In this document: positions 1-64,000 of the stretch, piece by piece | Layout: each line of letters opens with the position of its first letter | Position numbering within the stretch: the stretch's first letter is position 1 | Virus record (IMG/VR): IMGVR_UViG_3300027906_000005 | Strand: one strand, 5' to 3' | Origin: an uncultured virus (IMG/VR IMGVR_UViG_3300027906_000005) | Taxonomy: Duplodnaviria > Heunggongvirae > Uroviricota > Caudoviricetes | DNA length: 64,000 bases | Translations under genes and position numbers: made by a program | Notes under the pieces: generated by a model | The model's database searches: none | What the model saw: only the letters and a program-made list of their open reading frames with translations | Told to the model about the DNA's origin: nothing

Positions 1-2064
1 AATGTAGAGACAGATCCTAAGACAGGATTGGATGTAGCATCTACTAAGAAAGATGGTAAGCAACATAACTCTACTGAATCCAATAACCCTAGATCTGCTA
101 GTAAACAAGACTCAAAGAGCCAAGAGACAGGTGACAAGGATCAAAAAGTAAGTGTACAAATAGCTAACGGTAAGTGTGGAAGTGAGACTGCTACTAAGAT
201 AGAGGAGCCACTGAAAGACTTCATGAAGATGGCCAGGAAACTGGAAAAAAATTCTGCTGGAAAATTTCTCGATAAGGAATCAGGTAGAATTGTAGATCTA
301 CAAAAGGAGATCGCAGGAACTGCTGGTAGAATACAAACTAAACTTAATGGTTTGGTTGGTAACATCAAAGGAAAGGTGATGGATGAGACCAATAAAATGG
401 TCCAAGAGAAGTTAGATGAGATTAATATACCTAATCCAGACCTAGATCTTGAAGTTAAAGGTATATTAAAGGAGACTAGTGGTATAGTATCCTGTCTATT
501 CAAAGACATACTTGATCAGATGAAAGATTTCATCAAGGGTATGTTGAATGATTTACTTGAGAATGCTCTTGATTCTGCTCTATGTCTAGTTAAGGACTTC
601 ATCAATGAAATAATGAACAAGGTGATGAACTTAATAAGAAACGCTATGTCCATGATTGATGGCATAAGTGGAAAGATTAAGGATGCTGCTGATATGATTG
701 AAGGATTAATCAGTAAGACTGCTGACATCGCTGACCTATTCTGTGCACCTGATATTGGTTGTGCATTAGATGCTTCTATATTTGAGACTGGTTTCGGTCC
801 AAAGGCAAAGGGTAATGATGCCAAGCAAAAGAATGTAGATCAATATAAGTTTAAACCACCTGTATTTGGACAAGTTGTGGGTAGTGGTGTTCCTATAGCA
901 GGTAAAGTACCTTTCGTTAATAATCTTGGTGTTAAGCAGGTATTTGATACAGTCACTGGTACAACAGTTGCTCTAGATTCTGTTGCTGGTCTAGCATCAG
1001 GTATAACAGGAGCATCTTTTGATACTAAGAGTCCATTACAGAAGTTTGAGGGATTAAATTTCTATGGTGCTGATGGTAAACCTAATACTGCAACTCTTAA
1101 CTGTAGTCCTAGCATTAAGAATAAGAAACCATGTTTCCCTGAAATGGTATGGGATAACCTACAGTCTACCAGTCCAGTTAAGGCATTACCTATAATTGAT
1201 GATATTGGAACTATTCTTGGAATATACATGAAGAAGAAGGGTAGTGATATACTTAATGTTGAAGCACAAGCTCGTGCACAGTTCACATGTAATGAACCTG
1301 AAGGTGGTGGAGCACAATTTAGACCAGTCATTGTAGATGGTAAGGTAGATTCAGTACAAGTATTAAATGGTGGTATTGGATATGGATTTGATCCTTCATC
1401 AACATACTGTCCTAATGAACAGATGGTGGTACTTGTAAATAAATCTTCATTGGTCATGCATGTTAAAGATGGAGAAGCATTACGCTTAATTGCATATGCT
1501 GATGGAACTCCAGGTGAGAAGGAAGAAGTAATGCAGGTAGTTGATGTTGACTATAGTGAAGATTTGATTGAAATTTCTACCATTGATATGTCATGGGCAC
1601 ATAATGTGGATGTTGGTGTTAAACTTGTCACTAAGTCTAACCATGAGTTCACGTTGAACTATAATAAGAAGTATCCTGATCTAGTATTCCCGTCATCTGC
1701 AACTGCAATATGGGCTGGTTGTCCTGATCTTATACCATTACTTGACCAAATAGAAGTGGTCAATGTAGGAAGTGGCTACGTCAATCCAGTCATCACTATT
1801 GGTTCAGGGGTTGACAAACAGGAGATTGGGACGTATACTAAGGATTCCGAAGGCAAGTTACTTGAACCTAAACTCAATAAAAAAGTATTGGGATTCGTTA
1901 AACCAGTGATAGAGGATAAGGGTTACCCGAACGTTCCTGGTGCGGGTAGTGGAGCACAGATTTCACCTATATACTCTTACTCTGGACCTCAACAGATCAA
2001 GGAGACCAATATCCTTGAACTTCAGACCTACGTTGATTGCGTGGGAAAACCAACTTTTAACTAA
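1..2064 (+). CDS. Baseplate hub gp5-like protein, first part (5'-truncated; frame is open from base 1)
   Basis: Frame 1 is open from position 1. Helical middle section, then G-G-Y beta repeats. Lies directly before the gp5 spike ORF, as in T4-like cyanophages. Confidence 0.6.
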   Translation, partial: NVETDPKTGLDVASTKKDGKQHNSTESNNPRSASKQDSKSQETGDKDQKVSVQIANGKCGSETATKIEEPLKDFMKMARKLEKNSAGKFLDKESGRIVDLQKEIAGTAGRIQTKLNGLVGNIKGKVMDETNKMVQEKLDEINIPNPDLDLEVKGILKETSGIVSCLFKDILDQMKDFIKGMLNDLLENALDSALCLVKDFINEIMNKVMNLIRNAMSMIDGISGKIKDAADMIEGLISKTADIADLFCAPDIGCALDASIFETGFGPKAKGNDAKQKNVDQYKFKPPVFGQVVGSGVPIAGKVPFVNNLGVKQVFDTVTGTTVALDSVAGLASGITGASFDTKSPLQKFEGLNFYGADGKPNTATLNCSPSIKNKKPCFPEMVWDNLQSTSPVKALPIIDDIGTILGIYMKKKGSDILNVEAQARAQFTCNEPEGGGAQFRPVIVDGKVDSVQVLNGGIGYGFDPSSTYCPNEQMVVLVNKSSLVMHVKDGEALRLIAYADGTPGEKEEVMQVVDVDYSEDLIEISTIDMSWAHNVDVGVKLVTKSNHEFTLNYNKKYPDLVFPSSATAIWAGCPDLIPLLDQIEVVNVGSGYVNPVITIGSGVDKQEIGTYTKDSEGKLLEPKLNKKVLGFVKPVIEDKGYPNVPGAGSGAQISPIYSYSGPQQIKETNILELQTYVDCVGKPTFN

Positions 2065-2940
2065 ATGGCTGATCCAACCCTATTTTCTGGAGGTACAGAT
2101 TCTTCTAACACCCTACCACAGGTTAAGAAGAAATACCCTAAGGCATTTGTCCAAACGACATCGTGTGGACATTCCCTTGAAATGAATAATACTGGGGAAG
2201 GTGAACGTATTCGTCTTCTACATGGTACAAATGGTAATCTCATCAACATAGATGAGAAGGCAAATAACAATTTTGTCTCCCATAATGATACTTATGTTAT
2301 AACCGACCATAATCTAGTCATTAAGGTTGGTAAGGATATAAAGACTGATAAAGCCTGTGTTCAAATCATTGGTAATGTTAATCTTTATGTTGAAGGTGAT
2401 ATGCACAGTGAAGTTGAAGGTAACCGTTACGATACAGTAAATGGTAACTGGGAACAGAAGTGCAATGGCGTTATGAGTTTGAGAGCAGAAGAAAATTTTG
2501 CTATCACATCTCAGAATCAGATGAAATTAAAATCTAATTCATATGAGAACAAAACTACCTTCTTATACAATGACTTGACTGAAGGTGGCTCCATCAAGGA
2601 GGACGTTAAAGGTAATTATGAAGTTAAGATTGAAAAAGAAACAGCAACCTTCTCTGTAAAGAGTCAAGGTGATGTACGTATCAAAGCAGATATGTGTAGA
2701 TACGATAAAGTCGGTGGTAATTATATCACTGATGTAGGAGGCAAGATGAGAACCAATGTCGATGGCAATGGTCACACATGTATTAACGGTGGTGCATTCG
2801 ATGGAATGCTCTCTGGTCCTGCTTCAGCTAGTTATGATCTTAATGTTACTGGTGATACCAATAAAGTTACCAGTGGCAACTATGTAGTTAATGCTGGAGG
2901 CAACATAGATATGGATGCTTCTAACATTTATTTGAATTGA
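2065..2940 (+). CDS. gp5: Baseplate hub/spike gp5 C-terminal-like protein
   Basis: YP..VQTTSCGHSLEMNNTGEGERIRLLH matches the gp5 motif; V.G-type beta-helix repeats; ends in IYLN like a spike tip. Confidence 0.8.
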   Translation: MADPTLFSGGTDSSNTLPQVKKKYPKAFVQTTSCGHSLEMNNTGEGERIRLLHGTNGNLINIDEKANNNFVSHNDTYVITDHNLVIKVGKDIKTDKACVQIIGNVNLYVEGDMHSEVEGNRYDTVNGNWEQKCNGVMSLRAEENFAITSQNQMKLKSNSYENKTTFLYNDLTEGGSIKEDVKGNYEVKIEKETATFSVKSQGDVRIKADMCRYDKVGGNYITDVGGKMRTNVDGNGHTCINGGAFDGMLSGPASASYDLNVTGDTNKVTSGNYVVNAGGNIDMDASNIYLN

Positions 2941-2961
2941 TGGAAGTTTACAGTTACAAAG

Positions 2962-3192
2962 ATGACAACTTTTCACATGTCAGTTACAAAGCAAGAGGCT
3001 GTGTTCCTAAAAAGCATTCTTGCAAAGCACTTAGACGATTTCGTCGAAGAATTAGCTAGAGAAGATAAAGATAGACCGATGGAGCATTTATTGCAGAATA
3101 GAGAAGCAGGATTAGCACTACTAGACAAGGCAAAAGAAGTCAATAGACGTGCCAGTCGTGCAGGTGAACACCCATACTTTACAAATCTCTGA
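2962..3192 (+). CDS. Hypothetical protein
   Basis: 76-aa ORF in operon orientation. Confidence 0.6.
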   Translation: MTTFHMSVTKQEAVFLKSILAKHLDDFVEELAREDKDRPMEHLLQNREAGLALLDKAKEVNRRASRAGEHPYFTNL

Positions 3193-3206
3193 TCCTCTGC
3201 TATAAT
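3150..3206 (+). promoter_or_regulatory. Palindrome plus sigma70-type early promoter
   Basis: TGCCAGTCGTGCAGGTGAAC (3150-3169), TTTACA 3178-3183, 17-bp spacer, TATAAT 3201-3206. Confidence 0.7.
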
Positions 3207-3234
3207 TTCTTTATTCGCCTCGTCCCTGAAAACT

Positions 3235-3420
3235 ATGTTTTTTGACCCTGATGATGAATACCTTGATAAGGTGACGGTTGACATTCCATCTAAAAGGTTT
3301 ACACTACTAAGTAGTGAAGGAAACACCAAGATCATTGATTGTGATGATGGTGACCAATTCCTGCGTATTCTTGATGTCGTTCGAGAATCATGTAAAACTG
3401 ATGAAGTAGTCTACGTCTAA
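3235..3420 (+). CDS. Hypothetical protein
   Basis: 61-aa ORF just after the promoter; stop overlaps the next start. Confidence 0.7.
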   Translation: MFFDPDDEYLDKVTVDIPSKRFTLLSSEGNTKIIDCDDGDQFLRILDVVRESCKTDEVVYV

Positions 3421-3920
3421 TGTCTTATAACAAAACTTATTCTGAAATTAAACAGATCCTCAAGGATAGCAAGAGGATCTCTAAAGCAACCATGCTTAAG
3501 ATTGCTAAGTTAGCAATTCTTGAAACATTAGGAGAGGAACGCTCTGCTGATGTAGAGGTTACATGGGATTCTAAATTAGGTGATGACCTGATGTTAGACT
3601 CATTGGACATGGTAGAACTTGTCATGTTCTTGGAAGAATGTTTTGGTGCTGAGATACCAGACGAGATGGCATATGAAATTGTCACCGTTGGGGATGCTAT
3701 TGAAGTAATCAAGAAAGCAAAGGCACAGAAAGGTAAGAAGAGAAAGAAAGTTAATCTAGCAGAGAAGTATAAGAATAAGTCTAAAGTCTCAGTTGCAGAG
3801 GGTAGTCCATTTGCAATGAAGAAACCTTTGAGTGGACTGAATCCTACATTACCTTCAAATGCTGATATTGAGAAAGCACTAGACGAAGCTAACGATGAAG
3901 ATAACTCAGAAGATAATTGA
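3420..3920 (+). CDS. acpP: Acyl carrier protein domain protein with N- and C-terminal extensions
   Basis: DLMLDSLDMVELVMFLEECFGAEIPDE..TVGDAI is the ACP signature, with the phosphopantetheine Ser intact. Confidence 0.85.
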   Translation: MSYNKTYSEIKQILKDSKRISKATMLKIAKLAILETLGEERSADVEVTWDSKLGDDLMLDSLDMVELVMFLEECFGAEIPDEMAYEIVTVGDAIEVIKKAKAQKGKKRKKVNLAEKYKNKSKVSVAEGSPFAMKKPLSGLNPTLPSNADIEKALDEANDEDNSEDN

Positions 3921-4062
3921 TGACCTCACTGAGGCATTAGCACACACTAAGAAGAGTGGTGAGGAAAATTGGAAGGATGGTGATGAGATAGATGTCTGTC
4001 TCGGTGGTACATTTGCCAATGATAAATTCATTAGTCTCATCAATAGATCTAAAGAGAAATGA
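3895..4062 (+). CDS. Small hypothetical protein (55 aa, not in ORF track)
   Basis: MKITQKIIDDLTEALAHTKK...RSKEK; ATGA overlap with the next gene. Confidence 0.65.
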   Translation: MKITQKIIDDLTEALAHTKKSGEENWKDGDEIDVCLGGTFANDKFISLINRSKEK

Positions 4063-4775
4063 GTAAGAAGGTATTCTGGAGTTATACTATAGGTGATGGT
4101 AGTCAACCAGGAAGTCCTAAGAATGATACTTTCCCTGATGAGTTCTATGAAGCACCAGCAAAGTATAGATCTGGGTATGATATGCAATATGATCATGCCA
4201 AATGTCCTGCATGGAAAAAATATACTGATAATAGTTGGGTAGTTAAGCAACCATTTGATGTAGGTTTCAATTGTAATACTAAAGAAGGTAAACTTGCTAC
4301 TGATTTAACTCAGTTAGCATATGATCAATACTTTCATCTAGGACAGGGTTGGCTTAAAGCACAATACCCTGAGATTCAGATGAAGTATTCCATCATCTTA
4401 TGGACAAAGGAAAAGGATGTATGGGTAGAACAATTACCACATCCATTACTTTCTAGGGTTGGTCTGGAATTAATACCAGCAACATTCCCAATATCAGTAT
4501 GGCATAGACCAATGGTTGTTGGGGTGAAAATCCTAGATCTTAATCAAAACTTAATGTTAAAGAAGGGTACACCACTGTATATCTTCAGATTATTGTCTAA
4601 GCATGGAGACCATGAGTTCATACTTGAAAAGAGAGAACCACCTGCCGAGTGGCATAGACTACAACGTCAACAAAATATTTTACGTGAATTTGCTCCATTT
4701 AAGTCATGGGATATAATCACCAAACGATTGGAGAACAAAGAGAAGAAATTCAGGTGTCCGTTCAAATGGAATTAA
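4059..4775 (+). CDS. Hypothetical protein, possibly dUTPase-like beta fold
   Basis: 238-aa ORF; KCPAW and KKGTPL motifs. Fold is a guess. Confidence 0.6.
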   Translation: MSKKVFWSYTIGDGSQPGSPKNDTFPDEFYEAPAKYRSGYDMQYDHAKCPAWKKYTDNSWVVKQPFDVGFNCNTKEGKLATDLTQLAYDQYFHLGQGWLKAQYPEIQMKYSIILWTKEKDVWVEQLPHPLLSRVGLELIPATFPISVWHRPMVVGVKILDLNQNLMLKKGTPLYIFRLLSKHGDHEFILEKREPPAEWHRLQRQQNILREFAPFKSWDIITKRLENKEKKFRCPFKWN

Positions 4776-5197
4776 GACCATTATTTGAAGGTTGGTTTGA
4801 GGGTGAGTTTGACAATTGGACTCAGGCAGCATCTAATCCTACTAAGTGGGCACATATATTTGTGACACATGAGAAGATAGATGATCACAAGTATCTCACC
4901 AAATCTCGGTATAACTATATGAATACACCATATAGAGAACAGGTGGTAGAAGTTACTGAACCTGATGTATTAGGTGATAACACTGGTATTATAATAGTAA
5001 AGAATCCAGCATGTGATATGATATTCTCTTGGAATAGTGAGGACTATTGCTTTGATGGTATATCCCAAGAGGGGTGTACATTTAAGGATAAACCACTCGA
5101 TAGTAAAGCAAAATTATTCCCAACAGAGTACCATACATGGGATAAAGGGTACTGGCATGGTAGTGAAGGATTTTTTACATTCGTGAAGAAGTTATAA
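4766..5197 (+). CDS. cpeT: CpeT/CpcT-like phycobiliprotein lyase (start moved to ATG 4766)
   Basis: FEGEFDNWTQAASNP, PYRE, ACDM.F, TWDKG..WHGS match T-type bilin lyase motifs. Confidence 0.85.
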   Translation: MELRPLFEGWFEGEFDNWTQAASNPTKWAHIFVTHEKIDDHKYLTKSRYNYMNTPYREQVVEVTEPDVLGDNTGIIIVKNPACDMIFSWNSEDYCFDGISQEGCTFKDKPLDSKAKLFPTEYHTWDKGYWHGSEGFFTFVKKL

Positions 5198-5200
5198 ATA
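5193..5200 (+). promoter_or_regulatory. T4-type late promoter TATAAATA
   Basis: Exact consensus 28 bp upstream of the structural gene at 5229. Confidence 0.8.
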
Positions 5201-5228
5201 GACTTGAACGTTTTATTGTGGACTGCTT

Positions 5229-6809
5229 GTGGCAACACGTAAGATATCTGACCTTACATTATTAGAAGCAGGAGATGTATCTAGCTCTGATACTTTACTA
5301 TTGCTTGATAACTCTGATCCAACAGATCAGAATAAACGATCAGCAGTAGGAAGTATATTTCGGGCAGTACCTTCTGGTACCTACTCTGTACCTGGTGTAC
5401 AGTTTGAACTAAAGACAAGGACAGGTTTATTCTCTGAAGCTCAGGGACAAATAGGTCTTGCGATGGGTGACGCAAGGTTAAACCTACAAAAGGTAGGAAG
5501 TACACTCAATATTCAAGCACAAGACAGTGCTGATACGAACTTAGACTTTACTATATCTGCTCAAGGAACAGGTATGATAAGACTAGGTTCTGTCCTAGCG
5601 ATTACAGATACTTTATTTGTAATACCGAACTCCTCAGATAATACTAAGATCGGTAAGTTTAGTACAGCAGATATTCCAACAGGTGTAGTTCATACTTATG
5701 TCCTACCTTCTAATGGTGCTGTTGCAGCTGCTGATACATTAGTCACTTTAGGTGCTACTCAAACACTTAACAACAAAACTCTCAATAACGCATCGTTTAC
5801 TGGTACTCTATCCGTTGAAACGGTTTCGGTAACTGGTAATACAACTCTTGGTAATGAAGCTAGTGATCAACTAACAGTTAATTCTGCTGCAGGATTCAGT
5901 GCTGCTGCAACATTCTCTAACACTGTTGTTATGCAGCAAACACTCGCAGTGACGAGTGATATAACTGCAAGTGGTCACATTGACATGGTTGATGATAAGA
6001 TCATCAAACTAGGTACTGATGACGACCTACAAATAAAATATACAAACAGTGGTGATGCATCTTCCATCTTAGATACATCTACTGGACTAACTGTTGGTGG
6101 TGCTGATGTTCAGATCACCGATGCAGCAGGTACTGTCAAGTTCTTCAAAGGAAATGCTACTAATAGTATAGTATATCATAATGATGCAGCTCGCATTACT
6201 ACATCAGCAACTGGTATTAACATAGGAGGAGCTATAGATGCTGTCACATCCATCACTGGTAGCGGTGACATTACTATCGCTACAGATAAGTTTACTTTGG
6301 CTAGTGCTAGTGGTAATGCAGTCTTTGGCGGCACGATAACAGCAAACGGTACTGGTAATTACCAATTAGGTACTGCTGCTTCAGCGAAACTAGGTATTGG
6401 ACGTGCACCTGTTACATATAACCTCGAAGTTGAGGGGTCTATATATTCTACAGGTTCTTCTATTATTGCTGGTAATGCATCTGCTGGTAAGTTTATCTTA
6501 CAGAAATCAGTTGCTGGTATTGGTTTACACTTTACTGATAATACTGGTACAGATCAAGCAGTAATTGATGCAAGCGGTAACTTCGGTGTTGGTAAATCAC
6601 CAACTAAAAAGTTTGAAGTATCTGGTGATTCTAATATCGATGGAGATTTAGCAATCACAACTACCAATCCTTCTGCAGGGACAGGTGGTAAAATTACTGC
6701 TAGAGAAATTGTTCTTACTGATCCTCAAACAAGTGCATCTACTACATTAAATGCAGCAACATCTGGAGGAGTCTCCAGAGCAAAAGTTTACTTCCACTCT
6801 TTTAATTAA
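5229..6809 (+). CDS. Virion structural/tail fibre-like protein
   Basis: N-terminal KISDLT..L.LD motif, Thr/Gly/Ser-rich beta repeats, downstream of a late promoter. Confidence 0.7.
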   Translation: MATRKISDLTLLEAGDVSSSDTLLLLDNSDPTDQNKRSAVGSIFRAVPSGTYSVPGVQFELKTRTGLFSEAQGQIGLAMGDARLNLQKVGSTLNIQAQDSADTNLDFTISAQGTGMIRLGSVLAITDTLFVIPNSSDNTKIGKFSTADIPTGVVHTYVLPSNGAVAAADTLVTLGATQTLNNKTLNNASFTGTLSVETVSVTGNTTLGNEASDQLTVNSAAGFSAAATFSNTVVMQQTLAVTSDITASGHIDMVDDKIIKLGTDDDLQIKYTNSGDASSILDTSTGLTVGGADVQITDAAGTVKFFKGNATNSIVYHNDAARITTSATGINIGGAIDAVTSITGSGDITIATDKFTLASASGNAVFGGTITANGTGNYQLGTAASAKLGIGRAPVTYNLEVEGSIYSTGSSIIAGNASAGKFILQKSVAGIGLHFTDNTGTDQAVIDASGNFGVGKSPTKKFEVSGDSNIDGDLAITTTNPSAGTGGKITAREIVLTDPQTSASTTLNAATSGGVSRAKVYFHSFN

Positions 6810-6814
6810 TAACC

Positions 6815-7825
6815 ATGGCTACTAAGCAAAATGGTGTTCTTGCTACTTTTACGCCAACAGTAACACCGTATACACATTCTACTCAAACAGCGACCTCACT
6901 TGCTATAACAACACAAGGATGGCCAATGTATACTTGCCCTGGTGCGACCATGGTTAGTGGAAAATTATTAATCGCAAATAATACTGGCAGTGCTGCTACT
7001 GTTGATGTAGCAATTGTAGAACAAACAGATATCATTCAGTTAGATGCAGTGGCTAACCAACCAGGTGCCCCAGATAACTTTACAGGATTTTCTTTTCCAA
7101 CAGGACAATATACGTCATCTATTATAATTGAAGGTGCTGCAGCATCAGGAACATTTCAGGCTGGGGAAGTACTGAACTGGACTAATGCTAGTGAGTCTAC
7201 ACCAGCTCAATCAGCATATGTACAGCATTGGGACTCAGGTAACAGTAAGTTGTGGGTAAGAGGATTGTCCAGAGCTCAGGCATTAGAACCTGATAACACT
7301 ACAATAACATATACTGGTGCAACATCAGGAGCAACAATTGCTTGTGGTATTGCTCATGCTGGTAGTGGAATTGTAAGAGGACACTCTGGTAAAATTAAAT
7401 TCTTTGACAACTTGAGAGGTACCATCTACTTTGATAACCATGAGTTTAGGAACAACCTAGACTATAGTTTAGGAAAGTTTGGTGATATTAACCAAGAGGT
7501 AAGAGTTCTTAGTAACAACAACCTACAAAGATCTCTTGCTAATCGTTGGAGACCAGTAGCAACTACGGTTGAAAGGAGAGCTGCTTCCAACACAACTCCT
7601 GCAACAGAGTTTATTGATGCTAATGGTGTAGAACTATTAGTTTCTGGTGTTAGTCAAGTTGCTGCAGAGCAACTCATCGTCAATCAGAAGTCAATTGCTG
7701 ATGACGCTTATCTTGAACTGGGTGGAATAGTACTTGGTGCTTATCAATCATTATATGTTAAATCAACCGCTGCTGTTTCTGCAACCTTAATCGGATTTGA
7801 AGAAGTAGCTGAGGTAGCTTCATAA
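6815..7825 (+). CDS. Virion structural protein (tail-associated)
   Basis: 336 aa, beta-rich, within the late structural operon. Confidence 0.6.
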   Translation: MATKQNGVLATFTPTVTPYTHSTQTATSLAITTQGWPMYTCPGATMVSGKLLIANNTGSAATVDVAIVEQTDIIQLDAVANQPGAPDNFTGFSFPTGQYTSSIIIEGAAASGTFQAGEVLNWTNASESTPAQSAYVQHWDSGNSKLWVRGLSRAQALEPDNTTITYTGATSGATIACGIAHAGSGIVRGHSGKIKFFDNLRGTIYFDNHEFRNNLDYSLGKFGDINQEVRVLSNNNLQRSLANRWRPVATTVERRAASNTTPATEFIDANGVELLVSGVSQVAAEQLIVNQKSIADDAYLELGGIVLGAYQSLYVKSTAAVSATLIGFEEVAEVAS

Positions 7826-7842
7826 CCTAGGTATTATAAAAG

Positions 7843-10800
7843 ATGGCACTTACAAGACTTAAAAACGTCTTTACATCAAAAACTGGACGTTGCCTATATG
7901 TCAACTCTGATGATTTTGATGCATCAGACGCATTTGACAATAGAGGTAACTCACCTAACCGTCCCTTCAAGACAGTTCAAAGGGCATTATTAGAATCTGC
8001 TAGATTTTCATATCGAAGTGGACAATATAATGATGCTTTTGAGGCATTTAGTATTGTATTATATCCTGGCGATTACGTAATTGATAACAGACCAGGCACT
8101 AATGCAAGTGGTCAGGGGTATAGTGCTACAGATATTAGTGAATTAAGTGCTGCTAGTGACTTTGATCTAGTAGATGCTAGTGGTAATCCTAATCCAAACA
8201 ATGTTCTCTATAGATTTAACTCTGTAGAGGGTGGTGTTGTTGTACCTAGAGGTACATCCATCGTTGGTATGGATTTAAGGAAGACAAAATTAAGACCATT
8301 ATATGTACCTGACCCTGCTGCAGGTGCTATTGATCAAGCAGCAATCTTCAGAGTAACTGGTGGTTGCTATTTCTGGCAGTTTAGTTTCTTTGATGGACCT
8401 TCTACAGGTGTATATAAAGATCCTGCACAGCCATCTGCATCATCACCACCTACATTCTCTCACCATAAACTAACTGCATTTGAGTATGCTGATGGTAGAA
8501 ATGTACAAACAGGTGTTAATGATACCTCAGGTAATGCTCTAGCTGTAACTGACCTAGACTTATACTATCAGAAGGTTGCTAAGGCATTCTCTGATATTCC
8601 TGATTCTACTAGTGTACTGTCTGCTGATGAATTACAGTCAAGAGTAGAAGAAAATAGAATTGTTGGACCTAATACATCTGGTCCTAAACAGATATCCAGT
8701 ATCGTTACTGACTACGTTAACACAAACGTATTCACAACAACTGCTGAGGTTACCTGTTCAACTGCTCATGGTTTCTCAGTTAACACACCAGTACTTGTTA
8801 GTGGTGTAACAGGAACCGATGCTTCAAGGTTTAATGGATCATACTATATTAGTGAGATCCCAACAACTACAACCTTCAGATATATTATCAAAGACCCTGC
8901 AACTGGTGCACCATCTGGTAACCCAACTGCTACAGGTGCTACTGTTGAGGTTGAAGTTGATAACGTAGATAGTTCATCACCATACATATTCAACTGTTCA
9001 CTCCGTAGTACATGGGGTATGCAGGGTATGCACGCTGATGGTAGCAAGTCAACTGGATTCAAATCCATGGTTGTTGCCCAGTTTACTGGTGTATCACTAC
9101 AGAAAGATGATAATGCATTCATCAAGTGGGATGGATCCTCATATATTGCAGGATCACACACTGATGGAGACAGTATATTTAAGACTGCATATCGTAACCA
9201 TCATGTTAAGTGTTCAAATGATGCTGTTATTCAAGCTGTATCAGTCTTTGCTGTTGGTTTCGCTGACCACTTTGTTGCCACAGGTGGTGGTGACCAGTCA
9301 ATTACGAACTCCAACTCCAACTTTGGTTCTTGTGCTCTAAGAGCAAAAGGATATAAGAGTGCCCCATTCACACAGGATAAAGCGGGTACGATTACACATA
9401 TTATACCACCACAAAAGTTAGCAAGGACTTATACTCAGGTAAGTGGATATACATTTGCTGCTACTCAAGATAATAAGACAGTAACACCTACTCCTGCTAA
9501 TAATAGTCATGGTATTCTTGCTGGATCCTATGCTAGATTCAATACCATTGATAACACTGAGGCTTATTATGTCTCTGCTGTTAACTCAGGTACTGGTGTT
9601 TTAACCCTCAATAGAGGTTATCGTGGCAGTACAAATGGTAGTGAAGTAGCATTTAGTTCCACTGTTAATGAAATACCAGTTGGTTATGTAGCATGTGATG
9701 TACAAAAGATACAATATAATGCTGCTGGTACAAGTATTAACCAACCATGGACAGCAAGTGCAGGATTTAATACTGATCTAGGTCAGTATTCTTGTACCTA
9801 CGGTGGTAATGCATACTACTCAGCACAATTAGCTGCTGCATCTGGTACTGTAACAGGTGGTACTGTAGCTCCAACACATACTTCAGGCACTGCATCTGAT
9901 GGTGCAATTGTATGGTCATATATTGGTGCAGTAAACACTAGATTATATCTCTATGGATATAATTCTGCTGCTACTAAGCCACCATATAAACTACAAGGTT
10001 TCAATATTGGTGCTAGAAAACAGGATAAGATCCTTGTTTCTTTAATTGAATCATCAGCAACAGTAATATTTGGTGCATTAATATCACCTGATGCTAGTGC
10101 AACACCTGCTGATAGTGCATTCACTAATGTAACTAAAGAATCTTACACACCTGGTGACACTAATCATCCATTACAATTTGATACTCAATTAAATTGCTGG
10201 TATATTAGAGTTACTGCTGCAAGTTCTGGATCAGCTACTGTACATGCAAGTACAGGATATAGAGGTATACATGAGCACTTAGGTTCAGATACATTCTATA
10301 CTAATGCATTGTTCACGGGTGCATCATACATGCAACGGGTTCCTGATAACAGATCTTCAAGGGACAGAACATACAGAGTACGTTATGAAGTAGATAGTTC
10401 TCCATCTGCATTGTCAAGAGAACCTATCAATGGTTATGTTATTCAACCAAGAAACGTACCTACAGGTCAGTCATATGGTGATGTTTATTACATCTATGAC
10501 ATCAAGACCGAACAAGAATTGATTAAATCAGTACAGAATGGTATCTATTACTGTACTGTCATTAAAGGTAGTGTATCTCCTACTAATGCTAACGTTAATA
10601 CATTTGCATTCTCGCAGAATATTAACAACCTTTATCCTGTATTGGATAAGGATAACCCACTGGAGGATCCAGGTGAGGCAACATCTGTTGCAAGTAACAC
10701 TGTTGTTGGTTTAGTTACTACCACTGATGGTAGTAATGAAGATAAGTCACTCTCAATTACTAAGGAAGTTATTGGTGACTTCATCTTAGAAAATAGAAAC

Positions 10801-12501
10801 TCCTATGTAAACGCATCCACATCTGATAGTGCTGTCGCTAATTATATCACACTAGAATCCAGAGATGGAGAGACTAGTGAGGTTGATATAGTGTCACGTA
10901 TGATACCTGTTAATAATATAGGTGGTACGCAGACAGAATTAAGACGACCAAGTATTCTAAGATCTGGTAACCATACGTTTGAATACGTTGGTTTTGGTCC
11001 AGGTAACTATTCAACTGGTCTACCTTCAGTACAGAACAGAGTTCTAACTGATGCTGAGACTTTATTAGCACAATCACAGAAAGAAAATGGAGGAATTGCA
11101 TTCTACTCTGGTCTCAACTCAAATGGTGACCTCTTTATTGGTAACACTAGAATTAGTGCTGTTACTGGTGAAGAAGCAAGTTTGGATACTCCTTCACTAT
11201 CCATCGTTGGTGAGACTGCAAACTTACGTCCTGTATATGATGAGATTATCATCAGGGATAAGATTACAATTGATGATGCCAATCTGGAATCTGTATTTAA
11301 GGGTTATCTCGCAGTCAACCAAGACCTCACAGTTGATAAATCTTTATTCTGTGAAGATCTAATCATTAAAGGTGATGCTGCTGACAATGAAGCAACCAAG
11401 AAGATTGACGTTGTAACTGGTGCACCAAGTGCAGCAAATGCTGCTAACAATGGTGACTATGCATGGTTAGGTAATGTAACTCGTGGTTCACATCTAGGTT
11501 GGGTATGGAGTACATCAGAGAACTCATGGATTAAAATGGGTCTCAGTGATACTGGTAACCTTAACATATCTGGTGGATCAGGTGCTACTGCAGCTGATGG
11601 TGACTTACAATTACTAAATGGATTAGGAGTTGATATCCAATCTACGGGTACATTAACAGTAGGTACGGGTGCAACAGCACTTGGTGGTACACTGGGTGTA
11701 ACTAATGATGCTACATTCCAAGCTAATGTTACCATTAATGCAGACAATAAGTTCTTCAAGATTCAGAACAACTCAAGCGTTGATAAGTTTACAGTTGATA
11801 CTGACAATGGTGATACCACATGTGCTGGTAATCTCCAAGTTGATAACAATGTAACTTTAGGTAGTAGTACTAGTGATACTCTTACAGTTAATGCTCAGGT
11901 CAATTCAGATATTGATCCATCTGCTGATAACACACAAGATTTGGGTGCTTCTAACCTTAGGTGGAAGGTCATTTACGGTGCTACATTTACGGGTGGTCTA
12001 ACGGGTAATGTAACTGCTTCATCTGGTACTAGTACTTTCAATAATGTAACAGTCAACGGAACATTATCTGCAGGAAACTTAACAGGTAACTCTGATACTG
12101 CAACATCATTGGCCACGGCTAGAAATATTGGTGGTGTATCATTCAATGGTACTGCTGACATTAACCTACCAGGTGTTAACACTGCTGGTAACCAAAATAC
12201 ATCTGGAACTGCAACACAGGCAGATGATATTAATATTGATGAAGCAAATGGCAACACTAACTATCAGGTAACATTCTCAGCACAGAATAATGCAGGATAT
12301 AATAGACAGTTGATTGATACTGATGATGCAAACTTTGTATATAACCCAAATAGTTCTACACTATCTGGATTAAATATATCTGCTACATCATGTCAGGCAA
12401 CTATATTTGGTACTGCATCACAAAATGCTTATGGTGCAAGGACAGTTTCAACAAACAATCCTTCTGGAGGATCCGATGGTGACATCTGGTATAAGTACTA
12501 G
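7843..12501 (+). CDS. Tail fibre protein (1552 aa)
   Basis: MALTRLKN..LYVN..DFDASD..NRGNS..RPFKTVQRALLE start typical of cyanophage fibres; beta-helix segment; ends GDIWYKY. Confidence 0.8.
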   Translation: MALTRLKNVFTSKTGRCLYVNSDDFDASDAFDNRGNSPNRPFKTVQRALLESARFSYRSGQYNDAFEAFSIVLYPGDYVIDNRPGTNASGQGYSATDISELSAASDFDLVDASGNPNPNNVLYRFNSVEGGVVVPRGTSIVGMDLRKTKLRPLYVPDPAAGAIDQAAIFRVTGGCYFWQFSFFDGPSTGVYKDPAQPSASSPPTFSHHKLTAFEYADGRNVQTGVNDTSGNALAVTDLDLYYQKVAKAFSDIPDSTSVLSADELQSRVEENRIVGPNTSGPKQISSIVTDYVNTNVFTTTAEVTCSTAHGFSVNTPVLVSGVTGTDASRFNGSYYISEIPTTTTFRYIIKDPATGAPSGNPTATGATVEVEVDNVDSSSPYIFNCSLRSTWGMQGMHADGSKSTGFKSMVVAQFTGVSLQKDDNAFIKWDGSSYIAGSHTDGDSIFKTAYRNHHVKCSNDAVIQAVSVFAVGFADHFVATGGGDQSITNSNSNFGSCALRAKGYKSAPFTQDKAGTITHIIPPQKLARTYTQVSGYTFAATQDNKTVTPTPANNSHGILAGSYARFNTIDNTEAYYVSAVNSGTGVLTLNRGYRGSTNGSEVAFSSTVNEIPVGYVACDVQKIQYNAAGTSINQPWTASAGFNTDLGQYSCTYGGNAYYSAQLAAASGTVTGGTVAPTHTSGTASDGAIVWSYIGAVNTRLYLYGYNSAATKPPYKLQGFNIGARKQDKILVSLIESSATVIFGALISPDASATPADSAFTNVTKESYTPGDTNHPLQFDTQLNCWYIRVTAASSGSATVHASTGYRGIHEHLGSDTFYTNALFTGASYMQRVPDNRSSRDRTYRVRYEVDSSPSALSREPINGYVIQPRNVPTGQSYGDVYYIYDIKTEQELIKSVQNGIYYCTVIKGSVSPTNANVNTFAFSQNINNLYPVLDKDNPLEDPGEATSVASNTVVGLVTTTDGSNEDKSLSITKEVIGDFILENRNSYVNASTSDSAVANYITLESRDGETSEVDIVSRMIPVNNIGGTQTELRRPSILRSGNHTFEYVGFGPGNYSTGLPSVQNRVLTDAETLLAQSQKENGGIAFYSGLNSNGDLFIGNTRISAVTGEEASLDTPSLSIVGETANLRPVYDEIIIRDKITIDDANLESVFKGYLAVNQDLTVDKSLFCEDLIIKGDAADNEATKKIDVVTGAPSAANAANNGDYAWLGNVTRGSHLGWVWSTSENSWIKMGLSDTGNLNISGGSGATAADGDLQLLNGLGVDIQSTGTLTVGTGATALGGTLGVTNDATFQANVTINADNKFFKIQNNSSVDKFTVDTDNGDTTCAGNLQVDNNVTLGSSTSDTLTVNAQVNSDIDPSADNTQDLGASNLRWKVIYGATFTGGLTGNVTASSGTSTFNNVTVNGTLSAGNLTGNSDTATSLATARNIGGVSFNGTADINLPGVNTAGNQNTSGTATQADDINIDEANGNTNYQVTFSAQNNAGYNRQLIDTDDANFVYNPNSSTLSGLNISATSCQATIFGTASQNAYGARTVSTNNPSGGSDGDIWYKY

Positions 12502-12517
12502 TACAGGTAATTAAATT

Positions 12518-13405
12518 ATGGCAGTACCATATAGCGAGACAATAGCAGAGATTCTAGGTGGCCACGTCCGAGTTAAGGATGGTGGCAACTGGAGAGTTAC
12601 TGAAGATGTTCAAATAAAATCTGGTGGAACGTGGAGAGATACTAAAGAAGTATATGTTAAGTCTGGTGGTTCATGGAGATTAGTTCACGAAGGTGAGCAT
12701 TTCTTGTTCACTCATACTGTATCATCTAATGAACAGAGTGAGTTTAACCTAGCAAACTATATTGTTGGTCAAGGATATAGTGGTAACCTAATCAAAGGTA
12801 ATATCCAGATCAATGCTATCAAGCAAAGAATTCATATGGGGAGTTACTCTAGTAATTCAAGAGTATTCTTTCAAGTTGCTACCTATGGTCGTGTGATCGG
12901 CACAGGTGGTAATGGTGGTAACCGTGGTGGTCAGAATGGACAAAATGGTCAACGTGCAGTATACTCTGGAGGTACCCCCTTCATAATAAATAATGCTGGA
13001 ATCATCGCTGGAGGCGGTGGTGGCGGTGGCGGTGGTCAAAATGCCCAGTGTGTTTACCAAAACACATATTATTATGGTTGTATGAAGGGTAGTCAATGCT
13101 CTGGAACTGATCAGCAATTCTCTAACGCTAATGGCGGTGGAGGAGGCGGTGGTGCTGGATATCCTGCAGGTCAGGGTGTTCATGGTGGTCAAAATGGTAA
13201 TACCTATGGCGGTGGAGGTGGAGGCGGCAACGGTGGTTGCGGTTCTAACTCTGGCGGTTCAGGTGGTAACATTGGTCAAGGTGGTCAAAATGTTACAGGT
13301 GGTTCAGGTGGATCAGCTGGTAAAGCCATTGAAGGTATAAATCATAGAACATCACAATACTCTACTGGAGATGGTGATCTCCGTGGTGGTACATCAAACA
13401 CTTAA
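12518..13405 (+). CDS. Gly-rich receptor-recognition adhesin, T-even gp38-like
   Basis: GTGGNGG, INNAGIIAGGGGGGGGG, GGGGGGGAG and GGSAGKAI glycine motifs; follows the fibre gene. Confidence 0.65.
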   Translation: MAVPYSETIAEILGGHVRVKDGGNWRVTEDVQIKSGGTWRDTKEVYVKSGGSWRLVHEGEHFLFTHTVSSNEQSEFNLANYIVGQGYSGNLIKGNIQINAIKQRIHMGSYSSNSRVFFQVATYGRVIGTGGNGGNRGGQNGQNGQRAVYSGGTPFIINNAGIIAGGGGGGGGGQNAQCVYQNTYYYGCMKGSQCSGTDQQFSNANGGGGGGGAGYPAGQGVHGGQNGNTYGGGGGGGNGGCGSNSGGSGGNIGQGGQNVTGGSGGSAGKAIEGINHRTSQYSTGDGDLRGGTSNT

Positions 13406-13417
13406 GGTAACTCAATT

Positions 13418-13891
13418 ATGTCATTAGAAGATATCGATCCACAATTTAGGTTGGACCCAGATGTGGCTCCTACTTTTAAATGTGAGAACTACAACCCAGA
13501 AACTCGTGAGTTCGAGGTATGGTATAACGATGGTACACTCAAGAAAGACGAGTGGTATGGTCCATTGAATTTAGATTTAGATTCATTGAAACCAGAATCA
13601 GAGGAACCATTAACTTTCCAGATTGCTGATCAAGTATACAGTGCAGTCGAGAAAGGTAGACTAGAAGAATGTGATATGGCTGATACTACATTAGTATTGT
13701 CACAACTACTAGGCAAGGTACAAACAGTACCAATGGAAGAATTAATGCTTCACAAAGAAAGACTAGCGAAGCAGAATATACAGAATGTTGACCCTGTTGT
13801 TAACTCTACTACAGTTGTTAATGTCTATAGTGAGGATGACTTCGATGAGCAGTTTGAGGCACTAAGCAAGGCTCTCGCTGAAGAGGAGTGA
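13418..13891 (+). CDS. Hypothetical acidic protein (possible fibre assembly factor)
   Basis: 157-aa ORF after the adhesin; role inferred from position only. Confidence 0.55.
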   Translation: MSLEDIDPQFRLDPDVAPTFKCENYNPETREFEVWYNDGTLKKDEWYGPLNLDLDSLKPESEEPLTFQIADQVYSAVEKGRLEECDMADTTLVLSQLLGKVQTVPMEELMLHKERLAKQNIQNVDPVVNSTTVVNVYSEDDFDEQFEALSKALAEEE

Positions 13892-13894
13892 TAC

Positions 13895-14614
13895 ATGTAT
13901 CAATTAGCAGAGACGCAGGATACACGAATTGCCCAGTACACATTCGGTAAAAGCCTCACCCAATTTGGTGTGAGTGTTTTTTCGTGTTGTGATGCACGCA
14001 AGGGTAAGAAAGTTTTTGGCAATGATCCTGACCCAGTGAAGGAGATCATGCTTGAAACGCAGGATGATATTATATCGGCACATATTAAAAAGCATAAGAA
14101 GGGCAAGGTAGCGGGTTATGAAAAGATAATCCGTGAAGCTGGTCAGACATATCAAGTACACCACAGAACAGTGATGTTTGGTAGTACATGGAAGAGTGAT
14201 TCACTAAAACCTGCTGGTTATTCCTTAGTGTACCACGCAGGATCACATACTCACTTCCGTTTCCCAGGTCTTAACAGATTGACATCTCAGGAAGATGGTG
14301 GTATCGTAGCTTGTTCAGGGTTTGAGGATCTACATGCTACTAACAGAAAGGTTCATCTATTCACAAAGAATGATAGCTTTACACCTGAGGGAGAAGGTAG
14401 TATAATAGTAGGGATGCATGATTTTTATTTCCATAAGACTAAGGTGTACCAACATTATCCATTCCCAATCTCGGAAACAGATACTGTACAGGTAACAGTT
14501 ACTAAACCTACAGTTATTGTAGAATTTACAAGGGCAGAGCCAGACGTTGCGGAGTTTACTACATCATGGTTGAATCAGATCGAAGCAGGACTTATTGAAA
14601 TAGTAACCAGATGA
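13895..14614 (+). CDS. Hypothetical protein, paralog of the next gene
   Basis: 239 aa; colinear motifs shared with 14611..15291. Confidence 0.7.
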   Translation: MYQLAETQDTRIAQYTFGKSLTQFGVSVFSCCDARKGKKVFGNDPDPVKEIMLETQDDIISAHIKKHKKGKVAGYEKIIREAGQTYQVHHRTVMFGSTWKSDSLKPAGYSLVYHAGSHTHFRFPGLNRLTSQEDGGIVACSGFEDLHATNRKVHLFTKNDSFTPEGEGSIIVGMHDFYFHKTKVYQHYPFPISETDTVQVTVTKPTVIVEFTRAEPDVAEFTTSWLNQIEAGLIEIVTR

Positions 14615-15291
14615 TGCCAGCGAAAGTGGTGAGAGATTCTTGCGATAATCTCACCGTACTATATTACATGGGGTGCCAACAAGCTTTTAAATTCTTCGGG
14701 GATGACCCTGAGGAGCATAAAGTATTCGTTAAGGATAAACATACTGAGATGATATGTCAGATGTTTCCCGACCATACAGATCTCCCATGGGAGTTTCTTA
14801 ATAGATTTTACCTGCATAGTAGATGCTTACTGTTTACCAGTGGTATATGGATGAGTGAGACTGCTAGATATCCACAATACTTGCGCTATAAACCTGGTGC
14901 TAACACATCTTTCAGAATATCTGGTATGACCAGATTCACTGCATTGACCAATAATTGTGGTGCTATCTGTGTTGGTATCAATCCTGATGGTACTGAGTTC
15001 CCTAACTTACGCAGGTTTGTGCATAAAATGGAGGGGACTACCATGTGGATGCCACAGTCTCCGCAATCGTACATAGTACCTACGCAGAACTGTACGTATG
15101 GTAAGTATGAGATAGGTGAAGGAGAGATAAAGAGAGCCAAGATAGATTTTGATGAGTTAACATTTGAGGAACCTGGATATTTAATAGAGTTCGTGAACGA
15201 ACCACTAACACTAGAGGATGAACTTATAAACTACGCCCATCAGTGGGTGGATAATAAGATTGAGGTATTTGATCGTGACAGCGTTTCTTGA
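14611..15291 (+). CDS. Hypothetical protein, paralog of the previous gene
   Basis: 226 aa; ATGA overlap with the previous gene. Confidence 0.7.
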   Translation: MMPAKVVRDSCDNLTVLYYMGCQQAFKFFGDDPEEHKVFVKDKHTEMICQMFPDHTDLPWEFLNRFYLHSRCLLFTSGIWMSETARYPQYLRYKPGANTSFRISGMTRFTALTNNCGAICVGINPDGTEFPNLRRFVHKMEGTTMWMPQSPQSYIVPTQNCTYGKYEIGEGEIKRAKIDFDELTFEEPGYLIEFVNEPLTLEDELINYAHQWVDNKIEVFDRDSVS

Positions 15292-15637
15292 AGATTTTAT
15301 ACATCCTGTATGGCAGAACCATCTGGATTATCCACCACTGGAGTATAAGCACCTAGAACGTGATAAGTTCGAGGAGCTTCTGGATCTTATGATGGAAGCA
15401 TATCCTGAACATGAGCTCACAAGGTGGTTGCAGCGTGGATTTTGCATGAATGATGGTGATGCTACCATATCTTTTAGCTCCTTAGAGGGTCGTAGGGTTA
15501 TACAGTGGCACATAAATCATTTTGATGAGGAGGATAATGAGTTCTTTGACCAATGGTTTGGTGATTCTGATGATGACATAGATTGGGACGATGAATGGGA
15601 TGAGGAGGACAGTGAAGAAAGTGGCACAGAGGATTGA
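15275..15637 (+). CDS. Hypothetical protein with very acidic C-terminus (GTG start likely)
   Basis: GAGGT precedes GTG 15275; D/E-rich tail. Confidence 0.6.
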   Translation: MTAFLEDFIHPVWQNHLDYPPLEYKHLERDKFEELLDLMMEAYPEHELTRWLQRGFCMNDGDATISFSSLEGRRVIQWHINHFDEEDNEFFDQWFGDSDDDIDWDDEWDEEDSEESGTED

Positions 15638-15663
15638 CACAAGCGCAGGATACAGCCTATACT
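15607..15663 (+). promoter_or_regulatory. Palindrome plus sigma70-type early promoter
   Basis: GGACAGTGAAGAAAGTGGCA, TTGACA 15634-15639, TATACT 15658-15663. Confidence 0.75.
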
Positions 15664-15687
15664 ATATTCATACACACGAGGTTCTCC

Positions 15688-16101
15688 ATGACATCCGCAG
15701 TTCCAACAATCCTAACGTTTCCAGACGAGAGACTTACTCAAGAACAGAGAGTGGAGAAGTGGGCAGCGCAACTATGCAGAGCATTAGATGAAAATTATGT
15801 GGAGTATCACAAGAGATCTGGATTTTCTAGTTCACTAGACCATCCACTTCAGTTTAAACTCCGCAGTGGACGCAAGTACTATAAAATTGTACAGACTGAG
15901 TATGATACATTTCAAGATCGTAACGAGTATCGTGACTCATGTGTTCATGCTTTCATAGATAAAAAGACAGGTGAAGTGTACAAACCAGCGGGTTGGGCAA
16001 AACCAGCACAGCATGTACGCTATGACTTGCGGATCATTCGTGAAAGAGAAGATTGCCTAGCAAAAGCAGATTGGGCAGGTGGTTACCTTTACATGAGATA
16101 G
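15688..16101 (+). CDS. Conserved phage hypothetical protein
   Basis: GRKYYKIV..VHAFIDKKTGEVYKPAGW..ADWAGGYLY motif familiar from T4-like phage early genes; GAGG before ATG 15688. Confidence 0.75.
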   Translation: MTSAVPTILTFPDERLTQEQRVEKWAAQLCRALDENYVEYHKRSGFSSSLDHPLQFKLRSGRKYYKIVQTEYDTFQDRNEYRDSCVHAFIDKKTGEVYKPAGWAKPAQHVRYDLRIIREREDCLAKADWAGGYLYMR

Positions 16102-16116
16102 ACCCCTTCAGGGGTC
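16101..16116 (+). terminator. Hairpin, possible terminator or stabiliser
   Basis: GACCCC-TTCA-GGGGTC right at the stop codon; the U-tract is not adjacent. Confidence 0.45.
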
Positions 16117-16148
16117 TCCTAGACCCCTTTTAGACATCAATTATTACA

Positions 16149-16412
16149 ATGCCAGTATACAGAGACTACGAGATTAGAATCAATCTCAATGAACTAATAG
16201 AGAAGAGGATACCCACCTGTGATCTATTACATAAAGACCATTGCTTGACTGAATCTCAGGTTGCAGAGATAGCGCATGACATCAACATGGATTTGGATCT
16301 TCATCCAATATTTCATCAGGTTGATGAGCATATTATGCGCTATGTTAATGCTGCTGGCATTGATAACACGGAACATTGGGTAGAACCACACCTTAAGGAT
16401 CTTAATGAATAA
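16149..16412 (+). CDS. Hypothetical protein
   Basis: 87-aa ORF overlapping the purC start. Confidence 0.7.
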   Translation: MPVYRDYEIRINLNELIEKRIPTCDLLHKDHCLTESQVAEIAHDINMDLDLHPIFHQVDEHIMRYVNAAGIDNTEHWVEPHLKDLNE

Positions 16413-17139
16413 CCCTGATAAGATGCATCGGATGATTATCCCGCATCCACCAATGATAGAAGGCAAAGTTAAGAGTGTCTTCAATGTATCTGGAGCACCT
16501 GATAAGGTGATGATACAGTATAATGACAAGGTAACCGCAGGTAATGGTGCAAAGGAGGATTATCCTAAAGAGAAAGGAGCAACATGTGCACTTATCTCTG
16601 CAATATTATTTGAACACCTGAACTTCTACGGAGTAAAGACGCACTTCATTGATCAAATAAGTCATACTAAGTGCTTATGTAAGAAGGTAGACATCATACC
16701 AATAGAATTTGTAGTTAGAAATATATGTGCTGGCTCTATTTGTAGAGAGACCACACTACATGAAGGAGATTCAATAAACTCACCATTGGTTGAATACTAT
16801 CTAAAGGATGATAGTAAGAATGATCCGCTACTTACAATGGATCGTATCATACTAATGGGCTATGGTCCTCTTATGATAGAGGAGATAGATAAGGTATGCT
16901 TAAGAGTAAATGAGTTACTCAAGAGTTTATTCGAGAGAATAGGTTTAACACTTGTAGATTTCAAATTGGAGTTTGGATACGATGCTGACAGGAATATACT
17001 CCTTGCTGATGAACTATCACCTGATGGAATGCGGCTTTGGAAAGAAGGTAAGAGTTTTGATAAGGACTTGTTTCGTGAAGGAAAAGGTGATATAATAGAA
17101 GCATATACTTGGGTACTAGAACAACTGAGGCACGCATAA
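16405..17139 (+). CDS. purC: SAICAR synthetase
   Basis: EGKVK, IPIEFVVRN, LKDD..NDP, LVDFKLEFG, LADELSPD.MRLW, DKDLFR motifs. Confidence 0.95.
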   Translation: MNNPDKMHRMIIPHPPMIEGKVKSVFNVSGAPDKVMIQYNDKVTAGNGAKEDYPKEKGATCALISAILFEHLNFYGVKTHFIDQISHTKCLCKKVDIIPIEFVVRNICAGSICRETTLHEGDSINSPLVEYYLKDDSKNDPLLTMDRIILMGYGPLMIEEIDKVCLRVNELLKSLFERIGLTLVDFKLEFGYDADRNILLADELSPDGMRLWKEGKSFDKDLFREGKGDIIEAYTWVLEQLRHA

Positions 17140-17213
17140 TGTGGTATGTAATTACTTGGACAATAATAACAATGGGAGTGCTTGTATTGGCAGGAGCATT
17201 TAAGAAGCGATGA
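17139..17213 (+). CDS. 24-aa single-membrane-span micro-peptide
   Basis: MWYVITWTIITMGVLVLAGAFKKR; start and stop overlap both neighbours (TAATG, ATGA). Confidence 0.55.
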   Translation: MWYVITWTIITMGVLVLAGAFKKR

Positions 17214-18160
17214 GGAATGAAGTACTATTTGGTGACTGTAGGAGTTCCTTACGTAATCTGTATGCACAGATAACAACAGGCATTCAAGAACAACCACGCA
17301 TGTGTGTTACATCACCACCTTACTATGGTCTACGTGACTATGGTGGTGAAGAGAATCAGATAGGACAAGAGAATACACCTGAAGAATTCATTAACAATCT
17401 TGTTGAAGTATTCAGTTGTGTACGTGATGTACTTGCTGAGGATGGTACACTATGGTTGAACATGGGTGATAGTTATTACAACTATCGACCAGGTAAAGGT
17501 CAAGCATTAGTACAACAGTCAGTAAGTAACAGTAAGCAAGACTTACCTGATGCATGTCCTCGTCGTGGTAATATATTACCAGGTTTGAAGGAGAAGGATC
17601 TAATTGGTATCCCATGGATGTTAGCATTTGCATTACGTGCGGATGGATGGTATCTAAGGCAGGATATAATATGGCATAAACCAAACCCTATGCCTGAATC
17701 AGTGAAGGATAGATGTACTAAGTCACATGAGTATGTCTTTCTATTAAGTAAGAACAAACGATATTATTATGACAATGAAGCAATCAAAGAACCAGCTAAA
17801 GACTGGGGTACGAGAGATAGAACTCAAGGGAAGTATCATAATAAAGGGACAGGGTTGCAGCCACATAGTGGTCTTTCCAAATCATACCCTAAGAAGAATA
17901 AGCGTAGTGTCTGGTCAGTGACCAATAAACCATTTAAGGGAGCACACTTCGCATGTTATCCACCTGATCTCATTGAACCATGCATTCTAGCAGGTTCGGA
18001 GCAGGGTGATATCATATTAGATCCCTTTATGGGTAGTGGGACCACTGCAATGGTGGCTAAGAAACTAAGTAGAGCATACATTGGATGCGAATTGCACAAG
18101 GAGTATGCCAGTTTGCAAACTGACCGTATTTCTAGCATTCCGACCCAATTGCCCCTATAA
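17210..18160 (+). CDS. DNA methyltransferase, N4-C/N6-A family (beta order)
   Basis: TSPPY catalytic motif near the N-terminus, IIWHKPNPMPES, DPFMGSGTT SAM motif near the C-terminus. Confidence 0.93.
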   Translation: MRNEVLFGDCRSSLRNLYAQITTGIQEQPRMCVTSPPYYGLRDYGGEENQIGQENTPEEFINNLVEVFSCVRDVLAEDGTLWLNMGDSYYNYRPGKGQALVQQSVSNSKQDLPDACPRRGNILPGLKEKDLIGIPWMLAFALRADGWYLRQDIIWHKPNPMPESVKDRCTKSHEYVFLLSKNKRYYYDNEAIKEPAKDWGTRDRTQGKYHNKGTGLQPHSGLSKSYPKKNKRSVWSVTNKPFKGAHFACYPPDLIEPCILAGSEQGDIILDPFMGSGTTAMVAKKLSRAYIGCELHKEYASLQTDRISSIPTQLPL

Positions 18161-18161
18161 T
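18106..18161 (+). promoter_or_regulatory. Palindrome plus -10 early promoter inside the MTase 3' end
   Basis: TGCCAGTTTGCAAACTGACC, then TATAAT 18156-18161, which contains the MTase stop codon. Confidence 0.75.
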
Positions 18162-18191
18162 ATGGAAGTAATCATCACAGAGGAGTTTGAA

Positions 18192-18425
18192 ATGCCAAGA
18201 GAGGTGGTCACGATGGTTGAATTGGACACTGCTGAGATCAAATACATCATTGATATGATGTGGTCATCAGACACAACTGAATCCAGTGTCATTGCAACTC
18301 GTCACAATGTTGATGACATCAACTTAGAAAAGAAATTAAACATTGCTCTAGGTAGAGCATACGATGAGTTAGACATCGGTCCTTCTGGATACCGTGGTCT
18401 ACGCTTAGATGAGATTCAAGAATGA
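18192..18425 (+). CDS. Hypothetical protein
   Basis: GAGGAG Shine-Dalgarno before ATG 18192. Confidence 0.7.
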   Translation: MPREVVTMVELDTAEIKYIIDMMWSSDTTESSVIATRHNVDDINLEKKLNIALGRAYDELDIGPSGYRGLRLDEIQE

Positions 18426-18616
18426 ACGCAAAAGATATGTCAGGAGCTGAAAAGCTCGTATTTATTTCCTCATTCATCTATTTTCTTCATTGGTCATGTC
18501 TTGTTATGTCACGTTTGGTGGGTATGGTAATCGCAAGCGTATCGCTCGCGCAGCTATCCAATGGTTCTTCCAACATCGTAAACTCAATCGCTTCAACTCA
18601 TTTGTACATATTATAG
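18422..18616 (+). CDS. Possible small membrane protein overlapping the peptidase gene
   Basis: ATGA coupling with the upstream gene; hydrophobic stretch; 121-nt overlap with the next ORF. Confidence 0.4.
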   Translation: MNAKDMSGAEKLVFISSFIYFLHWSCLVMSRLVGMVIASVSLAQLSNGSSNIVNSIASTHLYIL

Positions 18617-18978
18617 ACAAAAGGTTGTGGCATCAAGGTAATGATGGTACATGTATGTCCATTGATGATCTATCACGTCCTCGTTACTTCGAGATTGAGA
18701 TAGAGAATAGACTGGACAACAAAGAACAGTACCTAACCACATTATTCCATGAACTACGTCATGTGGAGCAGAGACTACGTGGTGATCACAAGCAACGTTT
18801 CTCATGCCATGCTCGTAAGGTAGTAAATAAGTGGAAGGGAGAATCAGTTCCCCCTGAAACAGAGTACATGGATGAACCATGGGAGATTGATGCATACAAG
18901 ATGGAGAAGGTATTCTTCAAGGAGTATAAGGAGTATCAAGGTACAGTTGATGTAGAGTTTAATGCAACGCATTGTTAA
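18496..18978 (+). CDS. Zincin-like metallopeptidase
   Basis: LFHELRHVEQ (HExxH) and downstream PWEIDAY. Confidence 0.75.
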   Translation: MSCYVTFGGYGNRKRIARAAIQWFFQHRKLNRFNSFVHIIDKRLWHQGNDGTCMSIDDLSRPRYFEIEIENRLDNKEQYLTTLFHELRHVEQRLRGDHKQRFSCHARKVVNKWKGESVPPETEYMDEPWEIDAYKMEKVFFKEYKEYQGTVDVEFNATHC

Positions 18979-19492
18979 CATTGAGGAGTTCTATGTAACT
19001 CCTGGACCTAAAATAGTTAAGGAAATATTAAGTCTTGGTGATTATCAAGCACGTGGCACATCAGTTAAGGCTGATGTGTCAGATTGGTGTATACAGGACA
19101 TGTATATTTTCGATAACTTAATAGGTCAACTCAATGTCCTCTATCCGAAACATCAAGTACAAGAACTCTGGTCTGTCGTCTATAGACAGGGTGACTACAC
19201 TCAGGTCCATAATCATAGTGGTTTTGATTTCAGTTTTGTTTGGTATCTGGATACCTGTCCTCACTGCTCTCCGTTAGTCTTTCCAGATCCTGAGCATCCA
19301 TGGATGCCACCAATTCATACTATAAGACCTAAAGTAGGGAATCTAGTAGTATTCAATGGTAATGATATACACTACGTACCACCACATACATGCAACCATA
19401 AAAGAGTATGTGTGTCTGGTAACTTAGTGCCACTTGACTTAGAAGATGAAGAAGAGTATGATGATACATACTACGGTGCAAATACATGTTAA
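18962..19492 (+). CDS. Putative 2OG-Fe(II) oxygenase
   Basis: HNH..FSFVWYL, VVFN..IHYVP, RVCVSGN motifs. Confidence 0.8.
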   Translation: MQRIVNIEEFYVTPGPKIVKEILSLGDYQARGTSVKADVSDWCIQDMYIFDNLIGQLNVLYPKHQVQELWSVVYRQGDYTQVHNHSGFDFSFVWYLDTCPHCSPLVFPDPEHPWMPPIHTIRPKVGNLVVFNGNDIHYVPPHTCNHKRVCVSGNLVPLDLEDEEEYDDTYYGANTC

Positions 19493-19495
19493 CAA

Positions 19496-19747
19496 ATGGC
19501 AATTGATCCAAACATTGACCAGTACTTTGATTACAAGTATGTTGAAGGTGAGTTACACATTTACATACGAGAAGAATTAGTTAAGGAACTAGGTTGGACT
19601 GATAGAGATTTAGAATTAGGATTCGGTGGGATCCGTCAAATGAATAGATGGGGCAAGGATGCTCACCTATCCATCCACACAATTGAAAACCGTGATTATG
19701 TACACCCTTGGGATGAGCACAACAAAAAGATCGACCAAAACACCTGA
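19496..19747 (+). CDS. Hypothetical protein
   Basis: 83-aa ORF. Confidence 0.6.
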   Translation: MAIDPNIDQYFDYKYVEGELHIYIREELVKELGWTDRDLELGFGGIRQMNRWGKDAHLSIHTIENRDYVHPWDEHNKKIDQNT

Positions 19748-19940
19748 ACAGAAAGAGTTAGAGTCTATTGCTAGATTCTACAAGGACTGTGAACAAGGAT
19801 TTGCTACTAACGATGGATACTATGCTGTACCTGTTGCAGGTAGTAATACCAAATTGACTATTATCCATAATGGTGCTATACTTAAGGAATGCAGGAACGA
19901 ACAGTCTGCTCGTAATTTCATAAAGAAGCATAGAACTTGA
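19713..19940 (+). CDS. Hypothetical protein
   Basis: ATG 19713; GF..DGYYAVP..IIHNG; stop overlaps the MTase start. Confidence 0.65.
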   Translation: MSTTKRSTKTPEQKELESIARFYKDCEQGFATNDGYYAVPVAGSNTKLTIIHNGAILKECRNEQSARNFIKKHRT

Positions 19941-20791
19941 AACCATTTGTAAAGTATCAAGGCGGTAAGACCAAAGAGTTACCATTAATCAAGCAGTTAC
20001 TACCAGATAAGTTCAACAAAGTGGTTGAACCCTTCTGTGGTGGTGCTGCTGTATCATTTGCGCTGCAAAAACCAGCTATTCTAAATGATGTGAATGATGG
20101 ATTGATCAACGCATACAATCAGATTAAAGATAAAATAGAGTTTCAAGAGGTCTTTTCAGAGGTTTGCTACTGTAAGACGCTAGATCATAATGCATTGAGT
20201 GACAAATACTATGAAGCACGTGACTATCTCAATGGTGATGAACGTGACCCATACAAATGGGCAGTCAGTTATATTATTGTAAGGCAACTGTGCTTTAGTG
20301 GCATGGAACGTTACAATAAGGATGGTAAGTTCAATGTTCCCTTTGGACATTACAAGAAGTTCTCTTGTAATCTCAATTGGGAGCACATGCAGTTCTTACA
20401 GGATGTCGAGATTCTAAATGGTGATTTCTATCAGGCATTTGTTGCTGCTAGTAATGATGACTGGATCTTTATTGATCCACCATACCTTAACAGACTAGGA
20501 TATACCACTGGTGATGGTGGGAATGACCTACATGAGCGTCTAGTTGATGCAATGAAGCAAACTACAGTCAAGTGGTTGTTCGTCCATACAGAGGATGAAT
20601 ATTATATGAGAGCCTTGAAGGACTATCATATCATGCTCAAACCACATCAATATGCTCAACGATGGGGTAAGAATAGAAATCATGCCAATGCTCAAGTAAA
20701 GCACATGTATGTAACCAATTACGAGAATAGTATGACACTTCATCGAGTGGCACTAGGTAACTTGATGCACCTATTGGATGGTGTAGAATGA
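19937..20791 (+). CDS. Dam-like (D12-class) DNA adenine methyltransferase
   Basis: KYQGGK, EPFCGGAAV, LNDVN, RYNKDGKFNVPFG, FIDPPY. Confidence 0.92.
   Translation: MKPFVKYQGGKTKELPLIKQLLPDKFNKVVEPFCGGAAVSFALQKPAILNDVNDGLINAYNQIKDKIEFQEVFSEVCYCKTLDHNALSDKYYEARDYLNGDERDPYKWAVSYIIVRQLCFSGMERYNKDGKFNVPFGHYKKFSCNLNWEHMQFLQDVEILNGDFYQAFVAASNDDWIFIDPPYLNRLGYTTGDGGNDLHERLVDAMKQTTVKWLFVHTEDEYYMRALKDYHIMLKPHQYAQRWGKNRNHANAQVKHMYVTNYENSMTLHRVALGNLMHLLDGVE
20733..20789 (+). promoter_or_regulatory. Palindrome plus early promoter inside the MTase 3' end
   Basis: TGACACTTCATCGAGTGGCA, TTGATG, TAGAAT 20784-20789. Confidence 0.65.
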
Positions 20792-20810
20792 TCCTAGTCA
20801 CACAACGATC

Positions 20811-20993
20811 ATGCTAGTCAGGCAACTGATTCATAAACTAGAGCAGTTTGACCCTGATGCTAGTGTATCCCTTGTGGACTATGATAAGGATGAAGACTTT
20901 GATATAGTTGCATTTCGCAAGGAGAAGGGTTATAATGTTATACAGATACGATCTATTCCCACTTACAATTTTTCTAATGTCATTGTCCATTGA
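20811..20993 (+). CDS. Hypothetical protein
   Basis: 60-aa ORF right after the promoter. Confidence 0.6.
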   Translation: MLVRQLIHKLEQFDPDASVSLVDYDKDEDFDIVAFRKEKGYNVIQIRSIPTYNFSNVIVH

Positions 20994-21642
20994 ATACTTG
21001 GAGGCAAACCTGCTTCCATTGATTGAGAGTATTAAACCCAAGACCACAGAGAGTTACCTAATGGCAGCATGTGGACTTGATGAAAGACCATCAACACAGT
21101 CAGTATCCATCACTGTGGGTACTAGACTAGAGAAGTTTTGGAACACAGTGATCAGTGATAGTCCTCATTGTGTGAATCACATAGCAGAGAGTGACAGATT
21201 AGAGGTCAGTGGTCGTACTAGACAAATTGATCATTACTTCAGTGTACCTGACCTAGGTGCTGATAGTCACGTATATCTTGAGAGTAAGTGCAATCCTAAT
21301 CTTGACACTGAGAAGGTACGTGCTAGTAATGAGAAGATACAACAAATAACAGAGACACTATCCGAAAGGGATGATCATGAGGTACAGAGTGGTTACTTCG
21401 TACCTGTACTGCGTAGGATACCTGTAGATATCTCTAAGGAGTATGCTGACCTAGGTGTGGGTGTATTTGGTGTAGAAGACCTTATAGGGTGGATGGGAAT
21501 CGATGGATGCCCATTTACTGCTGATGAGTACTTTGCCTTCTTTAAGGAGAGGCTAGCACCTATGATCACCAGACTCATGGATGGTGTGCCAGCTAACAAA
21601 CCTGCACGTAGGGTATTGCATGGCAACCTTGATCTGCTATAA
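20977..21642 (+). CDS. Putative PD-(D/E)xK nuclease (restriction-endonuclease-like)
   Basis: G..LE, then RQIDHYF...YLESKCN fit the E..D..ExK pattern; ATG 20977 is the likely start. Confidence 0.5.
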   Translation: MSLSIEYLEANLLPLIESIKPKTTESYLMAACGLDERPSTQSVSITVGTRLEKFWNTVISDSPHCVNHIAESDRLEVSGRTRQIDHYFSVPDLGADSHVYLESKCNPNLDTEKVRASNEKIQQITETLSERDDHEVQSGYFVPVLRRIPVDISKEYADLGVGVFGVEDLIGWMGIDGCPFTADEYFAFFKERLAPMITRLMDGVPANKPARRVLHGNLDLL

Positions 21643-21643
21643 T
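21587..21643 (+). promoter_or_regulatory. Palindrome plus early promoter driving the RNA cluster
   Basis: TGCCAGCTAACAAACCTGCA, TTGCAT, extended TGcTATAAT with -10 at 21638-21643. Confidence 0.75.
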
Positions 21644-21648
21644 TACAG

Positions 21649-21860
21649 AGTAAGGCAAGGGTGAGGTTAATTAATCCTCTTTAAGTCGAACCTCTTACTG
21701 CTGTAGCCCCCTTGATAGTTCAGGGCTAGAGGCGATAGGAACTATCATCCTAAAGGTTCTTAACTACTGGGATACATCGTAAACCGCACGAAGCGTATGC
21801 TGCAGCGTCGATGGAAAGTCCAGATATGATGTTAGGGTAATGCACTGACCCCTTTAGTTC
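21649..21860 (+). ncRNA. Candidate structured non-coding RNA(s), three modules including a pseudoknot
   Basis: Gap without a credible ORF between promoter and tRNA; multiple complementary stems (see findings). Confidence 0.65.
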
Positions 21861-21865
21861 TTTTT

Positions 21866-21940
21866 GCCCCCATAGCTCAACGGTAGAGCAACGCTTTTGT
21901 AAAGCGTAGGTTGTCAGTTCAAATCCGACTGAGGGCACCA
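21866..21940 (+). tRNA. tRNA-Thr(UGU) with encoded CCA
   Basis: Cloverleaf: D arm GCTC/GAGC, anticodon arm ACGCT-TTTGTAA-AGCGT, TTCAAAT T-loop, ACCA end. Confidence 0.93.
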
Positions 21941-21966
21941 TGTTAACCCATTCTCATTTTATCATC

Positions 21967-22083
21967 ATGTCACAAGCATTTGCAGAATTCCTACTTGACA
22001 ACGCTAACAGTGGAGTTGAGTTGCTACAAGTACTAGATCACATTGAGGACTGCTATAACGAGGAAGTTGAGACCCGCTTATAA
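21967..22083 (+). CDS. 38-aa acidic micro-protein
   Basis: MSQAFAEFLLDNANSGVELLQVLDHIED...; fills the gap after the tRNA. Confidence 0.6.
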   Translation: MSQAFAEFLLDNANSGVELLQVLDHIEDCYNEEVETRL

Positions 22084-22089
22084 GATGAA

Positions 22090-22293
22090 ATGAAACTGAG
22101 ACCAGATCCCCTATCTAATGAATCCCCGATGTTAATCACTAGTCAGTTACTCTCACAAAAGATTAAACTCATCAAAGCTTGTCTTAAGCATTCGTATGAG
22201 TATACAGGTGAAGAGGAGGCTAGATTGAAACGTGAACTGTCATCATTGTATGAACAGCGAAGGGAGTTAAATAGGGGTAATGGTTTTGGTTAG
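22090..22293 (+). CDS. Hypothetical protein
   Basis: 67-aa ORF ending in KGFG-like GNGFG. Confidence 0.6.
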   Translation: MKLRPDPLSNESPMLITSQLLSQKIKLIKACLKHSYEYTGEEEARLKRELSSLYEQRRELNRGNGFG

Positions 22294-22296
22294 ACA

Positions 22297-22515
22297 ATGC
22301 CCAAACAGATTCCATTTCAAGTTGGTGATCTAGTATCATATGATGGGAGCAACCAAGCTCACATCACATTTGTAAGTAATGAGTATGTCACTGTATGTAC
22401 TCATCAATGGCCAAAGGAGGGAACACTCCATGGCTACCAACAAACTAATGTCCTAGTCTATCCCCATGACTGGCACCTAATCCATCCTCGTACTAATCCT
22501 AATGAAGCAACCTAA
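22297..22515 (+). CDS. Hypothetical protein (SH3/KOW-like start FQVGDLV)
   Basis: 72-aa ORF. Confidence 0.6.
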   Translation: MPKQIPFQVGDLVSYDGSNQAHITFVSNEYVTVCTHQWPKEGTLHGYQQTNVLVYPHDWHLIHPRTNPNEAT

Positions 22516-22702
22516 GAGAGTACAGTTCAATGTCATCAACCAAGATGTTAATGTAGAACTGAAACAGAAACGTAAAGGTGTCTATTGGAATTATAATAGT
22601 GTACCACAGACCTATGGTCCGTTTCGTAATGAGGATCAGGCAATTAATGATGCCAAGACCTATTCACAGTACGGTACAGTCGGAGGACGTAGGAACAGAT
22701 GA
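22502..22702 (+). CDS. Hypothetical protein
   Basis: 66-aa ORF with a YGPF..EDQA motif. Confidence 0.6.
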   Translation: MKQPKRVQFNVINQDVNVELKQKRKGVYWNYNSVPQTYGPFRNEDQAINDAKTYSQYGTVGGRRNR

Positions 22703-22869
22703 CAGTCAGCAACCCCACTGAAGAAGAACTCCTAAGGAGACAACAATGCTGGATAGAACTATCACATAAGGATAACCCTATTGATAACATCTATCAGGTA
22801 TGCACACAGTGGGCACTAGATCCGAAAGGACAAACACCAACTGAATGTTTATACAACCAGAAAAACTAA
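22699..22869 (+). CDS. Hypothetical protein (56 aa, not in ORF track)
   Basis: ATGA coupling; MTVSNPTEEELLRRQQCW... Confidence 0.5.
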   Translation: MTVSNPTEEELLRRQQCWIELSHKDNPIDNIYQVCTQWALDPKGQTPTECLYNQKN

Positions 22870-23429
22870 CCCCTAGACTAAAGGGATTACAAATGATCTA
22901 TCCTACACTAAAGAAGGAGTGGGATAGATCATATAAAGCATTGGAGTTTAAAGACTTTACTGACTACCAACGTAGGACATTAAAGGAAGAAGGGAAGGGA
23001 CATGAGATAACACCTAACGCATATATGAATGCACCAATAGCACAAGAGGATGCTAAGTGGAGTGTAGCACCATTATTTGTTAACCATATGCCTTACCCTA
23101 ACAATAGGAAGGTATTACCTAGGTTAATGAAGACAATGTACTGGTTAGGTGAAACAGTATACGTAGGGATAGTAAGACTCAATGGTAAGAGTGAGTTAGG
23201 ATGGCACTTTGACCCTGATCCAGGTAGTACAACAGTAAGATATCGTTGTAACCTACCTTTTAGTGATACATTCTCTATACTATCTGTAGAGAATGAGTCT
23301 AGACCCCTTACGGAGGGTAAGCTCCTAGTTTTTAAGTCTTCCGCGCTGCATAAGGTAGAGAATCAAGGTGAAAACGTTAGATTTTCATTGATTTTTGATA
23401 TATGGAGGGAAGGTAAGGGTAAGATGTGA
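22845..23429 (+). CDS. Asp/Asn beta-hydroxylase-like 2OG-Fe(II) oxygenase
   Basis: WHFD, RCNLP, EGKLLVF...HKVEN..RFSLIFD. Confidence 0.8.
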   Translation: MFIQPEKLTPRLKGLQMIYPTLKKEWDRSYKALEFKDFTDYQRRTLKEEGKGHEITPNAYMNAPIAQEDAKWSVAPLFVNHMPYPNNRKVLPRLMKTMYWLGETVYVGIVRLNGKSELGWHFDPDPGSTTVRYRCNLPFSDTFSILSVENESRPLTEGKLLVFKSSALHKVENQGENVRFSLIFDIWREGKGKM

Positions 23430-23558
23430 GAAAGATACTCAAGGATACTACCCTTTTAAGAAATGTTAATAAAAACTAGTTTGTGCGTACTACTCCGTGA
23501 ATGGTTGAGTGACCTTTGCAGTCTAAGCCCGCAGTGGACGAAAAGTCAAGCGACCTTG

Positions 23559-23614
23559 TGCCAGTTCTCAGAGTGACCTCAGAGCTTGACTTTGCAGATC
23601 ATTTCGATTATAAT
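23559..23614 (+). promoter_or_regulatory. Palindrome plus consensus sigma70 promoter
   Basis: TGCCAGTTCTCAGAGTGACC, TTGACT 23586-23591, 17-bp spacer, TATAAT 23609-23614. Confidence 0.85.
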
Positions 23615-23637
23615 TAGTACATAACCAAGCAAATCAA

Positions 23638-23895
23638 ATGGCTGCCAAAAAACACACATTCGAGATCGGCGAGTTGAGTTCTGCCCTCGATAAAATTGTC
23701 GTGCAAGGATCCAAGGTTTTCATCAATTTCTCAGGAAACGAGAAAACCTACGAGTATTCTTGGAAACCTGCAAACTCATCACTTTTAGCCAAACTTGAAG
23801 CTTTTGTCAAAAAGCCTGAAAGTGTCTCGTTAGGACGATTTTACAATGAATCACTAAAAAGTGGTGACTTAGTACAAATTACACAAACTAACTAA
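23638..23895 (+). CDS. Hypothetical protein (KTSC-like?)
   Basis: SSA..I....VFINF...KTYEY...SLGRFYN resembles the KTSC pattern. Confidence 0.6.
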   Translation: MAAKKHTFEIGELSSALDKIVVQGSKVFINFSGNEKTYEYSWKPANSSLLAKLEAFVKKPESVSLGRFYNESLKSGDLVQITQTN

Positions 23896-23897
23896 AA

Positions 23898-24062
23898 ATG
23901 GCCAAAACATGGGATTACAGAGGAACTCACAAAAAAGGATCATTTAAGCAAAAACAGAAGCAATTAGAACAATATGAAGATTTGGCCAATAGTGGCTACT
24001 TAGATAAGATATCTAACAAAGGTAGGATTAGATTAGACTCACAACATCTAGAGGATGAGTAA
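23898..24062 (+). CDS. Hypothetical protein (54 aa, not in ORF track)
   Basis: MAKTWDYRGTHKKG...; TAATG coupling to the next gene. Confidence 0.6.
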   Translation: MAKTWDYRGTHKKGSFKQKQKQLEQYEDLANSGYLDKISNKGRIRLDSQHLEDE

Positions 24063-24253
24063 TGACTAAGATCACACATATCATCACTAAGTATCACTCT
24101 GAGGGATTATCTTGGAGTGATACAGTGGACCTTTGTCAGACACTGTTAGATACAGAAATGCTCAGAGATTACCCTGAGTTTGATAAACTTTGCAAATATT
24201 ATATTGCAGAGGGATTATGTTATTATGTTCCCGATATTTGTGAGACAAAATAA
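24062..24253 (+). CDS. Hypothetical protein
   Basis: 63-aa ORF. Confidence 0.65.
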   Translation: MTKITHIITKYHSEGLSWSDTVDLCQTLLDTEMLRDYPEFDKLCKYYIAEGLCYYVPDICETK

Positions 24254-24287
24254 TATATAAGGATCGCGATCGAAAAAAAGTCAGCTG

Positions 24288-24324
24288 AATCCCGTGGACG
24301 ATTATGAAACCGTCACACGGGATT
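24288..24324. terminator. Inverted repeat between convergent genes
   Basis: AATCCCGTG...CACGGGATT arms enclose a copy of the promoter palindrome. Confidence 0.5.
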
Positions 24325-24331
24325 TTGTGAT

Positions 24332-24517
24332 TCAGATCACGCCGTCTTCGACCGCTTGGAGGACGTTGCCGTAATCTCCATGCATATTTCCGAACGCATC
24401 GCGAACGCAAGCATACCCAAATTCTTGAGCGAGGTCTAAGCAAATTCCCATGGCATCAAATTCGTCCATGCACATTTGATTTTCCTCTGGAGCATAAGGG
24501 CATTCGACGGAGTACAT
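24332..24517 (-). CDS. Hypothetical protein (61 aa from ATG 24517)
   Basis: MYSVECPYAPEEN..CLDLAQEFGYA; has its own upstream promoter. Confidence 0.7.
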   Translation of the reverse strand: MYSVECPYAPEENQMCMDEFDAMGICLDLAQEFGYACVRDAFGNMHGDYGNVLQAVEDGVI

Positions 24518-24544
24518 AAAATTGAAATTCGTTTGAACATTCTT

Positions 24545-24600
24545 ATTATAATCCCTGACGCGCCTCTGCCCATGAAAAAAGGACAGTCTCTCAACTGTCC
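24545..24600 (-). promoter_or_regulatory. Palindrome plus -10 on the minus strand
   Basis: GGACAGTCTCTCAACTGTCC 24581-24600; TATAAT on the minus strand at 24545-24550. Confidence 0.75.
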
Positions 24601-24680
24601 CCAGGCGGCTGGAATTTTTGGGACTTATAAGAATTGGCATTTAGCAACTGAATGCTTGCGAGATCTACGCCCAAGATTCC

Positions 24681-24827
24681 CTAAGGAATCTCATTTATGA
24701 AACCTGAAAGCAGTTTAACTGATTCAGTGTGGTTGTCCAGGTAGCACTCGATCTCTTCTAGAAGGTGTTTCCATTGGAGGTCGTCATCCTCTGGCACTTC
24801 GATTACTGCGTTGAAAAGATATTTCAT
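24681..24827 (-). CDS. 48-aa acidic micro-protein
   Basis: MKYLFNAVIEVPEDDDLQWKHLLEEIECY...; ATGA coupling. Confidence 0.6.
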   Translation of the reverse strand: MKYLFNAVIEVPEDDDLQWKHLLEEIECYLDNHTESVKLLSGFINEIP

Positions 24828-24958
24828 AGGGCAGGTCTTACGATGTCAGCAGATGAGTCAAGGACATTTGCCACCGTGGTTCTTGCAAAGTCATTTTGAG
24901 AAATGAGGGCAAGGGACAAAATGAGAATGATTGAACGTGAAGAGAAAATGAATCGCAT
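24824..24958 (-). CDS. 44-aa protein with hydrophobic N-terminus
   Basis: MRFIFSSRSIILILSLALISQNDFARTTVANVLD...; coupled on both sides. Confidence 0.6.
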   Translation of the reverse strand: MRFIFSSRSIILILSLALISQNDFARTTVANVLDSSADIVRPAL

Positions 24959-25134
24959 TAGTCAAGAATTTTGTGAATGACTCCCCATTCTGATTTGGGA
25001 ATTGATTGGTTACATGATGAGCACACGAGGGCAGACCATGCAAAGTGAAATACTCTTGAGTCTTTGGAGCAAGAAGGGCAGGTGATGACTTTGCCGTCAA
25101 GACCTGCCCTTGTGTGATGGGTGACTTTTTTCAA
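24958..25134 (-). CDS. 58-aa zinc-ribbon protein (TTG start)
   Basis: TRAG.DGK.ITCPSC...VFHFAWSALVCSSC gives two CxxC pairs. Confidence 0.7.
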   Translation of the reverse strand: MKKVTHHTRAGLDGKVITCPSCSKDSRVFHFAWSALVCSSCNQSIPKSEWGVIHKILD

Positions 25135-25277
25135 TACCCTAGCACATAATCATTGATCGCTTGCTCACACGCCACCTCATAAACGAGTTGCTCATCAAGT
25201 GGGGTGAGGTCTTTGAAGTTAGCAGCAACGATTGATTCGTAAATGTCGTTTGCTAGGTCTTCCATGCGGTTTTCCAT
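25131..25277 (-). CDS. 48-aa acidic micro-protein
   Basis: MENRMEDLANDIYES...; stop overlaps the next start. Confidence 0.6.
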   Translation of the reverse strand: MENRMEDLANDIYESIVAANFKDLTPLDEQLVYEVACEQAINDYVLGY

Positions 25278-25279
25278 AA

Positions 25280-25435
25280 TCAAGAATAATCAAAAGGTGA
25301 AGGGTCGGTGATTTTCTCAAAGAGAGAATCAAATGCGTCCTGATCGAATTCGTCAGGGTTTCCGAGATCAGAGAAGAAACACGCCATCTGAACGAGGACG
25401 GTTTCTTCTGATTCGGTGAGTTGGATGTTTCGCAT
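25280..25435 (-). CDS. 51-aa acidic micro-protein
   Basis: MRNIQLTESEETVLVQMA...AFDSLFEKI; AAGGA upstream. Confidence 0.6.
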   Translation of the reverse strand: MRNIQLTESEETVLVQMACFFSDLGNPDEFDQDAFDSLFEKITDPSPFDYS

Positions 25436-25444
25436 GTCCTTATT

Positions 25445-25702
25445 CTACAAGGTGATGCGATCATCTGGGTGACACATTTCAACGATGACATGATTTGAAA
25501 CAATCTTGATTCTGTCTTTGTCGATGTGCTGGAAATACTGATTGATGTGCTTGCTCGTGGTCCGAGAATAGTACACATCGGTTTTGAAGTGTCCGAGGTC
25601 AGGCGAGTAACCTGCTACGGGAGTCTCATAACTGAAAAATAACGAGGTGCCGTTATTGAGTGAAAGTTCAGTTTGATTTGAACCGAGTTGACGAAGGATC
25701 AT
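25445..25702 (-). CDS. Conserved phage hypothetical protein
   Basis: LGSNQTEL..FFSYETPVAG..YSRTTSKHIN motif; first gene of the minus-strand operon. Confidence 0.75.
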   Translation of the reverse strand: MILRQLGSNQTELSLNNGTSLFFSYETPVAGYSPDLGHFKTDVYYSRTTSKHINQYFQHIDKDRIKIVSNHVIVEMCHPDDRITL

Positions 25703-25783
25703 TAGTGATTCGTTTTAGGTTTCAGAGTGTGGGAGCGTTGGTCAGTGCATCCGTGGATCATTGCTCAGATCTCCCACTTTTTT

Positions 25784-25840
25784 AATATAAGCGATTTTGG
25801 GTCGTTTGTCTGGACGAAGTGGACACTTTGCCAACTGACC
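25784..25840 (-). promoter_or_regulatory. Palindrome plus -10 on the minus strand
   Basis: GGACACTTTGCCAACTGACC 25821-25840; TATATT on the minus strand at 25784-25789. Confidence 0.65.
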
Positions 25841-25858
25841 ACGGGCGGCTGGAATCCC

Positions 25859-25890
25859 AAAAAAATAGCACCCCTGAGGGTGCTTTTTTT
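25859..25890. terminator. Bidirectional intrinsic terminator
   Basis: A-tract, AGCACCC-CTGA-GGGTGCT, T-tract, just after the stop of 25895..26173 (-). Confidence 0.85.
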
Positions 25891-25894
25891 CAGT

Positions 25895-26173
25895 TTAGAC
25901 ACTGACTTCAAATCCTGCGTTGTTTAGGATTTGAATTGTCCATGCCTCTAGGAAAATCAGAGGTAGGACGACGATCTCGATTCCACGAAGTGAGAGAAGA
26001 TCTTTCCACGCTTTCAACTCTTGTTTTTTCAATTCTTCAACCTTTGGGGTTTCAGTTTTGATGGGTTGAACGGGTGGGGTTGCTGCCTTACGTGATTTTG
26101 TAGCGGCGGCACGCTTGCGTCTTACTGGTGCTTTTTTTGCAGGAGTTTTGACGGTTGCGTTTGATGCTGGCAT
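25895..26173 (-). CDS. Basic Lys/Ala/Pro-rich protein with C-terminal hydrophobic segment
   Basis: KTPAKKAPVRRKR N-terminus; IEIVVLPLIFLEAW near the end. Confidence 0.7.
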   Translation of the reverse strand: MPASNATVKTPAKKAPVRRKRAAATKSRKAATPPVQPIKTETPKVEELKKQELKAWKDLLSLRGIEIVVLPLIFLEAWTIQILNNAGFEVSV

Positions 26174-26257
26174 TTAGATGCTGGCGTTTGGTACTCTCAT
26201 ATTCTACAGGCAAAGAGGTTGACAAAATCCCAAAGTTTACACAATGACACAAAATCG

Positions 26258-26314
26258 TACCAGTTTGCAAACTGTCCCAATTCACCTTGATTCAGCACTA
26301 GTCCGATGTATGAT
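26258..26314 (+). promoter_or_regulatory. Palindrome plus early promoter
   Basis: TACCAGTTTGCAAACTGTCC, TTGATT, TATGAT 26309-26314. Confidence 0.75.
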
Positions 26315-26337
26315 TAAGAAGTCAACAAAGCGACACT

Positions 26338-26652
26338 ATGCAGACCCACTCCGTGACCCTTGGTTTGAATATTCCAAACGAGGGCAAAGTCACGAATCAG
26401 ATGTGGTCGCAATTCCTGGAAACTGAAATTGCAACTCGTCTAGATTTTGCCACGATCACCGACGCAATCGGAATCTACAAAGGCGAAATCGAATCAAGCA
26501 AAATCGTTTCTGTCACAATTGACGAACGCTCTACGCATTCTGATTCAATTGTCCAAGAACTCAAAAAGGTTGCCGCCGAATTCAAAAAGCAATTCAGGCA
26601 AGAATGCACCCTTTACCAAATCCAAGAAGCGAGGGAATTCTCCCTCGTTTAA
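26338..26652 (+). CDS. Hypothetical protein (DUF3574-like ferredoxin-type fold?)
   Basis: GLNIP..W..FL....TITDA.G.YKGE.E.SK...FKKQFRQE. Confidence 0.7.
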   Translation: MQTHSVTLGLNIPNEGKVTNQMWSQFLETEIATRLDFATITDAIGIYKGEIESSKIVSVTIDERSTHSDSIVQELKKVAAEFKKQFRQECTLYQIQEAREFSLV

Positions 26653-26678
26653 GGGAGTTCTAGAATCCCTTCCTTTTT
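26651..26678 (+). terminator. Probable intrinsic terminator
   Basis: AAGGGA...TCCCTT stem, then CCTTTTT. Confidence 0.55.
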
Positions 26679-26795
26679 GGACGGGATTCATGATCATCCA
26701 TCTTTGGGATTTGTGAAAAGCGAAGCGGCTGGAATTCCAGAATTTCTTCACTTTTCACCCCCCCTTTCTATTACCCCCCGTGCTATACTTAAGGC

Positions 26796-26978
26796 ATGAA
26801 CAAAACACCTCTCATCCAAGGCAACGGATTTCTCGCCTCTCCAAACATGATTGATTTTGCAACCCGCATGGTCAGACAAGAAATGGAACAAGAAGCAATC
26901 CGTCAAGAGATCAGAAAAGGTCTTCGCCCTGCACCTTCCGATTCCTGGGGAATTTGGAATATAAGCGATCGTCACTGA
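26796..26978 (+). CDS. Hypothetical protein
   Basis: 60 aa; TGcTATACT -10 only 6 bp before the ATG, suggesting a leaderless mRNA. Confidence 0.65.
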   Translation: MNKTPLIQGNGFLASPNMIDFATRMVRQEMEQEAIRQEIRKGLRPAPSDSWGIWNISDRH

Positions 26979-26988
26979 TCGCTTTTTT
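26963..26988 (+). terminator. Intrinsic terminator overlapping the stop codon
   Basis: AAGCGATC-GTCACT-GATCGCTT-TTTT. Confidence 0.75.
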
Positions 26989-26994
26989 GCTACC

Positions 26995-27132
26995 ATGAGA
27001 ATCGCACTTTTACTAGGGGTCTTATTAGGGGGGGTCTATATAGGCACCCTTCTTATAGGGCAGGTTACTGAGATGACCAACTCACGCAACCAAGCAATTT
27101 GTTCAATCGATCCATCACTATGCACACAATGA
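26995..27132 (+). CDS. 45-aa membrane micro-protein
   Basis: MRIALLLGVLLGGVYIGTLLIG...CSIDPSLC. Confidence 0.6.
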   Translation: MRIALLLGVLLGGVYIGTLLIGQVTEMTNSRNQAICSIDPSLCTQ

Positions 27133-27353
27133 ATTTCAAAGACAAGAGATGGGGTGCATATAAGAAATGGGAGGACCATGCATATGTGTACTTTGACAGA
27201 ATAGTCAAGTGCATGTCACCCATGATAATACGCCCATCATCACCCATCATTTCAATATGCAAGAACTGAACGCACATGCATATGATATGCTATGTGACCC
27301 ATCACCCACTATAGCATATTACTTTCTCTCATCCATCCAAGCACGAGCAACCA

Positions 27354-27506
27354 ATGACAAAATGCAACACGAAGGTCCGCTACTGGATCGAACCACATCA
27401 GCAAGCAAGACTCATCAGTTTCGCAACGTATGATTCTGCATTAAGAATCATAGAAGACTTCACACGACTCGGATGGAGGGCAGAGATCGCACCCCCTCAC
27501 GTTTGA
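27354..27506 (+). CDS. 50-aa hypothetical protein
   Basis: MTKCNTKVRYW...ISF.TY..A...GWRAEI. Confidence 0.6.
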   Translation: MTKCNTKVRYWIEPHQQARLISFATYDSALRIIEDFTRLGWRAEIAPPHV

Positions 27507-27656
27507 CAGTCGGACAGTGCCGCCCCCCTTGGGCGGTTCGCCCCCCGCCCCTAGCTTAGGTTCCCTATCGATTCTAACCTACAAAGTCTTGCACGAGCGA
27601 GCGTGATATAAAATAAAAAATTTTTCTAAATATTCTCCCAGACCCCTTTCAAAACA

Positions 27657-27821
27657 ATGCCTAAAGCACCACCCCCGAAACCCTCCGAGCCAGTAAAAGC
27701 AATCAACGGTATCTCAGTATTCCTGCTAAGGGGTGCCCTTGGAGACCATTATATGAAGGACTGGTCAGAGGAGCACGTCAGAGAATGGGAGGAATATAAA
27801 GAAACTGCAAAGGAATTATGA
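27657..27821 (+). CDS. 54-aa hypothetical protein
   Basis: MPKAPPPKP..LLRGALGDHYMKDWSEE. Confidence 0.55.
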   Translation: MPKAPPPKPSEPVKAINGISVFLLRGALGDHYMKDWSEEHVREWEEYKETAKEL

Positions 27822-27834
27822 CACTATTCCCCCC

Positions 27835-27863
27835 TTGACTCTGTCAGGGAACTCTGATATAAT
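27835..27863 (+). promoter_or_regulatory. sigma70 promoter with no clear palindrome
   Basis: TTGACT, 17-bp spacer, TATAAT. Confidence 0.8.
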
Positions 27864-27890
27864 ATATACTAGAACTCCTCCCACACCGCC

Positions 27891-28103
27891 ATGATCTCAC
27901 TAGACGAAAAGTACCACAACTATCTCACAGAAAAGAAAACGTTGAATATCGATGGAACTCAAGAACGTCTTACAGGGTATGGATTTAACTGTGATGGTTC
28001 TGGAATAACTGGGTATTATGTCAACACCGAGAATTGGAGATTAAACTATGACCTACAAGAAAGGTTCGTAGAAAAGGAAAGACTAGTTACAGCAAACGTA
28101 TAG
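27891..28103 (+). CDS. Hypothetical protein
   Basis: 70-aa ORF after the promoter. Confidence 0.7.
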   Translation: MISLDEKYHNYLTEKKTLNIDGTQERLTGYGFNCDGSGITGYYVNTENWRLNYDLQERFVEKERLVTANV

Positions 28104-28109
28104 AACTAA

Positions 28110-28448
28110 ATGGACATTTATAGTAATGAACTGTTGGCAGAGCGTCTGGCAGCACTTGAGAAGAAAGTAGCAGAATCCAAACTCATGATGAGACGACCTG
28201 GCTCTGAGAGTTATGAGAAACTCGTAGATATTGTAAGCGAGCACGATGAGAAGCTCGTATTCCAAGAGAGGGTTAATTCAGGGTTAAAGGAGATAGTCTT
28301 AGAGGCACTCCGAGAATGGGTACAGGAGACAGAATACCTAACTCAGGCAAGTGATCCCGAAGGGAGATACTATTGTAGTAAGTCTGATTGTGAGGGAGTT
28401 CGTTTCGGAGATCAAAAAATCGCGTCCAAAACCGCGAAGGGTCGCTAA
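28110..28448 (+). CDS. Hypothetical protein
   Basis: 112-aa ORF, coiled-coil-like start. Confidence 0.65.
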   Translation: MDIYSNELLAERLAALEKKVAESKLMMRRPGSESYEKLVDIVSEHDEKLVFQERVNSGLKEIVLEALREWVQETEYLTQASDPEGRYYCSKSDCEGVRFGDQKIASKTAKGR

Positions 28449-28472
28449 ATATTATTCAACAGAGTAGGAGCT

Positions 28473-28679
28473 ATGGACGAACTGGAAGGTGAATTTATCA
28501 TCAAGAATAACAACGTGCTAACCACGTATTCTAAACTCAGGGATCTACCTGATAGTTTTGATCATTTGATTAAGTTTGAACCTACTATTCCTGAACCTCC
28601 ACATACAGCGGAGCAACATACTGAGATGGGTAAGTATGCAGACTACCTACAACAATTGATGACTAGAGAGACAAAGTAA
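28473..28679 (+). CDS. Conserved hypothetical protein upstream of PAAR
   Basis: P.SFDHLIKF.P..PEPPHT..QH motif; CTAAATA late-like box at 28445. Confidence 0.7.
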   Translation: MDELEGEFIIKNNNVLTTYSKLRDLPDSFDHLIKFEPTIPEPPHTAEQHTEMGKYADYLQQLMTRETK

Positions 28680-28927
28680 TGGCCTACGATCAAAAGGGAC
28701 AAAATGATGATTGGTTTGATCCACCATCAAAGCATTTTTATCAGAACCCGTTAGATTCAATGCCCATAGCAACGGATAAAGGTGAACCAATTGACACTGC
28801 TCCATCTGAGTGTCAACCACCTGGTGTTGATGAAGAGATAACTATACATGAAAAGATGTACCGTCTAGCAACTCAGAACGGTAGTACCATAGGTGGTTCG
28901 GAACATTGCCATGACGATCACAGTTAG
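28679..28927 (+). CDS. Hypothetical protein
   Basis: 82-aa ORF with TAATG coupling. Confidence 0.6.
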   Translation: MAYDQKGQNDDWFDPPSKHFYQNPLDSMPIATDKGEPIDTAPSECQPPGVDEEITIHEKMYRLATQNGSTIGGSEHCHDDHS

Positions 28928-29408
28928 TCCTTTTGCAGAACCATGGTCTATAACCCCTGGAGTAACCAGACCTACGTTTACAATTAACCAGACAGTTACA
29001 GCAGCAACAGACGATGCTTTACAAGAGGAGATTACTAATGTAACTGCTACTGTAGATGGAACTGAACCTGATATAGTAATAACTCCTGGAGTAACTTCTG
29101 TGGCGATCACAGGGTCATTTCAGGATCCTTTTGTAGATGGGTTTACTTATGTTGAACCTGGTGAATCAGATAAGACAATGACACCGATCACGGTTGAGAG
29201 AATACCTAACATGCCAGCAGGTAAAAGGTTATATGATCTTGATCAGGATATGACTGCATATACTACTAAGACTATTACTGTTACAGTATCATGGGAATTA
29301 CTTACTGTAGCTCAGACACCTGAAGTCTTTACTCTTACAATGAAAATAAATAACTCATGGGAAGGTATCCATACCTTCATGGGTGACTACTACGATTATT
29401 TGAACTAA
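28911..29408 (+). CDS. Hypothetical baseplate-associated protein
   Basis: Thr-rich ORF coupled to the PAAR gene; role inferred from position. Confidence 0.6.
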   Translation: MTITVSPFAEPWSITPGVTRPTFTINQTVTAATDDALQEEITNVTATVDGTEPDIVITPGVTSVAITGSFQDPFVDGFTYVEPGESDKTMTPITVERIPNMPAGKRLYDLDQDMTAYTTKTITVTVSWELLTVAQTPEVFTLTMKINNSWEGIHTFMGDYYDYLN

Positions 29409-29692
29409 TGCCAGCAGTAACTAGAGTTGGAGATGCAGACGTATCTCATTGTTCAGGAATGGTCAGAGCACAAGGTTCTGGTAACGTATTCTGTAATGGG
29501 ATTCCGATCTCTCGTCAAGGAGATAATAACACTGGTCATTTATTGCCTGGTGTTCCATGTCCTTCACACTCAGCACCTATAGGTTCGGGGAGTGGATCCG
29601 TATTTGTAAATGGCAAAGGATGTGGTAGAATAGGGGATGCAACATGTACCAGCGTTGCGGCTGGTTCACCCAACGTATTTGCTGGAGGTTAA
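29408..29692 (+). CDS. PAAR spike-tip protein (gp5.4-like)
   Basis: PAVTRVGD..HC, GS.NVF.NG...RQGD, HSAPI..GS.SVFVNG..RIGD..C...GSPNVFAG. Confidence 0.92.
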   Translation: MPAVTRVGDADVSHCSGMVRAQGSGNVFCNGIPISRQGDNNTGHLLPGVPCPSHSAPIGSGSGSVFVNGKGCGRIGDATCTSVAAGSPNVFAGG

Positions 29693-29694
29693 TT

Positions 29695-29847
29695 ATGGCA
29701 ACAAAGACTAAACCAGGTGGTTTTGGTACACATCAACATGTAGAACCAATACCCAAGAGAACAAGACAAGGCACAGGGTCACACACTAAGTACTCTGCTA
29801 CCTCACGTAATAAGGCAAGAAAGAGGTACCGTGGCCAAGGAAGATAA
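29695..29847 (+). CDS. Small basic protein
   Basis: MATK...PKRTRQG...KYSATSRN..KRYRGQGR. Confidence 0.7.
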   Translation: MATKTKPGGFGTHQHVEPIPKRTRQGTGSHTKYSATSRNKARKRYRGQGR

Positions 29848-29998
29848 AGGATATAAAGGTAATGCGAATCGCCCTGTAGACATGGGCGATAAGTTTAAAG
29901 AAGAGGGTTGGGAGTACTGTAGATACCTCATTACTGACCCTCGTTCTGATGTATATTTAAAGCGAAGTCAAGCAGAAAATAAAAAGGCTACAGATTGA
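29831..29998 (+). CDS. 55-aa hypothetical protein (GTG start)
   Basis: GAGG upstream; NRPVDM...LITDPRSD.YL. Confidence 0.55.
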   Translation: MAKEDKGYKGNANRPVDMGDKFKEEGWEYCRYLITDPRSDVYLKRSQAENKKATD

Positions 29999-29999
29999 G

Positions 30000-30007
30000 T
30001 ATAAATA
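30000..30007 (+). promoter_or_regulatory. T4-type late promoter TATAAATA
   Basis: Exact consensus before gp25. Confidence 0.85.
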
Positions 30008-30031
30008 TAAAGAAGGTTAATTCTACATTGG

Positions 30032-30421
30032 ATGTCTTTTGTATCGAAGTCCTTTCGTGACTTCAGCCTGACTTTTGAAAAGAATGCAGTGACGAACGAT
30101 GTTCTGTCACTGAAAAATGAAGCAGCTATTAAAGCAGCAGTCAAAAATATTGTTTTATATAACTTTTACGAGAAGCCCTTTGATCCCGCATTTGGTGGTA
30201 ATATAATTGGTCTTCTATTTGAGAATGTTACACCTGACCTAATCAGTTCTTTAGAGCGACAAGTATCTGATTGTATCAATCTATATGAACCCAGAGTGGC
30301 AGTATATGAAGTTACTGTTGATTGGGAAGAAGATTATTATGAATTAAACGTGAGTGTTGCTTATGTAATCTTAGGGATTCCACCTAAGTTTGATAATATC
30401 GAAGTTGCATTTAAACCGTAA
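30032..30421 (+). CDS. gp25: Baseplate wedge subunit gp25
   Basis: AIK.AVKNI....EKPF.P.FG......LFE...YEPRV. Confidence 0.92.
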   Translation: MSFVSKSFRDFSLTFEKNAVTNDVLSLKNEAAIKAAVKNIVLYNFYEKPFDPAFGGNIIGLLFENVTPDLISSLERQVSDCINLYEPRVAVYEVTVDWEEDYYELNVSVAYVILGIPPKFDNIEVAFKP

Positions 30422-32271
30422 TGGCATTTAACCAGATCAACGCTCTTGAATTCAACGAAATCAAGGCACAGATAAGAGACTATATGAAGGCACAGTCGCA
30501 ATTTAGCGATTATGACTTCGAGGGATCCTCTTTGACAGTTCTTTTGGACGTTTTAGCGTATAATACTTACTATACTTCGGTTAATGCCAACCTTACAGTT
30601 AATGAAGGGTTCCTTGAAACTGCTGTTTTACGTGAAAATGTTGTAAAGCTAGCACGGATGATTGGTTATACACCTAAATCTGCTCGTTCTGCACAGACAG
30701 TTGTTAATATAAGTGTTCAAACTGCATTCCCATACCCTAAGACAGTTACAATTGTTGCAGGATTGGTACTAAACTTCACTGGATTAGATAATAATAACTT
30801 TGTTTTCTCGGTTCCAGTCGATACTACACAGAGTGTAGACAGTACAACAGGTATTGCAGCCTTTAATAACCTATCTTTGTATGAAGGAATCTTCCTTGAA
30901 GACACTTTTGTACGTAATTCTTCTACAAGACAACGTTTCATCCTTACAAATAAGGATGCAGACACCTCTATTATGTCAGTTGAGGTCACTTCTGGAACTG
31001 TCACAGAGAAATATCTACAAGCAACAGACATTACTAAGATTGATTCTACCTCAAAGATCTTTTTCCTTGAAGAATCTGAGTATGAGGTACCAGAAATCCT
31101 CTTTGGAGACGATGTTTTAGGTAAAGATCTTAATGATGGTGACGTTATTACCGTTAGATATACCACATCAAGTGGATCTGGCGCAAATGGACTTAAAGTT
31201 TTTGATAATATTGGCAATTACCTAGACAATGTTGGTAATACAATCAGTACTGGCATCACAATTAGTGCTGTAACCTACCCAGATGGAGGTGCTTTACCAG
31301 AAACTACTGAATCTATCAAGTTTTCTGCACCGAAATTCTATTCTGCATTCGGTAGAGCAGTTTCTACTCGTGATTATGAAGCAATTATTCCTCAAATCTA
31401 CCCTAACGTATCGTCAATTGCGTGTTATGGTGGTGAAGAGGCATCTCCACCTGAATATGGTAAGGTATTTTTGGCAATCAAACCAAAAAATGCTGATAAA
31501 TTATCACTTTCAGAGAAAAATGTTATTCTAAAGAAGCTTAGAGACTACTCTGTAGCGGCAATTCAGCCTTCAATCATTGATCCATCGATACTTTACATCG
31601 ATTTGGACAGTTTTGTTTACTTTAACCCCAATAATACTCGCAGAGAACCTTCCGAAATTAAAAATGTAGTGCTTGCAGCACTAACTGCGCTTAATACAGG
31701 TGCAGAATTTAATAAATTTGGTGGAAAATTCAAATTCTCCAAACTTCAGAAGATAATTGATGATTCTGAGGTATCAATTACCTCTAATATCACTCGTGTT
31801 AAGATGAGAAAGAACGTAACAGTCGATTTGAACGCTCGTGTCAACTATAAGATCTGTTACGGTAATAGAATTAACCAACAAACTGATACTCCTGCTGTTA
31901 CTAGTAGCGGATTCAAGATTGTTGGAGATGATCTTAACCAATATTACATGAATGATGATGGTAAAGGTTCATTGCGTCTCTATTACGTAAAGGATACTGG
32001 TGCGTTTGAGTATGTCGATGGTCTATGGGGATCAGTTGATTACACACATGGTGAAATTGTCATTAACGATTTGATTATCCAGTCAACTTCAGTGATTGGA
32101 AACCTATTACAAATATCTGCAATACCTAAGTCCAATGACTTAGTTTCTTTGCGAGAGACCTATCTCACATTAGGCATAGATAATACTGTTGTTAGTGTTG
32201 TAGAAGACACTATCAGTAGTGGTTCAAATCTTTCTGGTACTGGAGTTGTACCAGAGTCAAGCTATAGTTAG
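30421..32271 (+). CDS. gp6: Baseplate wedge subunit gp6
   Basis: F.DYDFEGS.L.VLLDVLAYNTYY, RENVVKLARMIGY.P, RAVS..DYE, PPEYGKV. Confidence 0.95.
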   Translation: MAFNQINALEFNEIKAQIRDYMKAQSQFSDYDFEGSSLTVLLDVLAYNTYYTSVNANLTVNEGFLETAVLRENVVKLARMIGYTPKSARSAQTVVNISVQTAFPYPKTVTIVAGLVLNFTGLDNNNFVFSVPVDTTQSVDSTTGIAAFNNLSLYEGIFLEDTFVRNSSTRQRFILTNKDADTSIMSVEVTSGTVTEKYLQATDITKIDSTSKIFFLEESEYEVPEILFGDDVLGKDLNDGDVITVRYTTSSGSGANGLKVFDNIGNYLDNVGNTISTGITISAVTYPDGGALPETTESIKFSAPKFYSAFGRAVSTRDYEAIIPQIYPNVSSIACYGGEEASPPEYGKVFLAIKPKNADKLSLSEKNVILKKLRDYSVAAIQPSIIDPSILYIDLDSFVYFNPNNTRREPSEIKNVVLAALTALNTGAEFNKFGGKFKFSKLQKIIDDSEVSITSNITRVKMRKNVTVDLNARVNYKICYGNRINQQTDTPAVTSSGFKIVGDDLNQYYMNDDGKGSLRLYYVKDTGAFEYVDGLWGSVDYTHGEIVINDLIIQSTSVIGNLLQISAIPKSNDLVSLRETYLTLGIDNTVVSVVEDTISSGSNLSGTGVVPESSYS

Positions 32272-32278
32272 TTAACAG

Positions 32279-35200
32279 ATGACAAATTCTTCCTGGAAGG
32301 TTAGTTCGTGGACTACGCCGACCACTACGGTTACAACAACGCCCGTACCGTCGGAGGTCAGCCCTGAATCGAGATCGCAGATTTCCCATAACGTATCTGG
32401 GCAATTTGCTAGTTTCATACAGGATAATTATCCTACCTTCATTTCATTTGTTAAGGAATATTATAAGTCACAAGAATTAAAGGGATATTGCTTTGACATC
32501 ATCCAGAACTGGGGTGATTATTATAACATAGATGCTTTTGGTGGTTTAGTTACTGAGACTAAGCTAATTTCTGCTGTAACAACTTCTTCTACAACTGTTG
32601 ACGTTGAATCTACTCGTGATTTTCCAAATGAAGGTCTACTTTTAATTGATGATGAGATAATTCACTATCAAAGTAAGGGTCAGACACTATTTCAGACTTG
32701 TGCAAGAGGATTTAACGCTGTAAGAGGTGTTGGAGAGGAAGGAGACTATAAATCTGAGAACACTGTTGCCGCTGCACACGCTCTTGGCACTAAAGTTGTC
32801 AACTTAAACAATATTTTCCCACTTTATGTTCTTGGAAAGTTCAAAGAACAGTTCTTAGCAACATTTCCGAAGAATTTTGCAGAGGGAGTAACTGAATCAA
32901 CTGTAATTAAGCGAGTTAAGGACTTTTATGCCGCAAAAGGGTCTACAAGGTCTTTCCAATTCGTTTTAAGAACACTTTTTGGCGTAGAATCAGAAGTTGA
33001 CTACCCAAGAGACAGAATTTTCAAGCCATCAGACGCATATTACACTTCTAGGGAAGTAATTCGTGCTGTTGCTGTTTCTGGAGACCCAAATGACCTTGTT
33101 GGGCAAGTTTTGTATCAGGAAAGTGATGCAAATGACCCAAATGTTGCTGCTGCGCGGATTTATGTCAAAGGAGTAGTAGAAGTTTTCACTTCTAGCGGAT
33201 CTATCTTTGAAATTGACGTAGATACCAATAATTCACTCGGAACTTTTGTAACTCCATACAAATCGATGCTTTCATCTGATTTGGGTGGTGAAGTAAACGA
33301 TCAAATTGTCACTGTTGACTCTACATTGGGTTGGCCAGAGATAAATGGAAGATTTAGGATAGAAGATGAGATTATATCATATACAGATAAAACTGTAACC
33401 CAATTTTTAGGATGTTCTCGTGCTAGAGAGAATACAGTCAATGTAGCACATGATGCAGGGCAAGAAGTATTTGCCGCGTTTAAGATTTATGGATATTCCA
33501 ATGTTGATAACTCTGAAATTCAATTAAAAGTCTATGGTGGAACCAGAGGAGTTAAACTAACTGATGGTGGGCAGTATTACCTTCCAAGTAGTAAGGTTAG
33601 TACTCCAGCCGCTCCAGGATTTGATAGTATTGATCCAGTTTGGGAGAGTTTCACATATAACGTAAGAAGGGCACTCAGAGGTGCCTCAGCGACCCTAGGA
33701 ACGACGAATAACGATGGTTCTGTTCGTTGTACCATTGTCACAAAGGAACCACATAGATTAGTCAGAGATGATGTGATCAGAATCCTCAATGCACCAGAGG
33801 ATATCTACAATAACCAGCATGATGTTGTTGGTATTGTAGATGAGACTACTTTTGAGTTTATCTTCTCATCTAGACCTGCTCAGGGCATAACAGGATTTGA
33901 ATTCTACATTGCTAGAGAGTTTGCGTATGGTACGAGTGATTACGCATCTATCAATAATGTAGTTAAGGATTATACCGCAGACGTACAGAATACTTACCGA
34001 TCAGATACGGATGTTATCGTCGCTAGTACAGGTGTACCATCACATAAGATTGGACCATTCGGTTCAGGTGACTTACCACCAGGTAACCAGAGATATCTTA
34101 AGAGAATCCCCATAACACCATCCACTAAGAGTACAAAGACATCTACTCCTATTGGACAAATTGGTATTGGATCAAATGGTGTTCCGTTGTTTTCATATAA
34201 AGGAAGAGACATCAAGAAGTTTGGTGGATTATCATCAATCACTAAGAATAATGGTGGCGCGGGATATGACATCACAAACCCACCTACAGTTGTGTTTGAA
34301 GAAGATTATGCGCTCAATGGAGTCTATACAATATACACTAGAGTAAAGCATAACGGAAATAGGTACCAAGCTGTTACTAGTGGTAGAACATCATCAACTG
34401 TTTACCCAACACACACATCTGGTATCGTAACATTAGGTACAGTTAACTGGCAATACGAAGGAACTCCCGCATCTGCTACTGTTTCTGTCCTAGGTGAGGT
34501 TATAGCGATTAACGTTACTGCGGGTGGTAGTGGATATGTTACAGAACCTATTATATCAATTACTGGTGGTGGAGCTAGCAATGACAATCAGGCAACTGGT
34601 TCAGCGCAGATTACTAATGGTACAGTTACTGGAATCATAGTAACTAACAAGGGTAGCGGATATACTAGTGTTCCTACAATCTCTATTAGTGGAGGAAGCG
34701 GGAATGGGGCAACTGCAAGTGCCATTTGCCGTGGACCAATCAATACAATTAACATCACTGATGCAGGAAGTCAATATACTTACGAACCATCGATCAAATT
34801 GATATCTGGTAGTGGTGCTGTTGCGTATCCTTCCATTTTAAACGGAAAGATTGAAAGTATCATTGTAACCTTTGGTGGTAGTGGATATTATGGAGCTCCA
34901 GACGTTGTTATTACTGGAGATGGAGTTGGTGCTACCGCATTTGCTCAAGTAGACCTTTCTACCAATATTGTTACTGGTATCCTTGTAACAAACAAAGGAT
35001 CTGGTTATAGCGCAGGTGCTACAAGCATTGATATCGTATATCCAGGTACAGGCGCATCATTCCAGACTAAATTAACAGAATTAACTTATAATGAAGCAGC
35101 AACCTATGAAGAACTCGGTGTTCCCGCTAGTTCCTTCACAAATAGGAAAACTACGGATGCTGCAGGTGGTACAACAATCAAAGGTGAGAACTATTTGATA

Positions 35201-38200
35201 TATGCGGGTGAATATGGATATTTGTACAACCCTAAGAAACTTAGGTACCTTTTAAGAGATAATATTGACAGTAATCTTAATGAGTTGAATCCAACTGGGC
35301 ATTCACCGATTATTGGTTGGGCATATGATGGACACCCCATATATGGACCTTATGGATTTGAAGATCCTGAAAATACTACACCATATAACTCATATAAGTT
35401 GATGGTATCATCTTATAATGTAAAGACCTCTAGAGATGCTCTTCTAAGCGGTCTAACAGACCCTCTAGGGACTTATATTGAAGATTATGAGTATACGGAA
35501 GGATATGGAGATTTAGACCAATATAATGGCAGATTCTGCGTTACTCCAGAATATCCAAATGGAGTTTATGCATATTTCGCTACAATCAAGGGTACTGCGG
35601 GACAACCGAAGTTTCCATACTTTATTGGACCTAATTTCTACTCAGAAGCGAATGCTGTCAACTGGAACGGTAATGGTCTTCAGAAAAACTTTACAGAAGA
35701 CGCAATTCGCTATAGAAAGCCATTTATCGGTACAGATAACATTGTAGCGAAGAGAAAACAGTTAGATAACAAAGTTGACTTCTTCTTAGCACTAGAAGAC
35801 ACCACAACATTGATTGTGATGGAAACTGGAGAGGTTCTATCTTATCTTGAAGATGGAATTGGATACTTCAGCTATTATCCTGTAATTAGAGGTGGTACTG
35901 CAGATTCATTGATCGTTTCCGCAACTAATAAGTATTCTTCCGCTGGAGTTGATCAATATCTTGTAGAAGGTGGCGGTAATGGATATAAAGTCAATGATAG
36001 GCTCTTATTTGATAATACTGGCACTGATGGTGAAGGTGTTAGTGCTACTGTATCCGCAATTACTGGAGAACCAGTTAATACAGTCGCAAGTGTAGTTGAT
36101 GCTAACACAGATGTCTATACTCAGACTATAACCACTTCAGAGAAGCATTATTTGAATGCTGGTGATAATGTTACCGTTTCTTTAACGGATAACCTCTATA
36201 CTAGAGAACTTTCAGCTAAGGTCATAGGTGATAAGTACCATTTCAATTATTTCCAATTATCTGGAAGTGGAAGGATGGATCTAATCAAGGAATATGCTAA
36301 TACAACAGCATATGTCTTAGGTGATCTTATTTACGTTGGTAATAGAGTTTATAAAGCTGCAGAAAGTGGAACTTCTGCATCTACTGCTCCAACACACACA
36401 TCTGGTACTGCAAGTGATGGTTCAATCAATTGGACCTACATGAGAATCCGTACAGACGGTAATTTGGTACAAGGTGGATGGTCAAGTATTACTGGTGGTA
36501 GTAATTACCTTGATGCCACATATTTCGATGTTCCATTATCATCTAATGGATCTGGAATTACTGCTAAAGCAACTATCGTAGTTTCTGGTGGTGCGGTAAC
36601 TACAGTCACTATTACAGATACAGGTTATGGATATAACGTAGGTGACACTATTAGTGCTGCAAATGTCAATTTAGGCAATGCATCATCTCCTGCTGGTTCT
36701 GGATTCACTATTACACTAACTGAAGTCGAAACTGAAGCACAATGCCATACAACTTTGCCACATCAACTCGGAATCGGCGATATAGTCAATATTTCGGGAA
36801 TTTCTCCTTCTGGTTACAATAAAACCGACTATTCCGTTGTTAGAACTGAAACTCTTCGTAGATTTACCGTAAAACGTAATTTTGGAACTATTGCATCTGC
36901 AAATACGACTTCTTCCGAGGTTTATGTCCAAGAACCCAAATTACAACTTATTTCGGGGCACAAATACAAGATTGACACTTCCGATGCAAGTAATGTTGGA
37001 AAAACACTTGCATTTACTTTAGATCCCGCAAATACCGATATTTTCACTTATAAGAACATTACTGATGAAGAAAGGGATCCAATTACGGGTGCTCAGAATT
37101 CTATTACAATTTTCATAAAAGATTTACCTGGAATCTTCTATTACTTCGATATTCAAGGAAATGTTGCTGGAAGTTACTTTACATCCATAAATGATCCTAT
37201 TATTGGAACACAGACAGTTCTAAGTGAGACGGACTTTGCATTTACATATGTAACAGCACTTGCACCCGAAAGTGGATATTCAACAGGCATTAGTTATACT
37301 ACAAACTCAATTTACCCCACAGGGGGAGTTGCAACCATCTCTATAGGAGATCCTGGAAGAAACTACTCATCTCTTCCAAAATTAAGTGGATCTACTAGAT
37401 CTGGATCTGGTGCAGCTGGTGTTGCTACTATTTCAGGTGAATTGTCTAGTGTTTCCATTACAAACGATGGATCTGGATATAATCAAAGTCAACTTCCAAC
37501 AGGAGTTGTATCGTTACCCGATTATGTTGATTTAACACTTACTGGGGTACTTGGATCGTTTATTAAGGATGAAGTTGTAATATCTCAAACAACTCAAGGA
37601 AATCAGACTGCTAGAGGTAGTGTTATTTCTTGGGATCCTACTTCTTCGACAGTAAGAGTTAAACCACTTAAGAATGAAAGAGTGGGTGCTGCTAATAAGG
37701 GATATATTATGTTTAGTAGTGGTAATGCTATTACTAATAAAATCTACAGTTCAGATTCTCAAGCATCTATTAGTGCTGTAAGTGGAACACAAGCTATTGT
37801 TGCTACTACGGTAGACGGTGCTGGTACATTAACTCAAGTTACTGTTACTAACGGTGGTTCTAATTATAGATCTGCTCCAGACATTATATTTGACGATCCT
37901 TACTATGGAACTGTTTCTACAGTTGGAAATATCACTGAATCTGTTGCAAATGCCTTTAATGCAGATACAACAACTACAGGTGTCACTCAAACCTCTATTG
38001 CAGGTTCTAGTGGATCTGGAGCAGAGTTTACAATAGTCACAGATGGTAATGGTGCAATTAGCACAGTTACATGTACTGATGGCGGTAGTTCATATGTACT
38101 AGGTGATACACTAACATTTGACGGTACTAAACTTCCTGGTGGTGCTTCTAACGAAGACTTTGATGTGACAGTTACTACATTGGCACATGCAGACGTAGCT

Positions 38201-41200
38201 TCTATTGGAACAGTATTAGATGCTTATGTAGATACAGTAACCGTTACAAACACTGGATCTGGTTATTTGTCTGCTCCTGACATTTCTGTTAGTGGGGGTC
38301 AGGGTATTAACGCTTCATTCACTGCTGCAATTGCAAATGAGGGAGTTTCCAGTATATCCATTGAATCTGCTGGTCAACAGTTCAGAAGTGCTCCAGTAGT
38401 TAATATTACTCAGAAGAAAGGAACTGGTGCTTCTATATTACTTAAGTCTTCCGATTTGGGTGAGATTCTTAAGATTAGTGGAGATAACATTACTTTCAAC
38501 TATTCTCATGATAGAACTTTAAAACCAGAACTTAATACCACATATAACCTACAATTAACAAGAACTCAAGTTATCGACTACTTTGATGTAGTCAATGGTG
38601 GTGCAAACTTTGTATCTACACCAGAGATAGTTCTTACAGGTGGTAGTGGATCACTATATGATTTAAAGGCAATTATTGAAAATGAAGTTATACAGAGCAT
38701 TCTAGTTGAAAATGCTGGTAGAGGTTTCTTATCTGGTCCTGTAGTCGGTGCCAAGGTAACTCATACATGGGTTGGTCTACAATCTAACCATACATTAAAC
38801 TTCCCATATAACACAAAGATTCCAACTGGAACTAAGGTTTATGTTGATCAGATCACTGGTCAGTTGCCAGCTCCATTAGTTGAGGGTACAGCATACTATG
38901 CAGTAGCAGCTACAACTGGAAATGGATTGGGAGATAACCAACTTAGACTTGCTACATCTCTTGCAAATGCTAATACTGAGACAACTATTACATTTACTAC
39001 TCCTCCTGTTGGTGATGCATTAACTGGACAGACATATTTCACTTTATATACTACTGATCTTGGCGATGTTATCAATGCATACATGAAACCTGCTACTTTC
39101 TCTGTTGGAGAAAGGATTTATCAGGGTGCATCAACAACTTCATATACTGCATACGGTTATGTTAAGAATTGGGATGCTTCAGGTCGTGTTGTTAGTGTTG
39201 AAATCGTAGAAGGTGAATTTAAGGTTGGTGAACCTGTATTTGGTGAAGAGACTGCAGCGTTTGGTCAGATTCATGCATTCGATAGAGCAGATGCAGTATT
39301 TGATGTATCTCCTATCAGTACCTCTGCTACTACATGGGAAAGAACCACTGGTTTCTTAGATCTTAACGAACAGAGACTATATGACAGTGATAGGTATCAG
39401 GAATTCTCATATGATATCTCATCTTCCATTAATATTAATGATTGGAAGAACCCACTCAAGTTTGCTGCTCACCCTGCAGGATTTAAAGTCGTTGGTACAC
39501 AAGTACTATCACAAGGAGTTAAGAAAACATATAGACCTAAGCCATCTGAGAACTTGGCTGCTGGTAATGAGTTTGATTGGTGGGTTCCAGTAACAAATAC
39601 ATTACAAACTACCTTTAACGGTACAACTTATGTTCTACCTAAGCCAACCGCAAAGGCAACTGGTAAACTTTCTCAGATTCAGAACTACTCTCTTGGTAAA
39701 GCAGATTATTCTGCTGCAGTACCTACTGAAGTTCAGATTTATGGTAGGCAACTACTAGACATTCAGAAGATCTTATCTTGTATCTCATATAAGATTGATG
39801 ATATCACTGATAAGAGCATTACGTTCGATGGATCATCATCAAGTATAGTAAGTACCGCTAATAATCAGATTACACTAGCTGCACATGGATTAATTGATAA
39901 TCAGCGTATGATTTATCAAGCTGGTGGTGATAGATTCCAAGATGCTAGAGATCTAATCATTAAGAATATTGATTTCATCGTTGAAGAGACAATTGGTTTC
40001 TTGAATGCTTCATATCCAAGTCTTACATACAACTCTGCTACATGTGCTAGAGATATTAGACTTGTAGTTGCTGCATGGGCAAATGATTTAAGGTATGGTG
40101 GTAACTGGTTTACTTTATCTGCTACCAATCAATATGTTGGTGCTACTGTATCTCAGGGCAATGCATATATTGATGCTGCGAATCTACTGAGAGACAATAT
40201 GAACTTCATTGCTGCTGAAGCAGTGTATAGAATGTTACAAGATGCTACAGTTGGTATTCCAAGTGGTTATCCAGGTGTTCCTGGTCATGATGATAATTGT
40301 ATTGATGACGTTGTTGATGTAATAGAAGCAGTTGCTTATAACTTACGTTATGGTGGTAATAGTGAGGTATGGGATGCTGCAAACTTCTATGTTGATGGTG
40401 TATACTCCAATCCTGCTCCTGTTGATGGCGAAGAAGTCCAAGCGATTTGGACATTCAATAAGGCAAAGGAATTAGCTGCAGATGTTCTTATCAATACTGC
40501 AATTACTGTTCAAGGTAATCACGGTCTTACTCAAGTCACTAATACCAATCCTACTTTCAGTGCTTCTGTATGTGCTACAGTTGACGCTGCAATGGACACT
40601 CTCTTTAATATTGTTACTACTGCTCTTTCTACTAATAGCCTTACTTCCGTAGTTAGAACGAATCCAGCCAATCATATTCAGCATGTTGAGGGTGAAGAGG
40701 CTGAGACCATATATGCATTTAATAAAGCAAGAGACCTTGCATTACTAGCTGTTGTCAATAACTTACCTGCTTATGGTACATATTCAACGACAGCTACGGT
40801 TAAAGATTTAAGTATTACAGAACCCTCAGACAGTTGTGCAAGTGTCACAAGCGCAATCACAACGTTGTCTAAGATCATCACTGATGGTATTGATAACCCA
40901 TCAACATTACCTAATCCAGACACAGGAAACTATCCTAAGACAAGAACAGGAACTCCTCTTGGTGGATTAACTAATGGTGTTGGATATTTCTGCAAATACG
41001 TTGATGCAAACACTATTGAACTTAGAGAAGTTGCTGGTGGTGATGCAATTAACCTATCTGCTGTTGGAACAGGAGTTGGACATACATTTAGAGTATATCA
41101 TGACGGAGTCAATACTCAATTCCCAATAACAACTAATAACACTAAACTTACTACAAAACTTGGTAAGACACCAGATAAAGATCAACTAATGGTCGTTGCT

Positions 41201-44200
41201 AACGGTGTTGTTCAGAATCCTGCGAACTATACTTACTCTAGTGATGTAATAACATTCAATTCTCCTCTTCTTATAGAATCTCAGGTAATTGCAATGTATT
41301 ATGATCGTAAGTCATATACATCCAGTTTCATCCTAGATCAGATTGGTGATGAGGTTAAGAGCTTCGCTACTGGTATAAAGGGAACAGGTACACATACATT
41401 TGTAAGTGGCGTTACTAATGCTATTACAGCGAATGCTGGAGGACCATTTACTGCTGCCTCTGGAACAACCTATAATCCTACTACTGGATTGTTGGTACTA
41501 GAAATTGGATCACATAGTCTTACTACTTCCAATACAATCACTATTGCTGATGGTGGAATTACATTTACTTGTGATGGTGATGCTCATGGATCGAATCATG
41601 CATATCCTCGTTCTTCAGATCCTGTTTCTGGAAAAACACTTGCAGTCACTTCTCCAACTGCCACAAAGATTACAGTTGATGTAGGTAAGTCATTTGATCC
41701 TATTGATGGATTAACAGCAGGATATGGATATACTGATGGAACCTATACTAGCGTTCCTCTTAAGAATAGACTTGGATCTGGTAATGGTGCTACTGCTGAC
41801 ATTACAGTTTCAGGATCTAAAATAACTAATGTTGCTGTAAATACTGCTGGTAATGGATATACAGAGAATGATGTATTAGGTTTATCTGAGATTGGATCAC
41901 AATTAACTCAGAACTATGCTCCTAGCACAGCAACTTATACACCTAGTACAGGTGTACTAGTATTGACCATTGGAGCACATGATATGCTTGCTCCAACCAC
42001 ACATCAAGCTTCTGCTGCTGCATACAACCCAACAACGGGTGAAATGATAGTAACAGTTACTGGTCATGGATTTACTAACGGTGAGAAGGTTAAATTTGCA
42101 GATGACTGCTTAACATTTACATGTACACATGGTGGCGGTAATCACACTTATCCTCGTAGTACTGACCCATTGAGTAGTAAGTGGATTCCTGTATACGATG
42201 TGACTGCTAATACTTTCACTGTACAGGTTCTGGATACTATTCCTTCTACTAATGTCACAGATCATACTTTCGTATCTTGTACTGCTACTGGTATCAGTCA
42301 TGCAAGATCATATGTCAGAATCGCAAATGATGCTTTAATATTCTCATGTACTCATGGTGGCGGTGGTAACCACACATATCCAAGAGCTACAGATCCTATT
42401 GGAAATCTATTTGATACTCCTGTAGATGCTATAGCTGCAACTACTATTACAGTTAATGCCCTTAATGGTACTGCTGCAACTAACACTACTACTCATACTT
42501 GGCAGGGATTAAGTACTTACCAGTATCAACCAACTGAAGTTGTGTATCTACCAGCATCAGGTGATATGGTATGTACAGTTGCTGCTCATGGACTTAATAA
42601 GGGTGATAGAATCAAGTTCACAGAGAATTCTCTAACATTTACATGTACTAAGGATAATAATTTCACTCAGCACACATATCCTCGTGCTTCTGATCCTTCA
42701 GGTGGTGCTTGGTTAACTGTTTCCGAAGTAACTACAAATTCATTCAAAGTTAACGTTGGTAAGAACGAAAGGTTCCAATATACACCTACCAATTCAACTT
42801 ACAATGCTACTACTGGTGATCTAACGTTGACCGTTGGATCTCACAGCATAGCTGCACCTACAGCTCATACAGCAACAGGTGCTGTTTACACTCCTGCTGA
42901 TGGTAAGGTAGTAATTACTATCACTGGTCATGGATTCAGGAATGGTGACTATGTTCTAATTGAAGATAGTTCATTAACATTCACATGTACACATGGTGGT
43001 GGTAATCATTCTTATCCAAGAGCAACTGACCCAATTAGCGGTAAGTTTGTAGAGATCTTTGATGTAACTCCTAACACCTTTACAATTCAGTGTTTAACCA
43101 CTGTTCCATCAACCAATACTACAACTCATACATTTGTTGCCGCTGCTGCTGATGGTATTAAGAAAGCATTAGATGCAGTAACAATTGAAGAGAATGGATT
43201 AGTATTCACTTGTGAAATGGATGATAGAGCTACTAAGCACACTTATCCTAGAAAATCTGATCCTGCTTATAATACTATACTTCCCGTTAAAGCGGTCTCA
43301 GGCAACGTTATTACAGTATTCGTTGGGAAGTCACCAACTGTTAATTACACCCCTACAGGTGCCACATACGATACAACCACAGGCATTATGGAACTGACTA
43401 TCGGTTCTCATAGTCTTGTTTCTGGTCAAAGTATTAAATTGGCAGATGGTGCGGTAACATTCTCTTGTACTCAAGATGGTAATGCTACAAATCATGCTTA
43501 TCCAAGAACATTAACAGATGGATTCAATCTGGATAGTGTTCTGTATAATCCTAATAATGGGGTTATGACAGTTACGTCACCTGCACATGGAATGAACAAT
43601 GGTGACTGGATTAAGTTTAAGAGAGAATCATTAATATTCACATGTGATCTTGATGGTAATACAGCTAAGAAGCAGTATCCAAGATCTACTGATTATGCAG
43701 ATGATAGATGGTTGAAGGTATCAAATGTTACATCGAATGCTTTTGATGTCACTGTTTTAGATACAATTCCTTCTACTAATACTGATAATCATCTATATGT
43801 TGCTCCAACTAAGTTATCTCCACATAATGCAGATTACAACCCAACAACGGGTGTAATGACTGTACAGAATTCAAGATTTAATGTTAGTGATGCTACCTAT
43901 AATCCTACTAGTGGTGACTTAGTTCTATCCATTGGTACACATGATTTAACTACTCTTGATAGTATTAGACTTGCTCCTGAATCATTAACATTCAGTTGTG
44001 GTGCTGCAACAGGTGTTCATACCTTTGTAAGTTCTACTGGAATCACAGGAAGTAACGGATTTAGTGGAACACCAAGTGCTGCTACCTACACACCTTCTAC
44101 AGGTGATTTAACATTCACAGTGGCTGGTAACACAATGACTACAAGTCATACAATTACCTTAGCTGCAAATTGCTTCACATTTACTTGTGATGCTGATAAC

Positions 44201-47200
44201 CATGCCACAAATCATGCTTATCCAAGATTGACCGACCCTGCATATAATACACCACTTGTAATATCAAATGTTAGTGGTAATGATGTAACTATCAACGTTG
44301 GACAATCAATCGCTACTGAGAGTGCATACCCTCGTGCTACTGATTATGCTTACAACTCTACATTACCTATCACAGCAGTTGCTGCTACTAGCATTACTGT
44401 TAATGTGAATGGTGGTGCTGGTGCAATTAGTGTTTCTTCTGCTCATTCCTTCTCTTCAGCAACTACTGGTGCTGTCCTTGCTGGACATGGATTATCAGAT
44501 GGTGATTTCGTCAAGTTTGATGATGAATCCTTACTATTCAGTTGCACACAAGGATTAGGCACATACTCTTATCCTAGACCTGCTCAAGCACAATACACTG
44601 CTGGTGCTGGAACAACTTATAGTCCAACTACAGGTATCCTAAAAGTCACTACAACTGTTAACCATAAGATTAATGTTGGGGATAAGATTAAGTTGGATGA
44701 TGGTGCACTATCCTTTAGTTGTACTGCTGGATCATTCGCACATACTTACACTGGTGGTACTGTAGCAGATGCTGTTACTGTAGTTACCGATAGCAATACT
44801 AAGAAGAGCGTCACTGCTGCCACATACACTCCTGCAACTGGTCTGATAGAATTAACAATTGGATCTCATAGTTATACAACAAGTGATACTATTAAGATCA
44901 CTTCCAACTCTCTATCATTCACTTGTGATGAAGATAGTCATGCGACTACTCACACATATCCTAGAATCACTGATCCAGCATACGAAGCAATTCTACCAAT
45001 CACTGCAGAGACTGCTACTACAATTACAGTTCAAGTTGGTACTGCACAGACTACTGCTGCTACTGCTTATCCAAGATCCACAGACTTTGCTAGTGGTAAA
45101 TGGTTGAGAGTTCTTGCTAAGACTGCTAATACATTTGATGTTAAGGTATTAGATACTATTCCTTCTACAAATATTGCACCTCACACATGGACTGCAGGAG
45201 CAACTAATGGAATCTCATTGAAGGATCCTGCGAGTGGTGCTTTCCTTCCAGTTTCTAACACTGACTTTAATACGTTTACTGTTCAGGTTCTTAATGATAC
45301 ACCTTCTACTAATACAACACCTCATACCTTCATATCTGCTACAGATAACAGTTTGACTATTGCTCCATTTGAGAAGAAGCGTGACCCATTCTATGATACT
45401 TCATTAGAGATCATTGCAACTACTGCTACAACGATTAGTGTTGATGTTTTAACGTCTACTCAAAGTAGCAATACTTACGCACATACCTACGTTTCTGCGC
45501 TAAGTAACTCTGTTATAACGGGGGGTAATTATACTCATAAGTTTGTTACTGCTAATGCTGGTGCAGTTAAAGCAGGAGATAGGCACAGTTTTGTTAGTGC
45601 CACTTCTACAGCTGTCACAAGAGGTATTGTAACTACTGGAGTTTATGCATATGACCAACTTGCTGATGCTGGTAGACTCATACGTGATAACTTAGACTTT
45701 ATTGCAACTACTGCTTATGGCAGAATGATTGCTGCTAATGGATCATTTGTAGTTCCAAGTTATACTAAGTGTATTCGTGATACTAAATTAGTCGTTGATG
45801 CTGTTGCAGATAACGTTGAATTTGGTGGAAATGATGCTACATATGATGCTGCATCATACTATCTTGAAGCACATCTAACTGGTGAAGAAGATCAATCTGT
45901 ACAGGTGTTCAATCATGCTAGAGATATCTGTCGTGAGGTAATGCGTAACATTACGGTTACAACCAACTCCACTACTCTTGGATCTCAGTTTAAGGATCTT
46001 ACAATTACTAATGATAGTGGAAATACTGTTTATGATACTAATGACTGCCAAAATGTCGCTTCTACCATCACAACTCTCTTTAATATTATTACTACTGCTG
46101 TTGGTACTACAAGTGGTGGTGCTGGTAATCTCAATAGCATTACTAGAACTGCGTCAGGTGCTCCTGATTTCCAAATCAAAGTGGGTACTGTAACCTTTGA
46201 TGGTACTGATACAACATTCACAGCTCAGGTTGGTGGATCTACACAGGTATTACCTGCTTCTGATAACTTCTTAATATTCTTGAACAGTACTCTACAGGTT
46301 AAGGGTAGTACTGATTCTTACACATACACTGGTAGTGAATTAACCTTCAATGAAGCACCTCTACCTGGTATGGACTTCTATGGGTTCTACTTCGGTAAGA
46401 TTGAACTTATTGATCCCCTTGCACCATACTTTGACAACAATAAGAAGACCTTCACAATGAAGAAGAATAATGATCCTCTTTCATTAGAATCTGATAGTGC
46501 TTCTGTTATTGCATCTAACAACTTAATTATCTTCCTTAACTCTGTATTCCAGGAACCTGGAGTTGCTTATAACTTAAGAGGTTCTATTATTGAATTCAGT
46601 GAACCACCAAGAGCAGGATCTGAATGTGTCGCATTTATCTTCACTGGATCTGCTGATGACGTTCTAATTGATAAAACATTCAACTCTATTGATCCTGGTG
46701 ATAGATTACAAATTGCTAGTGAAGGAAGCGATCGTTTGATTGCAACAGTTTCTAGTTCTACTACTGTTGACAGTTATGAGTATACTGGATTAAAACCAAC
46801 AACTGCTGAGTTCACTGCAACTCTGGTTAGTGGAAAAATTACTCAAGTTGCTATAACCAGTCCTGGATCTAACTATGAAGTTCCTCCATTCCTTTACTTC
46901 CAAGGTGGTGGTGGAGAAGGTGCATATGCTGAAACAACTATTGAAGTTGGAAGTGGTAAAGTAACTGGGGTTATTAACCTAAATCCAGGTAACGGATATA
47001 CTACAGTTCCAACTGTCCTTCCAGTACATCCTGTACATATTGAAAGGAAGCAAAGAAACAGACTTATATCTGATTCTGAGATGCTTGCAAATACTTACCT
47101 AACTACATCAATTACAGCAGCGTCTACAACTCTGAATTTAACGAATGTCTGGTATGACGTTTCTCAGAAGAATGGATTTGCTGATGAAGGTGAAGTACTT

Positions 47201-47575
47201 ATTCCATATTATGACGCTGGTACCTCAGCATGGACGGTAGAAAGAATTCTCTACGGTGCAAAGAATACATCTGCTAACACTCTTACAGTCGCAACAGGCG
47301 GTAGAGGGTATGGTGGAACTACAGCTTCCGCAATTGCGGTCACAACAGGAACATATAGTTCTAGTGGCACCACATGTACTGTAACTACCTCTGGTGCTCA
47401 TAATTTGGTATCTGGAATGTCTATCTACCTCCAACATACCAGTGGTACTGGATTTGATGGTTCCTACACAGTTTCAGTTACTGGAGCTACTGGATTCACA
47501 GTTCAGTATCCATTCTCCCGCAGTACAAGCGGAAACATCTCACTACTTCCAGAAGTTCGTCTGAGATCATTATAA
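32279..47575 (+). CDS. gp7: Giant baseplate wedge initiator gp7 (5098 aa) with a YHYH-like domain and many repeat modules
   Basis: Lies between gp6 and gp8; F..FVKEYY, KDFY.AKGS..SF..., YQEFSY.I...W......HPAGFK core motifs. Confidence 0.85.
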   Translation: MTNSSWKVSSWTTPTTTVTTTPVPSEVSPESRSQISHNVSGQFASFIQDNYPTFISFVKEYYKSQELKGYCFDIIQNWGDYYNIDAFGGLVTETKLISAVTTSSTTVDVESTRDFPNEGLLLIDDEIIHYQSKGQTLFQTCARGFNAVRGVGEEGDYKSENTVAAAHALGTKVVNLNNIFPLYVLGKFKEQFLATFPKNFAEGVTESTVIKRVKDFYAAKGSTRSFQFVLRTLFGVESEVDYPRDRIFKPSDAYYTSREVIRAVAVSGDPNDLVGQVLYQESDANDPNVAAARIYVKGVVEVFTSSGSIFEIDVDTNNSLGTFVTPYKSMLSSDLGGEVNDQIVTVDSTLGWPEINGRFRIEDEIISYTDKTVTQFLGCSRARENTVNVAHDAGQEVFAAFKIYGYSNVDNSEIQLKVYGGTRGVKLTDGGQYYLPSSKVSTPAAPGFDSIDPVWESFTYNVRRALRGASATLGTTNNDGSVRCTIVTKEPHRLVRDDVIRILNAPEDIYNNQHDVVGIVDETTFEFIFSSRPAQGITGFEFYIAREFAYGTSDYASINNVVKDYTADVQNTYRSDTDVIVASTGVPSHKIGPFGSGDLPPGNQRYLKRIPITPSTKSTKTSTPIGQIGIGSNGVPLFSYKGRDIKKFGGLSSITKNNGGAGYDITNPPTVVFEEDYALNGVYTIYTRVKHNGNRYQAVTSGRTSSTVYPTHTSGIVTLGTVNWQYEGTPASATVSVLGEVIAINVTAGGSGYVTEPIISITGGGASNDNQATGSAQITNGTVTGIIVTNKGSGYTSVPTISISGGSGNGATASAICRGPINTINITDAGSQYTYEPSIKLISGSGAVAYPSILNGKIESIIVTFGGSGYYGAPDVVITGDGVGATAFAQVDLSTNIVTGILVTNKGSGYSAGATSIDIVYPGTGASFQTKLTELTYNEAATYEELGVPASSFTNRKTTDAAGGTTIKGENYLIYAGEYGYLYNPKKLRYLLRDNIDSNLNELNPTGHSPIIGWAYDGHPIYGPYGFEDPENTTPYNSYKLMVSSYNVKTSRDALLSGLTDPLGTYIEDYEYTEGYGDLDQYNGRFCVTPEYPNGVYAYFATIKGTAGQPKFPYFIGPNFYSEANAVNWNGNGLQKNFTEDAIRYRKPFIGTDNIVAKRKQLDNKVDFFLALEDTTTLIVMETGEVLSYLEDGIGYFSYYPVIRGGTADSLIVSATNKYSSAGVDQYLVEGGGNGYKVNDRLLFDNTGTDGEGVSATVSAITGEPVNTVASVVDANTDVYTQTITTSEKHYLNAGDNVTVSLTDNLYTRELSAKVIGDKYHFNYFQLSGSGRMDLIKEYANTTAYVLGDLIYVGNRVYKAAESGTSASTAPTHTSGTASDGSINWTYMRIRTDGNLVQGGWSSITGGSNYLDATYFDVPLSSNGSGITAKATIVVSGGAVTTVTITDTGYGYNVGDTISAANVNLGNASSPAGSGFTITLTEVETEAQCHTTLPHQLGIGDIVNISGISPSGYNKTDYSVVRTETLRRFTVKRNFGTIASANTTSSEVYVQEPKLQLISGHKYKIDTSDASNVGKTLAFTLDPANTDIFTYKNITDEERDPITGAQNSITIFIKDLPGIFYYFDIQGNVAGSYFTSINDPIIGTQTVLSETDFAFTYVTALAPESGYSTGISYTTNSIYPTGGVATISIGDPGRNYSSLPKLSGSTRSGSGAAGVATISGELSSVSITNDGSGYNQSQLPTGVVSLPDYVDLTLTGVLGSFIKDEVVISQTTQGNQTARGSVISWDPTSSTVRVKPLKNERVGAANKGYIMFSSGNAITNKIYSSDSQASISAVSGTQAIVATTVDGAGTLTQVTVTNGGSNYRSAPDIIFDDPYYGTVSTVGNITESVANAFNADTTTTGVTQTSIAGSSGSGAEFTIVTDGNGAISTVTCTDGGSSYVLGDTLTFDGTKLPGGASNEDFDVTVTTLAHADVASIGTVLDAYVDTVTVTNTGSGYLSAPDISVSGGQGINASFTAAIANEGVSSISIESAGQQFRSAPVVNITQKKGTGASILLKSSDLGEILKISGDNITFNYSHDRTLKPELNTTYNLQLTRTQVIDYFDVVNGGANFVSTPEIVLTGGSGSLYDLKAIIENEVIQSILVENAGRGFLSGPVVGAKVTHTWVGLQSNHTLNFPYNTKIPTGTKVYVDQITGQLPAPLVEGTAYYAVAATTGNGLGDNQLRLATSLANANTETTITFTTPPVGDALTGQTYFTLYTTDLGDVINAYMKPATFSVGERIYQGASTTSYTAYGYVKNWDASGRVVSVEIVEGEFKVGEPVFGEETAAFGQIHAFDRADAVFDVSPISTSATTWERTTGFLDLNEQRLYDSDRYQEFSYDISSSININDWKNPLKFAAHPAGFKVVGTQVLSQGVKKTYRPKPSENLAAGNEFDWWVPVTNTLQTTFNGTTYVLPKPTAKATGKLSQIQNYSLGKADYSAAVPTEVQIYGRQLLDIQKILSCISYKIDDITDKSITFDGSSSSIVSTANNQITLAAHGLIDNQRMIYQAGGDRFQDARDLIIKNIDFIVEETIGFLNASYPSLTYNSATCARDIRLVVAAWANDLRYGGNWFTLSATNQYVGATVSQGNAYIDAANLLRDNMNFIAAEAVYRMLQDATVGIPSGYPGVPGHDDNCIDDVVDVIEAVAYNLRYGGNSEVWDAANFYVDGVYSNPAPVDGEEVQAIWTFNKAKELAADVLINTAITVQGNHGLTQVTNTNPTFSASVCATVDAAMDTLFNIVTTALSTNSLTSVVRTNPANHIQHVEGEEAETIYAFNKARDLALLAVVNNLPAYGTYSTTATVKDLSITEPSDSCASVTSAITTLSKIITDGIDNPSTLPNPDTGNYPKTRTGTPLGGLTNGVGYFCKYVDANTIELREVAGGDAINLSAVGTGVGHTFRVYHDGVNTQFPITTNNTKLTTKLGKTPDKDQLMVVANGVVQNPANYTYSSDVITFNSPLLIESQVIAMYYDRKSYTSSFILDQIGDEVKSFATGIKGTGTHTFVSGVTNAITANAGGPFTAASGTTYNPTTGLLVLEIGSHSLTTSNTITIADGGITFTCDGDAHGSNHAYPRSSDPVSGKTLAVTSPTATKITVDVGKSFDPIDGLTAGYGYTDGTYTSVPLKNRLGSGNGATADITVSGSKITNVAVNTAGNGYTENDVLGLSEIGSQLTQNYAPSTATYTPSTGVLVLTIGAHDMLAPTTHQASAAAYNPTTGEMIVTVTGHGFTNGEKVKFADDCLTFTCTHGGGNHTYPRSTDPLSSKWIPVYDVTANTFTVQVLDTIPSTNVTDHTFVSCTATGISHARSYVRIANDALIFSCTHGGGGNHTYPRATDPIGNLFDTPVDAIAATTITVNALNGTAATNTTTHTWQGLSTYQYQPTEVVYLPASGDMVCTVAAHGLNKGDRIKFTENSLTFTCTKDNNFTQHTYPRASDPSGGAWLTVSEVTTNSFKVNVGKNERFQYTPTNSTYNATTGDLTLTVGSHSIAAPTAHTATGAVYTPADGKVVITITGHGFRNGDYVLIEDSSLTFTCTHGGGNHSYPRATDPISGKFVEIFDVTPNTFTIQCLTTVPSTNTTTHTFVAAAADGIKKALDAVTIEENGLVFTCEMDDRATKHTYPRKSDPAYNTILPVKAVSGNVITVFVGKSPTVNYTPTGATYDTTTGIMELTIGSHSLVSGQSIKLADGAVTFSCTQDGNATNHAYPRTLTDGFNLDSVLYNPNNGVMTVTSPAHGMNNGDWIKFKRESLIFTCDLDGNTAKKQYPRSTDYADDRWLKVSNVTSNAFDVTVLDTIPSTNTDNHLYVAPTKLSPHNADYNPTTGVMTVQNSRFNVSDATYNPTSGDLVLSIGTHDLTTLDSIRLAPESLTFSCGAATGVHTFVSSTGITGSNGFSGTPSAATYTPSTGDLTFTVAGNTMTTSHTITLAANCFTFTCDADNHATNHAYPRLTDPAYNTPLVISNVSGNDVTINVGQSIATESAYPRATDYAYNSTLPITAVAATSITVNVNGGAGAISVSSAHSFSSATTGAVLAGHGLSDGDFVKFDDESLLFSCTQGLGTYSYPRPAQAQYTAGAGTTYSPTTGILKVTTTVNHKINVGDKIKLDDGALSFSCTAGSFAHTYTGGTVADAVTVVTDSNTKKSVTAATYTPATGLIELTIGSHSYTTSDTIKITSNSLSFTCDEDSHATTHTYPRITDPAYEAILPITAETATTITVQVGTAQTTAATAYPRSTDFASGKWLRVLAKTANTFDVKVLDTIPSTNIAPHTWTAGATNGISLKDPASGAFLPVSNTDFNTFTVQVLNDTPSTNTTPHTFISATDNSLTIAPFEKKRDPFYDTSLEIIATTATTISVDVLTSTQSSNTYAHTYVSALSNSVITGGNYTHKFVTANAGAVKAGDRHSFVSATSTAVTRGIVTTGVYAYDQLADAGRLIRDNLDFIATTAYGRMIAANGSFVVPSYTKCIRDTKLVVDAVADNVEFGGNDATYDAASYYLEAHLTGEEDQSVQVFNHARDICREVMRNITVTTNSTTLGSQFKDLTITNDSGNTVYDTNDCQNVASTITTLFNIITTAVGTTSGGAGNLNSITRTASGAPDFQIKVGTVTFDGTDTTFTAQVGGSTQVLPASDNFLIFLNSTLQVKGSTDSYTYTGSELTFNEAPLPGMDFYGFYFGKIELIDPLAPYFDNNKKTFTMKKNNDPLSLESDSASVIASNNLIIFLNSVFQEPGVAYNLRGSIIEFSEPPRAGSECVAFIFTGSADDVLIDKTFNSIDPGDRLQIASEGSDRLIATVSSSTTVDSYEYTGLKPTTAEFTATLVSGKITQVAITSPGSNYEVPPFLYFQGGGGEGAYAETTIEVGSGKVTGVINLNPGNGYTTVPTVLPVHPVHIERKQRNRLISDSEMLANTYLTTSITAASTTLNLTNVWYDVSQKNGFADEGEVLIPYYDAGTSAWTVERILYGAKNTSANTLTVATGGRGYGGTTASAIAVTTGTYSSSGTTCTVTTSGAHNLVSGMSIYLQHTSGTGFDGSYTVSVTGATGFTVQYPFSRSTSGNISLLPEVRLRSL
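41380..45620 (+). repeat. Array of 13 diverged ~90-100-aa beta modules (Y.PTTG..IG.H...FTC...H.YPR..DP)
   Basis: 13 YPR motifs counted in the translation; DNA-level similarity, e.g. 42110-42170 versus 42973-43033. Confidence 0.85.
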
Positions 47576-47578
47576 ATA
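47571..47578 (+). promoter_or_regulatory. T4-type late promoter TATAAATA
   Basis: Exact consensus overlapping the gp7 stop, before gp8. Confidence 0.85.
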
Positions 47579-47598
47579 ACCAATAAAGCTTATAAGGC

Positions 47599-49113
47599 AT
47601 GGCATTAGTCACTGACAAATTTAGAATATACGCCGCCGAGAGCTTCAGAGATACTCTGCAAAGTTCAAATAAGGTGTATATGTTCGTCGGTAGGGCGAAA
47701 ACCTGGGGTAGTACAGATGTACCACCAGTAGGTGAACCTATCGATAGCTTTGAGTATGCGAGAGGTGTATACCAAGATTCTGTTGCCTTTAAGCGGGTTG
47801 ATATATCGGATACTGCTCTTGTAGTACCTAGAGTTGATTGGACTGACCCTACTCAGACAACTGGTGGTGTTGGTCGTACATATTCAATGTACAAACCAGA
47901 TTATGCTCCAGCAAAGACAACTGCTAATGGTGCATCTAGGTTATATGATTCAAACTTCTATGTAATGAACTCTGACTTCAATGTGTACAAGTGTTTGTAC
48001 AATGGTCAGGATCCAACCTACCCAAGAGGAAGACCCTCATTGGTAGAACCAACTGGTACATCAACAACTATTATTGAGACCTCAGATAGTCCTGGTAATT
48101 ACTCTTATCGTTGGAAGTACATGTACACCATCGATGCTGATAACATTCTAAAGTTTGTTACATCTGAGTTTATTCCAGTTCTTTCAAATGCTTTAGTAAA
48201 ATCTGCTGCTAACCCAGGTTCAGTTGACACTGTTGTTATTGAAAATGCTGGTGCTGGTTATAACAACGGTACTTATACTAACGTTCCTGTTCGTGGTGAC
48301 TATTCCATTAACGGTGGAACACAAGCACTTTGTACTGTAACTGTTGTTTCTGGTTCTATTTCTGCAGTAACTATTACTCAGGCGGGTGCTGGATACAGTT
48401 TTGCATCTATTGATGTTGCTTTGATCAATAACATTGGTAATGGTACTGGTGCATCTCTTGATGTTGTACTACCACCTAATGCTGGTCATGGTGCTGATGC
48501 TGTAAGAGAATTGGGTGCATATCGTCTTATGTTCACTAGTAAGTTAGAAACTACTAGTGCATTTGTTGATTTCCCTAATGATTTAACATATAGAAGGGTT
48601 GGTATTGTATTAAATCCTTATGATTATAATACAACAACTATCTGTAGTCAGAATACAAGATCTGCTGTTAAAGCAATGATCTTCCCTCAGTCTGGTACTG
48701 GTACTCCAAGTGGTAATTTTGCCCCAGGAGAATCAATAACCCAAGCATCTACAGGTGCTAAAGGATTTGTAGTTTCATACAATGCTACAACTAAGGTACT
48801 GAAGTATTACCAAGATTCAGCTGATGGTGTTGTTGCAGGTAACATAGTTGCATTCTCTGGATCAAATCAGATCACTTCATCACAGAATGCTTACACCGCA
48901 ACTCCTGATGCAACATTTGGTACATCCCAAGTTCCTTTATCACAGATCACTATCGGTGTTTCTGTTTACGAATTAGGTTTATCTTTCACCACTGGTTATG
49001 CCAATGAGGAAATTGAACTAAATTCAGGTGAATTACTTTACATAGATAATAGGATCCCGATCACTCGTTCGGCAGATCAAAACGAAGAGCTCAAAGTAGT
49101 AATTGAATTCTAA
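47599..49113 (+). CDS. gp8: Baseplate wedge subunit gp8
   Basis: YMFVGR...W, VPRVDW, FYVMNSDFNVYKCLYN, Y.WKYMYTI, YIDNR.PITR...Q.EELKVVIEF. Confidence 0.93.
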   Translation: MALVTDKFRIYAAESFRDTLQSSNKVYMFVGRAKTWGSTDVPPVGEPIDSFEYARGVYQDSVAFKRVDISDTALVVPRVDWTDPTQTTGGVGRTYSMYKPDYAPAKTTANGASRLYDSNFYVMNSDFNVYKCLYNGQDPTYPRGRPSLVEPTGTSTTIIETSDSPGNYSYRWKYMYTIDADNILKFVTSEFIPVLSNALVKSAANPGSVDTVVIENAGAGYNNGTYTNVPVRGDYSINGGTQALCTVTVVSGSISAVTITQAGAGYSFASIDVALINNIGNGTGASLDVVLPPNAGHGADAVRELGAYRLMFTSKLETTSAFVDFPNDLTYRRVGIVLNPYDYNTTTICSQNTRSAVKAMIFPQSGTGTPSGNFAPGESITQASTGAKGFVVSYNATTKVLKYYQDSADGVVAGNIVAFSGSNQITSSQNAYTATPDATFGTSQVPLSQITIGVSVYELGLSFTTGYANEEIELNSGELLYIDNRIPITRSADQNEELKVVIEF

Positions 49114-52100
49114 ATGGCACAGAATACAAACCTGAACATAGCTCCTTATTACGACGACTTTGACTCAAGTAAGGGGTTCCTAAAAGTATTGTTCAAGCCT
49201 GGGTACCCAGTACAGGCTAGGGAATTGACAACACTACAAAGTGTTCTCCAGAATCAGATAGATACGTTCGGTCAGGGTGTCTATAAAGAAGGTTCGATGG
49301 TAGTTCCTGGTGGAGTTACTCTGAACAGAGATGTGCCGTGTGTAATCATACAGAATACATATCTAAACTTAGACGTAGAATTATATCGTGCAGCTCTTGA
49401 TGGATTAGTTATTAAAGGTTCAACCTCTGGGGTTCGAGCTCGTGTACTATTCTCAATAAGTGCTACAACTTCTACGAAGAATAATATTACATTTTACTTA
49501 AATTATCTACAGAAAGCAAACGATAATGTCACGTCTACGTTCACTGACGGTGAAACTTTTACTTGTGAAAGTGATATTACTTATGCCTCTACAACTATTG
49601 CTGCTGGAACGCCTATTGCACAGCTCCTGAACTCTTCTGCAAATAGCAGAGGTTCAACTGGTAATATTGGTGCTGGTGTTTACTATGTTAGAGGATACTT
49701 TGTTCCTGTAGCAGAACAGATCCTTATATTGGATCAGTATGGTACCACACCTTCATATAAGGTTGGTCTTAAGGTAGAAGAAAGAATTATAACTGCAGAT
49801 GAGGATGCTACCCTCTATGATAATGCTATAGGTAGCACAAACTTCTCAGCTCCAGGTGCTGATAGATTCAAGATTAATCTAACACTAGTTAAGAAGTTAA
49901 TTACAGATCCTAACTCTGCTGACTTTATTGAATTACTAAGAACTAGTTCTGGTACAATTCAGAAGAAAGTAGAACGTAGTGATTTAGGATTTATTAATGA
50001 AGTTCTTGCTAAGAGAACACAGGAAGAATCTGGAAACTATTATGTCAAGAAATTTTCTATAGATGCAAGGGAAAATCTTGATGATGGATTTAATAATGGT
50101 GTATATGCATCAACTGCTACTACAGGAGATGGGAATTCCCCTTCTGAAGAGAACGTAGCTATTCAATTATCCTCTGGTGTTGCATACGTCAATGGATATA
50201 GAACAGAGAGAATGTCCTCAACATATAAGGACGTTGTAAAACCAAGAACTTTTGACACTGTAGAGAATCAATCGATTGCTACAGATATCGGTAATTATAT
50301 TTTCACCACAAATCAACATCAAGCTCCTACTCTATATGAAACTATAGAATTAAGAGATACCTCAACAGCAACTCCAGGTACTCCTGCAGGTACTGTTATT
50401 GGTAAAGCAAGAGCGATTGATTTTGCATATGAATCTGGTACGAAGAATACTCAGACTACTCTTTATCGTACTAATATTTCAGATACTCAGTTATATACAC
50501 AAATTATTTGCACTGGTAGTGCTACTTGGACAAACGGGAGAAAGGTCTATGGCGCAACATCAGGTGCAACAGGATTCGTACAATCGGGTTCTGGTACTAC
50601 TGGATATCTTTACCAGGTTAATGGTGCTTTCCAAGCGGGAGAAGTCCTAAAGGTCAATGATGCTGCTGGTGCAACTCATGGTACTGTTGCGGCTGGTGGA
50701 GTTAAAAACTATAGTTTCAATGATGTTAAATCTTATGCATTCAGTAGTGGCGGTGGTACTGCTGATGCTGTACTAGACGTTAAGGTAGCTTTACCTGGCT
50801 CTGGTCCTATTCTTTCTAGTGTATCTGGTACAGGTACATCTGCTACAGGTACTATTACAGCAACCCTATCCAATTTCAATACACAATTGAAAATTGGTGA
50901 TGTTATTGAATTCTCAAATAACAATTTGATCCATAAAGCAGAAGTTACTGGTGTTACTAGTGCTTATGTCTTTGCTATCAAGTCTTTAACTTCAAATAAC
51001 ATTGCTAATGGGGCACTTACAAGTCCTGTGGTTAGAACTCGTGGAGAGATTAAGGAAGCAGATAAGAAAGAACTCATTACACCTCTTGGTTTCAATTCAG
51101 TAAAGAATACCAATAAGGATAACACACAGAATCCTGCAGGATACTTCAGAACTGCTATTACTGGTATATCAGTAAGTGGTGGAGCTGCTACTGTTGACGT
51201 AGGTTCAGGTTTTACACTAAGAGATGCAGATAATGGTAAGGACTTCAGAGTTATTGTTACTTCTGGTACTGGTGATGGTGATGTATTAGAAGAAGGCGAT
51301 TTCGCTACAGGTAGTCCATCACAGAATACACAGAGTGTTTCACTAACGGGTCTTTGTGGCGGTGGTAGTGGAACTATAGATGTTGTTGCAACAATATACA
51401 GTTCTAATAGATCTGCAAAAGCTAAGACCACTGAAAGGATGAAGATCCTTAAACTTGACAAAACTACTACAAGTGGTAGTCCTAATGGTTTAACTACAGC
51501 TAATCCAGGTAATGCATATAGAGTAAATGATGATCGCATCTCTCTTGGTACTGGTGATGTATTTGCTATTAAGGCAATCTACGAATCAAAAGATGGTAAC
51601 GACCCAGTAATTCCTAATTTCCAATATACTAATTTACTTGGTACTATTGGTATTGATGAGGTTATAACTGGAGATGATTCTGGTTCTAGGGCAAGAGTTG
51701 TATCAACTACAAGTAATTACGTTTATTATATTCCTATAGATGGTGATGTATTCAGTAATGGTGAAACTATAACTGGACCAAATTCTACCTTTAAAATTAC
51801 CTCAGGTAGTATTAATGAAGGATCTAATGATATAACTTCTAGTTTTGATCTTGATGATGGTCAGAGAGATCAGTTCTATGACTATTCAACTATTGTTAGA
51901 AAGTCTGGTTTCACAGCACCAACACATAGAGTCTTTGTTATCTTTGATAGATGGTTAACAACATCTGGTATTAGTCCATATACTGTAGACTCATATTCAA
52001 CTTCAGAATATAAGATCATTCCAAGGTACAATAAGAAGGCACTTAGGGATTGTATTGACTTTAGACCAATTGTAACTCAACAGTTATCCAATAGTGGATC

Positions 52101-55100
52101 TGTTGCTTCTCCATATACTTTAAGTGCTACTAAGTATCTTGACTTTGATAATAGAGCATTTACTGCTAACTTAACTGGTATTCCAGGTGTAGGCGATACT
52201 ACTATAATATCTCTACAACATTACCTTGGAAGATCTGATAAAGTATTCTTAAACAAGGATAGTGTTATACAGGTAGTTAAGGGTGCTCCTTCTCTCAATC
52301 CAGCTCCCCCTGATGACATTGATGATGCAATGTTATTGGCAACAATTGTATACAACCCATATGTTTTTGATGTTGAGAAAGATACTCAAATAACTGAAAC
52401 AAATTATAAGAGATATACATTTAGAGATATTCAAGTACTTGAAGATAGAATCAAAACTCTTGAGTATTACACACAACTTTCCTTACTTGAAAGTGAAACT
52501 GCAAGTATGGAGATCAGAGACACTAGTGGTCTCAGCAGGTATAAGAATGGTTTCATTGTAGATAACTTCTCAAGTCTATCTACAAGTGATACTCTACATT
52601 TGGATTATAGAGTAGCACTTAACTTTGAAGAAGGTGAGCTACGTCCTGGACATTATACGACTCAGGTACCTCTAACTTATGCAACATCGTCTACAAATGT
52701 ACAACAAACTGACGATATCATAACACTTCCATATACATCTTCTGTAATCATCGACCAACCATATGCGTCAGCTGTGGAAAACGTTAACCCATTTAACGTC
52801 TTTACTTACACTGGTGATATTGAGTTATATCCTGAATCTGATAACTGGGTAGATACAACAGTATTAGATACTATTAAAGGTCCAGTTGTTGAAGGAAACT
52901 TCATGACTACGATCCATGAATATAATGCTGATCAAAATGGTTTCACACCTATTCAGTGGAATGCATGGAAAACAACTTGGACTGGTACAGATGTATCAGT
53001 TAACACTGGTGCATGGAGATCACCTAACCACGGTCAGAAAGGTGGTTGGGAAAGACACAGAACTATTACAACTACAACTACAACCACTACTAAGCAAACA
53101 AGAAGTGGTATTAGATATAGAGTAACTCCAGTTATTGAGCAACAATCTTTAGGAACTAAAGTTGTTTCTGTTGAGCATATTAAGCATATGCGCTCTAGGA
53201 ATATAGAATTTACTTGTGAGAAGCTAAAACCAAGAACTAAGTTCTATGCTTTCTTCGATGGAATCTCACTTCCAACTAAACTTATTACACCTAAGGTAAT
53301 TGGTGTTATTAAGGATCCTAGCACTGATGCTCAGACTAACAGTATACCTTTCCAAATTGGTGAGACTGTACGTGTAGATGGACCTGGTGGAACTGCAGTA
53401 TTCCAAGGAAGAGTAGCAGCACCTAATGAAGGTTATGCGATCAACCCACTAGACGGTACTGATATTAGTACTATTAGTGATTATAAGTCTAACCTATCAT
53501 TCCTTAATATTGATACTAAGTCTTTATCAGATGCTGCTAAGGGAACCTATTTCGGATCACCTAAGATTAATGCTTACGTCTATGGAGAAACTTCTGGTGC
53601 TATTGCTAAAGTTTCTAATAAGGATCTAGTTACTGATAAGAAAGGAAAACTCAGAGGAACATTCTTCATTGGTAATCCAAGTGTTTCTGGTAACTTAAAA
53701 TTCAAGACTGGTACTAAACTATTCAGACTTACTGATTCCGCTACTAATAATAAGACACCTGGTATATCCGATTCTAGTGGTGAAGCAGAATTTTCATCAT
53801 CAGGTATTAAGCAGACTACTCAAGAGACAGTTATCTCTGTGAGAAATGCTAAAGTAACTTCAGAGGATATGAAAGATGCTAGAACTCTTACTAGCGTCAG
53901 TGTTGACCAACAAGAAGAAACTAGATGGTGTGACCCTCTTGCTCAGACCTTCCTTGTAGAAGATGCAGCATATGAAGGTGGAGTATTCTTAACGAAGATT
54001 GATCTATTCTTCCATAGTAAGGATGAAGAAATCCCAGTTTCTATTGACATAAGAACTGTTGAAAATGGAATTCCAACTCAGACTATCCTACCATTCTCTA
54101 AAGTGAATAAGGATGCTGATGACGTATTTACATCTTCAGATGCTTCTAAACCAACAACCTTTACATTTAAGGCACCTGTATTTGTAGGACGCAATCAAGA
54201 ACATGCTATTGTCTTAACATCTGATTCTAACCAGTATAGAGTATTCATCTCATTACTTGGTAAGGATGCTATCGACGCTGCACATGCTGGTGAGAAGATC
54301 TCAGAGCAGCCATATATTGGTGTACTATTCAAGTCACAGAACGCATCTACTTGGACACCTTCTCAGTATGAGGATTTGATGTTTAAGATGTATAGAGCAG
54401 AATTTACACTTCCTACTACAGCAGCACCTTCTAAGTTGATGCTAGAGAACGCACAACTTGGTAGGAATAACGGTGGGTATTTACACCTAAGACCAAATAC
54501 TCTTAGAACAACTTCTGGAAGTGATGAGATTAGAGTGTTCCATGGTAACCATGGTATGCAATCCAATCTTAACTACTATGAATTAACTGGAGTAGTTTCT
54601 GAAGTTGCACCTACTGCCATTAATATGGGATCTGGATTAACAACTACAGGTACTTCACTAACTGTTGATGATGCATCTCAGTTCCATACAACTATTGGTG
54701 GATCTGCTGTAAGTGCTTCTAACCTTGGTTTCCTCAAGATTATAGGTACTGCAGAGGATGGTAGTGGTGATGAGATTATCGCATATCAAGGTATCGCAGG
54801 TAACGTCATTACTATTAATGCTGCAGGTAGAAATTATTCAGGTACTGCAGGATCTGGTACAGGTAAAGCACATGCTGATAATGCAGTTGTTCAATGCTAC
54901 AACCTTACTGGAATCCCACTTACTTTAATTAATGGTACACATAATAATACAACTGGTGGAATTATCTCTATCAATAGTCCTCATAGTTACAACTTGAAGA
55001 TTACTAATAAGACTGCTGGTTCGAGTATTAGTTGTGGTGGATCAAATATGATCGCTTCACAGAATATTCCTTGGGATGTTCTTACACCACAAATCCAAAG

Positions 55101-55803
55101 TCATGTAGAACCTAAGACTAGCTTTATTTGTAGAGTTAAGGGTACTTCTGGAACTTCCTCAGGACCATTCCCAACAGGGTTCAGTGCTGAAACATCATTC
55201 GTTAAAGATAGTGCATGGCAAGATGTTACAGTTGGTGACGATAACAACTTCTTCACAACTAAGGTTATTGCCAACCAGTTAAATGAGATTAACAGGATGA
55301 GTAGTGTGAAATCATTCACTATGGAACTCAATCTTACTTCTGAAGTAACTCACTTGAGTCCAGTTATCGATCTGGCACAATGCGGTATCATCACAACTGC
55401 TAATGTTCTCAATAACACCCCACCAACCACAGGTATGGGTGGAGAGTGTGTTGCTAACTACATTACTAAGGTAGCAAAATTAGAGAAGAGTGCTAGTGGT
55501 ATAAAGGTTATGCTTGCTGCTAACACTTGGACAGAATCTAAGATTGCAGTCATGTATAAGTTAATACCAGTTGGTTACGCAGGTAATTTGGATGATTTGG
55601 AATTCCAATTCTTCAATACTGATGGTAAACCTGATACTGGAGAAATGGTTCCACAGAACGAAATCTTCGCATGGACTGATTATGAGTATACAGTGGAAGA
55701 GACAAATGACTTTGATGGATTCCAAATCAAGATAGCTCTTCTCGCTCACAACCAACCATACATACCTAGAGTTAAGGATTTCAGAGCAATCGCTCTTGCA
55801 TAA
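49114..55803 (+). CDS. Large virion structural protein, VrlC/DUF4815-like
   Basis: NLNIAPYYDDF..KVLFKPGYPVQARELTTLQS, APGADRFKI, YKNGFIVDNF, DPLAQTF. Confidence 0.85.
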   Translation: MAQNTNLNIAPYYDDFDSSKGFLKVLFKPGYPVQARELTTLQSVLQNQIDTFGQGVYKEGSMVVPGGVTLNRDVPCVIIQNTYLNLDVELYRAALDGLVIKGSTSGVRARVLFSISATTSTKNNITFYLNYLQKANDNVTSTFTDGETFTCESDITYASTTIAAGTPIAQLLNSSANSRGSTGNIGAGVYYVRGYFVPVAEQILILDQYGTTPSYKVGLKVEERIITADEDATLYDNAIGSTNFSAPGADRFKINLTLVKKLITDPNSADFIELLRTSSGTIQKKVERSDLGFINEVLAKRTQEESGNYYVKKFSIDARENLDDGFNNGVYASTATTGDGNSPSEENVAIQLSSGVAYVNGYRTERMSSTYKDVVKPRTFDTVENQSIATDIGNYIFTTNQHQAPTLYETIELRDTSTATPGTPAGTVIGKARAIDFAYESGTKNTQTTLYRTNISDTQLYTQIICTGSATWTNGRKVYGATSGATGFVQSGSGTTGYLYQVNGAFQAGEVLKVNDAAGATHGTVAAGGVKNYSFNDVKSYAFSSGGGTADAVLDVKVALPGSGPILSSVSGTGTSATGTITATLSNFNTQLKIGDVIEFSNNNLIHKAEVTGVTSAYVFAIKSLTSNNIANGALTSPVVRTRGEIKEADKKELITPLGFNSVKNTNKDNTQNPAGYFRTAITGISVSGGAATVDVGSGFTLRDADNGKDFRVIVTSGTGDGDVLEEGDFATGSPSQNTQSVSLTGLCGGGSGTIDVVATIYSSNRSAKAKTTERMKILKLDKTTTSGSPNGLTTANPGNAYRVNDDRISLGTGDVFAIKAIYESKDGNDPVIPNFQYTNLLGTIGIDEVITGDDSGSRARVVSTTSNYVYYIPIDGDVFSNGETITGPNSTFKITSGSINEGSNDITSSFDLDDGQRDQFYDYSTIVRKSGFTAPTHRVFVIFDRWLTTSGISPYTVDSYSTSEYKIIPRYNKKALRDCIDFRPIVTQQLSNSGSVASPYTLSATKYLDFDNRAFTANLTGIPGVGDTTIISLQHYLGRSDKVFLNKDSVIQVVKGAPSLNPAPPDDIDDAMLLATIVYNPYVFDVEKDTQITETNYKRYTFRDIQVLEDRIKTLEYYTQLSLLESETASMEIRDTSGLSRYKNGFIVDNFSSLSTSDTLHLDYRVALNFEEGELRPGHYTTQVPLTYATSSTNVQQTDDIITLPYTSSVIIDQPYASAVENVNPFNVFTYTGDIELYPESDNWVDTTVLDTIKGPVVEGNFMTTIHEYNADQNGFTPIQWNAWKTTWTGTDVSVNTGAWRSPNHGQKGGWERHRTITTTTTTTTKQTRSGIRYRVTPVIEQQSLGTKVVSVEHIKHMRSRNIEFTCEKLKPRTKFYAFFDGISLPTKLITPKVIGVIKDPSTDAQTNSIPFQIGETVRVDGPGGTAVFQGRVAAPNEGYAINPLDGTDISTISDYKSNLSFLNIDTKSLSDAAKGTYFGSPKINAYVYGETSGAIAKVSNKDLVTDKKGKLRGTFFIGNPSVSGNLKFKTGTKLFRLTDSATNNKTPGISDSSGEAEFSSSGIKQTTQETVISVRNAKVTSEDMKDARTLTSVSVDQQEETRWCDPLAQTFLVEDAAYEGGVFLTKIDLFFHSKDEEIPVSIDIRTVENGIPTQTILPFSKVNKDADDVFTSSDASKPTTFTFKAPVFVGRNQEHAIVLTSDSNQYRVFISLLGKDAIDAAHAGEKISEQPYIGVLFKSQNASTWTPSQYEDLMFKMYRAEFTLPTTAAPSKLMLENAQLGRNNGGYLHLRPNTLRTTSGSDEIRVFHGNHGMQSNLNYYELTGVVSEVAPTAINMGSGLTTTGTSLTVDDASQFHTTIGGSAVSASNLGFLKIIGTAEDGSGDEIIAYQGIAGNVITINAAGRNYSGTAGSGTGKAHADNAVVQCYNLTGIPLTLINGTHNNTTGGIISINSPHSYNLKITNKTAGSSISCGGSNMIASQNIPWDVLTPQIQSHVEPKTSFICRVKGTSGTSSGPFPTGFSAETSFVKDSAWQDVTVGDDNNFFTTKVIANQLNEINRMSSVKSFTMELNLTSEVTHLSPVIDLAQCGIITTANVLNNTPPTTGMGGECVANYITKVAKLEKSASGIKVMLAANTWTESKIAVMYKLIPVGYAGNLDDLEFQFFNTDGKPDTGEMVPQNEIFAWTDYEYTVEETNDFDGFQIKIALLAHNQPYIPRVKDFRAIALA

Positions 55804-56030
55804 TGAGTAAAGACGTAGACATCTTTCTAGTCCCTGTCAGTGGTCACAACCAGCTTGGCAGGGATCCGTCGTCTAATGCGATAATAAACACAGATCAAAG
55901 TGCTTATGATGCGTATAAGAGAGCACGAAGGGAAGCAAAGAGAAAAGAAGAAGAAATGAGCTCTCTTAAGAGTGAAGTAGATGAATTAAAAGAACTTGTT
56001 AAAAGTTTGGCTCAGAAGGTGGATAAATAG
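55803..56030 (+). CDS. Conserved hypothetical protein
   Basis: V.GH..L.RD..SNAIINTD...Y..Y, then a coiled coil. Confidence 0.75.
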   Translation: MSKDVDIFLVPVSGHNQLGRDPSSNAIINTDQSAYDAYKRARREAKRKEEEMSSLKSEVDELKELVKSLAQKVDK

Positions 56031-56037
56031 AGTTAAG

Positions 56038-56044
56038 CTAAATA
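56038..56044 (+). promoter_or_regulatory. Late promoter variant CTAAATA
   Basis: 22 bp before ATG 56067; a GATAAATA also lies at 56022. Confidence 0.55.
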
Positions 56045-56066
56045 ATACTTAGGATTCCTTTAGAGT

Positions 56067-56405
56067 ATGGCAAGTGCTGTATCCAATCTGCTGATTTATC
56101 AAGGTTCAGACTTCATTATCGATTTCACTATCGAGAATGATAACGGAACTGTATTTAACCTAACTGGTTATTCAGTAGCTTGCAAGATTAAGAAACACTA
56201 TACTAGTAGTTCTTCGACTACGGTAACAGCGGCAATATTGTCTCCTGCTACTGCTGGTCAGATTCAACTATCGTTAACTAATGGACAAACGGCCGCAATG
56301 AAGTCAGGTCGTTTTGTATATGATGTCGTTATTACTTCTGCTTCTGGTACCAAGTCAAGAGTGCTAGAAGGTTCTGTCAGTGTACTTGAGGGGGTAACTA
56401 TCTAA
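56067..56405 (+). CDS. Virion structural protein
   Basis: NL.I.QGSDF...NLTGY...GRFVYDV.I....KSRVLEG. Confidence 0.8.
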   Translation: MASAVSNLLIYQGSDFIIDFTIENDNGTVFNLTGYSVACKIKKHYTSSSSTTVTAAILSPATAGQIQLSLTNGQTAAMKSGRFVYDVVITSASGTKSRVLEGSVSVLEGVTI

Positions 56406-56626
56406 TGGCAAGACTGAGATTTGGAGACCAATCGGTTCCAAGAGTAACTAGAGTCGCCACAGGTGGTGGTGGAGGAACCATCGGAGGAATGTCCGATGTT
56501 GACCTTACTGATTCCTCGCAAGGTGGACTAGCAAATGGTGCAGTGCTAGTTTACGATGCTGCGAACACAAAATTTGTACCAACAAACATTTTAAACGACA
56601 TCACTATCAACGGGGGTAGCTTCTGA
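56405..56626 (+). CDS. Small tail-fibre-associated protein
   Basis: MSDVD...GAVLVYD...INGGSF end motif. Confidence 0.7.
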   Translation: MARLRFGDQSVPRVTRVATGGGGGTIGGMSDVDLTDSSQGGLANGAVLVYDAANTKFVPTNILNDITINGGSF

Positions 56627-58302
56627 TGGCATCGAATATCCTAATTAAAAGGAGTACTGGATCAACCGCACCAGGAACCATAACTTACGGTGAATTAGCC
56701 GTAACAACTGGTGGTAACGGTACACAAGCAAACGCTGGTGACCGATTATTCATTGGTGACAATAGTAGTGCTGCTCAGGTAGTTGGTGGTAGATACTTCA
56801 CGGACATGTTGGATCATGCCCATGGTACTGTAACTGCATCATCTGCTGTTCTTGTAGATAGCAACTCAAAGGTAGATACTTGGAATGTTGATGACATTAA
56901 CTTGAATGCTAACGTCATTACAACAGCCACTACTGATGCTGACCTCATCTTCCGTGCAAATGGCACAGGTAAACTAGTAATAGAAGATGGTCAGGAACTA
57001 GAATTTGGAACTACAGGAGATGTAGAACTCTCATTCAATGATTCAGACGCAGTTTTAGACATTAAGCGTGTAGCAGGAACCCCCGACTTGCGTATCGCTG
57101 ATGATATGAAACTAAACTTTGGTAATGCAAAGGATGCTTCTATCAGATATGACGAGACTACTACTGACAAGATCCAAGTAGATGGTGCAGACTGGAACTA
57201 TGGAACTGGTGTCCAAGTAAACTATGCAGATACAACTGATGCTTCCAACGTAGCAACTGCATCTGTAACTTATGCTGGTGGTATTGGTGTTGCTGCAACT
57301 GCATGGATCAAAGACCTTAAGGTTGATGACAACACAACATTGGGTACTGCTAATACTGACACACTAACAGTTAACGCAACTACAACCTTCCAGAATCAAG
57401 TTACCTTCAATGGTCTAACAAACATTACTGGTAATACAGCTCAGACTGGTCAAATTGAAATTGACAATCTGAAATTAGATGGAAATACACTTTCCACTAT
57501 TAATAGTGTACAAGAATTGATTATTGACCCATATCCTGCAGGTGGAGACGCTGATGGTTTGGTCATAATTAAAGGTGACCTTCAAATTGATGGTACTACA
57601 ACGACTGTTAACTCTGCTTCAATGAGTGTTAACGATCCTACCATTGAATTGGGTGATCCTACTACTCCAGTATCTGTTCAATTAGCAGCTGCTGCTTCAC
57701 AGGCAGATGTTAAAGTTGATGCTGTAGAACAACTACAAGTTGGTGACTCTGTAACTGCTACAGGAATTCCTGGTGGCACAACTATATCTGCTATCAACAC
57801 TGGTACTAAGACCCTTACATTATCTGCTAACATCACTACTGAACTTGCTCTTGGTAGCACAATAGTTACAGTTAGAGGTGCTGATGATGCAATGGATCGT
57901 GGTGTTAAAGTACACTACAATGCATCTGGAACCAACAAGTTTGGTTTCTTCGGTTATGACCGTACAGGTGGTAACGATGGTGCAGGTGCTTGGACATTCA
58001 TTGAAGAAGCAACTGACACAGGTACTGTTTTCGGTGTAACTGGAAACCGTGGTACTGTTCTTATTGGTGATCTTGAACTAGACACCGACCTTACCGTTCA
58101 GTATGGTGGTACTGGTGCTAGTACATTCACTCAAAACGGTATCATATATGGTAATGCTGCAGGTGCTTTACAAGTAACTGGTGCTGCTAATATGAGTACT
58201 CCTGGATCTAGTCCTGACGTAACTGATTCTTATCAGATACTAACAGTAACTAGTGGTGGAGTTCCCGTATGGACAAACACCATCGATGGTGGAACTTTCT
58301 AA
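56626..58302 (+). CDS. Tail fibre/connector-like protein
   Basis: ILIKRSTG..AP..ITYGELA start; GDLQIDGTTTTVNS; ends IDGGTF. Confidence 0.75.
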   Translation: MASNILIKRSTGSTAPGTITYGELAVTTGGNGTQANAGDRLFIGDNSSAAQVVGGRYFTDMLDHAHGTVTASSAVLVDSNSKVDTWNVDDINLNANVITTATTDADLIFRANGTGKLVIEDGQELEFGTTGDVELSFNDSDAVLDIKRVAGTPDLRIADDMKLNFGNAKDASIRYDETTTDKIQVDGADWNYGTGVQVNYADTTDASNVATASVTYAGGIGVAATAWIKDLKVDDNTTLGTANTDTLTVNATTTFQNQVTFNGLTNITGNTAQTGQIEIDNLKLDGNTLSTINSVQELIIDPYPAGGDADGLVIIKGDLQIDGTTTTVNSASMSVNDPTIELGDPTTPVSVQLAAAASQADVKVDAVEQLQVGDSVTATGIPGGTTISAINTGTKTLTLSANITTELALGSTIVTVRGADDAMDRGVKVHYNASGTNKFGFFGYDRTGGNDGAGAWTFIEEATDTGTVFGVTGNRGTVLIGDLELDTDLTVQYGGTGASTFTQNGIIYGNAAGALQVTGAANMSTPGSSPDVTDSYQILTVTSGGVPVWTNTIDGGTF

Positions 58303-58321
58303 AAATTAGAATCTTATTAAA

Positions 58322-58528
58322 ATGAATGCACAAATTGTTATTTCTACATTACAAAAAAAAGTATCTGAGTTGACCCTTGTTAATGTGATGCTGGAAGCGC
58401 AGATCCAAGATCTGTCAGCCCAGTTAAATAGTATAACCGAACAAAAAACTAGTGATGCTATAACAGATGGCAACGAGAATCAAGCTCAAGAGATCGACGA
58501 CAGCGGCAGCCGTCCCGACGACTTCTAA
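58322..58528 (+). CDS. Small coiled-coil protein
   Basis: LQKKVSELTL.NVMLEAQI; overlaps the next gene by 62 nt. Confidence 0.65.
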   Translation: MNAQIVISTLQKKVSELTLVNVMLEAQIQDLSAQLNSITEQKTSDAITDGNENQAQEIDDSGSRPDDF

Positions 58529-61500
58529 TTTAGAAGACGGCGAGGTAGCCCTTAATATAGTTGATCAAAAATTATACGCCAGAAATGGTGCAGCAATAGT
58601 TGAGGTCGCTAACCAAAAACCAAATGTAGGTGAGGTTACTACGGCAATGTTTGCCACGGACGTTACTAATGGTCCTGGTGGTACTTGGTATGTCAATAAA
58701 AATGGTGCAGACACCACTACGCTCACTAACTCAGGTGCTGGAGGTAAGCATCAAGACACAGCATTCTTAACAATAACTAAAGCCCTTAGTGTAGCTACTT
58801 CTGGGGATACAATTGTAGTTGGTGTAGGTAGCTATCAGGAAGTCTTCCCGATGACTATACCTGATGGTGTAACTCTACGTGGTACTAATTTACGTTCGAC
58901 TGAAGTATATCCAACTGGCGCGACAAATAATAATAACGCATTTATTCTTTCAGGGGATTGCCATATCTCTGACTTGACAATTAAAGGTTTCCAATATGAT
59001 AGTGGCAACGATAAGGGATATGCATTTGTTCTAGTAGCATCTAAGGACTCAGTTAAGAGTCCATATGTTGAAAGAGTTACTGTATCTACCAAGGGTAGTG
59101 TAGTTTCTGGTTCTGATCCATATGGATTTGCACAAGCTGATGCTGGACGTGGTGCCCTATTAGATGGTGCTCAAGTAGATTCTGGTTCACAACATGCTGC
59201 TGTACTCTTTAATGAGTGTACATTCATCACTCCAAACCAAGTTGGTATTAAAGTAACTAATGGTATTCGTGTTGAATGGTTAAATTCATTTAACTATTTT
59301 GCTTCTATTGGTATCCAAGGTGTACAGGGAGCAACAGGTAAGTATGGTACAGGTAATACTCGATTAAAATTAGGTGGTGTTAGTGGAACTTTTGCTACTT
59401 CTGAGATAGCATATCAGTTAGAGGATAGTTTCCAGTCTGGTACATATACTCGTGCTGGAACCACAGTTACCTTAACAAGAACTGGACATGGTTTATTAAC
59501 CAATGATTACATCTATGCAGACTTTATCAGTGGTGGTGCTACAGATAACTTCTATCAAGTTACTAAAGTAGATGCTAACGTTGTTACATTTACTGATTCA
59601 GCATCTGGTACAATCACTGCCAATAACGTAACCTACAAGAAAGCAGTAGGTCGTGGTGTTGTTGCAAGTAATGATGGTACTTACGTTTATATTACTGGTA
59701 AGGGAACAGGTACATTTACTACCGCACTTAAAGCAGTAAAGGTATTAAGTAGATTTGGTGATACCCAGATCGATACTGCACAAAAGAAATTTGGAAGTGG
59801 ATCACTTCTATTTGACGGTACGCAAGATAATTTAATGGTACCATCTGGAGAGGACTTCGGATTTGGTACTTCAAACTTCTGTATGGAGGCATTCATACGT
59901 CCAGCAAGTGTTTCTGGCATACAACATATATTTGACCTTAGAAACGCTTCTGCTACAGACACAGCAGGTAAGCTTTACTTGAATGGTACTGCACTTCATT
60001 ATGGTGTGGGTAACGCATCCACTCGTACTGGTGGTACTTTATCTACAGGTACATGGTATCATGTTGCTGTTGCAAGAAATGCTGGAACTACAAAACTATT
60101 CCTTGATGGTGTAGAGTTAGCAACTGGTGCTGACACTAATGACTATGGAGTTGAAAAACCTGTAGCAATAGGTTCAAACTACGATACTACTGCTCCAGCT
60201 GAGGCATTCAATGGACATATTGATGAGGTAAGATTCAGTAAGGGTGCTGCCCGTTTCACTGGTGCATTTACTCCTACAACATCTGCATATACTTCAGATA
60301 ACAATACTGTACTATTACTACATGCTAACGGTGACGACGCTACTACGACATTTACAGATGAATCTGGTGGTACTAGCGATATTCGTTCTAGCGGTGGAGA
60401 TAGTGCTACTTCAGTAACTACTGCTGACTATTCAGCATTTGGTGCTGAGTTACGTTCAGTTGCTTCTGCATGTGTATACGGTACTAAAGGTGTACAGGCA
60501 GATGGATCTGGTGTTAAGTTCCTTCTAACTGCTCACAACTTTGCATATGTTGGTGCTGGTTCTGACTATACCAATGACCCATCATTAGCAGTTCAAGTTA
60601 ACGAAGTAGAAGAATTAAATAACGGTCAAGTACTTTATTCATCAACTGACCAAGACGGTGACTTCCGTGTTGGTGATGCATTTACAGTTGATCAAGCAAC
60701 GGGTAATGTATCTTTCGCAGCAACATCGACTGCTCAGTCTGCTGCAAATATTACATTAACTGACGGAACTGGTACTACAAACATTTATCCTGCATACGTT
60801 GAAACAGGAAACTTACGTCTAGCAGGTAACAGTCTAACATCAACATCAGGTAAGATCATCCTTGACCCTGCTGGTGACCAAGATATTACACTTAATGGTC
60901 AGGTAGTTTGCCCAGAAAACATCTACTTTGACTCTAATAGAATTGCTTCCATGATTGGAACTGGTAATTCTTCTTGTGCATTTACGGTTGGTACCTTTGC
61001 TCAAGCAGGATTCTCCTCTTATGGTATCTACTCCAACAAGAACTTCGGTGTTAATAAGAAAGCACTTGATGATACTGGAAGTGGTATAACGATAGCCAAT
61101 GAAGGTTCTGGATACACTCCAGGTGCTTACAGTGCTGCTCTACTATCAAACCCAGATCAAGTTGCTACCGCAACTGCTACATTAGCAACTAATGGTCTGC
61201 TTGGTGACATTACGGTTACTGCTGGTGGTTCATTATATACAGCTAACCCAGAGGTTACTACTGGTACTGCTCCTGTTTCAGGATCAACAACATTCCTAGC
61301 TTCTTTGAGTGCTTGTGGTTCTGTTGCGAAGGTTGTACCTATTGCCCCAGGTGGTTCTGGATATACATCACCTACAGGAACATTTACTGCTCCACCTGAT
61401 AGACAGTTTGATGCTAACACTGCTATTGCAAACAATGCAATTACATTTACTCAGACTAACTTTAAGAATGGTGATAAGGTAGTATATGACAATAATAGTA

Positions 61501-64000
61501 ATAGTGATCTAACCAACTTAACAAATGGTACAACATATTATGTTGTAAATAGAAACTCAGTAACTCATACTCTTCAACTTGCAGCAACTTCAGGTGGTAC
61601 ACCTATAGTTCTGACTGCTACTGGTGCTCAAGAACTTCACATTATTAGAGGTGAGACTGCTGTTTGTGGTGCTGTAACAGTTGCAGCAGGTGCAATTACA
61701 GCAGTTGCTGTAACATCTGGTGGATCAGGATATACAATTGGTTCATCTCCAACTCTTACAATGAGTGAGACTGGTGCTGGAATCACAGATTGTCAATTCA
61801 CAGTATGGCTCGGTGGTGAGCTTGCATCGATACAGACTACTGGTGATGGTTTATATTCAGCAATACCAACCCTAACAGTTACAGCAAACACAACTAGTGG
61901 TGATACAACAGGTACTGGAGCGACTGCAACAGTCTCTGCATTAACATATTCTGTTGAATCTATTACATTAAACAATGGTGGATATGGATATTCAAACGTA
62001 CCAAACATCACATTCAGTGGCGGTAGTCCCGATACGGATGCTGTAGCTGCAGCAACACTAGACACTGAACTTGGTCAGGTAGGTACTATAACCTTATCTC
62101 AGGGTGGAGAAGGATATACAGCTACACCAACAGTTGTTGTTAATGGTGGTTCTGGATCTGGTGCAACTGCATCACTTACAGTCTTACCTGTTTCTGGTAC
62201 TATTACTGCTGCTGGATCTGGATACGTTGCTGGAGAATATGCCAACGTAGCATTTACTGGTGGAACTGGTACAGGTGCATCTGCAACCTTTACTGTAAGA
62301 GGACTTTTCGGAAATATTACCGCAGGTACTGGTGGTACTGCTGGTGAATATATGCAGATTAATGTTGTTAATAACAACCCTACTGCTACATGGCCAGTTA
62401 CTGTTGTAACCAAACACGAATTAGCATCTACTGTTAGTGGAATCACAGGATCAGTTACCGTTGGTACAACTGCCACAGGTGCAACATCTGGTGCAACTGG
62501 TGTTGTAAGTTACGTTGGTGCCGCAGCTGCAGGTACTGATAGTTTCGTTATGTTGAATTCACCTGTCACTGGAACATTCCAAGATAATGAGGTGGTTAAC
62601 TTTGCTAGTGGTGGTAGTTTAACTACTGCTGGTACTCCTGCAGACGTTGCAAGATATTTCATTAATACTGGTTCAGGTGCTGTAGAAGCACCAAACCTAA
62701 CCATGATTAGAGGTAATACATATCGTTTTGATATGTCTGATGCAACTAATAATGGTCACCCATTCGTTATGGATGGTACATCTCAGGCTGCTACAACTGA
62801 ATTCCAAACAGTAACATATGGATCTCCTGGTGTTGCAGGATCTTTTGTAGATATTGTTGTTAAACCTGGAGCAACCATAGGTAACACTGCATATTACGAG
62901 TGTTCTACACATGGTCGTAAGATGTCAGCAAACGCATTGATCAATGTTACTGCTGGTGCTGCTGGTGAATATGGACACGGTGCACAACTTGATATCACTG
63001 TTGCAGGTGGTGGAGTTACTATAGCAACCTTCCCAACAGGTATGCAAGGATCTGACTATAAGGTCGGTGACGTTCTTAGAGTAACATCTAATGCTCTTAT
63101 TGGTAATACTTCTGGATTCTTATATACAATTACTGGTAATGATACTGGTGTCTTCAGTGTAACTGATATTCAAGCATCTGGATCTGGATATGCTGTCAGT
63201 GATGTTCTTAGTGCTGATGATGTTAACCTTGGTGATGCTGGTGGATCTGGTTTCCAATACACAGTATCTAAAGTTGGTTATGTTGGTACTGCTGAAATAG
63301 CAACTGGTAATGGTGGTGCTGGATTCTTCAGTGGTCAAACAATAGTATTTGACGACACACAGTTTAGTGGAATGGGTGCTGGTAGTAACTTTGCGATGAC
63401 CGCAAATACTATCATAACAACATCAATTACTACAATTGCTGGTGACGGTTCATTAACATCTGCAAACTACAACTTCTCTGCTGCTGGAAACTTAACAATT
63501 GGTGCTAGTGGTACAACAAGTACTTTATCATCTGACACACTAACTACTGGAACTATTCAAGCAAGTGCTAATCTTACTGCTGTAGGTGGAACATTTAGTG
63601 GAGTCTTAGGTGTTACTGGTATTTCAACATTTACTGGAAATATTGTTTGTAATGGATTAGATAACTTTGTAGAGAATATGAGAGCAGGTATCCAAGCTGG
63701 TACTGCTGCTGCTCCTTCACTATTCCTCGCTGCAGAAAATGATACTGGATTCTATAGATCTGCTGCTGATGAGATAAGCATCTCACATAGCGGAACCCAA
63801 AAGCATGTTATTAAAGCAACTGGTATAGAAACTGCTGGTGATATTATCGCTGACAGTACTATAGGTAATGCTGCTCCATTCTTTAAAGTAGATTCTACTG
63901 CTGAAACTCTTACTGTTGGTAGTGCAAATGCAGGACTTGTACTTAATAACGCTGCTGTACTAACTGCTGATGGTCAAGACGCTAATATTCCTGTCACTAT
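58467..64000 (+). CDS. Very large tail fibre protein, 3'-truncated (>1840 aa; absent from the ORF track because it has no stop in the window)
   Basis: MATRIKLKRSTTAAAVP...LEDGEVALN; beta-helix start (AFLTITKAL..GDTIVV.VG.YQE..P..IPDGVTLRG); LamG-like WYHVAVAR segment; G-S-G-Y repeats. Confidence 0.85.
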   Translation, partial: MATRIKLKRSTTAAAVPTTSNLEDGEVALNIVDQKLYARNGAAIVEVANQKPNVGEVTTAMFATDVTNGPGGTWYVNKNGADTTTLTNSGAGGKHQDTAFLTITKALSVATSGDTIVVGVGSYQEVFPMTIPDGVTLRGTNLRSTEVYPTGATNNNNAFILSGDCHISDLTIKGFQYDSGNDKGYAFVLVASKDSVKSPYVERVTVSTKGSVVSGSDPYGFAQADAGRGALLDGAQVDSGSQHAAVLFNECTFITPNQVGIKVTNGIRVEWLNSFNYFASIGIQGVQGATGKYGTGNTRLKLGGVSGTFATSEIAYQLEDSFQSGTYTRAGTTVTLTRTGHGLLTNDYIYADFISGGATDNFYQVTKVDANVVTFTDSASGTITANNVTYKKAVGRGVVASNDGTYVYITGKGTGTFTTALKAVKVLSRFGDTQIDTAQKKFGSGSLLFDGTQDNLMVPSGEDFGFGTSNFCMEAFIRPASVSGIQHIFDLRNASATDTAGKLYLNGTALHYGVGNASTRTGGTLSTGTWYHVAVARNAGTTKLFLDGVELATGADTNDYGVEKPVAIGSNYDTTAPAEAFNGHIDEVRFSKGAARFTGAFTPTTSAYTSDNNTVLLLHANGDDATTTFTDESGGTSDIRSSGGDSATSVTTADYSAFGAELRSVASACVYGTKGVQADGSGVKFLLTAHNFAYVGAGSDYTNDPSLAVQVNEVEELNNGQVLYSSTDQDGDFRVGDAFTVDQATGNVSFAATSTAQSAANITLTDGTGTTNIYPAYVETGNLRLAGNSLTSTSGKIILDPAGDQDITLNGQVVCPENIYFDSNRIASMIGTGNSSCAFTVGTFAQAGFSSYGIYSNKNFGVNKKALDDTGSGITIANEGSGYTPGAYSAALLSNPDQVATATATLATNGLLGDITVTAGGSLYTANPEVTTGTAPVSGSTTFLASLSACGSVAKVVPIAPGGSGYTSPTGTFTAPPDRQFDANTAIANNAITFTQTNFKNGDKVVYDNNSNSDLTNLTNGTTYYVVNRNSVTHTLQLAATSGGTPIVLTATGAQELHIIRGETAVCGAVTVAAGAITAVAVTSGGSGYTIGSSPTLTMSETGAGITDCQFTVWLGGELASIQTTGDGLYSAIPTLTVTANTTSGDTTGTGATATVSALTYSVESITLNNGGYGYSNVPNITFSGGSPDTDAVAAATLDTELGQVGTITLSQGGEGYTATPTVVVNGGSGSGATASLTVLPVSGTITAAGSGYVAGEYANVAFTGGTGTGASATFTVRGLFGNITAGTGGTAGEYMQINVVNNNPTATWPVTVVTKHELASTVSGITGSVTVGTTATGATSGATGVVSYVGAAAAGTDSFVMLNSPVTGTFQDNEVVNFASGGSLTTAGTPADVARYFINTGSGAVEAPNLTMIRGNTYRFDMSDATNNGHPFVMDGTSQAATTEFQTVTYGSPGVAGSFVDIVVKPGATIGNTAYYECSTHGRKMSANALINVTAGAAGEYGHGAQLDITVAGGGVTIATFPTGMQGSDYKVGDVLRVTSNALIGNTSGFLYTITGNDTGVFSVTDIQASGSGYAVSDVLSADDVNLGDAGGSGFQYTVSKVGYVGTAEIATGNGGAGFFSGQTIVFDDTQFSGMGAGSNFAMTANTIITTSITTIAGDGSLTSANYNFSAAGNLTIGASGTTSTLSSDTLTTGTIQASANLTAVGGTFSGVLGVTGISTFTGNIVCNGLDNFVENMRAGIQAGTAAAPSLFLAAENDTGFYRSAADEISISHSGTQKHVIKATGIETAGDIIADSTIGNAAPFFKVDSTAETLTVGSANAGLVLNNAAVLTADGQDANIPVT

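What the first reader, a model, noticed from the sequence alone, without database searches (positions are those of the whole stretch)
21649..21860. Three-module structured RNA with an H-type pseudoknot, transcribed ahead of tRNA-Thr
Seen: it starts about 6 nt after an extended -10. Module 1: AGTAAG(21649-54)/CTTACT(21694-99) encloses GGT/ACC and a GAGG/CCTC hairpin with purine-rich internal loops (GCAAG, AAGTCGA). Module 2: TAGCCC(21704-09)/GGGCTA(21723-28), whose loop TGATAGTTC(21713-21) is a perfect 9-bp complement of GAACTATCA(21739-47), i.e. a pseudoknot. Module 3: CTAAAGG(21750-56)/CCTTTAG(21851-57) closes a multibranch with CTGG/CCAG, CATCG/CGATG, CGC/GCG and GTTAG/CTGAC, followed by a U-rich run. 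Inference: early phage ncRNA(s), possibly released by tRNA processing. Possible roles are protein decoy, antitoxin mimic (type III toxin-antitoxin antitoxins are pseudoknots) or ribozyme. From memory, module 1 may resemble the Cyano-2 motif, and manA RNAs occur near cyanophage tRNAs; neither is verified.
Basis: partly seen in the sequence, partly recalled or inferred. Interest (0 to 1): 0.75.

Follow-up and report, generated by a model that had tools for sequence, protein, structure and literature searches.

The report
Nested RNA modules shuffled among cyanophages
This 210-base stretch of an ocean cyanobacterial virus is a stack of four small folded RNA modules, one of them a pseudoknot, which related viruses swap and plug into one another like interchangeable parts; they may act as decoys for host proteins, but that job is untested.

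Summary
The stems are real, but this is not one three-part RNA. It is a cassette of four independent modules, C-A-B[H], between a promoter-like site and tRNA-Thr. None matches Rfam 15. Module A (the pseudoknot) is conserved in T4-like cyanophages: 99.5% of cells pair in 74 distinct copies versus 79% shuffled, and 13 of 18 pairs covary. Modules B and C covary too. Across fetched loci, the modules occur alone, in series or nested in each other's loops: 69 architectures in 250 distinct cassettes, on one strand in 139 of 139 multi-hit loci. Orthologous loci gain or lose B and H. Best reading: early phage non-coding RNA that displays aptamer-like decoys for host factors. Function is inferred, and transcription was not shown. 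It is not a type III antitoxin, Cyano-2 or manA. No earlier scan note matched this sequence; one described other conserved modules in a cyanophage tRNA operon. A 2023 catalogue whose alignments I could not read may list single modules.

The parts
21635..21643 (+). Extended -10 promoter-like site (TGn-TATAAT), overlapping the stop codon of the upstream ORF
   Evidence: Sequence; kept in orthologous loci L290, L315, L251; not tested as a promoter
21649..21699 (+). Its outer stem also serves as the 5' hairpin of module A.
   Evidence: 39 IMG/VR loci; 26 distinct cores with compensatory changes in outer and inner stems, middle stem invariant; slot 11-62 nt
21697..21747 (+). Stem 1 21700-09/21723-33 with a G-G opposition; stem 2 21714-21/21739-46; predicted major-groove triples from 21711-13 onto 21739-41.
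   Evidence: triples are inference with weak support; single copy in the window
21750..21857 (+).
   Evidence: 80 distinct contexts, 39 distinct inserts; 58 of 58 parsable loci pair all 6 P2 positions; 100% paired, 7 of 11 pairs covary in 22 insert-free copies
21775..21813 (+). Module H, inserted in B's slot (closing stem 21775-79/21809-13)
   Evidence: 14 of 29 pattern hits are genuine copies; found inside B, apparently inside C, and inside three other carriers; inner structure not tested by covariation
21858..21865 (+). U-rich spacer before the tRNA; not conserved, so unlikely to be a dedicated terminator
   Evidence: Replaced by 5-nt non-U-rich spacers in L290 and L315
21866..21937 (+). tRNA-Thr(UGU)
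   Evidence: Rfam RF00005 66.7 bits; ARAGORN

Best explanation
A promoter-proximal, non-coding RNA cassette of a T4-like cyanophage, built from four autonomous folded modules (C, A, B, and H inside B). Shown by comparison: each of A, B, C keeps its helices by compensatory change and keeps fixed loop nucleotides; B, C and several other modules have a loop that works as a socket for self-closing inserts; phages shuffle, gain and lose them. Inferred: host RNA polymerase transcribes the cassette early, from about 21649, with a base-paired 5' end; RNase P cleavage at tRNA-Thr gives it a defined 3' end; each module is an aptamer-like surface that binds a host factor in trans (a defence or toxin-antitoxin protein, an RNase, another RNA-binding protein, or a signalling nucleotide), so the cassette is a mix-and-match decoy arsenal. 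I rate the identity (conserved modular structured RNA) at about 0.9 and the trans-acting decoy function at about 0.45.
For: Covariation: A 99.5% of 1303 cells paired vs 79.0% shuffled and 21-53% slid, 13 of 18 pairs with both-side changes (74 of 101 unique copies aligned); independent metagenome set 102 of 102 cores with 6/6 stem-1 pairs, 99 of 102 with a pseudoknot of 7 bp or more; B 100% of 237 cells; C. RNA sense: 62 G-U cells vs 6 non-pairs in A; all module hits on one strand in 139 of 139 loci; promoter-like -10 within 45 nt for A 101 of 228, B 35 of 79, C 11 of 37, vs 5-6% control. Non-coding: 28 of 36 B inserts shift the frame. Autonomy: L290 and L315 have C-A-B without H, L251 has C-A without B, at the same locus. 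Sockets: 39 distinct inserts in B, some doubly nested; 28 of 36 inserts close their own ends vs 231 of 1080 shuffles. Against a fixed cis target: A precedes a tRNA in 55 of 109 loci and otherwise unrelated genes (gp32, psbA, heme oxygenase, phosphate-binding protein, halogenase, DUF6561), and in some loci a new promoter-like site follows it. Accessory distribution: A in 2 of 5 complete genomes searched with the model. Precedent for phage RNA decoys: pseudo-ToxI (PMC3475682, abstract read).
Against: No transcript evidence: none of 4 runs laid covers 21669-21863, and all were contigs. No binding partner or ligand identified. A has no host counterpart (5 pattern hits in 185,579 genomes; 4 unpaired, 1 on an 832-bp phage-like contig), so it does not copy a host RNA; B, C, H were not scanned in hosts. 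A is single-copy in each of the 7 genomes or records where it was found by pattern or model, with no repeat expansion as in pseudo-ToxI. B is followed by one gene family in at least 23 cases, which fits cis action or mere synteny. About half of A copies sit within 20 nt of a tRNA, which fits a processing role. Most 'invariant' bases were fixed by my search patterns; P-SSM2 carries a variant at two of them. Module tags other than A, B, C are sequence tags, not validated structures.
Confidence: 0.45

Rival explanations
1. Cis-acting leader elements: the modules stabilise or process the transcript they head (block 5' exonuclease or RNase E entry, or aid RNase P processing of the tRNA), whatever gene follows.
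For: Promoter-proximal position; A lies within 20 nt of a tRNA in 55 of 109 loci, mostly Arg(TCT) 41 and Pro(TGG) 12; indifference to the downstream gene fits a generic stabiliser; B often precedes one gene family.
Against: A generic stabiliser does not need about 19 different sequence tags nested in each other's loops. A also sits deep inside cassettes and just before new promoter-like sites. One copy per genome despite many early transcripts.
Confidence: 0.22
2. Orphan riboswitch-type sensors, like the candidates manA and wcaG: metabolite-binding aptamers that tune downstream genes.
For: Compact pseudoknot with fixed core and probable triples; many A copies end 15-45 nt before a start codon; manA lies next to A in relatives; PMC2864571 (passages read) proposes manA and wcaG as riboswitch candidates.
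Against: Downstream genes share no pathway; no conserved terminator or alternative stem found; modules buried in another module's loop have no expression platform.
Confidence: 0.12
3. PeSL-like DNA cassettes: promoter plus stem-loops that act as terminators and recombination points, with no RNA function of their own.
For: Located in the variable early region beside sigma70-type promoters and clearly shuffled; PeSLs do this in T4-type coliphages (PMC2839356, section 13 read).
Against: PeSL stem-loops overlap or flank the promoter boxes; these lie downstream of the -10. A covarying pseudoknot, fixed internal loops and strand-specific G-U pairs are not needed for a terminator or recombination site. 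No target-site duplication in 28 of 36 inserts.
Confidence: 0.08
4. One or more modules are new self-cleaving ribozymes that cut the cassette or tRNA precursor, as theta ribozymes do beside phage tRNAs (recalled, not checked in a paper).
For: Fixed core bases, pseudoknot, tRNA adjacency.
Against: No Rfam ribozyme hit. By inspection, A lacks room for the P3/L3 of an HDV-like fold (HDV layout recalled). Cleavage inside nested modules would break up the carriers.
Confidence: 0.07

Closest known systems
manA (RF01745) and wcaG (RF01761) motifs of cyanophages
   Same: Conserved structured RNAs of T4-like cyanophages with unknown function; manA follows A plus tRNA-Arg in three loci and lies 1 kb from A in P-SSM2.
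   Different: No sequence or model match; described as single fixed motifs, not as sockets and inserts (PMC2864571, passages read).
Pseudo-ToxI of phage PhiTE / type III antitoxins (ToxI, CptI)
   Same: Phage-encoded non-coding RNA, H-type pseudoknot, possible decoy logic (PMC3475682 abstract; PMC5086642 passages).
   Different: No tandem repeats, terminator or toxin gene; no host counterpart of A; heterologous modules rather than copies.
PeSL cassettes of T4-type phages RB49/phi1
   Same: Promoter-linked intergenic cassettes in variable regions, shuffled by recombination (PMC2839356).
   Different: PeSL hairpins overlap the promoter and terminate transcription; these modules are downstream, covary as complex RNA folds and nest.
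T4 RNAC and RNAD
   Same: Phage small RNAs of unknown function (PMC9697503, passages read); their location in the T4 tRNA cluster is recalled.
   Different: Classed as late RNAs in that paper; sequences were not compared here; no modular nesting known to me.
Triplex-containing H-type pseudoknots (SAM-II, telomerase; recalled)
   Same: A pyrimidine loop parallel to the purine strand of stem 2 would give C.G-C, U.A-U, U.A-U triples.
   Different: No Rfam match; no ligand known; triple support is 4 of 5 loci, probably one lineage.

Membership tests
Type III antitoxin (ToxI/TenpI/CptI) | Tandem array of short repeats | tested here: not met
   No tandem repeats in 21000-22600; no internal repeat of A
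Type III antitoxin (ToxI/TenpI/CptI) | Rho-independent terminator followed by a toxin gene | tested here: not met
   No terminator called there; a tRNA follows; no toxin family in 9 flanking ORFs by Pfam or 6 by PADLOC
Type III antitoxin (ToxI/TenpI/CptI) | H-type pseudoknot | tested here: met
   Covariation in both stems of A
manA (RF01745) | Covariance-model score at or above 55.2 bits | tested here: not met
   No hit at E<=10; the model does find manA in relatives
Cyano-2 (RF01702) | Covariance-model match | tested here: not met
   No hit in the window or in 66 homolog loci
Known self-cleaving ribozyme classes in Rfam | Covariance-model match | tested here: not met
Known self-cleaving ribozyme classes in Rfam | Self-cleavage activity | not testable with these tools
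   Needs an in vitro assay
Riboswitch | Consistent position ahead of genes of one pathway | tested here: not met
   tRNAs and unrelated genes follow A
Riboswitch | Ligand binding and switching | not testable with these tools
   Needs probing and reporters
PeSL cassette | Sigma70-like promoter in a variable region | tested here: met
   Extended -10; enrichment over control
PeSL cassette | Simple stem-loop within or overlapping the promoter, acting as terminator | tested here: not met
   Modules start 10-45 nt downstream of the -10 and are complex folds
Candidate structured RNAs of Fremin et al. 2023 | Listed among their 10,006 models | tested here: inconclusive
   76 rows name cyanobacterial hosts but the alignment files could not be read

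The most novel reading that the evidence does not exclude
T4-like cyanophages carry a combinatorial library of natural RNA aptamers: about 20 portable modules that plug into each other's loops to build multi-decoy RNAs, each neutralising a different host defence protein or signal. This would be an RNA counterpart of anti-defence gene islands, and each module would be a bait for an unknown defence system of Prochlorococcus or Synechococcus.
Probability: 0.35. Interest if true: 0.93.

Novelty: categorically new. Interest (0 to 1): 0.78.

Why it matters
It adds at least three well-supported RNA folds that are absent from Rfam, in viruses of the ocean's main photosynthetic bacteria. It also shows an organisation I found in no paper searched: RNA domains nested in each other and exchanged as parts. 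The modules are present in cultured phages (P-SSM2, S-SKS1, P-HM1, P-RSM6, ACG-2014f), so function is directly testable, and the same tests may explain the orphan motif manA next door. 'Categorically new' refers to this architecture; each module alone is a new orphan motif of a familiar kind.

Tried and rejected
Expression: 9 runs listed, none holding half the words; the 4 laid were contigs and none covered 21669-21863, which is no evidence either way. Own assembly not held; nearest record G001 lacks the region. First module-3 scan was mostly noise from a terminase-like gene (5 of 38 genuine by eye). One search used a mis-registered structure string; one search is the corrected count. One search missed one B subtype; one search is the corrected count. 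One search filtered on P2 pairing, so one search gives the unfiltered count (4 of 62 loci had no parsable 5' core). A Y-RNA (YrlA) lead came only from weak hits overlapping tRNAs (27 and 24 bits vs 69). A second pseudoknot in B was rejected on geometry (no connecting loop). MITE-like insertion: no duplication in 28 of 36 inserts. A dedicated partner peptide: the small downstream ORF follows only 10 of 146 A, 8 of 43 C, 2 of 77 B copies. Literature: 10 searches found no description; PMC12379486 and PMC2518516 (passages) were irrelevant; Doron 2016 is not held; Weinberg 2017 supplement unreadable; Weinberg 2010 alignments contain manA (control) but not the longer motif strings, with one file cut and only some short GGCGAUAG hits viewed.

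Full report
Setting. Flanking genes (purC, DNA methyltransferases, cyanophage-type small ORFs) and all close homologs point to a T4-like cyanophage. The window's own assembly is not held. The finding lies between a 220-aa ORF and tRNA-Thr(UGU) at 21866-21937, the only Rfam or ARAGORN hit in the window.

Observation. Every named stem is present. The pseudoknot geometry arose in 0 of 2000 shuffles and nowhere else in the window. Overall folding energy is ordinary (z -1.10), so the case rests on comparison. Rfam gives nothing over 21649-21860 at E up to 10, nor over the modules in 66 homolog loci.

Module A (21697-21747). BLAST found it in 51 cyanophage records at 83-92% identity. On 74 distinct copies, chosen by hand from 101 unique ones, 99.5% of 1303 cells pair against 79.0% in shuffles and 21-53% when partners are slid; 13 of 18 pairs change on both sides, 6 of 9 in the pseudoknot. 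These counts are sequences, not independent events. In the metagenome set, 102 of 102 cores pair all six stem-1 positions and 99 of 102 have a pseudoknot of at least 7 bp. Copies are normally preceded by a hairpin whose 3' strand ends in the first bases of A. Six bases that the pattern did not fix are invariant. They suggest three major-groove triples from 21711-13 onto 21739-41. A scan forcing a non-G at the third position gave 5 loci: 4 changed all three bases together, 1 did not. The 4 are probably one lineage, so this is suggestive only. A is virus-restricted: of 5 hits in 185,579 genomes, 4 do not pair and 1 is an 832-bp phage-like contig. It is patchy and single-copy: P-SSM2 and S-SKS1 have it; P-HM1, P-RSM6 and G005 do not.

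Module C (21649-21699). It was found in 39 IMG/VR loci, mostly without A. In 26 distinct cores the outer and inner stems covary, the middle stem and two bulges are nearly fixed, and the inner loop varies from 11 to 62 nt. Here its outer stem doubles as A's 5' hairpin.

Module B (21750-21857). Two scans (47 and 62 loci) gave 80 distinct contexts (filtered on pairing). Unfiltered, 58 of 62 loci have the 5' core, and all 58 pair all six P2 positions. On 22 insert-free copies, 100% of 237 cells pair and 7 of 11 pairs covary; one subtype drops a pair from both strands. B's apical loop holds 39 distinct inserts of 2-92 nt.

Module H (21775-21813). The window's insert recurs: 14 of 29 pattern hits are genuine, inside B, apparently inside C, and inside three other carriers. 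Its inner fold was not tested.

Architecture. Using 19 sequence tags that I defined, the fetched loci give 250 distinct cassettes in 69 architectures, 60 of them multi-module, including double nesting such as B[E[D]] and K[B[H]I]L. The loci were selected by A, B, C and H patterns, and tags other than A, B, C are not validated structures. Hits share a strand in 139 of 139 loci with two or more hits. At this very locus, L290 and L315 have C-A-B without H and with compensatory changes, and L251 has C-A without B. One locus holds about 600 nt of concatenated modules. P-SSM2 has two such cassettes and a separate A. Inserts close their own ends (28 of 36 vs 231 of 1080 shuffles), lack target-site duplications (28 of 36) and mostly shift the frame (28 of 36). 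A promoter-like -10 lies within 45 nt upstream of 101 of 228 A, 35 of 79 B and 11 of 37 C copies, against 5-6% in controls.

How it most likely works. Shown: conserved folds, sense-strand orientation, portability. Inferred: early transcription from the extended -10, a paired 5' end, and a 3' end made by RNase P at the tRNA (established tRNA biology, untested here). Fixed loop bases on covarying stems are typical of binding surfaces. Modules buried in other modules cannot easily control a downstream gene, and what follows A is a tRNA in 55 of 109 loci or unrelated genes. Patchy, shuffled content in the variable early region fits an arms race. I therefore favour trans-acting decoys (0.45) over cis stabilisers or processing aids (0.22), sensors (0.12), DNA cassettes (0.08) and ribozymes (0.07). 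Against this: no transcript evidence, no partner, no host counterpart for A, no copy expansion, and B's frequent linkage to one gene family.

Comparison with known systems. It works most like a phage RNA decoy such as pseudo-ToxI (PMC3475682, abstract) but fails type III membership (PMC5086642, passages). It neighbours manA but is not manA or Cyano-2 (PMC2864571, passages and supplements; PMC9964418, passages). It is shuffled like PeSLs but differs in position and fold (PMC2839356, abstract and section 13). T4 RNAC/RNAD are a loose parallel (PMC9697503, passages).

Novelty. Ten searches found no description. Limits: most subscription papers are missing, Doron 2016 is not held, the Weinberg 2017 supplement is unreadable, and Fremin 2023 (PMC10690425; passages, section 11, two tables) lists 76 rows with cyanobacterial hosts whose alignments I could not see. 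Single modules may be listed there. Earlier scan notes gave no sequence match.

Verdict. Real, conserved and uncatalogued in Rfam; the nested, exchangeable design is the surprising part; function open. Interest 0.78.

Noticed in passing
window 20980-21642 (+): 220-aa ORF (phrog_26553) beside a Dam-type methyltransferase; has a D...E-x-K pattern and a weak HinfI-family lead (11% of one cluster), so possibly a restriction-like nuclease. Its stop codon overlaps the cassette's -10.
   Followed up: partly
window 21964-22083 (+): Acidic ~38-aa ORF family with no Pfam, PHROG or atlas hit; found within 300 nt after cassette modules in 13 loci including P-SSM2.
   Followed up: partly
L221, L256:1540, L011: Module J, a further unannotated element with a likely pseudoknot (a GGAUGU stretch matching a later ACAUCC), 29 copies; no Rfam hit.
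   Followed up: no
L228, L234, L242, L256:1482: A recurrent internal loop, GCA opposite UAAGUC, closes several different carriers and resembles the two bulges of module C; may be one repeated binding site.
   Followed up: no
L035, L089, L121, L216, L200:315-351: C/A-rich single-stranded loops in some cassettes resemble the seed of host sRNA Yfr1; L200 gave a weak Yfr1 hit (24.3 bits vs 38). Some modules may act by base pairing.
   Followed up: no
L353, L431, L005: A short ORF after A or A-tRNA resembles Phd/YefM antitoxins (E 0.002, below cut-off; annotated VapB46 in one record).
   Followed up: partly
window 27434-27890 and 25703-25894: GC-rich non-coding stretches near the strand switch; a similar element follows module C in P-HM1. 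Possibly an origin or boundary element.
   Followed up: no
L257:1676-1891, L259:1032-1382: Hypothetical CDS calls in P-HM1 and P-RSM6 overlap module C and may be mis-annotated RNA cassettes.
   Followed up: no

Follow-up and report, generated by a model that had tools for sequence, protein, structure and literature searches.

The region at 41380-45620 in the DNA analyzed raises the question of how a single protein chain folds when copies of a repeated module lie within other copies of that module. The window refers here to the whole stretch of DNA that was analyzed, which comprises 64,000 nucleotides from an uncultured virus. A preliminary description, made from the letters alone, proposed that the repeats in a gp7 protein encoded here are nested and that the chain forms a tree of domains. 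Because copies lie inside the loops of other copies, a tree-like fold is expected for the chain in place of a string of beads. We give a probability of about 85% to a single joint reading, in which the modules are nested by domain insertion, the domains form a tree and the separated halves of split modules are reunited. This interpretation is supported by five independent lines of evidence: profile fragments, orthologues, residue coupling, conservation of the halves, and AF2 and BFVD models. The contact between the halves is what we infer from the sequences and models.

The giant gp7 gene and its repeated module

In the translation of the window, positions 41380-45620 correspond to aa 3034-4448 of a single uninterrupted frame on the forward strand (32279..47575, 15.3 kb, 5098 aa). 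The phrog_2885 profile, "baseplate wedge subunit," matches aa 25-590 of this ORF (profile positions 2-571, E 0). The ORF lies between gp6 upstream (30421-32271; PF21379, phrog_219) and gp8 downstream (47599-49113; PF09215, phrog_438), and P-HM2 has the identical gp6 - gp7 - gp8 order with the syntenic gene annotated gp7. PF23786 (Baseplate_wedge) was below its gathering score on the ORF (21.7 bits vs 27; E 1.5e-4; aa 207-247 only), and a precomputed PF23786 hit is present in several homologues. By its profile match, its neighbors and the P-HM2 annotation, the 5098-aa ORF was identified as the homologue of the gp7 baseplate wedge protein in a marine, T4-like cyanophage, in agreement with the name first given to it.

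An 80-position HMM was built from seven uninterrupted copies and searched against the 5098-aa protein. It identified 21 stretches, 20 of which are within aa 3062-4393, with one weak outlying stretch at aa 1442-1461 (i-E 0.2). The array consists of about 13 copies of a ~80-aa module, seven contiguous and six split. The full copies match at aa 3062-3139, 3246-3322, 3419-3496, 3533-3610, 3753-3831, 3934-4011 and 4179-4256, with i-E values of 7.6e-37 to 2e-40. The module is all-beta with the strand order A1-A2, B1-B2, C, D1-D2, and its conserved positions are Y5, G10, H19, C38, Y-P-R 49-51 and D-P 54-55. In the translation, the motifs of the preliminary description were found where they had been placed. 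The preliminary description suggested that the conserved Cys and His may bind metal; among 1115 unique full modules, C38 is conserved in 100%, H19 in 97%, D41 in 86% and H47 in 68% (K in 27%), and C38 is the only Cys in each module. No Pfam family matched the module, and the hits to it were confined to records of cyanophages and marine viruses.

Repeats are sometimes misassembled and the source was uncultured, and the giant ORF or its internal order could in principle be an artefact of assembling or annotating repetitive DNA. We consider this next to impossible. The frame is unbroken over its whole length. The copies are 28-59% identical to one another as protein, and the DNA repeats found are at most 80 nt long with at most 84% identity to the reference copy; thus, there is little to misassemble. 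In addition, an independent contig carries a 99.6% identical segment, and the cultured phages P-HM2, P-SSM4 and P-RSM4 share N-FULL-C patterns.

Nested order of the copies

The nesting can be written as M1; M2[M3]; M4; M5[M6]; M7[M8, M9[M10[M11], M12[M13]]], with all parts on the forward strand. The contiguous M1 (41462..41698, aa 3062-3140; hmm 2-79, i-E 7.6e-37) comes first. The N-part of M2, which comprises strands A1-A2 (41921..41992, aa 3215-3238; match 3217-3236, hmm 2-21, i-E 5e-6), is separated from its C-part (42302..42478, aa 3342-3400; match 3335-3396, hmm 15-77, i-E 1.7e-14) by the contiguous M3 (42014..42283, aa 3246-3335; i-E 2e-40). The contiguous M4 (42530..42769, aa 3418-3497; i-E 3.3e-40) is followed by the N-part of M5 (42785..42856, aa 3503-3526; match 3505-3525, hmm 2-22), the contiguous M6 (42875..43153, aa 3533-3625; i-E 1.4e-37) and the C-part of M5 (43166..43342, aa 3630-3688; match 3619-3685, hmm 13-78, i-E 3e-21).

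The remaining modules form one nest of four levels (M7 > M9 > M10 or M12 > M11 or M13). The N-part of M7, at level 1, ends at Y-P-R (43352..43507, aa 3692-3743; match 3693-3744, hmm 1-52, i-E 8.2e-20), and its C-part starts ~620 residues further on (45377..45478, aa 4367-4400; match 4350-4393, hmm 35-78, i-E 8.9e-6). The first child of M7 is the contiguous M8 (43529..43807, aa 3751-3843; i-E 6.4e-40). As an addition to the preliminary description, the uninterrupted copy at ~43530-43810 is itself this first child. M9, at level 2, is in three parts: an N-part (43823..43873, aa 3849-3865; match 3851-3863, hmm 3-15) with a weak i-E of 0.02 and a motif conserved in orthologues, a middle part (44477..44578, aa 4067-4100; match 4067-4102, hmm 16-53, i-E 2.4e-9), and a C-part of the same subclass as the other two (45218..45328, aa 4314-4350; match 4315-4340, hmm 53-78, i-E 1.7e-5). 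At level 3, the N-part (43883..44014, aa 3869-3912; match 3871-3916, hmm 2-49, i-E 1.7e-12) and C-part (44321..44428, aa 4015-4050; match 4012-4043, hmm 44-75, i-E 2.7e-10) of M10 enclose the contiguous M11 of level 4 (44075..44314, aa 3933-4012; i-E 9.1e-38). Likewise, the N-part (44606..44743, aa 4110-4155; match 4111-4158, hmm 2-50, i-E 1e-10) and C-part (45053..45193, aa 4259-4305; match 4259-4295, hmm 44-80, i-E 7.5e-13) of M12 enclose the contiguous M13 (44810..45046, aa 4178-4256; i-E 1.4e-37).

The HMM from uninterrupted copies, which the preliminary description had suggested building, thus resolved the six split modules into fragments with complementary profile coordinates that are properly nested around complete copies. 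When rejoined by coordinates, the split copies cover the whole profile, and Y5, G10, C38, Y-P-R and D54 are retained in each. The HMM and translation reproduced every breakpoint listed previously, and with them the non-tandem order, the interruption of copies by complete copies and the four levels.

Breaks across 121 giant proteins cluster at profile positions ~20-23, ~44-48 and ~52-55, as expected from the earlier proposal that several loops tolerate insertion. In the window, the three insertion sites follow the A hairpin (site 1, ~16-23), immediately precede Y-P-R (site 2, ~44-48) and separate Y-P-R from D-P (site 3, ~52-55). The inserts in the window consist of one or more complete copies and short linker strands inside one loop. 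In a bracket parse of the 121 proteins, 331 of the 471 continuing fragments continued the module on top of the stack, compared to 171 +/- 8.7 (maximum 205) when the fragment order was shuffled 200 times, and 306 split modules were closed. To judge from the sequences, nesting is recurrent in the giant proteins of cyanophages, which we put at hundreds and of which the parse covers 121. The parse was also untidy: 105 of the 471 continuing fragments were orphans, 35 crossed a different module that was still open, and of the 516 modules opened, 210 were never closed. Part of this untidiness is due to fragments too short to detect, such as the 13-residue match of the M9 N-part. The remaining part is unaccounted for by short fragments.

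The orphans and unclosed modules, together with three homologues (L020, L021 and L023) in which two full copies come after an N-part and the stretch examined holds no fragment that would close it, would fit an ordinary tandem array with decayed copies. The halves would then be relics, or independent partial units without a partner to rejoin, and deletions would have produced the appearance of nesting; by reasoning, the order A [ABCD] BCD can be derived from three tandem copies by two deletions. We consider such decay improbable for several reasons. First, complementary fragments follow a last-in-first-out order far more often than shuffled ones. Secondly, the halves retain every invariant residue, and their conservation between orthologues is roughly that of whole copies (50-86% and 75-91%, respectively), with the exception of the 17-residue M9 N-part (29-76%). 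Third, the module is unbroken in orthologues at the corresponding position.

This last point came from comparing insertion points across orthologues, as had been suggested, in which the same parent module was uninterrupted at the same position. For example, L005-L009, which show 59-64% identity across the nest, have an unbroken M10 where the window has a linker and M11, and the missing M11 appears as a ~92-column alignment gap. In L011 (44% identity) M10 is contiguous and M12[M13] is also absent, which leaves M9 without a second insert. The bracket architectures of 13 close homologues differ only in the content of the insertion loops. The proposal that the array grew by repeated self-insertion fits these differences, which do not fix the direction of gain or loss. 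Within the gene, no other copy is more than 48% identical to M11, and long DNA repeats are absent; thus, no trace of recent self-insertion is seen. Similar site-2 nested pairs occur in proteins of other phages (up to 60% identical), so the orthologue difference at M10 may have arisen by recombination or loss instead of a fresh insertion.

Coupling and predicted fold of the split modules

Covariation between columns 17 and 71 is present within contiguous modules (odds ratio 11.7, n=1286). For split modules, column 17 of the N-part and column 71 of the distant C-part gave an odds ratio of 23.3 (p 1e-29, n=294), where the sequences are mutually related and the p-values therefore overstate independence. 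In contrast, column 17 of the enclosed neighbor and column 71 of the following C-part gave an odds ratio of 0.5. The assigned distant C-part was the unique best partner within the protein for 157 of 284 split modules, compared to 86 expected by chance, and it outscored other C-parts in 85% of cases (mean 7.5 bits). Pairings of own halves in the window scored +0.6 to +5.7 bits and cross-class pairings scored -6.8 to -23.7, for example +2.7 for the N-part of M7 with its own C-part, which is of matching subclass, and -10.8 with the C-part of M9; the score is blind within a subclass, as the N-part of M5 scored 7.5 with the C-part of M10 and 2.4 with its own. By these coupled residues the distant halves behave as one evolutionary unit, and the preserved coupling also argues against decay.

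AF2 was run on M5[M6] with 27 homologous nested pairs. The pair was predicted confidently (pLDDT 92.1, pTM 0.85), and the outer strand pattern mirrors the inner. The C-part of M5 has a pLDDT of 85-98 and its outer N hairpin a pLDDT of 93-97, the latter also counting against a decayed relic. BFVD models of cyanophage proteins (40-74% identity) superpose on the whole of M5[M6] with TM up to 0.92, the value obtained for the S-SSM7 "baseplate wedge initiator" (rmsd 2.0, 194 columns, 40% identity). The 756-residue four-level segment was predicted poorly (pLDDT 60.8, pTM 0.45, 7 sequences). The AlphaFold predictions called for in the preliminary description were confident for the M5[M6] pair and not for the four-level segment.

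Fold searches used only the inner domain (M6) of the M5[M6] model. The best matches of M6 were the beta-barrel domain of phage phi92 endosialidase (4hiz_A; Z 7.7, rmsd 2.2 A, 80 residues aligned, chain 256-340), the FCCH of Uba1 (Z 7.6-7.7, with 9mc4_A at 7.7 and 4p22_B at 7.6, 76-77 residues) and 2v31 (Z 6.2, 76-77 residues), with FNR-type FAD-binding barrels next (Z 5-6); by the tool's own warning, Z below 8 is the range where a likeness may be only a common arrangement. Foldseek gave the Uba1 chains a probability of 0.9-0.99, though with E of 0.012 or weaker. The module is predicted to fold as a small closed beta-barrel that resembles those of phi92 endosialidase and ubiquitin E1 FCCH (Uba1/UBA6).

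The inner-domain matches cover model residues 28-132, more than the 80 residues of the module, and the linker strands flanking the insert belong to the inner structural unit. This would suit half-modules that fold with their linear neighbors through circular permutation or strand exchange, such as an N hairpin that extends the enclosed barrel, and repeat phase is generally ambiguous in tandem arrays. The preliminary description had named this outcome as contrary to nesting, and we regard it as very improbable, somewhat more so than decay. The enclosed copy is complete, in canonical order, and alone matches single-domain barrels such as 2v31, so no extra hairpin is needed. Coupling is kept with the distant half and absent with the enclosed neighbor, and wrong-neighbor class pairings in the window score -10 to -24 bits.

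Under nesting by domain insertion, the distant halves would reunite into barrels in the virion, and two neighboring linker strands would anchor each child to its parent. The barrels would then form a compact and rigid branched bush that extends outward from the periphery of the baseplate, and not a flexible chain of beads. Over evolutionary time, whole modules would be gained, lost or exchanged, and the tree thereby remodeled. We infer that the tree serves the baseplate as a scaffold for display that is both rigid and branched. More speculatively, the barrels might bind the host envelope surface, with the tree topology tuning the valency and geometry of adhesion, although we hold this to be doubtful. 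It is less likely still that the insertion-tolerant barrel is a recursive building block from which baseplate and fibre proteins grow branched trees whose topology differs between close phages. If true, topology would give host-adhesion structures a new way to diversify, one that acts by domain rearrangement and is distinct from point mutation or tip-domain swapping.

Comparison with known systems

The window ORF shares the wedge profile of its N-terminal ~590 aa and the gp6 and gp8 neighbors with T4 gp7 and the giant cyanomyovirus gp7 fusions. It is 5098 aa long, whereas T4 gp7 is about 1,000 aa. In the available parts of the cyanomyovirus gp7 literature (Sullivan et al.), no description of the module or its nesting was found.

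Unlike the gp7 module, neither the phi92 endosialidase barrel nor E1 FCCH is self-nested. The phi92 barrel sits within a propeller and has sialic acid as a ligand. E1 FCCH is described in the available part of PMC9378703 as an accessory domain that two loops connect to its host domains, which would make it an inserted barrel as well. When PF16190 (E1 FCCH) was applied to seven modules, one of the seven matched, scoring 12.1 bits (E 0.21) where the cut-off is 29.5. The module was therefore rejected as a PF16190 member, its score being under the gathering cut-off. Precomputed PF16190 hits are present on some homologues, and an Atlas viral-protein cluster was auto-named E1_FCCH (score 0.90).

A self-nested architecture is already known in another protein, the Si3 insertion of cyanobacterial RNA polymerase beta', which has eight sandwich-barrel hybrid motifs (SBHM). 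According to the available part of its published description, one small beta domain is repeated in the chain in an order that is not simply tandem, as in gp7, and this solved self-nesting of comparable depth is the closest precedent for the gp7 array. No RNA polymerase chain was among the 50 fold matches listed for M6, and the comparison with the SBHM covered the architecture. Si3 sits in the trigger loop of an enzyme, whereas the gp7 array is in a predicted virion baseplate protein. Unlike Si3, gp7 uses three distinct loops, carries sibling inserts (two children within a single parent) and varies between close orthologues.

Nested grammar of the module array

The modules lie in a giant ORF (32279-47575) which translation gives as a 15.3-kb uninterrupted frame of 5098 aa, in a genome of the T4-like cyanomyovirus type. 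The ORF is situated between gp6 (30421-32271) upstream and gp8 (47599-49113) downstream, its aa ~1-590 match the baseplate wedge family phrog_2885 (E 0), and Prochlorococcus phage P-HM2 has a syntenic gene annotated as gp7. The array at 41380-45620 corresponds to aa 3034-4448.

An 80-position HMM was built from the seven uninterrupted copies in the window, and the giant protein was searched with all filters off. Seven full copies were recovered with i-E values of 7.6e-37 to 2e-40. The remaining matches were partial and paired by complementary profile coordinates, giving 13 copies (M1-M13), six of them split. M2 (aa 3217-3236, hmm 2-21, and aa 3335-3396, hmm 15-77) lies around the full M3, and M5 (aa 3505-3525, hmm 2-22, and aa 3619-3685, hmm 13-78) around the full M6. 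M7 opens at aa 3693-3744 (hmm 1-52) and closes only at aa 4350-4393 (hmm 35-78). Inside M7, after the full M8, M9 is found in three parts, at aa 3851-3863 (hmm 3-15), 4067-4102 (hmm 16-53) and 4315-4340 (hmm 53-78). The first gap of M9 contains M10 (aa 3871-3916, hmm 2-49, and aa 4012-4043, hmm 44-75) around the full M11, and the second gap contains M12 (aa 4111-4158, hmm 2-50, and aa 4259-4295, hmm 44-80) around the full M13. The complementary coordinates thus give the grammar M1; M2[M3]; M4; M5[M6]; M7[M8, M9[M10[M11], M12[M13]]], where a bracketed module sits inside a loop of the module before the bracket. When the split copies were rejoined by coordinates, the whole profile was aligned and the invariant positions were kept in every case. 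The weakest element is the M9 N-part (13-17 residues, i-E 0.02), the motif of which is nevertheless kept in orthologues.

The preliminary description had placed breakpoints at particular motifs and claimed four levels of nesting. Each breakpoint falls on its motif in the translation of 41380-45620, the HMM fragment mapping gives the same depth, and the search it had proposed, with an HMM from uninterrupted copies, returned split matches with complementary, nested coordinates. The nested-module observation is confirmed; the chain encodes predicted barrels within loops of predicted barrels. An artefact of assembling repetitive DNA is very unlikely. The window copies are 28-59% identical to each other in protein, and the DNA repeats found are of at most 80 nt and at most 84% identity to the reference copy. 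An independent IMG/VR contig carries a 99.6% identical segment, and the same succession of N-part, full copy and C-part occurs in giant proteins of the cultured phages P-HM2, P-RSM4 and P-SSM4.

Several other features were observed in and around this ORF. Short H-x-F-V strands (repeat family D7; 41390-41426, 43124-43160, 45533-45569 and 45581-45617) occur before M1, after M6, and three in a row past the last closing fragment, where the run may close a still larger structure enclosing the whole array. A YHYH domain (PF14240, E 2.6e-26), common to most giant homologues, lies inside the protein at 35204-35590 (aa 976-1104). Directly upstream of the array, a helical stretch at 40142-40360 (aa 2622-2694) has a weak match to the Pfam Phycobilisome family PF00502 (E 0.0037, 17.7 bits, cut-off 22.2), and precomputed PF00502 matches are present in several giant homologues; it would be curious, if true, for the baseplate protein of a cyanophage to contain a helical domain resembling phycobiliproteins. 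A similar helical stretch after the array (~45620-46300) gave no Pfam match. Downstream of gp8, a 2229-aa ORF (49114-55803) matches DUF4815 (E 8.2e-63) and corresponds to the "VrlC protein" gene of P-HM2 and P-SSM4.

Probable pairing of the distant halves

The half-modules might instead pair with their linear neighbours, which would contradict the nesting reading. Five lines of evidence favour the distant partners. As the preliminary description had proposed, insertion points were compared across orthologues. In five IMG/VR loci (L005-L009) with 59-64% identity over the nest, the parent M10 is a single uninterrupted copy at the same position, and the alignment gap of ~92 columns, which separates the F-S-C motif of M10 from its A-Y-P-R motif, comprises the linker and M11. 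A more distant relative, L011 (44%), is also without M12[M13], and thus its M9 has a single insert. The architectures form a series from M7[M8,M9[M10]] in L011 through M7[M8,M9[M10,M12[M13]]] in L005-L009 to the window, and the bracket maps of 13 close homologues differ only by the contents of these insertion loops. For example, one homologous protein (P0006) carries a whole nested pair as its M5 insert, and another (P0003) has three items in the second gap of M9. Comparison of the window with these orthologues gave identities of 50-86% for split halves, except for the 17-residue M9 N-part (29-76%), and of 75-91% for whole copies. To judge from this sequence conservation, the halves are not decaying relics.

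The same grammar was examined family-wide with an improved HMM from 1115 unique full copies, which identified 1365 full copies, 516 opened modules and 471 continuing fragments in 121 giant homologues. A continuing fragment was the continuation of exactly the top-of-stack module in 331 of the 471 cases, against 171 +/- 8.7 (maximum 205 in 200 shuffles) when fragment order was shuffled within proteins. The parse left 105 orphan fragments, 35 crossing fragments and 210 unclosed modules. These are due in part to fragments too short to detect and in part unexplained; stack parsing misses very short fragments and unclosed modules inflate depth, which makes family depth counts unreliable. In the homologous loci L020 (L020:259-861), L021 and L023, two full copies come after an N-part, and the stretch examined contains no fragment that closes it. 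This pattern is an instance of the 210 unclosed modules, and nesting explains these incompletely. In L017 (L017:601-1173), L018 and L019, the outer module in a nested pair runs through Y-P-R and D-P and is followed directly by a Cys-containing helical domain, without the D strands; this is either a different domain at the third insertion site or a truncated module.

Residue coupling was also used to compare partners. Contiguous copies show strong covariation of N-side with C-side columns, by which they fall into two subclasses; for example, columns 17 (G) and 71 (I) have an odds ratio of 11.7 (n=1286). For 294 unique split copies, column 17 of the N-part and column 71 of the distant C-part gave an odds ratio of 23.3 with a p-value of 1e-29, which overstates independence since the sequences are mutually related. 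Column 17 of the enclosed neighbour was not predictive of column 71 in that C-part (odds ratio 0.5). A within-protein partner test, which controls for lineage, utilized a 12-pair coupling score for which contiguous copies served as the training set. In 157 of 284 split modules from 86 proteins, with 86 expected, no other C-part scored as well as the assigned distant one, which surpassed its competitors from the same protein 85% of the time, by a mean of 7.5 bits. With this protein removed from the training set, the window's own pairings scored +0.6 to +5.7 bits, and pairings across the subclasses {M2,M5,M7,M10} and {M9,M12} scored -6.8 to -23.7 bits (for example, M7-N with M9-C, -10.8, and M10-N with M12-C, -23.7); partners of the same subclass are indistinguishable by this score.

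Predicted structure, insertion sites and proposed working

AlphaFold2 modelled M5[M6] (191 aa) from an alignment comprising 27 homologous nested pairs, 39-75% identical to the window pair. The mean pLDDT was 92.1 and the pTM 0.85, with all five models at 91-92 and the outer N hairpin at 93-97. The outer strands (model residues 6-10 and 15-19, then 134-135, 142-145, 154-157, 169-175 and 178-182) mirror the pattern of the inner strands (35-39, 44-48, 59-62, 67-71, 77-80, 91-93 and 101-105). The whole pair can be superposed with BFVD models of other proteins from cyanophages, with 29 matches at E <= 0.001; the model of an S-SSM7 "baseplate wedge initiator" gave a TM of 0.92 and an rmsd of 2.0 A over 194 columns at 40% identity. 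These models support the view that distant halves would reunite. The structure prediction suggested in the preliminary description was thus informative for the nested pair, but not for the 756-aa four-level segment, which with 7 sequences reached a pLDDT of 60.8, too poor for use; Foldseek with that model gave nothing meaningful (best E 1.8e-3, TM below 0.1). A complex prediction for the M7 halves (aa 3690-3747 and 4361-4414), with 7-row alignments and without controls, scored 0.29 against a mark of 0.32, a value that carries no weight on either side.

No Pfam family covers the module, and no single module scored above cut-off; the best matches were TIG (E 0.01) and E1_FCCH (12.1 bits against 29.5). 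A profile of seven window modules against PDB sequences gave chance-level matches only (best Syo1/symportin, E 0.08). The fold search on the nested-pair model aligned only residues 28-132, the inner unit, which in the model is a small closed beta-barrel. Its matches were phi92 endosialidase residues 256-340 (Z 7.7, rmsd 2.2 A, 80 aligned), Uba1 FCCH (Z 7.6-7.7), mouse FCCH 2v31 (Z 6.2), and FNR-type FAD-binding barrels and phage tail decoration domains (Z 5-6), values in a range where similarity may reflect only a common arrangement. Foldseek gave Uba1 chains a probability of 0.9-0.99 with E of 0.012 or weaker. Thus, the resemblance to FCCH and endosialidase is of the "works like" kind and does not indicate membership. 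According to PMC9378703, FCCH is tethered to its host by two loops. Over the 1115 unique full copies, G10, C38 and P50 are conserved at 100%, H19 and Y49 at 97%, Y5 at 96%, D54 at 95%, R51 at 94%, D41 at 86% and H47 at 68% (K in 27%). A single invariant Cys, a near-invariant His and an Asp would be compatible with a metal site and equally with a buried core.

The claim that several loops tolerate insertion was borne out, as breaks cluster family-wide at three profile places: site 1 (16-27, 165 breaks, peak 20-23), site 2 (40-51, 86 breaks, peak 44-47) and site 3 (52-55, 80 breaks). In the window, site 1 is used by M2, M5 and the first gap of M9, site 2 by M10 and M12, and site 3 by M7 and the second gap of M9. 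An extra H-x-F/Y strand was read in the sequence with every insert, following the child at sites 1 and 3 but preceding it at site 2, and in the M5[M6] model the two strands that flank M6 are part of the inner structural unit (residues 28-132). These strands may form a two-stranded stalk uniting the ends of the child.

Growth by repeated self-insertion, also claimed earlier, fared less evenly: orthologues do differ by whole inserts, but M11 bears no trace of recent self-insertion. Its closest copy in the gene is M13 (48%), and no long DNA repeat was found. Nested pairs of the site-1 type are old and conserved as units (27 examples could be aligned, with identities as low as 39%), and site-2 pairs are likewise old, with other proteins up to 60% identical to M10[M11]. 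Thus, the M11 difference between orthologues may reflect loss or recombination rather than fresh self-insertion.

In the proposed working, each child would be fixed to its parent by two adjacent strands, and the array region would form a compact, rigid, branched body rather than a flexible string, anchored to the baseplate via the gp7 N-terminus. Such anchoring was proposed for giant gp7 fusions by Sullivan et al. 2005 (PMC1079782). The giant proteins probably act in host contact; speculatively, the barrels would bind the host surface, and the tree topology would set valency and geometry.

Distribution and comparison with known architectures

By tblastn the array occurs in 324 phage records, all cyanophage or marine virus and none above 60% identity; megablast of the region against phage records gave no match. 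In a set of 5.8 billion proteins there are 561 matching giant proteins, and a profile search of 1.84 billion cluster representatives (50% identity) identified 680 proteins at E <= 0.001, of which 507 reached 1e-10 and 204 reached 1e-30. The nearest related record has a second giant frame of 3918 aa (G001:C1:5472-8618) with six full module copies and three partial matches (profile positions 18-65, 14-52 and 1-28). Thus, nesting in this lineage of phages extends beyond gp7.

T4-like phages of Prochlorococcus and Synechococcus are abundant, and the giant proteins belong to them. Split copies appear as partial profile matches, and for a module without a Pfam family, counting repeats or mapping domains in the giant structural proteins of cyanophages will give wrong results unless nesting is allowed. 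The hundreds of natural variants bear on which small-barrel loops tolerate insertion, how split domains fold with halves 600 residues apart, and the role of a branched rigid scaffold on the baseplate. The interest is mainly for specialists in protein evolution and phage structure.

The nested-insertion interpretation is supported. Domain insertion is common, but cases in which one type of domain is recursively inserted into itself are rare. Neither the module nor nesting in cyanophage gp7 was found described in the open-access and bioRxiv literature. The only solved parallel found, and the closest documented architecture, is Si3 of cyanobacterial RNA polymerase, which resembles the gp7 array in the self-nesting of a small beta domain. 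According to PMC10895346, SBHM-2 to -5 each combine chain segments that lie far apart, and SBHM-1, -6, -7 and -8 are continuous. Thus, self-nesting of a small beta domain was already known. RNA polymerase SBHM chains were not among the 50 fold matches listed, which concern the inner unit only; a shared fold may nonetheless exist. Compared with Si3, the gp7 array has another domain family, a virion setting, three insertion loops with sibling inserts, and variation between orthologues, and these are what is new in a recursion that is four levels deep.
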